From assembly GCA_000934665.2 (NCBI GenBank), contig JYFJ02001575.1, forward strand, positions 1 to 64,000: a DNA stretch of 64,000 nt. Direction: 5' to 3'. Positions 1 through 64,000 of the stretch are shown in pieces. The position numbers and the translations under genes were made by a program. Within the stretch, counting starts at the first letter, position 1; each line of letters opens with the position of its first letter. Under the pieces are notes generated by a model, which saw only the letters and a list, made by a program, of their open reading frames with translations, searched no databases and was not told the origin of the DNA. The DNA comes from Catajapyx aquilonaris. Lineage: Eukaryota.

Positions 1-1970
1 GGGGCTCTGTGAGATGGTAGAACCTGGCCAGGGGACGATGAAAATGTATTATGTAAGGAGAAGGGCAGCGAGACTAATGCAAGCCCCTTTTCCTTGCGAA
101 AACTAGGTTAGGATTCCGGGTGAGTGACGATCGTTAGAAGATTCTGATTCACTTGCTGTCAGGTACAGGGTGTTTCACAATTTTATCCAGATGTTGCTTC
201 TTATACTTTTCAACAAAAAAAGTGAAATTTTCACTATAATTCAGTACAAACTAGCTGATATAAATACCGCTACCTGCTTGATAAAAAAATAACTGACAGT
301 GTCCACTGTGCGTGCATCAAATTGCTCATGCTATGATTTATAGCCTCTTTTTTGGGGGAAGGGTCGAGCAAATAAAGCACACAGATCAAAACCTGGTCTT
401 GTCCACTTTGTAACACTTTTACGGGGACGTAGCAGTTTTTTTTTTTCCAGTTCATGCATGGATAGTGTGGGTGGGTGCTTTCACCACTCATTTCGCTCTT
501 GACAGTTCCAGCTGACAGAAAGGAGTTCGTGTCCATTACCCGAGATCAAACACGTCTCCTGCAATGATATTGCCAGGCCGTGTCTCTTGCACGGGACAAG
601 TTCCAATAACGTCCTCAGGCAACAAAGCGATTATTGGCAGAAATGTCCTGAATATACAGATGTTACATAACTGCTCGTTTACTCTAGCAACCTGGATTGA
701 AGCAAAATGCTACTGGGATAATCCGGTTGCGTGCAATTGTGCTAATGCGCACTGGAAATCGTACATTGTGACCTATCGACCTGTCCAAGGTTGTAAAAAA
801 AATGTTGGCGCACATGCAGACACGTAAGTAGGTTGCATATAAGTTTAAAACGTTTCGTTTGAATATTGCAGTCTGCATGACCTCAACTATTTCTGAAATC
901 TTGGACTCGTTAGACGCAATTGGATTCTGTAAGTAATGCATACAGCACGAAATAATTAACTTGTTTTTTAACCAGCCTAGTGCCCAGCAATCTAAAGATT
1001 TTTTAGAGAAAATTTAAAGCAGTGTTTATATGAAGTTAACACAGTAAATCCTGGTTTTCTGGCTCATTAGGACTAAATGAATTTCTACCACGGATATTTG
1101 CCTGAATCATTACAGATTTTGTGCCGGATTTCCACCCGATGACGTCAGTTGAAGATCCCATTTCGAACCCAGTTATTGAGGATCATGCAACCGTTTCTCC
1201 CAACCCAATAGTTTTGAATATTCCCCATATAGCTCCAGCGCGAATCGAAATGTGGCAAAAATTGGCCCCAGAAATTACACTCCTCTCGACGTTTCCGTTT
1301 GTTTCCAGCACTCATTGTGCTCCTGACAATACAGCCGAACACAGGAAGTAATACTTTTTTCCACTCTTCAATTAGGATCCCCCCAAAAAATTCCAGCCAA
1401 AAAGGAGTGGCATGTATATACCACTCGGCTCGAACATTTGCAATACCAATTTCAACCCCATTCATGCAGCCCCAAAAGATTTGCAGTAGCTTTGGGGCCT
1501 TGCAAATTCCAGCATGGCTCACATATCTGCCCAACCCTTCCGAATATCCGCCCCTAAAATTAAACACAAGATGCGTTTAATCTTGTAAAGCAGAGTGTCT
1601 GGGGACAACTTGACTAATGTCGCCAGCTGAGTCCGCTCGGCTATATATACTGTCAACTTTGAAACTTCGCGATAGTTAGGTTCTGTAATTTTCCCTATCC
1701 CCAGCACCATCCTCCTCCTTTAAAACTTGAGGGCTGACACCTCGCAGACTAAGTTCGACACGGTTAGCTCTAAGAGCCTCACGTTCCTCGTCTCCCTGTA
1801 ATCAAGCAATTAACAGCAATTTGGTGTTAATGGGTAGCAATTAACAAACTGGCGAGGGGGAGAATTTTGTCCCCGAGTTGACCCTGCCAAGATGTCAAAC
1901 TGGAAAGGACGTTTTTTTTGGACTTGTTTTTTAAAATGAAAATGTGATCAATTTGCAATTTTCTTTACAG

Positions 1971-4900
1971 CCATCAAGTTGTCTCAGTGATAAGGAAGAG
2001 GACGAAATCTATGGGTTCGCCGGGTATGGTGTGTACGGAAAGCAGATGTTGGCACGACAACAACAACAGGCCAAGTTGCTAGCGTTGTCACCACAAGGGT
2101 AAGTCGCATATTAACAATATTGAAAAATCAATCCTTTACCTGGCGCCATTTTTGGTCCAGATCGCGAATATTCTCTCTCACGTTTTGTTGTAATCCCGAA
2201 GCTCGTCTCAGGGATTCGGAACCTCGAAAAATCCAATACCATGAGAGAGGATGCCTATTCTTTCATTTCCGCGCTAACATCCCGAATGGAAAGTGCCCCA
2301 TGAAATAGTCATTCGCTGTCTGAATCGGATAGCGGTGCAACAAATATGGCATCAATTTTGGAACGAGGGGGGAAAAAATTGGCGAATCGATACACGTTGC
2401 ATTAAAGATTTTAGTTGGGTAGTTGTAAACAAGGGATATTTTGCGCACTAGCAACTTTTCATTATCGTCAGCTCTACAATAATTATATTACCTCTCCAAG
2501 CCTTACTTTGCATGCGAAAAAGTTAGGACCCGAGAAAAGAATTGCCTCGGGTTCCTTTTTGTAACTTTTCATTAGTATCCTTGCAAGAGACTTAAAGTGG
2601 AGGAGAAAATTTGCCAAAGTGATTGAACCCGAAGGTAATTAAGAAGCTAGCACGTTTCAAACAGACGCGTCCCAATGTGGGTAGCAAACGGAAAAGGCCT
2701 CTTTTTTTACATATAATATATTCTGAAACGGGGGGGGTTTTTCCAGCAAAAGGCTACCTCCCATAAAAGGTCGCCGGCTCATAACATCAGCATCTTAGAA
2801 ATTGGCGTGGTGGGTGGATGGGTGGATCTTCTTCCCCTCTTCTTGAATTCATAATTAAGTGGAACTCGTCGGAGGAAATTAAAGCAAGAAAAGGGATGAT
2901 CCCTCCAGACATGATAACTGGAGAAGAGAAAATGGCAGCCCCCCCCCCCCCCCCCNATTCAGTGAGGGATTTTGGGAGCAATTCAGAACCGGGCTGAGAA
3001 GGACTCGCTAAGCCTTTTGGAACGTTTGGTTTTTGGGGGAAATCGGCGGCCATCTTGGGGGCAGCCATTTTGGAAGGCAATCTTGGGCAGCCATCTTGGG
3101 AATTGTTGAAACACAGCTGATGTGTCACACCTATGTCACACTATGGTATCAATTGAGGATCGAAATCACGTTTTCATCAAGGGCTAGCCAAGATGTGGGG
3201 CGCGGGGATTTTGGGCTAACGAGGGAACCTCCGTTCGGGATAATTTGATTAGTCCTCACCGAGCAGCTTTCGAGGGTGGGGAGAGGCGCTTTTTTGGGGA
3301 GGGGAGGGGAAGGGAGGAAGATGGAGAAAATCCGCTCTCTCTAGAGCTAGACTTCAGATGAGGTTACTGTTTACCCAGAGCGCGAGTCACTCGCGGGCTT
3401 GTTGTGCTTGTATAAATTCATGTCGCGCTTCCTCTATTCAACTTTACCAAAGTGGTGGAGGTGAGGACAAGTCGTGAATTTATTGCCAGCCAGAGAGAGA
3501 GAGAGGGAGGTCACCTTTCATGCTTGATTAGAGGCGTCTTTTTCTATTGTGTTATGTACTAATTGCATTAGTTTTTGGTGGCTGTACAGGGTGTTGAATG
3601 TTGGACCTGGGACAGTTCACCACCCCTATATATGCCTGGTGTACAGAGGCAAGAGGCATTGACACTTCGGAGGCTGCGGGTGGCGCCCGAGAGTTTGATT
3701 TCAATTAGATTAGCTGGAAGCCTGTGCCGACAGACGCATAGACGTGAATGACTCCTGACCACCTTTCCAGTCGAGTTTGAGATGGTTTTCTTACGGGGCT
3801 AATGAGATCGCTCTGCCTTTCCAGCATTAATTACCTTACTTTGTGGGGTGTCTCTACCTCCGACATCAGCTGCCGTCAGATGTGACCTGCCAGGGAGTCA
3901 TAATTATACGCTGAAACCATGCGTGAGCTTCCTCATTATTCAGAGACTATAGGAGAGGACTAGATAGTCCCCATATTTGCAGGTGTGGTTCAGGTTTCCA
4001 GACGTGTACATATAAACAGGACATTTGTCACGTGCTGTCCCGGACCAGGATGAGTTACTGCTTGAACATATGTAAGGGGTTTAATGGAACTTTGAATCAT
4101 TCACGTTAGATCCATTACCATCAGTGATGAGCTGCAGGATGGATGTTGCTGGGGAGGATTTTTTTGGGGGGAACAAGTTTTATGAAGCAGTAAAATCTCA
4201 CTTTCGATGATTAAAAGCAAATTTCAGCACCTATGTTATGTATTAAAATACCTGGCGTGATTGTTGGATCAGTTTTTGCGCTGTTGAACTTCCCAGCGAA
4301 TTTTTTTCCTTGCGAATCATTGTTGCACGAGCTGTTCTTTTGTTCCAAAAAATTGCACATTAGTATTTAGTCTGCGCACAGGAGTACCTGTGGAGGCGGC
4401 AAAATTAGTTACTGATTAACCGAGCACATATTGGGCCACACTTTTTAGGACGGGGGAATAGTTTGGCCCGTAATGCGCATACGCCATGCCTATTCATAAT
4501 AGGAATTGCCTGAAGCATAATGGCCGTAACGATTAATGAATAATTAATGAAACAGCAGCACCTCCCACCCTTCAAAATGACGGGGATGTGCTCAACATTA
4601 GTCCTCCAAAACTTTTCATTTTCCAGCCTGAATCCTCAGGACTCTCTGGATTGGTCCCATAGTCTTGCAAAAAAAATTCCGGGGGGTTTTTTCCAGGAGA
4701 AAAAAAAATTACTCCGGAGCTAAATGGAACCCGGAGTAATAAAGACGCTCGGGTGCATAAAAGTCGCAAACATATGCAAACTACGTTGGAGTTAGAACAG
4801 TTTTCTGCCAATGCTAACTACTAGTGCAGTAGCCCGGATTCTGCTTACGGGCGCTGCGGAGTTAATTTGCAAGCGCCCTGAATACATGTCAACAACTCAT

Positions 4901-7900
4901 TGCCACAGTACGCGAAAAAAAATTCGCACAAGTTTTTTTTTGCGCCAAGTTAATCGAATGATTGCGATTGGAGTTTTTTTTCGCCAGAAGTTTAATCAGG
5001 TTAACGTCTGAAAAATTTTGACTGAATTTAATTACTGTTTCAATGGACACTGGCGGTTATTAGTTCTTTTGATATTACCCGGAGCTGTATCATACGTAAT
5101 TTTGCAGCCGCCCCCCTTTTTTTTCAGCATATCGCGAATTTTTAATGAAAGTGGACAGTGCGCATGTATTAACTTCATTTTTTCCTATGGGGTGGAAATA
5201 ATGTCGCACAAAGTTGTAAGTAAATTTTCCGCGTTTTTTTTTCGCAATGTAAATTCTACACACGACGTCTTCTGACTTCAAAGCAAGCAGAATTTTTTTT
5301 CTTCATTATCTTTCACCATGCTTTTATGTTTTTTTTTGTAGTATCTATATATCCCCCTGGTATATTAACATTCTTGTAATCGGATCGTACTTGCACTGCA
5401 AAATGAAACGAGCTCTTTGAAGTTCTTCGTGCAGAATATAGGCTCAGATTTTATTGAAACAAAGTTCTGTGTAGTTCCAGGGTGGTATTGCGAAACAAGC
5501 GGCATGAGTTTATCTCCCGGCCTCACTTTTTTTTGTCATTTTAATTTCGCGTATCGTTGCGTAAGTTTAGTGGAATAACTTGCGCACAGAAAGTGTATCA
5601 TTTTCTCATAAGTTCTTAAATTTATTTCTGGAAGTTCAGTACGTTGTACAGAGTGCGTTACAGTGTTTTAAAAACATCAGAGTTTCTCCCTCCGAATTTG
5701 GAATTCAAATAAGCTAGTGTAGGTCAAGTATAGAGCAACAGATTGGACGTTATCCTGATGCACTTGCCTTTTTTATGACTTCAACTCTGCCAGCTCGGGG
5801 ACGGATCGTAAAAGAGTTCCTCTCGTGTTTTTTTTTTTTCCTGCTTTCTATAAACTTTAAAATTTAAAGGGACACACCAGTCCTTGCACATGTATAAATA
5901 AGACCCTTCAACATGTCCGAATTAGTCCCCAATTACGTCATGTGATCCTCCAAATGAGTGTGTCCAGAATTTGATTTTGTACCTAGGAAAATCCCCGCCA
6001 CACCATTGTAGGTTAAACTGTTTGCAGAATATATATGCCTTTGGTCTGGGTAATCAGGATGTAAACGATGCATTCTCATCAAGGACGGACATGTGAGTAA
6101 TGAGCTAATGTGTGGGGTGAATGGAAGGGCTTGTTTGTTTCATATTTGCCCGGAATAAGAGGGAAAAACAAAAAAAAATAAATGGGAAAGTTGCTGTTTT
6201 TTTTTTAAAGAAAAGAGAAGACTTTAAAGAGGTAGTACAGTTATTTACGTTTATTCAACAAAAATTGGCTCAAGCATCTTTGTGGCCAAGCACTGTACAT
6301 GGAAAGTAACAGCTACTCGATTTTTTGGCAATTCCGCATGATGGCCCCGCTCAGTTTGACCTGTTCCCCTGAGGTCACCATTATGTTTTAATCAAAACTG
6401 ACTGCATATCTGAATCTAGATTTTTCGCCCCATATTTAGACACCGAACTTGTAGATACGGTCAGGGAGCATATACAACATAAGAGGCGCAAACTTATGTC
6501 GGCGCCTTTGATGTCCGCGTCTCTCTGTTTGGGGCCGTTTCCAAGGCTGGCGGCCATTTTGAAGTGTGGGCAACGCCAACGAGGTATAAATAGGCTATAC
6601 AGGCAAAAATAGGGTCCGCCATCTTTGATGGTTATGGCGGCGGCAAGAACACACGAGAATCAAAGATGGCGGACCCTATTTTTGCCTGTACCCTATTTAT
6701 ACCTCGTTGGCGTTGCCCACACTTCAAAATGGCCTCCAGCCTTGGCAACGGCCCAAAGAGAGAGACGCGGAAATCGAATGTTTCCGCCTCTTATGTAATA
6801 TATGCTCCCTGATACGGATACAGTGTCCCTTGAATAGAGCAGCATCTGAAATCTGTCCCAACATGGCGTCCGCGCGCATTTCGTCTCTTGGCGGCACAGA
6901 ATTTTCAGCATGTGTGACAGCCGTAGAGAGGAGATTGCATGATGGATGTGCGCTGGGTCTATTAGGTCTAATTTTCTAAATACTATTCCCCGCCCCTCCA
7001 ATTTCAAGAGGGGCTATATGAAGCCCCCCACCCCCTTCTCCCTGCAGCGTTATTAGAGGAGGCCGAATTCAGACGGACTATCCATAATAACGCAGAGACA
7101 TTCCGGCTGCTAATTAGGCCCGGCTGGTTTTCGGAGTTGCAAAACTTGTTAGGCGTATTTAAAACTCTCGCCACCTGCAGAGCCCCCTCCAGTATATATA
7201 GAGNGGGAGGGGGGCAACAAGGTATGGGGAAAATTCCCCAATGTAGAAGGTACCGGTAACCATTTTCTTGGCTAGGAAATATGCGAGGTTAGCCTTTCAT
7301 CCGGATCAAACTAGGGTTTTGCGGTGAATCTGGTATAACATAGTAATGTGTCTAAAGCATTTAATGTGTATGAAGAGTATATAGGTAATTATCAAAACCA
7401 GGCTATCTCCTTCAGAAACAGTGCCTATAGGTGACCTTTCCAAATGGAAGGTGGACCAACTGTGAAAATAGTTTAGCCTTTAGTTGATGCCTGTAACTAT
7501 ATAGGAAATGAGGCAGCCTAGTTTTGATAAGGACCTACTCAAGTGCAGTACAGCAAAACCATTTTTTAAAATAAGAAATGAAAGAGCCGAATATAGCTGC
7601 AATAATTGTAAAGAGGTGAATGCTTAATTTTCGGGCGTAACTTTGAAACTTTACACTTGCCGCATTGGAAGATTATCAAAATGTAAATACATGGTAATTG
7701 CAGTACATCGTCTTAACTTTCTGATACTTGGTAGGGAAAATTTAAGCTTTCAAGAGAGAAGTGAAGAAGAAGAAAAAAAAAGTCCTTCATTTTCCTTCTC
7801 GAGACCCCCCCTCCCCGTCTTTTGTGATATTAATGAAGCGGTAGTTGGTTTTATAAATCAGTTAACTGATTTCGACAAGCTTTCGAAAGTTCTACTCCGG

Positions 7901-10900
7901 CCGGAAACTTAATTTTCTTTGCGTCAGCTCCACATTTTGCTGGGTGAATAATACCTGCTCAAATTTTTTTTTAGAAAAAAATATAGTCTTTTCTCTGTTC
8001 GATCACTAGCTTTTGAACCTCTCTATTGTGATACCGCAATGTAGCGAGGCCCAGAAATAATATTGATCTATCGTTTATTTGACAATAGGGTAATTGACTG
8101 GCCAGTAGATAAATGGTCGCTGCACTAATTATTCTCATTACAAGCTGCTGCATTGTCGATAAAAGTGATAGAATCAACGAGTAACTGCCGTGGGACAATT
8201 ACGTTGACATGCTCTTTAGGAAGGTTATAACTCTCAATGTCGAAACACTAACATCAATCATGGATTTTGATTCCGCGCCATACTGCCGCCATTACCCCCA
8301 TTGTTGAGCCCTCAGCCTAACTGTTGGACCATTACTTGCTCTCATACTTAAAAGTCTCTTAACTTTTTTGTAAACGTTGCGGTTTAATGCGTCATTACTT
8401 GTTCTACCAACAGTGAGTTAATTGGTAGTTTGTACCACCTCCAGGTCAGTGCAAAATAATAAACATATCACATCATAAACACAATATAATGAAAACATTT
8501 ACATTGTTGTTATATTTTTACAAAAATGTGAAAGAGAAATTGTAGAAGAAACACACCCATAATTTAATATGTTACAGTGTAGTTTACATAAGCCTTACAG
8601 ATCTGCGGACTTCAATCGCAAAAATACTGTCGCAAAACTCTGCAGTAAATCTCAGGGCGATAACGTCGCTCAAGTCGAATCCTGCCCAAAAGACGAACGC
8701 TGAGAAACTTCCAAGATGCCTGAAAAAAAAAGTCGAAAAAAAATTGAAAGTTTTCCTGCATAAAGGATGATTCCCAAGGGATCCCTCCTCAACCGAATGT
8801 GGGCACGAACATTCCGCACAGCTGGCTTCCTGAATTAGAATGACAGATATTTCCGCGCAGGTTTCCCAAGGTTGAGAGGGGGGCACTTGGAAGCTACACC
8901 AGACATTGCTGTTTGGGTTAGCGAGGAATACCGGGGAATATTGAGCACTTTGTTCTTAGGTTTTTCCCTCAGCATGTAAAGAAGCAGAAACAGAAACTGT
9001 GGACATCTTTTTTGTCATATTAGATATGATTTTCCTTCCATAAATAAGCCTGAATTTACATCGGAAAATACGGTCATTTTTTAAAAAAAATCTATGCATG
9101 TTGCTGAGAGGATCTCTCATCTGCACTGGCGCCCGGTTATTAAATCTGGGGCACCTGATTTATTCACTTTGCAGTACCCGCCTAGCAGGGGTAACCACGG
9201 GGAAAACCCACCCTTTATGACATTTTTCCTTGCCCACTTTTTACGAGCAGTAATCGCCCCCCGCTTCACTGTACACTGTGTGTGGGTGGGGGGAGATGAA
9301 CTTTATAAAAGGATTTAGTGTGTCATTATTTTCCAGAGCGCAAACTTCTCAGCTGCAAGTTATGGCCTACTACGCGTCCGCAGTTATTACGTACTAGGTG
9401 TAAACCGGCATAAAATAATTGCAGTGCAAACGTGTACACCGCTGAGGACACATAAGCTGTCTTGGAATTATTAAAGGGGGGCGGTCTACACTGCACTTGT
9501 ACAGCAGTGGTTTTTCACTCGAAAAAAGTGGAATTGAAATAATTCAGCAAATTGAAATTTGACTTTTTTTGCGATTGACAAAAAAAGTACTTTATTACGT
9601 ATAATTATTATATAAGAAACCATACGATGAAGCTAGCTGTGATTCACAGTATTTTTAAATGTGCTTCTCATACACAGCTGCTGTAATTACGCCTGCTGCA
9701 AAATTTTTGCACTATTCAACCCTCCCAGCTTACTCTGTAGGCCTAACTAACACTACGCCTATTCATCCAGCTTGTAAACGGGCGCTCCCAAACTGTAACT
9801 TTTTTAATTGCATACACTTCAACCCATAATCTGCATGTATGATCCGATAACCCAAAAAATTTTCCCCTTCCCTTAAAAAAAATGCCAGGCTTCTTTTTCA
9901 TGCATGGATGAAACCGTCGCAGCGTAAACACATCTCCAGAGGCTTGTAAAAGGGGGGGATCAGTAGCCGTCTTTCCTAATGGACGGAACAAATAGTGCTA
10001 TCAGAGTATAGTGCAGGAGACAGCCCTAGGCTTGGGCCAAAAAAAAATGGTAGATGCAATGAAGTCGTGGTAATCAGAGCCCCGTGTGCATTATGCATGT
10101 AAAGTTGAAGGCAAAGGAAAATGGTCGTCGTCGTCGTCTACCCCCCTTCTCCGTGTATATGCGCCCAGATTGCGATACCGATTATCTGATTAGTGTTGAA
10201 GAGCACCTGGGAAGGAGTCTTAGTGCAGGCACAAATTGCGTTATATACCCTGATTAAGTGTACGCATGAATTGACGTCTCCCAAGAAGATCGGGCTTCTG
10301 CTCTGAGCCATGCAACCACTTCTGCCACCTCAACTTTCTCTAGGGGGGGTGTTAATGAATTCGGCCCATTAGTCGCGACGGTTTTCTTACTGATTGTTAC
10401 CAGAGTTCGGTTTATGCGGGGAGGGAGAGGTAATTGCGATGGTAATGGAATTGGGAGGCTTCAGGGGGGCGATATATCGCATATTTTGTACGATATTTTG
10501 AAAGTTATCGATTGTTTCAATCTGCAAAATTTCGATATATCGCACGTTAGATCAATATTTGCAATATATTTTGAAAGTATACGTTCAAATCTGAATATTC
10601 GCGATTTTTCATATTTTGAGCTGTATGTACAGTAATTTTTATGCAAATGGATGTGCAAATGTGGGAGGGGTTTCATATAATTGGCAACTTTTTTGGGGGA
10701 GCGTGGGCGGTTACAGCGTGTTTAGTCGTTAATTTGCGTTTTTAGCAGTCGTTTGGTACTTTTTAATGACCTGTTTTTGTGAAGGTGATGTATGTTAAAA
10801 CTCGGGTTCGATGACTTTACTGTGGTTAATAAAAATAGCCGGGTGCACAGAAATATGGCAAACAGATGGATTTTGCAGGCCATAGGTTGAGGCCTATGTG

Positions 10901-13900
10901 GCGTCGTTAAAGCTGCTGTAGCTTTTATGTTGTTGCCTCGTTTGCCTGTTGGAAAGTGCTTCAAATACAAAGCCGCACTTGTACACGTACTAGCTTTGTG
11001 AAAATTGTAGTTGAAATTGTTTAAAGCACGTCGCTAATTACGTTATTCAAAAATTTGCACCAAAATCTTGCATAATTTGCGTTTGCTATAATTAACTACA
11101 TTTTCATGAAGGGAGGAAATTCGAGTAAAATTTGACACCAACGATTGCGATCCAAAATGGAATTTATGTAATTCGAGTAAACGCAGTGCAAAATTTCAAA
11201 CTTGAATCGCTGCCACTACAAGCTCTGAACATATCGATTGCTTATAATTACACCCCCCCCCTCCCAAAAAAAGGCGAGTACCCCCTTTTTTAAACTGAAA
11301 ACACAAGTGCAACGCGAGACGCATACAAACTAGGTCTCCCCCACTTTGTCATGGTGATGACTCTTTCACACCCGATACCTTTCCACTAATTCTAATTAAT
11401 GACTCTCAAAGTGGAACTCATCCAACCCCCCCAATTTTTGATCCCTCCCCATCCCCCCAAAAAATATTCCACCCTGTGAATGCCAATAAGCATTACAAAT
11501 AGCAGGACTTGCAATGCTTTTTTTACTTCTCTCCCAACTGATCCAAAAGTAATTCCGGACCCAGAATCAGTTATAAAACTTTTCCAAGACTTTTTTTCCA
11601 TGCAAACTTGACTCCCGACGGATCCGTAATATGAGTGGTAATGAATACAAATTTGGAGAGCAAGATGAAAATTTCTCTCCGTGAATACACTGGAATGAAT
11701 AAGAAGGAGAGGGGGGTCGGTTTTCTCTCCAGGAGTGAGATAAGGCCCGGAATGTTGATGGTGACTTCGTCATAAGCTTTTGAGGTAGGTGGTAGAGGGG
11801 GGGTGGTGATGAAGAGAAAGGAATCGAGGGCCTTCTACCATCCTCGACGGATGAAAGCCTGATTAATGTTGGCGTCAGAGACGTCAGCTGGATTTTTCAA
11901 TATCGTCTCTTGAGGACTCCGAACGATCCTCTATATATGTGTCTGCAAAACCTCTCCTTGTCGGAAGCGTGCTTGTGGTCTGGGTGTAATTATCAGCTCG
12001 CAACTTCTAGGGTAAATGCCACGACATGCGCGAATTAAAATATGAGTCTGATAAGGGACAATATGACGTTTAGAACTAAAAACGTGTGCCTTATTTTTGG
12101 ATAAAGGACATGTGACGATAGATCACATTTTCACTTTTGCAATTTAAATTCTGATTTTAAGCACCAATTGAGTTGTTTATGAGCATCTCGACTGATCCAC
12201 TGTTTCAGCCATTTTAAATTTTAATGCAAAGCTCACCTTGGAGAAAAACCCAGCGATTTTCTCCAGGACACCTGAGAGCAATTTGTAGGCTGCAATAACG
12301 CTGATTCTGCCGGCAGCTGCGCCATAAACGTCATAGGAAACAAGTGCACAAACGATGCATTAATAATTTCGCAGGCTTCCCCGTCTCCCCTTTTTCCTTC
12401 GACTTCTTTTGTCTTCGGGCTTCCAAAGAAAAAAAAAATCGGATCTTCTTCTTTCCGCCAAACTTGGCCATGTCAGCAATATCTTCTCAGTCAACCTTCT
12501 TTTGTTCCCTCTCTTCTCAGTTTTATATATATAAAAAAACTAAGAGTGGCGGTAGAGCCGAAAGCGGTGATAAGAGTCTTAACAACCCTTGGAGACTTAT
12601 CTGGGTCCAACCGTTTGAGTCATAATGGCCAAGACCTCTTTTGTAATGATGGGCAACCCGGTAATCAGATATTATAATGGAAAATCGATGATTTCCAATC
12701 CAATTTTGAGCGTAAAAAGCACTGGGATTTCTTTACCGTGAGAAACCCAAAATGACTTCACCGAGTTTAATTGTTAGATTTTAATTGTTTGGGAATCTGC
12801 TAGCAGCGGGACTGGGGGTAATTATCATAATAAGCTTTCTGAATTATCCCCCCCCCCCCTCACCGACTTGTTGAGGGATGGCTACTAAGGCGATGTAATT
12901 CATTTCGGTCGGACGTTTACATATTTCATCAAACTCTGCCAGTAATCTTGGGACCCGGTTTTATCGGTTCAAATAGAAATATTCTGTGCATCGATTTTTT
13001 TTGGGGAAGAACCTATGCGCGCCCCCGATGTTTGGATAATATTATTCAAACTGAGTGATTATTATGCGATATGTGCATTTGAACGCGGTTATTCGGTTTA
13101 TAATCGTTGTTGATGCATTTTCATGCATCAATAACGTCCATGCATTGTCAATTTGCACATCCTGTTTATTTCTGCCGCTAAATTCACATCGTTTCCAAAA
13201 AAAAATGGTACTGGTGTACTGCCGAGGTTTATTAAATTGGGCTTGCTGAGTAATGAGCAAATCAACACGCTAAATTAAGACGGGTTTTCGCAAATTACTC
13301 ATGTAGTACGTCAGGTGAGATCCTCTCTAGACAGGTGCATGCACATTTCAAGTACAGGGTGTCTATTTTTTTCCCTCTCCATTTTGAGATCATTTGTCAC
13401 AGTTTGCGTTGAGAGGAAAAAGGTGGCGGATCATACGGACTATCCAAAGTAGTAGAGATCTGGAGGCGTGAAAGAGACTAACTGATGTCCCTGTCTGCAA
13501 GGGTATTTGCACCGGATTTTCGCACGTTGGTTCCTGGTACCGGGCTTATATCAGGGAAATCTCTTGTCCTATTTTGGCAAGATAGGACTCGAGAGGAAGT
13601 CGAAAAAAAAAGACCCGAGTCTTTGCAAAAGTTTTCCACATTTTTTTTTCTAGCGTCTTATAATTTGGCTTGGGAATCGCTTGGGGGGGCCGTTTGAATG
13701 ACATGCTATTCCACTCACTTTCCCCCCCGGATATTTTTATATCCAGTGGGAACAAAAACCGGAGTCGATTTTAAGCCTTTTACTGTTCATTTCGTTCCAA
13801 ACAATTTTTTATGTTTTACAAGTTGTTCAGATCATCCTGTAAGCTAGATGACCGGTTAAACAAGCGAGTCGAAACGGTTGCCTTGAATAGTCAGGATGAC

Positions 13901-16900
13901 TTGCATAGTCAGAATGACTTTCCTGACTTGAATAGTCAGGATGACTTGCATAGTCAGAATGACTTTCCTGACTATTCAGCCATTTGATGAAAATGCCTGT
14001 GTGCACTGTAGTGGCAAGTTCAACTACAATATAATTTACAGCTACAGAAGTTTACCCCCCTCCCCTGCCTCCCCTCGAGGGGAGTTTATGTCTTAGCTCT
14101 AGTCCCAAGGAAGGAACCCACATCTACCCTAAGGAGAACCGGATTTTGTAGTCTTGCGTCTTCTCTCCTCGAGTTAATGCCACCGCATTAATTAGCATTT
14201 AGTGGCACTAACCTGGGACACCCCGGAAATTTCTCATTGCCTTTTAATGTAGGACTCTATATGCAAGGAGCCTTGGGGTTTGGTTTTCGGGGGTCCAATT
14301 AGCAAAAGTAATAAAGCCTCGCACGCTGAAAGCGAGCCTGCTGGCTTGTGGAAGGTTTTTCCCTCAAAAAATCATGTGCTTTAATGCGGTGGCACCCATT
14401 TTTATTGCCAGGCAGAAATCCCGCGCGAATTTTCCGCACGTAAATTACGCCTCTCGTGACGTGTGAATTCTAAATCACTTTACTTTTGTGCAAAAGAAAA
14501 ATGCCGGGGCTAAATTTTAAACAACTGCACATACACTTGGCAATAGCACATGTCCCCTTCGTAATATCTGAGGCCGGAATTCACCCTCCAACACTGCCTG
14601 AAGTGTATCAGGTTTCCATGATCATCAATGCAGTGGACATATTGGGTTTCGACTCGGTTCCGGGTGCCTTTTTTCCCCCCTCCTCCTCCTGTAATCTGTT
14701 TTCCAATCATGCCTCCAGCAAACTGTGTGGGGAAAAGACCAGGAAGAAGTCATAGGTCCGCCTTCAATTCACTAGATACCGCCCAGGTTTTTCAAAGACT
14801 TCGATTACCAATAACTGCGCACCATGATTAAGTGAACCATTTTTTTTTTCTCCCTGCCGCGCCGCTGCTTCAAATGCGTCGCCATGAGTCGCCTCCAGTC
14901 GTGTCTTTTCAGCTCTGAGTGGACCTCCCCCAAAAAACTAACATGGCCGCCCTCTAACCGCAAGGGGTTGCCAGATCCAACATTTTTTTTTAAACCAACC
15001 CAACTATGGCTTCCTGCCGCTTCATTTGTTCAGAGTGAAACCGAGTGAGTGACAAGGCGGCGATGCAGTCCTATCGATCATTTCACCTCTGAGGGCACGG
15101 AAACTTTACGACGATGTATGGCACGCTGATTTTCAGGAGAGAGAAAAAGAGTTTTTTCCTCTCTAGGTGCCTATAGACTTAATTAGCGGCCATTAGACTG
15201 AATGCGTCGATACGAGACGTCTGCGGTCCAATGAGTTTAACGGAGGAACGGGTTAAACCGAGTGTTAAGAGAGCAGTCACACCACCTGGATTATTTCCCT
15301 GGGATATAATATGCTGAACTATTGTATTTGCCAACTGTATAGTATCCGCGAATTTTTGGCCACATTTTGGAAGCCAAAATTGAGTGTGATGTCCGTTGAG
15401 GTAGCGTCAACTGAAAAACTCTCTTTGGTTGCACATTAGCCAGCCTGGTTCTATCGTTAGATTCAGGTTGCTCTGGATGGGGGCGTTGGGGGAATCCGGG
15501 GGATTTCCGGATTTGGTTTGTAGGCCGGCACAAATCCGCGATGGACGTAGTTTTACGCCGGTGCCGCCCCCCCTTGCATTTCCATACGTGTGTTGTGGAA
15601 AGCTGATGGCGGGCTGGAGGGTGGTGTGTGGGGGGCCAATCTCTAACCCACTCCCAAAATCCGGGGGGGAAACTAGGGCTGTGTTGCCACCTGTAGCGCA
15701 AAAACCGGATTTTAACCAGGATTAAAACGGCATCATAGGAACAGCATTAAAAAAATGTCGTCCAGCTAAGGAGGAATTGAAAATCCTGAAATTGGCCTTG
15801 ATTAATTCGTACTATCAGATATGCCAAAATGTACTTTTACACTGTAATATGGGTACTCTTTACCAAGATCTGCTTATAGGATTTACATCATCAAATAGCA
15901 GCTCTAATGCTAAGCTACCTGTTGGACTGGCCATTGCAAAATTGAGCAATTTTTTGGGGGGACGTAACCTTTTATTCCACATTTCATAAATCTTGGTTGC
16001 TTTGTAGTTGACATACTTCGCCCTAGCTTCAAATCCTGTGGCATATTTTTTTGTGCCAACCTTTTCTAGACAGTTGCTCCAACACAATACCCTGAATCGA
16101 TCCCTGGGATCACTCTAGAAGTGAAACGGAGCCCAAAAACTTTGCTATCAAAGGAGAGGCACAAATTGGCATCGAAATTGTCCTTGTACAGACTTGGCCG
16201 AGATAAAGTCACAGTGTACTTGTCGAGTGTACAGCCCGAATGAGGTAATATTCGCGACTCTGTTGAATCCGTCTAAATTATTCCCCAGTTTTTTTTTGTC
16301 CCCCCCTGTAAATTAACTGCTGGGCTGAGCTCTATGCAAAATTTCTCTACATCCGAAGCCTAGGAGGCAATTTGGGCCTGGGTCTGCAATAATATTCAAC
16401 TGGCCCGGCTTGAAATTGGCAAATTCGAAAAACCCCAATCACCGCCGCGCCATTAGCTGGCGGGACTGGGTATGATCCGAGCGACTAATAACATTTGTGT
16501 TGACATCATGGAAGCCGGCTGTCGGGTTCATCGTGCTTGATATTTATCCGTGTTCAAGTAGTCAGCCGCATGAATGAGTGTACTTGTCCGGGGTATGGCC
16601 AGGGTTCTAATTATAAATGGCGGCGCAAAAATGTACGGGGGGGAGAGGGGGGGAGTTGCGAAAATGGACGGTAATGGACTTATTTTGCGCTCAATTCAGG
16701 TTCAGCCAAACATATTCGGGTCTGATTAGTGCTCAGCCAAGCGCTTCCCAGGTTTGTTTGCTGCTAATCAAGTGCTGGACCGGCAGTGGGAACAGCGAGC
16801 CAATGGGGAAGTACAAGTATGGTTTCTAGCCAATCAAATTCAAGGACTTTTCGTCATCGAATCATACGCAAGGACGTTTCCCAGCCAATCAAATCCAAGA

Positions 16901-19900
16901 ATGTATCGCCACAGCCAATAAAATCCAAGAATGTATCGCCGCAGCCAATCAAAACCAAGAATGTATCGCCGCAGCCAATCAAATCCAAAAGTGTATCACC
17001 GCAGCCAATCAAATCCAAAGGACGTTTCATCATCCAATCACACTTCATGAGATAACAGTCAAGGTCATTTTACGAGCTGCTAACAAACAGTTAAGAGCTA
17101 AAAGTGACACTTCAGTTACCAAATTAGTAGAGTCAAATGCAATTATTTTTTAAACAAAAAATATTTAAACAATCAATCGTGCTCTAAATTCATGTAAAGT
17201 ATGTCCATGATGGCGCTTGACGAGTTGTCAGATCCACTTGACGTCATTTAAAGTCGGACCCCCCCTTTCTCCGGTATGAGAACAATAAGCGCTCAAAATT
17301 GCGCTGGAAGCTTTCATGTCGCTAACCCGCCCAATAAGTTTGAAAGGCTGTTGAAAACCCTGGGGAAAAACCCTTGGGGGGGAATCCGGGGTAGTTGTAG
17401 AGAGGAGGGTAAAATCCTGAGTGACAGCAGAACTTGTGCTCTTCCGAATACCGTATATATAGTGTAGAGAGAGAGTCAGGTTCGGAGGCGGGAAAAGGGG
17501 TTTTGCTGGGGAGAGAGGATGGGGTAGTCCATCAGAGAGAGACGAGCCAAGGGCGAATTGTCCCATTCGCCTTCATTAGTGGAAACAAGTGCCACTAATG
17601 GTAATTGAGCGATGCGGGCTAACAATCCCCTATTTAATGGCGGAATCCGAAAGGATGGGGGGACCCAAAGACAATGACCGGAGGGTCGCATCTTCACTGC
17701 CTAATTAGCCTAAAGGAAATGGAATGTTGTGTTACATTGTGCTCCGGTTTTAACCCGAGTTCTTTCCAGGTTCTAAATTTAGGTTTGGCGTTATGAAAGG
17801 GGCGCGATTATTATTACATGGTAGGGTTGGGCTTGCTAATTGCTATTGCCACCATTTAAGCATACCCTGCGACTTCCTCTCTATATTTTCTGATGGTTTT
17901 CACGAAGTACAAGTGAGTGAAGTAGACGGTCATTTCCTAGAGGGCATGAACACGCAAAGGGCTTGGAAAATTGATTGCTGAAACGAGAGGAAAGGAACGT
18001 ATGTTATTTACACCAGCTCAACTCCTGATGTATTTTAAATGAGATACGTGCCTAATGACTCAAACTTTTTGTGCCCTGCAGCATGTATGTGTCGTCTAAG
18101 TTATGCAGATGACAGATCATTTCCAGGAGGGATCTGGTTTCGTGCAGAAAAAAAGTTTTTGCACTATTATTTTTTGCGTTCCGTTATATTGTCAAGAGTT
18201 GTGGTTGTATTAACAACTGGCGATTTTCTCAGGGTTTTGCGAGTGTCCTAGATACGTCTTGATGTCAAGTGTCAGCAGCCCCTCGCATGATTCCATAGGC
18301 CTGCACGTGATTATAATTGCAAATTAGCCGCAGTACAATGTGAAAAACCAGCCGACCTATATATATATATATATACCAAAATCCGCAATAAACATGATGA
18401 AAAATTTAAAAAATAAAAGTTGATCTCACATTTGCCGGATTGTTTTGAAAGTTGAAACTATTTATTTTTAATATTAATTTTTGTCCAATCGTGTGTATTA
18501 TGTTGGGATGGTGTTCAATTTAATACCTGGCCCCAATCATCGCACATCACCTTATATCCGCAGCAGGTGAAAGTTGAGTCGTTTAATAGACCACAAAACC
18601 CCCGTGGTATATACGGCGGGTATGGCCAATTTAAACAAGTTTTGGTTGTTTACAAGTTTTTAGCATGATCCCATACACAGTGTATACAAAAACCCTAGCC
18701 CATAAAGCGTTGATTCCCGGAGTGACGAACGGTTTTCATTCCGTGGTCCGAACCGAGTGGGTAATTAGAGGCCAAGTCCACACTGAGGCCGCCTTCAGTC
18801 TGTGGAACCTCCCCGATAATGAACAATTCAAAATTCAAATGATGCATTTACTAGATAACGCAGGGGGTGTATGAATATTAAAAGTTGGGTAATTATGCGA
18901 GCTTAGGGAACTTTTATGACGCTTTGAGCTTTTTCACGAGTTTATGGAAATCCCCATTATAAGCTGTTAAACTCGGTGGGTCCCTCCCCCTGCTCTCGCA
19001 ATACCTGCTGCTGCTACTGTATATGGGAGGGGAAAAGCGAGGCCTCTCCCATGGCATTTTATGCGTGTCTATTACGCGGGGTAATTAGTTCCCATGAAAA
19101 TGCACTCACACCGAAAAGTGGTGGGGAGGTTGTGGGGGATGTATGGGTTCAAACCCGACTCTTTCCGTCCAAAAATTATTTACCCTTGGCCGGCCGTCCA
19201 TGTGACGTATTATGTATCTCGTGGCCGTCCTATTAATTTCAACTGATGGACTGCAGCTCGCGTTGAACGATATTCTCGGAGGAATATAGATAATATCCCA
19301 TAAATATCGAGAATATCCCATAAATATCGATAATATCGAATGTGTATCGATAATATCAAATTAATATCGATAATACAAAATGCGTATCGAATGAATATCG
19401 ATAATATGAAATGCATAATGAATGAATATCGATAATATCAAATTAATATCGAATGAATATCGAATAAATATCGATAATACAAAATGAATATCGATAATAC
19501 AAAATGAATATCGAATGAATATCGATAATACAAAATGAATATCGAATGAATATCAATAATACAAAATGAATATCGAATGAATATCAATAATACAAAATGA
19601 ATATCGAATGAATATCGATAATATTGCATGAATGTTGATAGTTTCCCGTGTATATCGAATGAATATCGATAATATTGCATGAATGTTGATAGTTTCCCGT
19701 GAATATCGAATGAATATCGATAATATTGCATGAATGTTGATAGTTTCCCGTGAATATCGAATGAATATCGAATTAATATCATAAATATTGAGAATATAGA
19801 ATATTTTGATGCTATAGAATTATTATTGAAGATATAATATATCGAGAGTATCGATGGTAAAGGCGATTCTAGCCTCCGTGATGTATCGATATTCGTGGGT

Positions 19901-22900
19901 GGCGTCTCGAGATTTCTGATTGGCTTCATCGCCGGGCCGGCACCCGGAAGGAATTTTCTTTTTATACGAGTGCATATTATATAGATATTCATCTTTGTTG
20001 ACCACTGGAAGTTCGGTTGAAATCCGCCTATACGCCCTGCATTAGAAATGTGTGGCTCATGCCATTAGGGTCTTGCATCTTGTAATTCCGGAATTTGGCC
20101 TAAAAGTGACGGGTGCATAATGCATGAGGCTGGTGTGCAGATTTGGCCCTACCTACAATTAACCACTTTTTGAGAGGGGCCCCGCGGAAGGCCCCCTTTG
20201 AGCCCTAGTGTTGACCAGTCCTTAAAACGGCGCTGTGGCGGCAATAAAAGCAGGCGTGCATAATAAACAGAATTATGATCTCCCGATGCATAATACATGT
20301 GGAAAAGCACCACCAGACGACGGGTGGGTCACTTTTAGTAAAAGATAATGAGGGTGGGAGATGGGGAGTTGAGAGAAAAGCTGCGGGGACACTCTCTCAG
20401 CAACTTAAAGTATACATAATTCAAAGCCGCCATTGTTTCTCATGATGCCCACCCTAAAATATTCGGACTGTGTAAGTCACGGCATGTCCATTTGGACTCA
20501 TTTTATCACCCAATCTAGGCGGTTGGCACCATATCCTCCTACTTGATCCTCTGCCATCACGGAAGGCTAAAGTGACCCTCCTTTCTATAGCCACACTACT
20601 ATTGGCGACTATAATAGTTCAGGTGTGTGCATAGTGGATAGAAAAGGGGCTTGGGGGCCTCTTCCAATCGCGGTTTCTTCCCTTTTTCGAGGGACACGAA
20701 CCCTCATCAGAGGGAGTGGCGTGATGCCCAATCGCACTATATGGGACACGCCATCTTGCACACTGCTTTTTTTTTTGTGACAGATTGTGTTGGGTAAACT
20801 GTCAAGAAACATTACCCTTAGCATGCGCGGATATTTTCGGGAGAGAATTTGAGGTGTACCGAGTGTCGGCTCAGATTCATATCGAAATTATATTGTACCT
20901 GATTGTACGTCTGAGGCACCAGGCTACACATTTGCGTCAAAGCATTATTATTATAACATGCGCCTGCAGAAATAACTGTACGCAACAGTTTTTCATAATT
21001 AACAATCTAAATATTTTAAGCGTTCAAGTTCGAGTCTATTACAGGAGATGACCTTTTTAAGACCTCCAAAATTCCAACCATTTTTTTTTGCTACCCCCCG
21101 AATTTTAAATATCAGTTTGCGCGCTTTCCGAGTGTGTTATTTTAAAAATCCTGGGCATGTGAAAAAGGCCCTTGACTTAATTCCCTTTTCAGTGCTTTTA
21201 ATCGGCCCCAGTCGCCATCAGAAACCGCTGACCCAAACGGGCCGCTAAGTATTCACATGCAGTTAAAAAAAGCTTCCAAACCGAGCTTCCAACGCTATAT
21301 CTCTCAAAATGTCCAGTAAATCCAACTTACGTGTCATTGCTTCCTGTCATTATGCGGGTTAACTGCTTTCATACAGGTTAAAAGGCCTCATGCGCTGTTG
21401 GATTACATTACACGTTATTTGAAAAGTGAAACACGATTTGGCCAACTTTTAACTGTTAAAATATACAAAATCTATAGCTATTCCGGCCAGTTCAAATGTA
21501 AGATAAAGGTATAGTACTTAGTCTCTCATGCAATAATTGATCTGAGGAGAAAATGGTGGAAGGGTCGGTTCATTGTTTCCGTCCCAGCGAACTAATTGTT
21601 GTTAATGTCTGTCGAGGCAGATAGATGCATGAGGATGCGTTTAGCTCGCATGCGTGACGCTTAAAAGGTCCGAAAAGTTGATGGAAGAGCTGCTTAAATT
21701 GCCTCCCGGATTAAGTCCAGAGGGGGGCCATCACAAGGGCCCAAAAATCCTGACTTTGATGTTGGCACAGGGTGTTCATATAACGATTCAAAAAAATGCA
21801 AAAAAAAATTCGGGATAATATTCTCCAGCTTTTGATACACTCTATACATTTTATAAATATTTTTTTAAAGCTAAGACACAGTGGAATGATCCTATTTAAC
21901 TGAAGCTAAAATCTCCGATCCATCATGCATAATGAGAGCTTTTCACTCAAATGCTCTGATTCGCCTGAAACTTCAAGAGACGACAGAACAAGCATAGCGA
22001 TATGTAATATAACTAAAGAAGGATGGCAAACACAGTGGATAGTTATTTGCACAGGATTCAGGAGGAAAAACCCCTCCCTTATTGAGGAAGAGCAATTGAA
22101 GTCCGTGGTGTATTGAGAATCGATTTTACCTTCAAGTTTTGGGCATACATTTATAACGAGTCTCGGTCCAATTTGCGACTATCCCAATTAGAACCCGAGT
22201 AAGTTGGTGGGTGGGTGGGTGGGAGGGTTCTAATTAATAATTAACACCACTCCCCTAATTTCCCCTGTTGCTTCATCTTGACCGTTAGTTCATCCTCCTG
22301 ATTAAAATAAGCTTAATTGAGACTTTTTGATTGCAGTTCGGATTTTTTTCGGGGGTGCTAAAATCGCGCCTAATCACATGCACTTGTGGCGTTGATGAAT
22401 CGGATTTTGGGGATCGGGAAATATGCATATATAGAGTAGAGGTTGTGAAGGGGAAAGAGGGTGAGTTGGTGTAATTACAAAGTTTGCGGCAATAAATAAA
22501 ACTTAGGGTCAACACTGTGCTGCATAAATTGCAGCACCGCCTTGGATGAGTGCAAGTGAAAAAGTACGGACCTGATTTTAATTACGGAGCTGTTGACGTG
22601 CTTATTACGCACCTGAATTTATTGCGTTGTGGGAAGTGTATAAATCCAACATTGTGGCGTTCCAGCATCAGAACTGATTTTTGTCCGTGGTTTTTCATAC
22701 ACTTGCATCAAACAGACAAAATATCACTTTTCACAAAAATATTATTTTTCCCATAAAATATTTTCACAAAATTAGTACTTTTCGCAAATATACCGGTAAC
22801 TGATATTATTTTCACAAAAATTATTTTCATAATTTCATAGACTATTATTTGTCACAACAATAGGACCTATTATTTGTCACAACAATAGGACTATTATTTT

Positions 22901-25900
22901 TCACTAAAATATTATTTTCATAAATTCATAGAATATTATTTGTCACAATAATAGGAATATTACTTTTCACTGAAATATTATTTTCATAAAACATTTTTCA
23001 CACTAATATTTTCATACAGATATTGTTTATCGTAAAATATTTTTCTGTAAGATATTATTTTTCCATAAAGTGTTATTTTTCACAAGCAATTTTTTTTCTT
23101 CAAAAAAATGCTAATTTCTCCACAACATTGAGGTTAATTGAAGTTCTATCACCTCCCCCCCATGCCCCATCCGCTCTTTAAGCTTCTGGTTTAATTCCGC
23201 GTGAAAGATTAAATCCTACCTGCTCTTAAATTGCAATTTCTCTCCAGAGGCAGCCCAAGTCATACAGACTGACGTGGGGGGGGGGGGGGAGGCTCTCGGA
23301 TCCATAAAATGTCACCGTGTACTGGCCGAGAAAAAGAGGAGGTTGAGGGGGAAGAGGAGGGGAAAATTCCATCCCTCTTTTACCCTTCCTCCACTTTCCA
23401 AAAGCCGGGTTGTGAATAATAACGTGACCCATTGAAGGATGAAATGGGATTCCTGTCTCTCTCTTGCGTCCACTCGACATGCCATACCTTATAATACCGG
23501 TACTCTTTTCATGGATATTTGGATTTTAAAGCTGCTCCAGTTATCTTTCACGTTTCCAGAAAAGTGGGGTTGAGCACACCCTCTAAGTCGGCCATTTTGT
23601 TCGTTTGAAACAATAAAGTAGTACCCCTTGGGCGTACGGATATATATCCGTCCAGATGGGACTTTATTCCTTTGCTCTTCCCCCGTTTTGCCTCCGTCTT
23701 AACTCAGCACTTCTGCCCAACTGCTTCCACTTTTGTCCAGTAAGACTCCCGGAAGGCTTTTTGGTCTCTTAAGCCCACATATGAAGCCCAGGGCATATCG
23801 CGAGACCTGATTTATAGTCGGGAAGAGCCGTTTTACAACCGGCGGTTATTCCCGCAAAATGGGCGCCATCTTGGAAGGGACTGTGCGAATCCGAGGCTGG
23901 AGGTAAAAAAAATTTTGCAGAGATTTTTTTCTCTCTCTATCCTGTTGTTTAAGCTTAGTTTTATTGTTGGTGGGTCGCAGAAATGGGGGCCGCCACGCCT
24001 TTTGTTATTTTAAAATTTGCTGGAAGTGTTTGTTTTGGTGAGCGCTTGCAGTAATGTTAAAACCAGAGCGTATATATAAGATTTTTAAAAACACTGTGAG
24101 AGACTATATATCTTTCCATCATCCAGCTTCAGCTTCAGGTTTAGCTAACTTTAATGCACGGCTCAAATTGATTATCGGCACTTGTCGCTCCAGGTAGTGA
24201 CAAGAGCTGTAGAGGTAGGCGGCCTTAATCTTGGACTAAGACCCGAGGATTTCCCTCAATTTCACCTCTAATCTTGCCATTAATATCTTGCACATCCCTT
24301 AGTTTATCGCTGTCTTTCCCCGCGCGCTTCCATCTTTGCAAAGTCTGTAGCCAAGATTTTTGCCTAATTTTTTTTCTTCCTTTCTTTCTTTTTTTGCAAG
24401 CTCCGATGCTGATTCCCCATGAAAGTTGCTTCAAGAATGTAGGTGGAAATAGACACGATGTCGAGAGGAGCTGGAGAAAGTGGCAAACAGCCAATTTCAC
24501 CCAAAGTGGAAATTTCCCTTCCCCCACTTTGCGTTTCCCTCCTCCTCCTCCTCCTCCAATTTGCGGAAATTGCATTCAAATGCTCGCGTCAATCCCTTTG
24601 ATTTTCGACTTTAATCTACAAGTAAATTTGCTTAATGGTAGCAGCAAATCCCGATTGCAGTTAGGAGTCCTAGGCGGCGGCGGAGGGAGGGCTTATGAAC
24701 TATTAATGCAAAGGCGAGCGGAAATGTTCACGCTTTAAAGTGTCGCCTCGAGGACTCTGGGATAGAAAATGTAAGGCCTATATCTACAGGGTGCTCAAAT
24801 GAGAAAAGGAACGCTACTTACCAAAATAGTGCTTATTAAGCTGGTTTTCCAGTTAGCTGGATTAAATAGTTGACAGTAACTGATACGCCCTGAGGTGAAA
24901 GTTATTGCTCGACAATATTATTTTTACTACTCTGAGGTACGTTTTTAAAGCTAAAAGTTTATGAAAAGTTAATTTATACTAAGTAATTTTGCTCCACCGA
25001 GTTATAAATTATTTATTTGCATTCTATTTGCACTCTTTATGCTGTGTCTAAGTACTGTTTTAAACTGTCTAAAAATAGGCTACTTATTCACGCAATTCAT
25101 ATAATATTGTTTTATTTATTTAGACCTACGGATACATTATTAAAGTAATGACATTAATTATTTACTCATATTGTTCATAGTTCACTTTTTGGCTATTTAT
25201 AAGGATATAATTCGTAAAAATTTTACTATTTAATCAGTCCATTGTCAAAATCAATTACAGCAGAATGTGCTTAAAAAATTACCTTTTGCGGATATGTCGA
25301 AATCCTGAATTTTTTTGGCATTATTTGCAGTTGGCAGCAATAATTACTTCAACTGTTACATGTAACCTGTTACTAATCTCAGAAATCAATCATACTTGTT
25401 GAACCAGTTTTTAAACTTTTTCTGCCCTTTTTTGTGGTCGCAAGCTAAGAAATGTCAACTTCTTAACCGACTGATGGAGGGAGTGAGGCAAGGAGAAATC
25501 CATAGTTTTTAGTTAACTTTTCTGAACCCGAACTTTTGGAGAAACGTGATTAACTTTTTTCACCACAATCTATATGGAAGAAACGCAAGAAGCAGGGTCG
25601 GGCTTTTGTAAAATCCCTTCAGCAAGAAGCTGGGGGCCAAAATGAAGGCCTTTTCGTACTTGAAAAACAAGAGTGTGAGGCCCGCCATCTTGAGAGAGGG
25701 GGCTTTAACATCCTTGTTTTCAGATTTTGCGGTGTTTCCAGCCGCCAAATTGTATTTGGGATGGCGGGAGAAACTTGAGGTCAACAAAAGGTCAGACTTG
25801 CCGCGAGATAGATGGAAAGGCGGAGAGAAAAGGTCATACAGTGGATGGGCAACATGAAGATGAGTTTATCAACAATGCACAAAGGAAAGTCAAAGTTGTG

Positions 25901-28900
25901 AAAGAGCGTCAGTCAAAATTCTCAGAGTAATCAGCGGAAGAGTTGATTATTTTCGTAGACACTGTCAGCACAATTACTGTCCAGAGCTTGCGATTGGCTG
26001 AAAAGGAAGTAGGGAAATGTACAGTCTGTTGTACAGTACAGGTAGTAATAAAAAGGAAAATATGTATACTTTACATAAAATTACAGCACAAAATGGCAGA
26101 AAATTATACATACGAAATCTGTTTGTTTGTCCAGGTTTGGTTACAACTGAGGTCTGGCTACAATGTAGGCCTTTTTTTCTAGTGGTTGCAGACATGATTT
26201 GCAGTCCTGCTATTGGCTAATTCTGCAACTAACAAGGTTGCCGCAGTTACCTCTCATGCGACTCACATTCTCCCCAAAAAAAGGACCTGTATTATCCCGT
26301 ATCCTTCCGCTCCAAAAAACCGCGCGTTTTCTGCTCCGCTGCATAACCCTGTAGTCGTTACCCATAGCCGCGTCTAGCAGTATACAAAAGGAAAAGTGAG
26401 ACAAAGGGGGGCAGGAAGAGGAGAGTTAGAGAAAAAAGAGTAGAATCAATGGGCTTAATGATGATTACAGCTAGGAAGGTTGGCACGTTCCTTGTGTTCT
26501 CAGCTGACTCATCCCTCTCTCCCTTCTACCATTAGCTCATTTTGACCGCATTTTCTCGGGCCTTTCTTCCTCCAAGTGAGTCAGATTAGAAAGCCCAATT
26601 TGATAAGGGAATGCGAGGGTCGCGCTAATACGAGCCTGGCCGACTAAAAGCGGAATCCTGTTGGAATAACACGCCAAATGAAGGTCCTTTCCAGAGGATG
26701 AGGGAGGCGACCTCACCCACTCACTTATTGCACAAAGGACTGGACCTAAATGATGTCCACTCCTGGAAAGGGAGCTGGGAACACTTTTCCTCTGATTCAG
26801 GACTCCATTTTGAATCCGGTTTACTGTAGGGCTCCATATTGAATCCATTTTGCCTCTGCAGGCAGTATATCCTTCTGAGACCCCTGGTACAGTATACTGT
26901 ACCTTTGTTTTTTTCCAGCACCTTCTGACTAACTCAAACGCGTAAAAAAACACATGTACAGTATACTGTACTCCAGGTCTCAGGAGGATATACAAAGGTG
27001 TTGTTTTAATTTAATGAACTGACACTGTCGTTGATGATTGGTGACAAAACCTTGCCCGCTGATGCCTGCTACCTTGAAAAGTCGATAGTCAAATGGGTAG
27101 CACTCATCATGCAGCAATTTCCATTCCCTGTTTCGACTCCCTGTGTTTGTTGACGCGTGACAGGAGCGTCGCCGTCCACTGTCCAGCCCAACTCTTGTGG
27201 GACACCCCTCTCCAAATCAAATAAAACCGAACCAGCAGAGAGAGGGGAGGGGGGAGGATCACAATGCTTCATTTGTGATCAGGGCCGGCCAAAAAAACCC
27301 GGTAGGTCCTTAGGAATCGGAAACCCCTAGGGAAATAGCTCGTCCAGTCCACATTGGACACCGCTCTTGGAATTAATTCCGTTGCCTCTAAATAACCCCC
27401 CTTTGCACAGCATCCTCTCGGGTTTTCCAACCAAGAGACAGGACACAAAAGAGAGATTTGCGAGTGCTCTTTGTTTCCTCAATCATTTGCATGTTAAAAC
27501 TACCGTCCTTTTTTTTTACCCTTCCAATTCATTATCGCTGGTCAATCGGAAAGGCAAAATTTATTCTCCCAAGCCTTCTGAGGTAAGTTACCGCTCGAAT
27601 GGCCAGCATGTAATCCCCTAGGCTTGCTTATTGATTAACTTACCTTCCCCCTCCACATCTAGCCCACTACCTTCCGTCAATCAGGCGAGGAAATTAAACT
27701 GTCGTCAGGGTGTTTCGTTTGGCTCCCCCAGGCGAAATATTGCGAGCTAAGATTAGCCCTTTTTTTCTCCTTACTAACAGGGTGAGGGAAAAGGCGATGA
27801 CGTCCCAAATATGTGCGTGAACACATGAAAAATATGTATATACCAGGAAACAGGACACCCATATGTGCTAATCTACATAAAAATAACAGTATGGGACATT
27901 AACCGATATATGCCTGGCATCCTATTTTTAGGACACACAAATTGTTCTTCATTAGTTAATAAAAATGGAAAATTAATATTTTTTAAATATTTGATATCCT
28001 GAGAGTTAGACCACACGGCGTTCACTGGTGAGGTCATCTACCTTCCAGGATGAACATTTTGCGCCACTATCAATTGGACTAGCTTTTTTTTTTTTTTTGC
28101 AGAAAGGGCCATTTTGCAATAGCAGGTCCGGAGATTTACAGCGTGCGGGAATTTCCAATGTGGATATTTATTTTTTGGGGAGTGTGGGAATGGAAACCCG
28201 TAAATTTTGCGAGTGACGTGTGACCTTTCAATGGGACGTGACTGTAATGTAATCTGGTCGTTTTGCTAACTCCCTGCGCACTGCAGTGTTGGTTTTTTTT
28301 TGCGGAGAAAATATGTGGAATTAATTGAGGGTACTGTAAACTGCTGGTTTGTAACATACTGGTACTTTTGTCAGGTCATTAATTTCACACGTTTGACCTA
28401 ATTGGGGCTATCTACTTTTTTGAGGGGTCAAAAGTAATGTTCAATTTTTAAATATGCTCATTGAATTCTTTATGAACTTCAAAAACCGCACGTTGTAGGA
28501 TTGAGACACCTGAAAATATTGGAGGGGGGGGTCGAAATTTTGTCAGCTTGGGTATGGATTTCCCCAGGACGTTTGTATGGCGAAAGGCACTCGCTTGCCT
28601 TTCAAGTTGTCAAACCCCCTCGGCTTCAACGCTTTGCCGCCATGGCACAATTAATTTATCAACGTCATCGGAATGGTCCCAGAGAAACTACTTATTCACC
28701 CAACCATCTCATCTTCAGCACATGTCCGGTAGAGGAGTCTCGATCACTGGTGTGCGGAGCCATCTGACGCGAAACGAGGACACTTCAGCGCTATAAATAC
28801 ATGTCGCTATAAACCATGGCCTTCCACAACATAACAAATGGCCGGAACTGCAAAGTGTTCAACAATGATTTTAAAAAAATTTACATAAATAATAGTTATA

Positions 28901-31900
28901 ATAATGGCTGGGAAATTAAACAAAAATATTTCTGTCCTTACAGGTGCCTCACCCCGAGATCCGTTTACTTCTATGAATTTCCGCCATCAGGTAAGTAGCC
29001 TACTACAAAAATTATGAGGGTAGTAATAGTCAATATTTTTTTGAATTAATGTAGGCTGTAAAATTATATAAGCAATCTCCTCAATGATTTATATTGGCTC
29101 CAATGGGTTCAAATATTGAACATTGCTTTACAGACAAACAAAGGTAACCACAATTCGGGAATTTGGCCACTACTTTTCCATGATATTCTAATATTGGAGT
29201 TGAGCTCTTTCAAACAAAAAAAAACTGAGTCGGAAGATAAAAAGAGAAGTTTTCTTTCAAGTCGAGTGCTTTGGACAATTTGAGATTCATGCGGTGGACA
29301 CACAAGAAAAATGTTTCTCTTCCATTTTCGATTCAGAATGGAACGGATCTCAGCAGACAACCAAGAAGAAACTCGGGTTGGGGAAGCTGCTGAAAGGCCT
29401 TAAGGTACACCGGAAGGAAAAAGGCTCTCCCCGACACTCCTCCAAGAGCAAAGACGCCTCGGATCAGAGGGTAAGTCTCCTCCAGTCATCGTCATCTGTT
29501 ATTCATGTGAGGGATTGTCCGACCCTGCAACACCCCACCCAAAAAAAGTGGAGGAAAAGAATATCTTGGACCCCCTCTTTATTGGTGTTGGCGTGAAGGG
29601 TTAGGGCTCCAACTTTGAAAATGGAAAGACTCTTTATTGATTCATACTGTACAGCTTCTAGCAAGAAATGTAATGTAAAATACCTCCGACATTTTACTGT
29701 ATACAGAAGATAAAACAGTGCAGTGCAAGTGAATGTAAATGACTAAGAGTGTACCCTAAGGAGAGCCGCAACCGCCGAAAAAAAGTCTGCGAAAATTCTC
29801 ATACATGAATATAAAGATTAGGCAGCTGCTCTGTTAGAAGGTGATGAAAAAAAGCAGTGACAATGAGCGATGGGCGTGGTCCCCTTTTTTTGTTATATTC
29901 GCGGCAAGGCTCCCGTCAGCAGATGTTCCAGCATTGGCATTGCAATTTTCTGGTCGTCATGCCTTACAAAACACTTGGCTGAAGCTGTAAAAAAGAAAAC
30001 TAGCAGCTTGCAAATTGCTAAAAAACTTTGGCAATCAAGGAGCCTTCAAGTGCGACAATGCAGTGTCATACAGTTACAAAATTCTTGACCCGTCTGAAGC
30101 TGGTGGGAAACCCACGAGTTGTTGAATATCTCGAGTATAAATCCAATTTGCATCCCATAGCAATGGCAATGCATTCCCAACACGCCTCTGGAACCACCAT
30201 CTGGCCCAAGTGCTCTCCTGCAACTGTATTAAGGATTGGCAAATGGAGCAGCCAGCACTTGGGACAGATATCCCGAATGGAACCCGCGTCTCCTCCTTAA
30301 CACCACGTTTTTTTTTTCTTTCTTCTCTTCCTATATATATTCCAACTGTGGTGTGCCTCCTTCAGAGTTCTGGAAGCGATTCGGGACCCATTCTGGGCAC
30401 TCCCGTGGGAGGACTGCCATCCTTAGGGACTCCGGAGAGCGACAGACTCAGGCTACTTCCAATGGAGAGGACCAACGAAAGACTCCAGGAGACCATTCAG
30501 AGGGTAAGGAAAACCACCTGTAATCAATTTGCATATTTTTTTACACACCCAAATATTTGCAGTTAAAGGCAAGAGAGGTGCAGCTTCGGAAGGAAAAATT
30601 CGCGAGAGAACACGAAGAGGTGAGTTTGAATCGATTTCATTTGCATGCACTGTGAACGTGTTGAAAAGAAGAGCTAATCGTGCGGGGCTTGTGTGTGTGG
30701 ATAGGAACATTTTGGCTTTGCTCCCAGAACCAACCTCAGTACAAAACTGGTTTTTTTGGGGGGCTTCAATTTTTTTTAATACAGGGAACCAATCGGCTCT
30801 GTGGAATGAGATTAAATCTCAGTGGATTTTTCGGGGATCGATCTTGGGGAAGTCCACATTGCCCGCTGGCTGTTTCCTCATTAGTTGAATTATTCAACAG
30901 TCGGACATAAAGCATTCATAGTGCCAGCCGCCATTTTTCGGACTGCTCGGTTACTAGTTTGAGGTAGTTTTTTTTCTCTCTCTTTAAAACGAATCCGCGG
31001 TTTATGACTCGCATTTTTCGATAGAAGAATTCTGTGACCGATCACAGTCCATCAGCTTCTGTACGTATACACTGCACACACATCATATTTTGCACTCAAT
31101 TCGCGACCCTGCCATCCTAACGATCAAAACCCTCGCCGCCCCCCAATATTCGCAATATGTCGCCAATAATATCCCTTCCAATCCATACTCCCCCATTGCG
31201 GCACCTGTTGCACCCAATTAACGCCCCCCCCCCCGTTCCCCCAATAATAATCCTCTCATCACTAAACACTACATATGATAGCTCAAGCTGCTAAGCTGCT
31301 TATCATCAAGTTGCTTATTAAGCAGCTTAATTGGCAGCAAGTGTAGCTGTTGCCAAACATTAGATTACTACATTAAGTTACTTAACTGCTTTGAACAGGC
31401 AGCTACCGTAGCTTATGTCGATATTAGTTACAGAATTAATCATTTTTAAAGAACAAAAGAAACTTACATAAACTATATACACCACGTATACACTCTAGGA
31501 GTGTCCGGAACAATTTAACATTTGAACTACAGAAATAGCAGGTTAGCCTAGCTGTTTAAATAAACAGCTATTGTAACTGTTGAGAAGCGTTATTGTAACT
31601 GCTTAAACAAGTAGTTATTTATAGCTACTTGCAAATCAGTTGCAACATCGTATAACAGGATGCTATTTCAACTGCTTAAGAAGCAGCTATACTGCAGCTG
31701 TTGTCGATATTCGTTACATTAGGTTTGCCTAACTGCTTAAATAACCAGTTATTGTAACTGTTGGTAAATATGGTTAACTGCTTAAACAAGTGGCGGTTTG
31801 ACAATATTGGTTATGTTATGATGCTATTTAACTGCTTGGCAAATCAGCTAGTGCAGCTTGTTATTAATATTAGTTATATTATGTTTGCTTAACTGCTTAA

Positions 31901-34900
31901 ATAAGCGGCTACTTTAGCTGTTGGCAAATATTAGGTTATTTAACTGGTTAAGCTATAGCTATTAGTTACTAATATTTATCAACAGCTACAATAGCTGCTT
32001 GTTTAAGCAGGCAAATAACCTAATATTTATCAACAGCTACAATAGCTGCTTGTTTAAGCAGGCAAATAACCTAATATTTATCAACAGCTAACAATAGCTG
32101 CTTGTTTAAGCAGGCAAATAACCTGATATTTATCAACAGCTACAATAGCTGCTTGTTTAAGCAGGCATATAACCTAATATTTGTCAACAGCTAGAGAAGC
32201 TGCTTATTAAGCTGTTAAGCAAACAATATAACTAATATTGATAACCAACGACAGTAGCTGCATGCCAAGCAGTTAAATAGCATCATATTATAAGTAATAT
32301 TAAGTTATGCTATTTAACTGCAGCTACTGTAGTTTGTTATCAATATTAGTTATATTGTTTGCTTAACAGCTTAATAAGCAGTTTCTCGAGCTGTTTACAA
32401 ATATTAGGTTATTTACCTGCTTAAACAAGCAGCATTTTAAAAAAAAATCCGCACCATCGTTGAGTTAGAAGGAGGAATGTATTGCATGCAGTACATTCCT
32501 CTAACTCAACAATTGTTCGGAATTTTGAAAAATGTGTAGGATGGTTTCTTGTTCCCAGTGCGAAATTATGCCTAGACACAAAATCTGCAGCGTGTAGTTT
32601 GAATAGCACTCTTTCTGTGTCTGATGAGGTTAATATGCTGTTCAACCGCTTAAACAAGCAGCTACTGTAAGCTGTTGGAAAACATGAGGTTATTGAACAG
32701 GTTAAAACCCTGGTGGCGGGCATTTTGAAGGCCGGTTCTCTCAATGTCAATGGCAAGGTTGGGTCGCTCCCATTGGAAAGGGGGGAGAGGCCGAAGCCGA
32801 ACTCGTGGCCTCTCCTTCTATATCTGGGGAGCATTTTACCTTGAGCGGGCTCTTCCTTCCGCCTGCTCAGCCTTCAGACGCGCGACTCTGATCTATATTT
32901 GCCGTGAGGAGGCCTTGGCACCGGCCGGCCCCATTTTTTCAAGGCTGATGGGCCCCCTGTTTGACCCTGATGCCTGGGCTCGGTTCAATGCCGGGACCCC
33001 AATACCCACATTGGAGAGGGGCCGCCCCCGTTTCCCCTAAACGATGCTCCACATTTACAAGGGAGGTGCGCGCACACCCATGGACACCACACACACACAC
33101 ACACAGGTCGAGGGGAGGAAAGGGAAAAAGTGGACTGCCCCACACACACTGTAGCAGGTGTCGGATGGCCTCGGTTGGACCACGGTCAAGGATACCTGCT
33201 CCTATAGGTAGCCTCATATGATCATAATAAGATATGCAGCACGTGACATGTTAATTAGTATAATAAATGTGAGAATTTTACTATTTTTTTGAAGGGCGTG
33301 AGATAATTGTAGTTTTTTTTTCCCTGGAAGTTATTCAATGCTGCACAGGTGCAAGATGCATGGAGTGAAAGTTTGGGTTAGATAATCACTGGCCTGCTCT
33401 GCGTGGTACAGGGTGGCCTAGAGATAATACTGTGCATGCACTGGTAATTGCAAGACGTAATCCAATGCAGGTTCTCTCTAGAAATGGGATTTGTATGCTC
33501 TGCAAAATATTTGTTTTATGCGAAATATTTTAACTGCATTTTTTTTTGTAAGTACAGGGTGTGTCAGGGATTTCCTAAGCAATTATTTTTAAAATGTAAC
33601 TCTCGAAGTTGTCAAAAATAATGGCTAATGTTAGTGGTTGGCTTTCATACTTTTAAATCTAGCTTGCAAGTATGTCTATTTATGGTATTGCCATCCGGAC
33701 TTGGAAGTTCCTAGCCGTATGTTTCTGGCGTGGCTATTTTTTCCTAGTCCTTTTTTATTTTTATTTTTGGTAGCAAGAATTCGAGGCTTATATGGAAGGA
33801 AAAAATAGGTCCAAAGTTCTTCGCTGAAGTTTAGAGCGCGTAAATCTTTCTCCTTGAACCACATGGGGAGCATCTGTGAACTGCCCTATTTGGTGAAGGC
33901 TATTTTAAACTTTATTATTATTATCTATTTTGGAGGTGTTTCGAGTGCGTATTTTAAAATATAGTCCATATTTTGCGTCTTAAATTACTGCACGTGTATT
34001 TTACAATTTTCTGGCTGTACTAAAATCCATTATTAATTATTATAGTAGATTTATTGATGTACATTAACTAATACGGCTGTAGTAATCAGTCATTTTGTAT
34101 AATTTATTATATGCCATTCCTGCAGCTCCCATTTAAACCACATGTGTCGGTGTAACAACTAACAAGGGCTAACATTACCCATATTGGTCCGTATAACTAT
34201 AACTTTAATTATTATCATTAGTATATTGGACGAATTTAGGTCATGCAAAACATTCAGTCCAGCCAAACAACACAAGGTGTTCCAAAAGTCAGATCCGATA
34301 GTGCACGGTGCTATTATAAAGGTCTTTATAGCTGCCATTAAAAATTGCTGCTGAAGCCGTCGGAAATTGATAGCGGATAACATCGTTAGTTGTCGATAGC
34401 TGCTGATACCGCAAGTTACTTCTGCCAATGCAAGTCTCGTCTGCTGTCACTTAACAAATAGCGGTAACTCGATACCCCCCGGATCATTATGTCTCACCGT
34501 CAGACACCTCCACTATCGACAAACCCGTTAGTGAAAAGCACGGCTGGAATAGTGCACTTAACCAGGCGTATACACAGTACCAAACAGGTCAGTGTACAAC
34601 GTCGCGAATTTATGGCAAAAAATAGCATAAACAAAAAAATTAGTTGCCGTTATTACAATTAGGAATTTAATTAATTAACCGTGTCATTAATTAATAATAC
34701 TAATGACGGTGATAATTATTGTGTTGTTATTATCCATTAAGTATAAAGCCTCCCCCTTCAAATAATTATTGCCTGTACCGGTGTAGACTGTATTATGATA
34801 ACAAGTCTTGTCAGTTAGTGGTCCCGCCCCCCTCCAGTGTTGTCGCCCACTTCCTCAAAACAAGATCAGGCAGCGATTTAGATTGCATTTCGTCAAGCTC

Positions 34901-35263
34901 AGATAAACTACCCCTGGAGTCCTTGGTTAGCATGAATCTAAAGTCAGCACTCTGAGCCCATTAGCCCCGGTGTATATACACACCACGTGTAGAAAAAAAA
35001 GAGAGAGACAGGATGTTATTGTATTCTGAGAATGAATGCGTAAGTTGTTTCAGGTGACACCTGATAAAAACCTGGCGACACAGACTCAGATTTATGATAC
35101 CCTTGTTTGGTCTAAAGTTAGTCATATTTATGCTCACATATTTGCCTTATGTGGCCCTGACACAGTTCCAGGTTTGAACTTCCTTACAGGACGAGGCTTT
35201 TTTTTACGTTTAAAAATTATCGCCACCGCATTTCCCCATGAAATTTTATGAAACTAAAACCAC

Positions 35264-35336
<73 letters not shown>

Positions 35337-35602
35337 TGTTGGTCATTGACAGGTTGATGATGTTTCACATTCTTTTGTCTCTGATTACGTACAGGCATTT
35401 GTGGGCGTTGGTACCCAAGATCAGATTAGAGAACAATCCACACAAATGTTTATGTAATCTCTTCTAAATGCGCATTATTTATATGCCGTGCCATTGCCGA
35501 CACGGTAGGGTGGTTCGCATACAAACTCTTCTCGAATGTATAAATAAAGGTGCGGAATGCAAACACACAGCTATCAAACGTTGACTGCAAAATGAAAGTA
35601 CT

Positions 35603-35692
<90 letters not shown>

Positions 35693-38600
35693 GCTGGGTA
35701 GTTGCTCTCCCCTGCACTTTGCCGGGCTGTAATAAGGTTTCGATGTTATAGGCCAGCAATATTATACGCCCGTTTCATATGCATATGCTGTGAAATTGCA
35801 ATAATTATTCGTGTTATTACCCATCACCTCCTGGAGCTAATCGTAGCTAATACATAATCAGTACATAATTTTGTGAATTCCGAAAACGAATTAACCTTCG
35901 TTTGTGACGAACTATATAGATTCGGATGTGCGAATCAACATGAACTTTAACCCAGTAATACTATCGCCAGATATTATTTATTTAGCCTATTATTTATTTA
36001 TTGCCCATGTGGCATTGTTTAACAGCAACGTCAGCAGAATGTCACCCAATCTGCAAATAACTCGAACCTTGAACTCTCTCGGCGTGCTTACGTCTAACAA
36101 AACATAAAACCTATTCATATAAAAAAATATGAAACGTTCAGATGGCGCTGCATGTCGATTTTATTTTTTAATTGCCGGACGTGGCTCCTCCTCCTCCTCC
36201 AAAAAAAAGGGGGTCCTCGTTGGCCTCTCAGTGTGACAGTGGTCACTCACTGATCATCTAGATGGAAAGAAGCACACAGGGTGATTTTTCATTAGGATAG
36301 TTGCCAAAGTATGCGCATTGTTGCGGATCACGTTATGTTGCGAGTGTGCTAAAAGGTTATTGGCTGCAGACGTGGAATATAATGCTGTTTTGAGTGGGTT
36401 GAATGAGTGTAATGGAACTGGAAGGTCGCGTGTGCTGCGTGCTTCGATATACCAATATCGCAGTTGTAATACCATGAATTCTTGGAAACGGTCGGTTGCG
36501 ACGTATACGTGTGAGTACAATATTCTACCAAGATTTAGCTCAAATTAAGTTATATAGGTAACACCCGAACTGATTGTTTCAATATCCTATTGATAGCTAA
36601 AATTTTGGGGACAATATCGCGGTTTGATTACTGATTTGCAGGGAACCAACACATTTTGCTAATTATCGGGACATGAAAATCCATATCGGAGATTAAGATC
36701 GGCTTGTGGGTTATAAAGTGATTGGAAAATTTTGTAAAATAATTATTACAATACGTGCTGCTCCGCTGTTTCCGATACTTGCTACTAATATCGACAGGTT
36801 AATTAAAATTACGAGCTGCTAATATTGTTAAAATTTTGTGTATTGGCAATGGCTTCCAATTGGCTGAGCTCAGCTAATGTATGATTGTATCTATAGTTAA
36901 TAAACCGGAGCAGCCCAATTTCCATAATTAAAACCGGCATTAAATTTGGGAACGCGCTTCATTGTGCATTTTATACAGTGCACGTCATTCTCATCGTCAA
37001 ACTCTACAAGTTGGAAAAGCTAAATAAACGCAGCTCATCTACGTACATGGCATGCAAGCTGATATTGATAATACATCGCAATTATGTCGACAAAATGTTA
37101 CGTGCAAACGGGGGGGAGGGGCGGTCCTAATTGCTCCTGATGAACAATTAATGCCTGGGATGTAACAAGTTCATTAGGGGGTTGTCTCATAATTATGTTA
37201 TTCACCCCCGCATATACTTGACAAGGCATCTGTAGCGGCTATTTTAAATATTTTAATTATGTTCCGCGCCAGTAAAAATTATTTCCTTCACTCATTGTTA
37301 CAGTACTTGAATATTTTAACATGCCATTCATGACCGCATATATTCTCACGTTACACAAAAAAAATATAGGTCGAGCACCATTCCCAAGCCCTCTCTACGT
37401 AACATTTTCTCTTTCATCTGGGCCTGTCACTTTGTTGGGGGCGAATAAAATACAGTACATCCAACCAACAAAACAGCAGGTGCCAGTAACTGAGAGGCCT
37501 TTGAAAAGTGAAGCTGTGCTTGTGTCCTGTGACCAATATCCCGGTTTGGGTCATCAACTTTTGGGACACTTGGAAAAACACCTCAGTGTGTGTTGGCTGA
37601 CATGCTGGGAAAGGTACGTTTCATCTGTGTGTTTGTTTTGAGGTGAAATATTTGTTTGAAACAACTGGACAAAAAATGTCTTCCCCCCAAAAAATGGCAA
37701 CGTTGCCAGGGCGTTAATTTTGCGAATTTTCCGGTCGGTTGCGTGCCTGATGCGTGCAACGGGTGAAAGTTTTTCGTATAACACACAAGGTCCTTCGAAT
37801 GTGACAACGTGTCAGGTACCTTTGTGCGAGGTGTGTCAGACGTTTTCTGTTGAGAGGAAGGTGAACGAACTAGAACCCCCATATGTGAAGAAGGAAATGG
37901 AAAATTGCCTGACAGTTATATTCGCATGTTATTCAGGATTAATATCTAGGAAAGAGTACAGGGTGAGTCAGATTTTTGGTGTCCCATAAATCTGATTCAC
38001 CCTGTTAAAAGCAAGCGGTGCCTGAGGGAGTGGTTGAGAGGGCTTTGATTTTTCAAAAGCATTACACGGGGTTATTGTGGCAACATCGAACACGGTTGGT
38101 TGTCATGGACCTCCCCCCGAAGTATTTTCCGGCGTGTACCTTCATGCGGAAATGAATATTTGAGCTTCCATGTTGTCAGCCTTCATCCGCCTGTTGGGTT
38201 GTCACAGACTTGGTGCTGTTGTGGTCGACATACACGTACTAGGGCTACTGTACCTGTCTAGGACCTCGCCATATATATATTTTTTGTGTGTGTGGATTTT
38301 GTGGACGCTGTTCCATCAAACAGGTCACAGTATGACAGATTAGGCCGCAAGCCTAGAAAAAAGGATTTCTAGGCCTGCGTCCTAGAAAATGGTAGTCATG
38401 AAAACGGGTTTTTTTTCCAACAGACTATTCTTACTACTATTCTATAGAATGGAGGAAGTAATTGCGATGGTTGAGTCCCTGAGTTAATCAATTACACCCG
38501 ACATCCTGCTCTGCATAATAGAGCGGTGGTTGCTCCAGAGGTTTCAAACCTCCCCCTCCATTGCACCGACCTCTAAATGACTGTGGCTTCAGGTATGCCA

Positions 38601-41600
38601 GCCTCTCATCCGGAATGCGAATCTACACATCTAATTATCCGGATCTCTATACCTTATTACACCTTTTTTTGCACCATACTGTACCCGAACCAATCGGTTA
38701 GGATAGCAATAAACCGTGGCGACAATGTTGGAATATTGGGCTTATACGACCCACTGTAAAAAATTTTGCAACGAAATTTTACAGTTGAAGCCTCAGGGAA
38801 TGATTGTTGGAGAAGAGGAAAATGGCACACACAAGACCCGCTGCATGATTCCTGTTCATTGTGCTGTTTTTTTATATGGAGATTCTGGGGGGGGGGGGGG
38901 GTCCTAGTTTTATCCCCAGCCCCTTTTTGCGAAATTTTTGCGAAGGGTAAAAGTGACCCTTAAACTACCTGTAAAGTAGATTACTCTGCAAATATTATTC
39001 ATGGGGTTTCTGGGCATCCGGATTACCACGGCTCCAGTTTTTTTTACGGCCCAAGCAGTAAAGACTATTATTGGTTCCTCTTTCAGTTTTTACGAGAGAT
39101 ACGTCAGGGACTATTGCAGTACTCCAGAGGCAATGTGGATGGAAAGTCATCTTCTACCTTTTACACCTCAGGTGAGCTGAATTGGAAGAAAGTTAATGTC
39201 CCGACTTCAGGTCAGGACATTTGTCCCGTCTCCACGTCTGGAGAGTTTTGTTAATGGTTTTTTTTTGTAGGCGATGCGGACAACTATATGTACGACGACG
39301 AGGTGTGTCCATGCCCGCCGTTTCCGACCCGGGGTGAACCCGGGGCACATTGGTACGACGAACCTCCGTACGAGAGCGACCCGGAAGACTTCTTGTTACG
39401 GGACGACCCTCTTCAAAATTGCAGGTAAAGGCAACATTGTTCAACAAGGATGCTTCTATTCAACCTATAATATTGAGAATTTTTTTCCCCCCTGTTAAAT
39501 ATGCATGACTCCATCACCCAAAGCGATCTCTGCACATGCAAATTAACGCCTCCCCATATCGGATATCCTGTTGCATTGTTGGTCCACATTCCTGTGGTTC
39601 ATCAGAGCGGATAATGATGGCCACATTTTTTTATATATCTATGTTGTAGAGAGGCCTTCTTCTGCAACTTCAACCCTCCAATGAAAGAGGAGGATGTGAT
39701 ATCGCTCCGGACAGCCGGTGACATCTCGGTCAGGAGAAGTGACCTGCTGGGCAGCAACCAGTACCTGCACCATCATCACCATCACCATCAGCACCATCCT
39801 CCACCACCACCTCCTTCGATCGGATGGGCACAGGCTGAAGTGGATTTTCGCAATAAGGACCTGCCTCCACCGCCCGAGAGTCGAAGCACGGACAGTCTGG
39901 ACAGAGAGGTCGGGGTCAGGTACAGGGTGCATCACCAACAACCAGTGCACCAACAGATGCACCATCACCACCACCAGAACACCCACAGGCATCAGAAGCA
40001 CCAGGAGTTGTACGGAGCCCTAGACCGGTTGTCACCTCTGTCAACATCATCTTCCAGAGAGTAAGTTGTCATGTCATTACAAAACAACCACTCCCAACTA
40101 AAAACGCACTAATGACCCTAATTATCTGTAGGGTCGCAGTGTCTTCCAGACGCCGACACCCATCGTCAGGTTCGTCTGAGCCGTACAGTCGTCTGTACAA
40201 CTCACCGAGACACAGTCGTGAGAGTGGAGACTACCATTTGGACAGCGGTGGTGGAGCTTTGGGTGGCGTGCTTTGGAACGCACGTGGACGCGAGAGTTGC
40301 GGAGATTACGCAAGCTCGGACGTCAACAGCGTGGGATCGCGTCTATCTGGCGTATCCATCGAAACCAACCGATCAGAGTCGCAGCAGGAGACAGGAGATC
40401 TGATGGACTCTCCAAGACCATCGAGGAAGAACGGGGTGTTCAGGAAGCTTAGGACGTACGCGGTGAGTTGCGATCTCAGGCGGTTTCACGCGGTTTGTAC
40501 GCACGGCCAGGTCTGAGGTAATTCTCGGCTTTATTTGGCAGTTATTATAGGAGGATTTTATTGCAATGGAAGGCATGCTCCATGTCACCTGCTGATTTGT
40601 TGTCTTAATATCTGGTACAGTACCAAAGCCCCAGGCCTGGCCCACGTGAAACCGACCTTGTCTGGCTTTCCTTATTGAGTTTGGCGACACGATCCGACGC
40701 TTTTTTCGAACGGTCCTACATTTCCTACAAGTAAACATCCTTTTTCTCCAGACCCTGTGACCCACATCCTTTCCTTCCCCAACAAAAATGTCACCTCCTG
40801 GTCACAACAATAACTCCTGGCACTCTTGCAACCGCTTTTGTGCCCCCTGCTGGCGACAGCTGCTGCAAAGTGTGCCATATCAACACGACAACAATGGGCA
40901 GAGGAACGTCCCACTTTTTTTAATATACCAACGGGTAAACCATGGACGACTAATTACACCGCAATGAATCACAGCAATGAGTAACGAGGATTCTGTAGAA
41001 AAAATCCTTATCTCTCCGTGCAAAGGATTGTGAAGATGAAACTGCGGAGATTTTTTTTTCCCCCTACCCATCCGTCTCCATTTCTGATGTTAGCCCCGGG
41101 GCCGCCCCCGGCCTTCATTTGCATGGAAGGCGCAATGAGCCCTGGTAATGGAAACTAATACCTTCCGTGGTGGCAAATTGCGGTCAGGTGCAGTAATCAA
41201 GACCCCCCCCCCCTACCTCCCATGGGCTATAGGCAAGCAAGGGAAGGGATTATTTTGGCAGATAACGTGCCTATCTGTCATGCTTTTGTGCCTAAAATTT
41301 TGATTGGCCCCTCACTGGGAAAAAGGGAACAATTTTTTTCGCCAATTTGTGGCAGGTATTTTCTAGTCATTGTCTGCAGGGTGACAAATGAACTCTCAGA
41401 AAATGTGGGATTTGCAATATTGAAGTGGAAAGCTCGTTTTTTTAAAAAATGTGAAAGGAAAGTCATGTTTGATCATAATTTTACTGGTTATTGTTCATAA
41501 TTATTAAGCTCGTAAATTAAAGAGCATTTTCATGCCTAATTTTGCATGGTGACTGGTGCATATTGTATTCATTAAAAAATATTGGGTCAGTAGGGCATAC

Positions 41601-44600
41601 TATTAGCTTGATTCGATGCAACTAAGCTGTGTAATTAGCTAGAAAAGGCCGTTAAAGTTGGCTATATTTTAAGCTAATGTTGATTAATTGCTGAAGAATG
41701 AGTCAATGAATACTGTACTGTAAAATTTTATGTCATAACTTCACTCAAAAACCTAATGGGCGGAAGAGTAAAAATTAGCTGCATGGATCCGGTTGTGTGA
41801 ACTCAAATTATGGGAAAAAAATGGCTGATTATGTCTATCATATAGTGTACTGCAGGTAAATTAAATATTGCCAATTGCAATGCAATTAATTTCTCCGTAC
41901 AGTAATTGGCATGGTTGACGTGACATGCGCAAGTACAACACCGCAAGACCAATTAACTCCCTATCACATTTTTCACCTTCACTATAATTCCCCCCTTACT
42001 AAAACAGCTACTTAACAAAGTAGCAGTCCGTAATGTGGAACGATCAGTTAGGAATGCCTTTAGCAGTAGTCACGATCAGCATCTTCCACATGGAAGTTTC
42101 CTGTATAACTTCCTGGATACCGGAAAAATAATAAAAAAAGGGGGGCACCTGTTATATTAACTGTACTCTTTCGCTTTCATTCCACTCCTCGATCGAAGTA
42201 ATTGTACTTCACATTGACCCACATTCTTAGGAGATAAGGATCAGTAGCTGATGGGTCAGTGGCCATAAGTCCCGTTTATGCCACCCACTCCGGATCACCT
42301 TATGAATACGAACTGAGAACCGAAGTCATTTTGGTCAAACGTCAAATTGTTGGTGTTCGCCTCAAATTGTTGGTGTTCGCCTGAAATTGAATCCTGGACA
42401 TTTTCTTAAAAATTTATAAACCGAAACTAATAAGTCGGAAGTTTCTTCGGCAACCGTGTCCATAAGGCTCCTCCCACATGCTGCCTGGGAGCGAATTGGA
42501 TTATGGGAAAGTTGCTGGCGCCAGTTTGTGGTCTAACCTACGGGAAGTTGCGTCTTGGTTAGTTTTATCGAGTCCGCAGCTGAGACTGGATCGTGAGTCA
42601 CCACCATACGTCTTGGTGACATGCCACAGTTGGACAGACAGTCGGCACCATGAAGGAGGACAAACAGGAGAACTGGAGGAATCACAAGCCATGGTTCTGG
42701 TCGCGACTCAAGAAGGATCCGGTGATTGAAGAGTGCGAATCCGGAAATGTGGTGTTACGTCGTATACGAAACTTACGTCTTAAATCTAAAACCGGTTCGT
42801 GGTGTCGTTTGGAAGAACCGGAGCCACCTCCTGATACTAAGAACCGATTGTCACATGTCCTATCCAAAGCCTTTAACCCGGACAAATCCAGAAAGCGTCG
42901 GTCGCGCTCGTTGCCGCGCGATCCCGCAGGAGACTGCGCAGGATCGCATAGGACATCGACGTTACTAGCCACACACGTACTGAGAGTGTTACATGATCCT
43001 GATTTCCAGAGTCGATCTGGCGTGGCACCATCATCTGCTGGGAGTGCCGGAAGTGAGGAAGGACCCTCACCTAGTCAAAGTTCCGACTATGAGGACCAGG
43101 AAGAGCTGGAGCAGGTAAGAGCGCTTTTGCTTTACTGCGCTTCAAAACACATCCTTGTAACCTGTATGCACCGCACCGTTTGAGTTATGGGGATAGTCGG
43201 TAGGCCACAGTACATGTCGCTAATAACATAAGCTAATGTAATAATACCAGTTTTTAACCGCAGCGTTCCAGGCTCTTAATCCGGAACACACACCAAAAAA
43301 ACTGCCTTACATGCGATTAAATGCGGTACTTTTTTTGTGCAACATGTGTCATGGAAAGCGTCTAAGCGTGGGGAGAAAGTTGTTGCAAATTCTATGAAAA
43401 CAATTCAGGCCTAGCTCTGTTATTCCGAAACTGCTTTTTTGGAGGGGAAGGAAAACTCCGGGAAATACCCTCAACTTTTTTTGAACAATTCAAGTTCTTT
43501 CCCAGAGAGTTTGTAAGCGGGGGTTTTTTCATATGAGTCCGGGACTTGTGTAAGCTGGCCATTGCATAAAAGTCTGTGCATAGCAAAATGGCGAAGAATT
43601 GGTGTCAAGCAGACGGAAAAGGGAAGTTGGGGAAAATGGGCGTGGTATTTTTCTGAGAGGAAAAAAAAAACTTACTTGACATCTTCAGGTTTTTTTTTTG
43701 TTAGAGGCTGCCAAGCACATCTCCTAGTTCTGGTCCTTAGGTCGGTGCTGGCATGAAAGAGGCGGGTAGTGTACACGGTATGACACCGGAGACTCATGCA
43801 GGGGACATTACAGATTTATCATAACGAAATGTAGCCAGAATGAATGTTCAAGGTCTAAGGGCGCGGTTTACATGCGATGATGAGTCAAATACTGGGTACA
43901 AGCATATGTAATTGGTACCTCGAACATATAAATAAAGTACTGGAGAAAAAATTTTTCCCCCTGAATTTACGTCATGCGCAATGGCACGCTTCAAATTTTG
44001 ATTTTCATGGATTATTAAATTTGAAAACGAATAATTCAGGTTGCCAGTGGCGCGTAGCTACTGCTGACTTTGAAAGCCGGAAATACCGTAAATAATTTCA
44101 AAGTTATCTCGAGGGCATGCCGCGGAACAGAAAAGCTAATCATGACACATGACGTAGCAACGCAACACAGCTGCGGTCACATAACAACACGAATTATAAG
44201 CTGGAAAAATTACTTAAAAAAATGTACACGACAAAAAAAATTGTGGGAATGTGGTTTTTAATCATAATTTTGAGTTACATAAGTAGTGATTCACTATCCG
44301 AATGGAATTTGTGGCATTCATAGTATAGGATTGTGTTTTACAAAGGTGAGTCAACCCACATATTTCAAATGAGGGTAGATTATAATAATTTAACGTGCAA
44401 TTCACAATAGTGCGGAGTTTATACTCACATATTGCAGATAGTGTTACTAGTGTACTGTTTCACTTATTTGTGGATATATAGCGTTACAATCAGCAATGTT
44501 ATTATTTGTTTGCGTTTGAAATCTATACACTACGCCAACTGTGTTATCTAATAGAGTCACTTATGTACTGTTACCTTATCGGTAATCTTTGCGGAAGATT

Positions 44601-47600
44601 TTGCTCAGCTTTCCATTTAGCAAACATGTGTTATCTCGGTGCACTCCTTGCAAGTACACTGAGTACAATTAATGTGTACAGTACGATACAGATTTTTTTT
44701 TAATCCGATATTTTTAGGACAGTATTTTTATGATGCAAAATTCTGAATTTTGCAATATTTTCACGTGTTGCTTTTAATCCAAAATTAATCCAAAAATATT
44801 CGAGTTCAATTTGCACAGTTTTTAACTCAATATAAATGTCATTTTTTTGAGCACCTATCCTCATTCAGTTTTTAAGGAGTACTGCTCATTTTTTACGAGT
44901 TTTGTTCGAACTTTGGAGTTAAAACTTTAATCTCAGTTATATTTTAGAGTGTTGGTACAGTACTAACCCCACATATTATCTGAAGGAAAGTTAGGAAACG
45001 TAAAAGGTATCTCCAAATTGGACTTGGCCATTTAGAAGCTCAGGAAAAACATTCCGTCCATTTTTTCCAAAGCACCGGTCGTGTTTACTTGGCAAAGGTT
45101 CCTCCGATTTCGATAACAACCGAGCCTTTCCTCGAACTAACCATTGTGCTTTGTCTTCAGTATATATTTTTTTAAACTTGAGGTCAACCGTATAGAGTCG
45201 CCACATAAACTTAGCCCTTGATATCGCAACTTTATCCTTGACATTGCACAATCACGGCGTAGTTTCCAGCCAGTAAAACAAATATGCGCTCTTGATAATT
45301 GAGCAAATAGGAAGGGCTCCCAGTTTCAATTCAAGTTCCGGTAGTGCAGGAGCCACTTGTAATTATCAGGAAGCAGAATTGTTTTAAAGAGTAAAAAAAT
45401 AATTAAGGCTGGTGCGCTAATGAGTGCTTGAGAACGTGCCTGGCTGCGCTGTGAAGGTCTGCGCGTGTGTGTATTCTTGGCTCAGTTGATGTCGAGACCA
45501 GAGATGAAGCTAGACTTCTTCCAGGTAGGCACTGAAATAGTTATACTGTAATTAAATTATGGGACTGACGAGTCATTAATTGTGACAATTTACAAACGAA
45601 AAGTACAGCTTTCGGACTTTACCCGCAATCAGCAGCATGTAAAGTACGGTACACTCCGTAGTCTGAAAGTAGATTAGGTAGCTCGGACATGCGAACATAT
45701 GGACAAACTTTCTGCTTGATATGTGATGGGCCAAGTTTCAGGACTCCCAGTAGTCTGAAAGTGGGTTAGGTAGCTCGGACATGCAGACAAACTTTCTGCA
45801 TAATTATGTAAGCCTTTCAAAAAATGTAGTTTTCGTACTTTTCCCTCAATCAGCAGCACTTTTAAAGCCATCAGTGTGCCAAGTTTCAAATTCTCAGTAG
45901 TCTGAAAGTGGGTTAGATAGCCCGGACATACAAACTTTCTGTTTTATTACTATGTAATTATGTAAATGCTAAAAAAAAGTGCACTTTTCGGACTTTTCCT
46001 TGAATCAGCAGCTCTTAAGCCATCAGTGTGCCAAGTTTCACTCAGTAGTCTGAAAGTGGGTTAGGTAGCCCTGACATACGAACATACGGACAAACTTTAG
46101 TCTGCTTTATGTATAGATATGTGCATCCAGCCTGTTTTTAATGAGTACGGTATGTGGGTCAGTACATTGGAAGCCGATATACCCAATAGAGTCCAGTAAT
46201 GAACCTCTATTAGTGGCCCTTTAGTGGCTATCTTTAAACTTGGGCCATGTGTTAGTCAGACACACACTTGGCTGGTGATTCATACCAGCTGGTATGCCCC
46301 CTTTTGGTTAATCAGCTTTCTTTATTTATCTTCAGCGTCTGGACCATGGTCGAGGACCGGCCACTTTGGTTGGTCGAATGCGTGGTTTGAGACACGACAT
46401 GCAGAAGAGGATCTCGAGGCTTCGACCCAGCCGAAGCTCTGAGGTGGCCGTTGTGTCGTCGGCTGGTACGGCGACCGGTACGTTCACCGGTACTGCTGCT
46501 GCTGCTGCTGCGACGTCCGTTTCGTCCGGAGAGATCGCCGGAGCATCGGTCATCATCAGCAACGCACCTCAGCCCAACGGTAGCATTCTGATGGGCGAGG
46601 CTTCCGGTGGAGGAGGAGGTCAAGGGTTGGTGATGACCGTCGGAAGCAACCGTAGTTCACTGTCCGGAGAGGAACCGGAGCCCATATACGCCGGACCTTT
46701 CATGGGGAAGGCCAGGGCACTCGTCGACTGCATTCCTAGTCCATACGATCGAGACGCTCTCAGATTCAAGGCGAGTTGGTGGACCAAAATAAAATGATTC
46801 TCTGAGTGTCCCCCCACAGTGGGACAATGGCAACCGGTTGCAATGGAAGTCAGGTTGACATTGACCCATTGTATACATTTGTGTTGACGTTACCTTATGG
46901 CAACTGGTTGCAGATTGGCATGGCAGCCATACCTGGACAAACAAGCAAACAAACTTTACCTTTTGTAATATTGGCAGAGAGATATACGGTAGTTACTGTA
47001 ATTGATACGATTTCATGGCGTTGCAATGGAAATCAGGTTAGCATGGCAACCATACCTGTGGGCAAACAAACAAACTTTGCATTTCATAATAATAGAGATG
47101 GTTTATATGGTAACTAGGTACTGTAATTAAAAGAGATTTAGGATTAAATGTGATGAGACTTGGGTTGTAATGGTAACCAGTTGTCACGTCCATGGCAACT
47201 GGTTGCCATGAAAATCATATTGTAAACCAGCTGCCGTGGAAACTATTACCTGGACGAACAAACTTTGCCTTTCATAATAATTTAGAGATATGGTATAGTA
47301 GACCTACGGTAATGTAGGAGATTTAAGATTACATGGGATTAAACTGTTGGGTCGCAATGGTAACCAGTTATTGCCATGGAAATCAGGTTGGCATTGCAAC
47401 CAATGGCAACCCATTGCCATAAAAAACCGTACCTGGACAAACAAACTTTACTTTTATAATACACGTATAGTGCTGTAGTTAGAGATATAAGATTAAATGG
47501 GATTAAAGTACTGTACTGCTGATTATCTAGTTCAGTTATAAGCTGTGTGAATTTTTAAAAGTAGATTTTCAGCTTTAAAATTGTGCTTATTATCTACAGA

Positions 47601-48857
47601 AAGGAGATGTCATCGATGTGATAACCATGAACCCGAGTGGGCTGTGGAAGGGGAGGATTCACAACAGGGTGGGCCACTTCAAGTTCATCAACGTGGAGGT
47701 CCTGCCTGACAAGCCAAAGCACAAGAATAGCAAGATGTATGGAAGGAAGAAGAGCTCCAAGAGGGGAAGGCCAAAGAGCGTGGAGGAACTTCTGCAGAGG
47801 ATCAGCCTGGAGGAGCACATCTCTGTCTTCGTCCTCAACGGCTACGAGGATCTGGAGCTGTTCAAGGACATAGAGGAGGCCGACTTGGACTACCTCGGGA
47901 TCACCAATCCAGAGCACAGAGCTAAGATCCTCACCGCAGTAGAACTTCTGCACGATTACGACTGTAAGTGTTGTCAGTACATGTCGACAACGATACCCGC
48001 TGTCCCAAACTTGCTGGTTGCTATTTCAAATGACCTTGTATAAGCACTAATTATTAGTAACAACTTGATCGGAATTGACTGTTTGTTGTAGCCAGACATA
48101 AAAATAATTGCCAATTTCCTCCATAGCTTCTGACACTCCCGAGACTGATGACCCTGCATCTTCCACTGATGGGTCAGCAAGTCAAGGAGAGTACAAGTCA
48201 ACCGTGGAGGTGTTCCCCCGGCACTTTCCACGAGACTCTGGATTTTACGCTTCCGGAGACCACTACGGCAGCGGAAGAGGAGTCCTCCGCTACCACTACC
48301 GCCATCCTGATGACTCCAACGTGGGTCTGCCGCTGCCACCAGCAACGGATAGCTGCTTTGAGCTCAGCAACAACCTTGATGTCAGCTGCGCTGGAGCTGG
48401 CAAAGATGTCGAGGATGGTGCCCTGCTGGACCCAGAAGAGGACGATGACACCCGCAATGATGCCACAAACGTGAAGTCATCCACTGTGATTGTCACCAGT
48501 GGTCGTATCCGTGGGGGTAGGGGTAGGACCAGAATTGGTGCTGAGGTGGAAGAGGAGGAGGAGGAGGAAGAGGAAGATGAGTGTCGCTTCAACATACCTG
48601 TTCTGGGTCGAGGTGTGATGGCACCCACTAAGATGATGGAAGAGGAAGGCAGGGGTAAGGGAGGGGAAGGTGCGGAAGGAAGGACTGGGAGTGAGAAGTC
48701 GAGCGATTCCGGCATCAGCACTAGTTCTAGATCACCCCCGTCATTGCCCAGGAACCACCACAAGAGCAGCCACCACCACGTCTTGGAGGTGGATGACACC
48801 CAGTCGCAGCAGCCCAAGCACCTCCCTTCCGGTGATAGAAATAATGCCTTCCAGTAG
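1971..48857 (+). CDS. SKIP: SH3 and SAM domain adaptor protein, SKIP (Shal K+ channel interacting protein)/SASH1-SAMSN1 family; 5'-partial, 13 exons in window
   Basis: Phase-consistent exons: 1971-2098 (PSSCLSDKEEDEIYGFAGYG), 28944-28990 (CLTPRSVYFYEFPP), 29337-29470, 30366-30503, 30563-30619 (LKAREVQLRKEKFAREHEE), 39087-39171 (FLREIRQGLLQ), 39271-39424 (HWYDEPPYESDPEDFL), 39650-40060 (His/Pro-rich), 40132-40462, 43010-43114, 46336-46770, 47600-47963, 48127-48857. Total 3120 nt = 1039 aa + stop. SH3: GKARALVDCIPSPYDRDALRFK|KGDVIDVITMNPSGLWKG. SAM: RPKSVEELLQRISLEEHISVFVLNGYEDLELFKDIEEADLDYLGI. The first exon begins at an acceptor, so the 5' end lies upstream. Confidence 0.88.
6462..6811. mobile_element. 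Fold-back (almost fully palindromic) non-autonomous DNA transposon
   Basis: Arms of ~150-170 bp are reverse complements (CAGGGAGCATATA...CCGCCATCTTTGAT / ATCAAAGATGGCGG...TATATGCTCCCTG) around a ~30-bp spacer; ATACGG repeated on both flanks (TSD-like). Confidence 0.8.
13884..13978. repeat. Short inverted-repeat element with an internal 45-bp tandem duplication
   Basis: TGAATAGTCAGGA ... TCCTGACTATTCA termini; unit TTGAATAGTCAGGATGACTTGCATAGTCAGAATGACTTTCCTGAC x2. Confidence 0.75.
16828..17040. repeat. 30-bp minisatellite carrying CCAAT boxes
   Basis: CAGCCAATCAAATCCAAGAATGTATCGCCG-type units at 16882, 16912, 16942, 16972 and 17002, plus degenerate flanking copies. Confidence 0.9.
19270..19830. 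repeat. AT-rich satellite built on TATCGATA/AATATCGAATG subunits
   Basis: Repeated GAATATCGATAATACAAAAT and GAATATCGAAT, plus three longer units containing ATTGCATGAATGTTGATAGTTTCCCGTG. Confidence 0.9.
22725..23085. repeat. Degenerate AT-rich tandem repeat (TATTATTTTCACAA-type)
   Basis: Recurrent TATTATTTT(C/G)(AC/TC)A units of ~20 bp. Confidence 0.8.
31285..32700. repeat. Satellite (~51-bp unit) present in both orientations
   Basis: AACTGCTTAAACAAGCAGCTA-type units forward at ~31290-31950 and ~32300-32430; reverse-complement 51-bp units (AATATTTATCAACAGCTACAATAGCTGCTTGTTTAAGCAGGCAAATAACCT x~4) at 31971-32190. Confidence 0.85.
35264..35332. repeat. (AAT)23 microsatellite
   Basis: Read directly from the sequence. 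Confidence 0.97.
35605..35691. repeat. (ATT)29 microsatellite
   Basis: Read directly from the sequence. Confidence 0.97.
37959..38004. mobile_element. Minimal Tc1/mariner-type MITE (46 bp)
   Basis: TA|CAGGGTGAGTCAGATTT ... AAATCTGATTCACCCTG, a 17-bp TIR with 1 mismatch. Other solo TACAGGGTG termini occur at ~165, 3585, 13353, 24785, 33407 and 33553. Confidence 0.65.
42650..43114 (+). CDS. Candidate alternative first coding exon of the SKIP/SASH gene (extends internal exon 43010-43114 by 120 codons)
   Basis: ATG in good context (GGCACCATGA) with a stop-free frame continuous with the internal exon. Shares donor CAG|gtaaga at 43114. The internal acceptor tttccag|AGT at 43010 is phase 0. Confidence 0.55.
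45486..45524 (+). CDS. Candidate 39-nt cassette or alternative first exon of the SKIP/SASH gene (LMSRPEMKLDFFQ)
   Basis: ttcttggctcag|TTGATG...TTCCAG|gtaggc; phase 0 at both ends, matching the flanking exons; two in-frame ATGs; Inr-like TCAGTT overlaps the 5' edge. Confidence 0.4.
45590..46118 (+). mobile_element. Tandemly reiterated interspersed repeat, DINE-1/Helentron-associated-like
   Basis: Four GTAGTCTGAAAGT(G/A)G(G/A)TTAG units, GCCAAGTTTCA motifs, an ACAT/GACA microsatellite and a GCTTTATGTATAGAT end. The family assignment is from recalled similarity only. Confidence 0.45.
46826..47505. repeat. Degenerate ~175-bp tandem repeat (about 4 copies) rich in GTTGCCATGGCAAC-like palindromes
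   Basis: Recurrent TACCTGGACAAACAAACTTT(A/G)C(C/A)TTT and GGTTGC..ATGG(C/T/A)AAC blocks fill the GC-AG intron. Confidence 0.75.
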
Positions 48858-49826
48858 TCATGTGACAGCCACCTCCCCCCCTCCCCCAAAAAAATAATAC
48901 GTTTGCATAGTGCCACATCCCGACTCTTTTTCCTGATTCCAAACGGTGCTCTATGTCCCCTAATCTGACACATTTTTTTCCTTCAGTTTTGGTTCCCTTA
49001 TTTGGTTCTTTTTTCGGTTGACCTGTTGTTGGGAGCAGTGGTGCAGGATGCTGCATTTAAACCGTACTAGAAGTCGTTGCTCCTCGTGACAACTTTTTTG
49101 CACATTGTTTATAACAATGGACCAACAATGGATCTGACTACAAACTGCCAACTTCCCCTTTTTTTAATATAAATATTTAAAGTTAGGGCGGTCACTTGGA
49201 GCAAAGATTGCCTCCGTACTATTATAGAGACACCGAGAGAATAGTTTGTATTTGCAAGGTGAGTTTAACACTACTTGACAATCACAATGCAAAGGAATCG
49301 AAAGACTGCACCACTGATGTATGAGTTCACACACAACACGCATACACACACTGTACATATCACGTCCGTTATTTTATATTTTGTAATTATGTTCAGTCCG
49401 TTTAATTTTTAGTTGTTTTTACCAAGAAGCAAACATATCATTGTATGATTTTTTTGTTTGGCCTCGTCGCCAAATTTGTTTTATAGTTTTCCTTCGCCCT
49501 CCCCCCCTTTTTCCTTCAGTTTTTGTACCTCATTATTGCAGTCAGACAATATTGTTTATCCAGCCGTTGTCTCGATGCGGCCGGAATTGAGAGGTTTCCA
49601 GGGACACAGGGATGATTGTGTACAGTATTTAGGTTGTAACGTACAGGAGACTTCTCATTCCAGTTGCAGAGAGATGTGTTATACATGATGCTGGAATTTA
49701 ACATACCATCACTTTGGTGGATAGTAGCTAGGATTCCACCACGATTCCCCCGAAGTGATGGCATGTCAAATTTCCTCACCCGGTATATACTTTTGTAACT
49801 TAACAATTCCACAGACCAGGGGATGT

Positions 49827-49922
49827 AATAAAGCTTCATGCTCTTGTTTGAATAAAGAGATACCAACTACATGATTTGCGGTGTTTTGTATTATGTAACA
49901 GGGTATTTAAAGTAACTTTATT
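49827..49922. terminator. Convergent polyadenylation signals of SKIP/SASH (+) and PACRG (-)
   Basis: AATAAA at 49827 and 49851 on +, followed by GT-rich sequence; TTTATT at 49917-49922 (AATAAA on -), 40 nt past the PACRG stop. Confidence 0.55.
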
Positions 49923-49962
49923 TTGTAAGGCCGTGAATGCAAAGGGTTGTAAAGAAATCTCT

Positions 49963-51099
49963 CTAGTTCATGATGCAAGACTCGTATGTTGGAACCATGT
50001 ACTTGATGTTGATGAACGCATCTGGGCCCCCATGACGCTCCATCAGCTCCAGCGTCTCCTGGATGAGGTCTCCGAGGTTCTCCCTCTTCTGCTGGCTATA
50101 GTCAATCGTGTCACCCACATTGGCTGAAAAGGAAGGAGACGATCCAGTTGGAAATGCTGCTCATACCTTGAAGAAGATTGAAAGGTGGCATGAGCCACTG
50201 GCTCATTAATTACATCATAAGAGCCACTTGCAATTGCTTATAACCAGTCTTATCAAAGGGCATCATGCCACTTTCACTCTCCTGCAAGGCTTGTTTTTAA
50301 CTTATTAAAATGTGAGGATGGGCTGGGAAGGACTAGGACACTTGTTTCATGTGAAGGTTTGGCGTACTTGCCCCCCAGACCCAAGCTCACTCACGGTCTA
50401 TTTGCTGCTTACAGTTCTTGGTTTTGAACAGGTTGAGTACAGGCATTAGCTGCCTGTAGTAAGGCACCAGGGACTCTCCGATCAACTCGGCTGACAGGAT
50501 GAGGTGCTGCATCACCTTCAGGGTGGTGCACATCACCCTTGGGTTCCTGGTGTTCAGGGCTCCTGATCAATAAGAACAGTTGAAAAAATAGTTGGGTACA
50601 CTTTTTAAAAAATATATAATGTTTAACATACTCTTGATAGGCATGATGAGCTGAGGAACTACAGGTAGGATGCGGTTCCCACCGTGCTCCAGCATGTCAT
50701 GTATTCCCTGGTGAGCGAAGAACTCATAGGGATGAACCAGCTCACAAAGACCATCAAAAAACAGAGGCAGGTAGTGATGGTAATCCAACTTTTCAATCTC
50801 CACCTGACAACATAACAATGCAAAAGTAGTGTACACAACTTAACATATAAACATGACAGCCGCCTTACCCTCCAAGCTATCTTGTGTCCTCTGAAGTCAT
50901 GTTCCAAACCAATGGGTATGTCTCCTCTGAGATAAAATTTCCTGAAGAGCGTCGGAGGAGTGTGTCTAGGTTTAGTGGAGTGGGCCGATGGTGGAGCAAA
51001 CACCTTTGTGCATCTTTGCCTCGATTGGACCGTAAAGCCTGGCACTTTCCTGAGGTGTGCGCACTTGGCTGTCTCCGCCTGGGCTAGAGCGGACGGCAT
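49963..51099 (-). CDS. PACRG: Parkin co-regulated gene protein (axonemal inner-junction protein), 237 aa, 4 exons
   Basis: Exons 51099-50869, 50803-50632, 50562-50413, 50123-49963; all GT-AG and phase-consistent (714 nt). Motifs [83 protein letters not shown]. In-frame TAG upstream of the ATG. Confidence 0.96.
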
Positions 51100-51209
51100 G
51101 GCTGTAAGATCCGGCTTTTTTGGGGGGCAGCCCCTCTTCTTCAGAACCTAGCTCCACTCATGCCCTTCCGATCATTCCTCTTGTTGGGAAAAAAATAGAC
51201 ACACAAAAT

Positions 51210-51223
51210 GTCGCCCAGGTAAC
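51210..51223. promoter_or_regulatory. RFX X-box in the PACRG/UFL1 intergenic promoter
   Basis: GTCGCCCAGGTAAC fits GTNRCC-NN-RGYAAC and lies ~110 bp upstream of the ATG of a ciliary gene. Confidence 0.7.
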
Positions 51224-51458
51224 CCAAACAAACTGATCGATTTTCAACAAGGGGTATTCAAGTTGACCGCGCACTCAAGGTTACCAGATCAAGCTGACAC
51301 TACCACAACACTGTTCCATGAAGTAATTTTAATACACTACAATATGTACCAATAAAAAATTAATAAATTATAGTTATTGTTTGAAATTAGTTTTAATATA
51401 ATTTAATGGAATGTTTTACATCTGGCAACTTTGGAATGTAAACGTCACCGATTCCAAG

Positions 51459-54400
51459 ATGGCGCGTGCGGATTGGGATGAAGTGAAGAGACTTGCGGCC
51501 GATTTTCGTCGCGCACAGCTCACCTCGTCGTCCCAAAAGTATGGATATGTCCATGGCCGGATTCGGCACAGTCTGGCCGTTCGAACGATATAAAATATTA
51601 GAGGGGTTTAAAGCGTACAGGGGCACACAGGGGCCAACATCTGTTTGGAACATATGTGAAAAAAAGGTGGAATTGTTCTGATTTTTGGAACACATTGTAA
51701 TTAATTTTGATTAATTAATTAATATGTTTGGACATTGCTAGGGTCGCATTTGGGACAATGTGGCCGTCCGAACGACATAAAATTTTAAGGGGTTTAAAGC
51801 ACCGGATGGGCAAAAACATCTTGTTTGGAATGTGGGGGAAAAAAAGAACACAATTTGTAATTAGTGTTCTAATTAGGAGAACACTGTAATTTGACAAATT
51901 GTTGTAATTTAACACAATGTTTTTTATTCCAGGTTGTCTGAACGCAATTGTATCGAGATTGTGAGCAAGTTGGTGGAACTTAAGCTGATAGATGTGACGT
52001 TCACGACTGACGGCAAAGAGTACGTGACGGTCCAGCATGTCAACAAGGAAATACGGGATGAGCTGTACGTTAATCACGGAAGGGTCAACTTGGTTGACCT
52101 CTCGCAATCGCTCAAGCTGGACCTGACCCAGATTGAGCTGCGGACGGCTGAACTGATCAAGTCGGATAAGAGCAATTTGCATCTGGTTTTAGGCCAGCTG
52201 ATTGAACGATCCTATTTGGATCGTATGTGCGAGGAGATTAATGAGTTGTTGGAGACTAAAGGCCAGGTGCATATCGGGGAGTTGGCCAAGTCGTATGACC
52301 TGCCTGGAGATTTCCTGCACCGGCAGCTTGAAAAGCGGCTTGGGAGTATACTGAAAGGTCAATGTCATCCGTCGGATCCGAGGCTGATTTTCAACCAGGC
52401 TTTCATCGGAAAGTGGCAAGCTTGGATGCAAGGAGTGATGTCTGCCATCACCCGACCGACTTCGCTCGCACCGATTTTGTCCAGATGCGCACTTCCAGAG
52501 GCATTGTTTTTCAGTAAGTGTAAGTAATTACGATGTGTGGGATTTTACTTAAACTGTCTCTTCCCTCCAGGCGTTATAGACAATCTGATCCGGAGCAAGC
52601 GAATAGCAGGGACTGTCAGTGGGGGCCAAACAGCGAGCCAAGCGACGTTCATCCCTGCATTGCATTCACGCTCGCAGAATGAATGGGTCGAGAGCTTTTA
52701 CCATCAGAACGGATACCTCGAGTATGACAACCTCGTGCGCTTAGGGATTACGGACCCAAAGGGGTTTGTGAAGCGCAAGTACCCGTCAGAACCTCTTGCG
52801 TTCCTTCCATCTGGATGCGTTGGACGGGTGTTGACAGAGCAGATTGATGAAGCTGTTGGCGAGGCCTTGGCTTCGGGATCATGGCTGGATGTTATGCCAA
52901 TCCTTCCGACTGTGTTTGGAACTGGGGATGCTAACCAGTTACTCCAGGACGCATTGAAGAGGAGGAAGGAGAAGTGCGGACAGATGGCATCAATATTGTG
53001 CGAGACCATGGTTGCAAGCGACTTCCTGTTGGAGCAGCTTCGGAAGGGCTTCAACGATCAGATGCAGACAAAGGCGGAAAAGGACGTGACATCAGGAGCA
53101 TACATCAAGGTGAGTAGATTTGATTTGATGGATGCCTGTTAATAAGTTGTTTCCATTTTTGTCAATAGGCTCAGATGGATGCAAAGTCCAAATCGGGAAA
53201 GTACGACGCGGAGGATTCAAAGCGTGATAAGAAAGAGGAGCGTCGGAAGAAGGCGGTCGGTGGGAAAGGAGGTGGCGGAACTCAGGGTAGGGAAACGAAG
53301 ACGAAATCCACCAAGAAGCGTGCAGCTCGCCGCCAGGTTGAATCGTCCGACTCGGAGCCGGAGGAGTCCACAGCGGCCAAACCAGGAGAGCTCGACTTCC
53401 TCTCGTTAGAAGAGATACAAACCCAGCTGTCAAAGCAAGACCTACTTAAAGATGCGCCGGAAGAACTTGTCGAGGCCGTCGCCACGCAGTTTTGGCCTCG
53501 TTTGCAGAAGGAATACCAACAGGCAGTCCGGTCGTCATTTGAAGCGTCTGTTGCGAACGCAAGTCAGACCAGACGCAAGACTCACGTGGGCCTGCAGGAC
53601 AAGATCGCAGGTCTGGTTGGCAATTTGAAGCAGTTTGAGAAAGGTTTGGGCCAGTTCAAGAGTGGCGAGGTGCAAGGGGCGTTGGCGAAACATCTTCTCA
53701 GGACGCTGTGTACCGATGTGGTCAATGACATTTTCGCGTACCTGGCGCAAGAAAATATGCTGCAGGCCGGTGATAAGGAGATGACCGCAGAGGTAAGGAG
53801 TTGCATTCTGTAATTGTTTATAATGAATAAATTGCCACAATTTGTTTTCCAGTCGAGAAACAAGCTGCTGACAAAGTTACCTGAGGAAATGCACGAGCAC
53901 CTACGCAAACTGAACAAGAGCTTATCAGGGAAGGGCGTAGACGAGTTCCTAGCCGCTTTGGAAACTGTTCTGGGGTCTTCAGTGTGCGACATGGTTGTGA
54001 AAAAGCCGGACAAGAAGAAGGAAAAGTGAGATCTACATCTTACTCTATTCAAAGACCGTTCACTAATTTGCTTTTACTTGTTCTTGATTAGGCAAGTGGT
54101 GTCAGCGCATCGCCAGGCTTTGATTGAGCAGCTGACAGTGTGCCTTGATCCGGCCGTGACTCTTCACCTGTCCGTCATAATATTGTTCCAGACCTTAACC
54201 CAATGTATGCTGCATGCCTCGGGGAAGTTTGTCCCACAGATACTTCTATACCTGCAACCACACCTGGAATCCGAAGCTTACGACACGCTTCACACATATC
54301 AAGGTGAGTGTCGTAGCAGCTAACTACTGCATCTCCCGCAAATTATCGCTATTGTGCCATACAGGTCTGGTGATGAAGCAGCTGACCATAACAGACGAGG

Positions 54401-54516
54401 AGGACGAAGAACTGAAGGACGTGAAGCTGCAGTTAGAAGAGCTGACCCCAAAGGTCAAGGAAATCGCAGTCACAACGAAGAAAAGCGTGCAGAAGGCAGC
54501 TGACAAGGAAAATTGA
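51459..54516 (+). CDS. UFL1: E3 UFM1-protein ligase 1, 786 aa, 7 exons
   Basis: Exons 51459-51538, 51933-52513, 52571-53109, 53169-53792, 53853-54025, 54092-54303, 54365-54516 (2361 nt). Signature N-terminus DWDEVKRLAADFRRAQL...KLSERNCIEIVSKL, FTTDGKEY, and KKEERRKKAVGGKGGGGTQGRETKTKSTKK. Confidence 0.97.
51539..51700 (+). ncRNA. Candidate structured intronic RNA, copy 1 (three hairpins, H-box-like ATATAA)
   Basis: Hairpins 51555-51578, 51606-51651 and 51674-51692; homologous to 51726-51890 with pairing-preserving substitutions. Confidence 0.45.
51726..51890 (+). ncRNA. Candidate structured intronic RNA, copy 2 (H/ACA-like: hairpin, ACATAA, hairpin, ACA, plus a third hairpin)
   Basis: Stem GTTTGGAC/GTCCGAAC with upper stem 51742-51765; ANANNA at 51775-51780; stem 51792-51831; ACA at 51848-51850; stem 51863-51885. 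Confidence 0.5.
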
Positions 54517-54678
54517 GGCGACTGCAGACGATTGCAATGTGCTGACGATTTCGTAGTTTGAGGCTTGGTTACCAGTTTTTCCAAGTGAGGGTTTGCTTGT
54601 TGGGTAAGTTGGGTTCCAAAAGTAATTAAAAATCACTGATTACAAACATTGGTAATTATTGCTGTATTGCACACACCA

Positions 54679-54809
54679 TGGGGCCGTGCAGACGGGCCCT
54701 GGCCAACTTCCAGGAAGTTGGCCTACGTTGTAAGCCGTGGCCTGGCCGTGGCTTGCCAGGTGTGAACAGTCGCGGCCGCGGCTGGGCTTGGCCCGTCTGC
54801 ACGGCCCCA
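54679..54809. mobile_element. MITE-like element, ~130 bp, GC-rich
   Basis: Perfect 20-bp terminal inverted repeat TGGGGCCGTGCAGACGGGCC (54679-54698) / GGCCCGTCTGCACGGCCCCA (54790-54809); internal palindrome GGCCAACTTCC-A-GGAAGTTGGCC; no clear TSD. Confidence 0.7.
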
Positions 54810-55199
54810 GTGATGGAGTACAACGTAAATCTGATTGTGTATGCTTATGCAGCGTTGAATTTTAAAACATATTAGGAGCCCAATTTGCCTCTTCCGTTAC
54901 GTGGGATGTGGTGCTAAAAGTAATTTTGCGGAGTATTTCAGTTTGACTTTCAACCAGTGAATTGTTTTTTGTAATGACAATCTCATTTTTGCCAATTACA
55001 AAGGGAATTGTTCAATTCACGTTGTGGTTTTTACGTCCAGAAACCCTCACCTTTTTTCGCCCCGATTTCGCCCGAAGTATGGTCCTCTTTATTTTGTCCC
55101 TTTACATTTCAGTTCATTTCAACGTATGAACACAACAAGTTTATCTCTTTGCTAATAACATCCACAAAATCGACAAACATAATCGCTAAATTGGGCCGC

Positions 55200-55660
55200 T
55201 TATTGTTGCGCAGGTTGTTTCCCCATTTGGACTAGACACTCCCACATGAAGGGCAGCTTGGAGACGTAATCCTCGTACCACTCTCCTGCTGCCTTCTCCT
55301 CCACATCCGCCATGTCCAGGGACTGCTTCAGTATCTGCAGAGCATCTAGCTCTCTGTTAAACTTTGCTTCCTCGTCAACCACCATCTGGATGGCCATCCG
55401 CATCTTGACAGTCGGCGCAGATGGTTGCTGGTGGTTGCCATCAACTTATCCCTTTCTTCCCCGATTGTAAGCTGGAAGTGCAAACTGAGATTTCGGGGGG
55501 AATCTCACCTCATCGTTAGATCCTTGCACTCCACATCTCTTCCAGGTAGTACACTCGTTTGGCGTGTGTTGACATAGCCGTGTCCTTCTTCTTCCGTGCC
55601 GCCATTAATTTCCGCAGATATTCCTCCTCCTTCAGGAACCGATCTCGCTGGCCACTGCAC
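55200..55660 (-). pseudogene. Degenerate coiled-coil protein coding remnant
   Basis: Coding-like E/K/L-rich segments (RDRFLKEEEYLRKLMAARKKKD; LTIGEERDKLM; MAIQMVVDEEAKFNRELDALQILKQSLDMADVEEK) lie in different frames, separated by stops/frameshifts and a 37-nt GT-AG intron-like gap. Confidence 0.4.
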
Positions 55661-56196
55661 CTTTAAAATCGCTATTGTTTCTAACGGCTATGTTGCGCCT
55701 GATATTATCTGAAAAGCATGTACAGTCGGATGTAAGTCCATACTAGGGATTACACTTACTTTATATGTCAGCCTGTGCAAAATGCAAATAATTATTTAGC
55801 AATTTGCACAGGCTGTCCGACCATTAATATTGGACAAGCCGTTATTAACCGTACTAATTAGGTGTCAATAATTGCATAGTACCTGGAACAATCCTTCTCG
55901 TAGCCAAAAAAATAATAATTGTGATTTGTTTGACAATTATCGCATTCCGTTCAATTATTATTGTTATTGAACAGAATTCGTAAATTCGAAGAAAAAAAAA
56001 AGGAACTGCCCGCGCAAATCGCACAGCCGCTATGGATCCAAAACAGCAGCCGACAGCTAATATCCGCAGTAGCCATTAAGCAAAAGCAGCTGTGGCTACA
56101 AACGGCCCTCCCCTTTACCATTGTTGCTGATCCCAAAGAGAGTCGGCAACAATGTGATAATAATTGTTGAGGAAGAAAAAAATTATTAGAACAATT

Positions 56197-57724
56197 ATGG
56201 AGCAAGGTGACAGGTATGCACGCTTATTCTGGTCTTATGAGCTGCATACGGTTGCGTTGAAGTATTCATTGTACGTATAGTGCGCTCCCTGCCAGTTATT
56301 ATTGTTGGGGTATGTATCGACCCGTATGAAGCTCATTGCTTATTGATGGCTCGTTGCTTATTGATGGCTCAAGGCCAAGGTGGGGGACATGTAGTATGTT
56401 GAATGCGATTGAGCAAAAGTCGTGGCTGCAGTCGCAGTTCGGGAGGACACCCCTTTTTAAATTGTTGCGGATGTTGCTTTCTCCAGCATGCAGGATGCGG
56501 ATGCTGAGGCCAATGATGTGTTGCAGTGGCTTGAGGCTAGTCTGGGAGATGACTCGGTGCTGTGCGATGACCTGATGTTGCCAAAGAGCAAGGACGTTGA
56601 GGTACAAGGTGCTAACAGAAGATCAAAATCGTTTTTTACATTAACAATTTTATTGCAGGATGATATTGTACCGTACAAGAGGCGGAGGACGTGCAATGAG
56701 GATTCGGATCCTTCTGCATTCAACGGAGATTCATGCCAGTCTGAACTGATTTTTTACGCAGCAAGCACCGGAAGCAATCGCAAGCAGAAGGACGTGCATA
56801 GGACAGATTCAAGCACTGCCAAACACAGAAACGGCCTATGCACGTCCAAGATGGTTTCCCATCCTGATAATGGGACCCAGTCGGCCTGCGATAATTACAA
56901 AAATGACAAACGTAAGAGAGGTGAAATTATTTTGCGGAGAGGTATAGTAGGGGTTAGCTAACTTGTGGGTTTAGAGAGGTGGCTTGTGTCCTTAGCCCCG
57001 CCCTGTACCGGTCAACCAATCTGTATTAGATTTCAAAGGGGATGGGCGTTATGTTATAAAACCTCAAAAATGAGATGAGTTTGTTTGTACACTAATGCAG
57101 TTGGTAAAATATTTCCCCCACCAATCATTCTAAATTCCATACAAAAAAAACAAAACTGAGCAGGGGGCGGGACTAATTATGGTTGCCAAGGACACAAGCC
57201 ACCTCCCAAAACCCATAAGTTAGCTTACCCCTACTATAATGTAGGAATATATTTTGTTTAGCACGTTCGGCTGTTTATGTAATTAGAGCGACAGGTGTAT
57301 GTAACTAATCGTGATTTATTATACAGACATCCAGTTATGGGAGGGCAAAAACCCAGCGCAATTCTTGAACGAGGTGTCGCAGAAGAAAGGATGGAAGCCT
57401 CCAAAGTACACCGAAATCGAGAGGAGCGGACCGTCACATTCACACAGTTTTCGTTTCCAGGTAAATTCCTTCCCGCCAGCTATAATCGCAACTTGTGTCA
57501 TATCAAGTATGCTTTTAACAATGCTTTTGCCTAGTAAACTCGGCTGGATATGTACAGCACAGTTTATGCTTACCTGAAAGAGTGCGTATTGTTTCATAAG
57601 GTGTTCTATCCTTCAGGTTGAATTGAACGGACAGTTGTTTGCCTCCAAGCATTTTGCGCAGACCAAAAAATTGGCCAGGCAGTACGTCGCGAACACGTGC
57701 ATCAAGAAAATGAGGCTGGGATAG
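56197..57724 (+). CDS. Small protein with a single C-terminal double-stranded RNA-binding domain (DSRM), ~208 aa, 5 exons
   Basis: Exons 56197-56213, 56487-56601, 56659-56911, 57327-57460, 57617-57724; phase-consistent (627 nt). DSRM: GKNPAQFLNEVSQKKGWKPPKYTEIERSGPSHSHSFRFQ|VELNGQLFASKHFAQTKKLARQYVANTCIKKM. NLS-like PYKRRR. Confidence 0.75.
56943..57238. mobile_element. MITE with ~54-bp TIRs and TA flanks (Tc1/mariner-pogo type) in intron 3 of the dsRBD gene
   Basis: TATAGTAGGGGTTAGCTAACTTGTGGGTTTAGAGAGGTGGCTTGTGTCCTT versus reverse complement of the right end, TATAGTAGGGGTAAGCTAACTTATGGGTTTTGGGAGGTGGCTTGTGTCCTT. Confidence 0.8.
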
Positions 57725-58573
57725 TTTCGGGTTTAGTTTTCTGAAAGACTGGTGTTCGACGTAAGTGTATTAAAATACTGATCTCCCATCCCCAGTGTGA
57801 ACTCATATTTTCGCAATTTGTATTTCCTTATTCTGTACATGAACTTGTAAAGGTAGTGACGTAAGTATTATGCAAGGTGTGCTGTGTAGCATGCAGCTAT
57901 TTAATTTATAAATGTAGACACACTGATGGATCGTAATAAAGTGCTTTTTTTTAAACATTGTCAACATTTCCATTGTACTCGTATTGTAGATAGAATTTTA
58001 TCAATACAGGTCATGTCGTTTAAACCACTTTTTAAATCAATATCTTTGCTGCGTGTTTGTAAGTGGATTGTGAATTATTCACTGCCAGCAGTGGGACATG
58101 ACAGACGTTTCTTACACCGAACATGATTTTAGTACCATTGCGGAGTCCGTACATTTGCCGGGTTTTACTTTAGCAAGCGTACAATTAATTGCTGTTGACG
58201 GAGAAAGGCTATGGAAATTTTTCATATCTACTTTTGCCAATGCTTAGTGCACATTTTTGTAAAACTGTTGGCAAAATTTTATGCGATCTTACGCTGCTAT
58301 ACATGAAATTGTTGTGTGCGCTCTGTACAGAGCATATGCGGCTACCTTACAAAGCAGTCTCAACTACGATGATGACAAACTGTACCCTGAACGGTCATGT
58401 GTAATTTTAGCACAATTGTTCCAGCATAATTAGTGCTAAAAAATTAATTAAAACAAACTGTCAATCGCAACCTAATAAATAGCTCAAGTTGTCAGAACCA
58501 GCACCTGTCAAACTAAGCCGCTATGCTATTCCGTATCATATTCGGTTCACAACTTCCATTTCCCCGGCATCTG

Positions 58574-58623
58574 ATTGGTCAGATTACATCCGAGCCGTGA
58601 TTTGATTGGTCTGATTGCACGTG
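58574..58623 (+). promoter_or_regulatory. Probable Scm proximal promoter: two reverse CCAAT boxes and an E-box
   Basis: TGATTGGTC twice (ATTGG at 58574 and 58605, 31 bp apart, a typical NF-Y tandem spacing); CACGTG at 58618-58623; ~430 bp upstream of the Scm ATG. Confidence 0.5.
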
Positions 58624-59048
58624 TAAACGTCAATCTACCAAAAAAAAAGCGGAGTAATGGCCGCTTATTAGTTACAAAAAGAAAAAAAGAAAAAAAAAGT
58701 GTTCTAAAAAGCAATATGGCGTGTTTGTGAAGTGACGCTCAAGTTCGATCCACGTTCGAATCTGGAAAATGCAGCCGTGTTCGGTCCTTCCCGGCATCTG
58801 GAAAGGTGCGGGCGGACACAGGGGCCGACCAGGGGCCGACCAGGCGGCTAGAAGTGGAAGAAGTAGGAGGAACAAGACGAATTGGAGAGAGAGTCCACTT
58901 CGAACACACGACGACATGTAAAAAAAATATCCATCGGGTCACTCGCCAGTCTGAAAATTGGATTTAAAAAGAGAAGAACAAACAGTATAATCAAAAACAG
59001 AAGGGGTGCCGAGCTGATCGATTTGTTTGGGAGCAATTTATTCGAGCC

Positions 59049-63476
<4,428 letters not shown>

Positions 63477-64000
63477 GAGATTTAAAATTTACAAGATTTT
63501 TGTTGACGGGGGTCGGAAAAAGTAAAGTGCTAACTTTCAACTTCGGTAAAGGCTGGTTTTTCGTGTGTGAAGGGTTTCTCGCAATCCTGAAAAAAAAAAA
63601 AAAAGAAGAGTACAAAAAGGGTGTGTGCATAGCGTAAGGCTGCTAGCATCAGTTTTTGAAAGAATGGTGCTGCTGGCGGAAGTTGCGGTAGTCTACTCTC
63701 CATTTGTGGGGGAAGGAGTTGGGGGTTTGTTGTGTAACGCTTTTTGTGAAAATAGTTGTGCAGCATCGGTTATTTTGAAATCGCTTTTTGGAGGTCAGGA
63801 GAGGCCGTTTTATGCAATATCACACTTCGATACCTTGCTTTTTCAATATGCAATTACCTGCTTTAGTGCTTTATTAGTCATAAGTTGTTTCCTTGCCCGA
63901 AATGGAAGTGTAGGCCAACCGGCAAACACGGTGACGTAATATTTGTTAACATACGTAACTTTTCTGCACCAAGTATTATTGAGAGATACTCTTCACATAT

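What the first reader, a model, noticed from the sequence alone, without database searches (positions are those of the whole stretch)
51539..51890. Tandem pair of covarying three-hairpin RNA elements fills UFL1 intron 1, the first starting exactly at the 5' splice site
Seen: intron 1 is 394 nt, while the other five UFL1 introns are 57-66 nt. It consists of two diverged copies offset by 187 nt (from 51539 and 51726). Stem 1 is GGCCGGATT-CGGCAC-AGTCTGGCC versus GGTCGCATT-TGGGAC-AATGTGGCC. This shows a true compensatory change (G51560-C51573 to C51747-G51760) plus C-G to U-G and U-G to U-A changes; the other differences are in the loop. Stem 2 (GTTTAAAGCG/TGTTTGGAAC vs GTTTAAAGCA/TGTTTGGAAT) and stem 3 (TGTTCT/GGAACA vs TGTTCT/AGAACA) also differ only in pairing-neutral ways. 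The many G-U pairs imply the + strand RNA folds. An ANANNA box follows hairpin 1 in both copies, and copy 2 has ACA 16 nt after stem 2. In copy 1 the donor GTATGGAT can itself pair with GTTCGAAC. Known: H/ACA snoRNAs are intronic in housekeeping genes and duplicate in cis. Inference: these are either atypical H/ACA-like RNAs or an undescribed intronic RNA or splicing-control element. Copy 1 lacks ACA at the equivalent position and the third hairpin is not canonical for H/ACA.
Basis: partly seen in the sequence, partly recalled or inferred. Interest (0 to 1): 0.8.

Follow-up and report, generated by a model that had tools for sequence, protein, structure and literature searches.

The report
Duplicated RNA hairpin in UFL1 intron
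The unusually long first intron of an invertebrate UFL1 gene is made of two diverged tandem copies of one ~190-base unit that both keep the same small sense-strand RNA hairpin, which may be a functional RNA structure but does not look like a snoRNA and so far lacks expression or cross-species support.

Summary
The sequence facts hold. UFL1 intron 1 is 394 nt (51539-51932), against 57-66 nt for the other five introns. It consists of two tandem units (51539-51725 and 51726-51932), about 73% identical over their first ~130 nt.

One structure stands out. A 9-bp, 6-nt-loop hairpin (51555-51578 / 51742-51765) is fully paired in both units despite four stem substitutions, including one G-C to C-G swap. 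It works only on the sense strand. It is unlikely under neutral mutation (about 1-3% of simulated trials). None of 509 control windows from seven other tandem repeats in the same window matched it.

The rest is weaker. Stem 2 is no better than chance. Stem 3 is kept with one neutral change. The pairing of the splice donor in copy 1 is not predicted to form.

The H/ACA reading fails:
- there is no two-sided pocket;
- the H-box spacing is wrong;
- there is no conserved ACA;
- Rfam gives no match.

No dispersed copies were found, but no whole genome, orthologous intron or RNA data could be reached.

My best reading, at about 0.4, is a sense-strand pre-mRNA hairpin module under selection, most likely acting in cis. 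A non-functional decaying duplication is nearly as likely, at about 0.35. Interest is moderate to low.

The parts
51459..51538 (+). UFL1 exon 1 coding part (ATG at 51459; ends in phase 2)
   Evidence: tblastn of UFL1 homologues P0003 and P0004; sequence; gene model
51539..51932 (+). UFL1 intron 1, 394 nt, GTATGG...TTATTCCAG; the other introns are 57-66 nt
51539..51725 (+). Repeat unit 1 (187 nt); its conserved core is 51539-51666
   Evidence: 149.9 bits to model R1
51726..51932 (+). Repeat unit 2 (207 nt; about 189 nt without the local 18-nt duplication); its conserved core is 51726-51846
   Evidence: 142.3 bits
51555..51578 (+). Hairpin 1, copy 1: 9-bp stem and 6-nt loop (CGGCAC)
   Evidence: 9 of 9 pairs; pair probability 0.85-0.96
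51742..51765 (+). Hairpin 1, copy 2: 9-bp stem and 6-nt loop (TGGGAC); four stem substitutions relative to copy 1, all keeping the pairing, one two-sided
   Evidence: pair probability 0.40-0.89
51726..51773 (+). Extended hairpin 1 of copy 2: an outer 8-bp stem (51726-51733 with 51766-51773) encloses an 8-nt loop on the 5' side only and the inner hairpin
   Evidence: 17 of 17 pairs; outer-stem probability 0.17-0.97 depending on the allowed pairing span
51539..51586 (+). Same stretch in copy 1: the outer stem would include the 5' splice site (7 of 8 pairs, A.A mismatch at intron position +3, three G-U) but is not predicted to form
   Evidence: probability 0.00
51587..51602 (+). A-rich stretch after hairpin 1 of copy 1; ANANNA at 51588. 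The counterpart in copy 2 is 51774-51788, with ANANNA at 51775
51603..51614 (+). Block GGGGTTTAAAGC, identical in copy 2 at 51789-51800
51637..51650 (+). Block ACATCT-GTTTGGAA; copy 2 has it at 51816-51830 with one extra T. A similar ACATCT...TTTGGAATGT lies in the 5' leader at 51418-51439
   Evidence: (D2, D10)
51658..51666 (+). GAAAAAAAG run that ends the conserved core; copy 2 has it at 51838-51846
   Evidence: D2
51674..51692 (+). Hairpin 3, copy 1: TGTTCT / GGAACA, 6 bp
   Evidence: probability 0.08-0.54
51863..51885 (+). Hairpin 3, copy 2: 8 bp (AGTGTTCT / AGAACACT)
   Evidence: (I13); probability 0.97-0.98
51617..51636 (+). Local 10-nt tandem duplication inside copy 1 (ACAGGGGCAC / ACAGGGGCCA). 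It accounts for most of the length difference in the 'variable' segment
   Evidence: read from the sequence
51698..51723 (.). (TAAT)n low-complexity end of unit 1
   Evidence: TRF, period 4, 7 copies
51885..51921 (.). 18-nt tandem duplication near the 3' end of unit 2
   Evidence: TRF; the repeat finder D7
51909..51932 (+). Likely branch site (TTAAC at 51909-51913), T-run and the 3' splice site AG
   Evidence: read from the sequence; the branch site is inferred, not tested

Best explanation
Intron 1 of UFL1 is a tandem duplication of almost a whole ancestral intron of about 190 nt. The duplication is old: the units are about 27% diverged.

Both units keep a GC-rich 9-bp hairpin with a 6-nt loop, which can only form in the sense-strand transcript. 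Both also keep a smaller 6-8-bp hairpin further downstream.

I read hairpin 1 as an RNA structure held by selection in the UFL1 pre-mRNA or the excised intron. It most likely acts in cis, as a structured, probably protein-bound, intronic element that affects splicing or processing of this long, weak-donor intron. It is present in two doses.

Shown: the duplication, the preserved pairing, the strand asymmetry, and the absence of snoRNA features.
Inferred: selection on the pairing.
Guessed: the cis-acting role.
For: - The two units tile the intron from the donor to the acceptor.
- Inner hairpin 1 pairs 9 of 9 in both copies. It has four substitutions in its 18 stem positions: one G-C to C-G, one C-G to U-G and one U-G to U-A. 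Six of the 14 unpaired positions in the 48-nt hairpin region differ.
- Under random mutation, four stem substitutions keep all 9 pairs in 0.9-3.4% of 200,000 trials, for transition shares of 0.33-0.62. The observed share is 6 of 13.
- Consensus fold of alignment columns 1-60: -17.3 kcal/mol, structure conservation index 0.90, z -5.75. None of 300 column shuffles did as well.
- Slid-partner control: 97.8% of cells paired, against 36-48% when the partners are slid.
- Strand: the + strand has 3 helices of >=7 bp kept in both copies; the - strand has 0. The best minus-strand consensus is -2.4 kcal/mol.
- In-window control: none of 509 60-column windows from seven other diverged tandem repeats combines a consensus energy <=-12 with >=4 changed-but-kept pairs.
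- Thermodynamics: pair probability of inner hairpin 1 is 0.85-0.96 in copy 1 and 0.40-0.89 in copy 2, in three settings. The whole intron folds at -102.6 kcal/mol, against -86.4 +/- 4.8 for 100 shuffles.
- Copy 1 has A at intron position +3, as a donor needs, and this A makes the only mismatch of its outer stem. Copy 2, which is free of donor duty, has a perfect 8-bp outer stem.
- No sign of a repeat family. blastn and covariance model R1 find only the two copies in 64 kb; the next best match is 12.3 bits, E 0.44. In each of three DNA runs a single 3269-nt contig bridges exon 1, the intron and exon 2, and no other contig was laid at >=80% likeness. All three runs are from one sample, which may be the source of the window.
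- Weak hint: those contigs show no differing letter across 51470-52031. They do show three third-codon-position differences in exon 2, and two haplotypes with 8 mismatched bases and 6 gapped positions (7 listed substitutions, 3 indel events) in the 170 nt upstream.
- Precedent: a hairpin in Drosophila Adh intron 1 whose disruption lowers splicing and whose compensatory restoration rescues it (passage read in PMC1273634). Structured intronic modules that promote splicing depending on copy number (abstract of PMC7722341).
Against: - There are only two sequences, and they are paralogues. Exactly one pair changes on both sides, and the shuffle control has no power here (229 of 500).
- Two compensated 8-bp helices also occur in 2049 columns of other tandem repeats in this window. 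By the loosest criterion about 0.2 would be expected in this intron by chance.
- Diverged tandem duplications with periods of 148-376 nt and 68-79% identity are common here, with at least five other loci. The duplication itself is therefore ordinary.
- The perfectly conserved blocks (12, 14 and 9 nt) are about what 73% identity gives by chance (my arithmetic: about 0.8 runs of >=12 expected).
- Stem 2 is unsupported. The outer stem of copy 1 is not predicted to form.
- A compaction role gets no specific support. The folded distance from the 5' splice site to the branch site is 29 steps. Shuffles give 24.7 +/- 9.4, and 70-81% of 120 shuffles are as short or shorter.
- There is no evidence on expression, orthologous introns or protein binding.
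Confidence: 0.4

Rival explanations
1. Non-functional relic. An ordinary slippage-type tandem duplication, possibly of an old SINE- or MITE-like insertion that already carried a palindrome, is decaying neutrally. The preserved hairpin is then chance, or a leftover of selection on the element before it landed here.
For: - Tandem duplication is rife in the window. TRF lists 34 rows. At least five other diverged tandem pairs exist, one with nearly the same period and identity: 47066-47461, offset 188, 72.7%.
- Both units carry further local duplications, of 10 and 18 nt.
- Unit 1 ends in an A-run followed by (TAAT)n.
- GTTCGAA after hairpin 1 resembles a Pol III B box (consensus recalled).
- Compensated 8-bp helices occur in two other tandem repeats.
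- Tail homology is marginal: 4.4% of 500 shuffles score as well.
- There is only one two-sided change.
Against: - The neutral simulation gives 0.9-3.4% for the inner stem alone.
- None of 509 control windows matches it.
- G-U pairs place the hairpin on the sense strand only.
- No other copy was found in 64 kb or among the DNA-run contigs at >=80% likeness.
- ARAGORN finds no tRNA-like fold, and Rfam shows no tRNA, 7SL or 5S similarity.
- I saw no terminal inverted repeats or clear target-site duplication when reading the ends.
- The unit ends coincide with the intron ends.
Confidence: 0.35
2. Each unit, or its 48-130-nt core, is released from the spliced intron as a stable small non-coding RNA that acts in trans: an orphan, non-canonical snoRNA-like or other RNP RNA. 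This includes the reader's atypical H/ACA idea.
For: - It is intronic and on the sense strand, inside a housekeeping gene.
- The conserved core is about 128 nt, the size of a small nucleolar RNA.
- A hairpin is followed by an A-rich ANANNA stretch in both copies.
- Both copies have been retained.
- In copy 2 the outer stem closes the hairpin.
Against: - Rfam gives nothing.
- There is no C box, and only one CTGA, which is not conserved.
- There is no two-sided pocket, and ANANNA starts about 10 nt after the upper stem.
- ACA at 51650 in copy 1 is AUG in copy 2. ACA is frequent anyway (18 sites), as is ANANNA (18 of 389 positions).
- The 3' half has no conserved fold (z 0.02).
- The single-stranded blocks are conserved rather than variable, unlike guide segments.
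Confidence: 0.13
3. The conserved blocks are DNA-level regulatory sites: a duplicated promoter-proximal module in the first intron of the head-to-head PACRG/UFL1 pair. The hairpin is incidental.
For: - The intron starts 80 nt after the ATG and lies next to a compact divergent promoter. A ParcG-like ORF lies at 50659-51144 on the minus strand.
- Three of the four TGGAATGT sites in 64 kb lie at 51407, 51432 and 51826. About 3.7 are expected in the whole window. I recall this octamer as a TEAD-type site.
- The block ACATCT...TTTGGAATGT recurs in the 5' leader at 51418-51439 (D10).
- TTTGGAAY occurs four times in 51430-51831.
Against: - It does not explain a two-sided compensatory change, or why G-U pairs are tolerated on one strand only.
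- The TGGAATGT of copy 2 is TGGAACAT in copy 1.
- I noticed the motif cluster after the fact.
- The similarities between the upstream region and the units are marginal (3.6-3.8% of 500 shuffles) and are not colinear.
Confidence: 0.1
4. Copy 1 is a 3'-tailed mirtron: a hairpin whose 5' end is set by the 5' splice site, with the tail trimmed after splicing to give a microRNA.
For: The copy 1 hairpin region begins at the first intron base. [quoted passage not shown]
Against: - The hairpin is only 48 nt, with an 8-nt one-sided loop.
- The outer stem of copy 1 has a predicted probability of 0.00.
- The better hairpin, copy 2, is not at a splice site.
Confidence: 0.02

Closest known systems
Conserved pre-mRNA hairpins in introns held by compensatory (epistatic) selection, e.g. 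Drosophila Adh intron 1 (Chen and Stephan 2003, as summarised in a passage of PMC1273634); yeast intron 'zipper' stems (abstract of PMC2536676)
   Same: A short sense-strand hairpin inside the first intron of a protein-coding gene. Pairing is kept through substitutions, including a double change. The intron is longer than the local norm.
   Different: Here the comparison is between two paralogous copies in one intron, not between species or alleles. No splicing effect has been shown. The predicted fold does not shorten the distance from the 5' splice site to the branch site more than shuffled sequence does.
Box H/ACA snoRNAs
   Same: Intronic and on the sense strand; the core is about 128 nt; a hairpin is followed by an ANANNA-matching A-rich stretch; tandem paralogues occur.
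   Different: No two-sided pseudouridylation pocket; ANANNA lies about 10 nt from the upper stem; no conserved ACA; no supported 3' hairpin; no Rfam match.
nimtRNAs: structured tRNA-derived modules in human introns that enhance splicing (abstract of PMC7722341)
   Same: Compact folded modules within introns whose structure, number and position matter. This would fit a two-copy cis element.
   Different: Those are mitochondrial-tRNA cloverleaves. Here ARAGORN finds no tRNA-like fold, and no function has been tested.
3'-tailed mirtrons (listing: PMC4513878, PMC10853799)
   Same: The hairpin region starts at the first base of the intron.
   Different: It is too short and too asymmetric for a pre-miRNA. 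The donor-containing stem is not predicted to form. The second copy is internal.
Dimeric SINE-like retroposons (Alu-type layout; recalled)
   Same: Two head-to-tail units, an A-run, a low-complexity tail and a B-box-like GTTCGAA.
   Different: No other copy was found. There is no tRNA, 7SL or 5S similarity. The unit ends coincide with the splice sites.

Membership tests
Box H/ACA snoRNA | Hairpin-hinge-hairpin-tail architecture with two supported hairpins | tested here: not met
   The 5' hairpin is supported. The 3' half has a consensus fold of -0.55 kcal/mol, z 0.02, and 34% of 300 shuffles do as well. Pair probability of stem 2 is 0.00-0.25 in copy 1 and 0.00-0.77 in copy 2.
Box H/ACA snoRNA | H box (ANANNA) in the hinge | tested here: met
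   ATATAA at 51588 and ACATAA at 51775. The pattern is weak, though: it matches 18 of 389 intron positions.
Box H/ACA snoRNA | Conserved ACA box directly after the 3' hairpin, 3 nt from the mature end | tested here: not met
   ACA at 51650 in copy 1 aligns with AUG at 51830 in copy 2. The next ACA in copy 2, at 51848, has no counterpart in copy 1. The mature ends are unknown.
Box H/ACA snoRNA | Two-sided internal loop (pseudouridylation pocket) about 14-16 nt upstream of the box (spacing recalled) | tested here: not met
   The internal loop of hairpin 1 is 8 nt on the 5' side and 0 nt on the 3' side. The box starts about 10 nt after the upper stem.
Box H/ACA snoRNA | Guide complementarity to rRNA or snRNA; a stable RNA bound by dyskerin | not testable with these tools
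   No rRNA or snRNA of this animal is held, and no RNA run was listed.
Any Rfam family (snoRNA, snRNA, vault, Y, SRP, tRNA-like and others) | Covariance-model match | tested here: not met
   Over 51200-52200 at E<=10 there were 2 noise hits (12.8 and 9.8 bits). Over the whole window at gathering score there were 0.
Box C/D snoRNA | C box RUGAUGA and D box CUGA brought together by a terminal stem | tested here: not met
   There are 0 RTGATGA and 0 TGATG in the intron. The one CTGA (51678) is CTAA in copy 2.
tRNA-derived SINE or tRNA-like element | tRNA-like fold; many dispersed copies | tested here: not met
   ARAGORN finds 0 genes in 50000-53000. No further copy is found in 64 kb or among DNA-run contigs at >=80% likeness. 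Older copies elsewhere in the genome could not be searched.
3'-tailed mirtron | A pre-miRNA-like hairpin of about 55-70 nt that begins at the 5' splice site | tested here: not met
   The region is 48 nt with an 8-nt one-sided loop. The probability of the donor-containing stem is 0.00.
Conserved cis-acting pre-mRNA hairpin | Pairing preserved through substitutions, on the transcribed strand | tested here: met
   9 of 9 pairs in both copies with 4 substitutions, one of them two-sided. It works on the sense strand only. This rests on two paralogues only.
Conserved cis-acting pre-mRNA hairpin | Conservation in orthologous introns; an effect of stem mutations on splicing | not testable with these tools
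   No genome of this animal or of close relatives is held. The one related locus found (L001, 59% identity) has no intron at this site.

The most novel reading that the evidence does not exclude
The two units encode a so far undescribed kind of intron-derived structured small RNA. Its 5' domain would be a 9-bp hairpin with a YGGSAC loop, followed by the conserved GUYCGAACGAYAUAAAAU stretch. It would be released from UFL1 intron 1 in two paralogous versions and would work in trans, outside the C/D, H/ACA and mirtron classes.
Probability: 0.1. Interest if true: 0.6.

Novelty: new member of a known kind. Interest (0 to 1): 0.3.

Why it matters
If the hairpin is functional, it would be an example from outside the model organisms of a pre-mRNA structure held by compensatory evolution. 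It would come with a built-in natural replicate, because two paralogous copies sit in one intron. That makes a clean test possible: break and restore the stem in either copy and read out splicing of a housekeeping gene.

It would also help explain why one intron stays six times longer than its neighbours. If it is a decaying duplication, the case is a useful caution: a single compensatory pair between two paralogues is weak evidence.

Tried and rejected
- Whole-genome search: no genome is held for this window.
- Expression: no RNA holder was listed by the look-up of sequencing runs. The one run of unknown kind, X5, covers only exon 2 from 52032 onwards. Nothing can be said about expression.
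- Earlier notes of this scan: four look-ups returned nothing.
- Orthologues and dispersed copies in public collections: a 23-nt degenerate pattern of the best-conserved block gave 0 matches in metagenome contigs. A 22-nt version gave 0 in genome contigs. The UFL1 exon-2 protein found one metagenome locus, L001 (59% identity), where the exon 1 and exon 2 sequences are contiguous, so it is no help.
- Literature: UFL1 + snoRNA + intron gave 2 papers, both irrelevant by title and abstract start.
- Coding potential:
  - Both copies are open in the same frame for about 20 codons.
  - A 1-nt indel at 51600-51603 then shifts the frame.
  - Substitutions by codon position are 4/4/7 (my own count).
  - The three intron ORFs scanned, of 64, 56 and 104 aa, match no Pfam family.
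  - I rejected a coding reading.
- Compaction of the intron by folding: the native structural distance from the 5' splice site to the branch site is 29, not shorter than in shuffles. The first attempt returned no ensemble samples because a model setting was missing.
- Kissing of the two hairpin loops: not complementary, by inspection.
- Pairing of the exon 1 end with the copy 2 loop (GTCCCAAA at 51530 with TTTGGGAC at 51749; I7): predicted probability 0.01. The copy 1 loop has no such partner in 50500-53500.
- Other readings checked by eye: Helitron-like 3' hairpin plus CTRR end, terminal inverted repeats, target-site duplications, G-quadruplex, Sm site (AUUUUUG in copy 1 only), heat-shock or STAT-type sites. 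None is conserved in both copies. These motif consensuses are recalled.
- Gene model: the first script timed out and a greedy version mis-set two introns. I used the version scored against homologues.
Full report
WHAT IS THERE

The gene is UFL1. The translated second exon has 1189 hits at E<=0.001, and the listed ones I read carry the UFL1 Pfam domains. The best are only 54-56% identical and come from arthropods and other invertebrates, so no close relative is in the protein collection. tblastn of two homologues places exon 1 at 51459-51538 and the next exon from 51933.

A gene model scored against homologues gives introns of 394, 57, 59, 60, 66 and 61 nt. For intron 3 a 128-nt alternative scored slightly higher. 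The 59-nt version has proper splice signals. The other donors are GTAAGT, GTGAGT, GTAAGG and GTGAGA. Intron 1 has GTATGG.

Upstream, on the other strand, lies an ORF with a ParcG (PACRG) N-terminus. UFL1 therefore sits head to head with another gene, across about 310 nt.

THE REPEAT

Two copies start at 51539 and 51726:
- The repeat finder gives 73 nt at 74% identity, offset 187.
- blastn gives 72.5% over 131 nt, E 4e-13.

The well-aligned core is 51539-51666 against 51726-51846. The tails align only marginally: 4.4% of 500 shuffles score as well.

Unit 2 carries an 18-nt local duplication and unit 1 a 10-nt one (51617-51636, read). Without these the units are about 187 and 189 nt, and together they tile the intron from donor to acceptor.

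This makes the 'starts exactly at the 5' splice site' point less striking. A tolerated 187-nt duplication inside an intron of about 200 nt has to begin within its first few bases.

THE HAIRPINS

Hairpin 1 has a 9-bp inner stem and a 6-nt loop.
- All nine pairs form in both copies, although four of the 18 stem positions differ.
- One change is two-sided (G51560-C51573 to C51747-G51760). Two are one-sided.

In copy 2 an outer 8-bp stem encloses the inner stem, with an 8-nt loop on the 5' side only. In copy 1 the same outer stem would contain the donor. It has an A.A mismatch at intron position +3 and three G-U pairs.

Predicted pair probabilities, in three folding settings:
- Inner stem: 0.85-0.96 in copy 1, 0.40-0.89 in copy 2.
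- Outer stem: 0.00 in copy 1, 0.17-0.97 in copy 2.
- Hairpin 3 (TGTTCT/GGAACA): kept with one G-to-A change. Probability is 0.97-0.98 in copy 2 and 0.08-0.54 in copy 1.

The consensus fold of the stem 2 region is no better than shuffled columns (z 0.02).

IS HAIRPIN 1 MORE THAN CHANCE?

- Column shuffles. Alignment columns 1-60 give -17.3 kcal/mol, structure conservation index 0.90, z -5.75. None of 300 shuffles did as well.
- Neutral mutation, inner stem. Four random substitutions in the inner stem keep all nine pairs in 0.9-3.4% of 200,000 trials, for transition shares of 0.33-0.62. The observed share is 6 of 13.
- Neutral mutation, whole hairpin. For the 17-pair hairpin the figures are 0.01-1.0%, depending on which copy is taken as the ancestor. 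I give this less weight, because the outer stem of copy 1 is not predicted to form.
- Strand. The hairpin works on the sense strand only. The + strand has 3 helices of >=7 bp kept in both copies and the - strand has 0. The best minus-strand consensus is -2.4 kcal/mol.
- Controls from the same window. I ran seven other diverged tandem repeats through the same procedure.
  - None of 509 60-column windows combines a consensus energy <=-12 with >=4 changed-but-kept pairs. The only window as stable as hairpin 1 is between identical sequences.
  - By a looser criterion (>=7 bp kept, at least one two-sided change) the controls yield 2 helices in 2049 columns. About 0.2 would then be expected here by chance.
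- Pair counting. 97.8% of cells are paired, against 36-48% for slid partners. There is only one two-sided change, and the shuffle control has no power with two sequences (229 of 500).

Taken together, I put selection on this pairing at about even odds.

IS IT A REPEAT FAMILY?

- blastn with 7-nt words, and a covariance model of the core run with filters off, find only the two copies in 64 kb. The next best match is 12.3 bits, E 0.44.
- In each of three DNA runs one 3269-nt contig bridges exon 1, the intron and exon 2. Nothing else was laid at >=80% likeness. All three runs are from one sample, which may be the source of the window. The tool also warns that a filter drops some records.
- Older, more diverged copies elsewhere in the genome could not be searched.
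- Pattern scans of the metagenome and prokaryote collections found nothing.
- There is no tRNA-like fold.

KNOWN RNA FAMILIES

Rfam gives only noise in the region at E<=10, and nothing at gathering score in the whole window.

Against H/ACA:
- The internal loop is one-sided.
- ANANNA begins about 10 nt after the upper stem. I recall 14-16 nt between the pocket and the box.
- ACA at 51650 in copy 1 is AUG in copy 2.
- The 3' hairpin is unsupported.
- ANANNA (18 of 389 positions) and ACA (18 sites) are too common to count for much.

Against C/D: there is no C box.

Against a tailed mirtron: the hairpin is short and lopsided, and the donor-containing stem is not predicted to form.

MECHANISM

Precedents exist for sense-strand intron hairpins held by compensatory selection and needed for efficient splicing. 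One is Adh intron 1 (passage in PMC1273634). Others are the yeast intron stems (abstract of PMC2536676). Structured intronic modules can also promote splicing in a copy-number-dependent way (abstract of PMC7722341).

I tested the simplest version of this idea, that folding shortens the path from donor to branch site. The native value of 29 steps is not shorter than shuffled introns give (24.7 +/- 9.4). Between 70% and 81% of 120 shuffles are as short or shorter. Compaction therefore gets no specific support. A protein-binding or kinetic role remains a guess.

The intron as a whole is more stable than shuffles (-102.6 against -86.4 +/- 4.8).

WEAK HINTS

- The DNA-run contigs show no differing letter between 51470 and 52031. 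They do show three third-codon-position differences in exon 2, and two haplotype contigs upstream that differ by 8 mismatched bases and 6 gapped positions (7 listed substitutions, 3 indel events) in 170 nt. With one sample and collapsed contigs this is suggestive at most.
- A DNA-level reading has some support. Three of the four TGGAATGT octamers in the window lie within 51407-51833. An ACATCT...TTTGGAATGT block recurs in the 5' leader. I noticed this after the fact, and it does not explain the compensatory pair.

VERDICT

The snoRNA label is not supported. What remains is one well-behaved sense-strand hairpin, kept in two old paralogous copies that together make up an outlier intron.

My estimates:
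- about 0.4 for a cis-acting RNA structure;
- about 0.35 for a non-functional relic;
- about 0.13 for a trans-acting small RNA;
- about 0.1 for DNA-level regulation;
- about 0.02 for a tailed mirtron.

Orthologous introns, a genome-wide copy count, RNA data and stem-swap mutants would settle it. None of these could be reached here.

Noticed in passing
window 50659-51144 (-) and 51145-51458: An ORF with a ParcG (Parkin co-regulated protein) N-terminal match lies head to head with UFL1, about 310 nt from its ATG. The two genes probably share a bidirectional promoter.
   Followed up: partly
window 51407-51414, 51432-51439, 51826-51833: Three of the four TGGAATGT octamers in the 64-kb window, all on the + strand, fall within 427 nt spanning the UFL1 leader and intron 1. 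About 3.7 are expected in the whole window. I recall this octamer as a TEAD-type binding site. The cluster was noticed after the fact.
   Followed up: partly
window 51418-51439: The 5' leader has ACATCT, then 6 nt, then TTTGGAATGT. This resembles the conserved block of both intron units (51637-51650 and 51816-51833). TTGGAAT at 51431 can also pair with ATTCCAA at 51451, just before the ATG, but the predicted probability is 0.00.
   Followed up: partly
window 47066-47461; also 45599-46110, 31540-32424, 19276-19830, 59389-59717: Other diverged tandem duplications are present, with offsets of 76-486 nt in the rows printed and 68-83% identity. One has almost the same period and identity as the intron pair (offset 188, 72.7%). 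It contains a strong palindrome in one copy. No sequence similarity to the intron unit was found.
   Followed up: partly
window 51300-51469: The DNA-run contigs resolve two haplotypes here that differ by 8 mismatched bases and 6 gapped positions (7 listed substitutions, 3 indel events) in 170 nt. The adjacent 51470-52031 shows no difference.
   Followed up: no
window 51530-51537 and 51749-51756: The last eight bases before the final exon base (GTCCCAAA) are perfectly complementary to the loop region of hairpin 1 in copy 2 (TTTGGGAC). Copy 1 has no such match. The predicted probability is 0.01.
   Followed up: partly
L001 2927-3189: This metagenome UFL1 relative (59% identity) has no intron at the intron 1 site. 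It carries an in-frame TAG at about 3058-3060, inside otherwise conserved coding sequence. This could be an error, a pseudogene, a small intron or a variant genetic code.
   Followed up: no
window 61445-63343 (+) and 47579-48040 (+): ORFs with MBT repeats and a SLED domain (an Scm-like Polycomb protein) lie downstream of UFL1. A SAM plus SH3 domain ORF lies upstream.
   Followed up: no
window 35264-35333 and 35604-35692: Perfect (AAT)23 and (TAT)30 microsatellites lie 270 nt apart. They form a long inverted repeat with each other.
   Followed up: no
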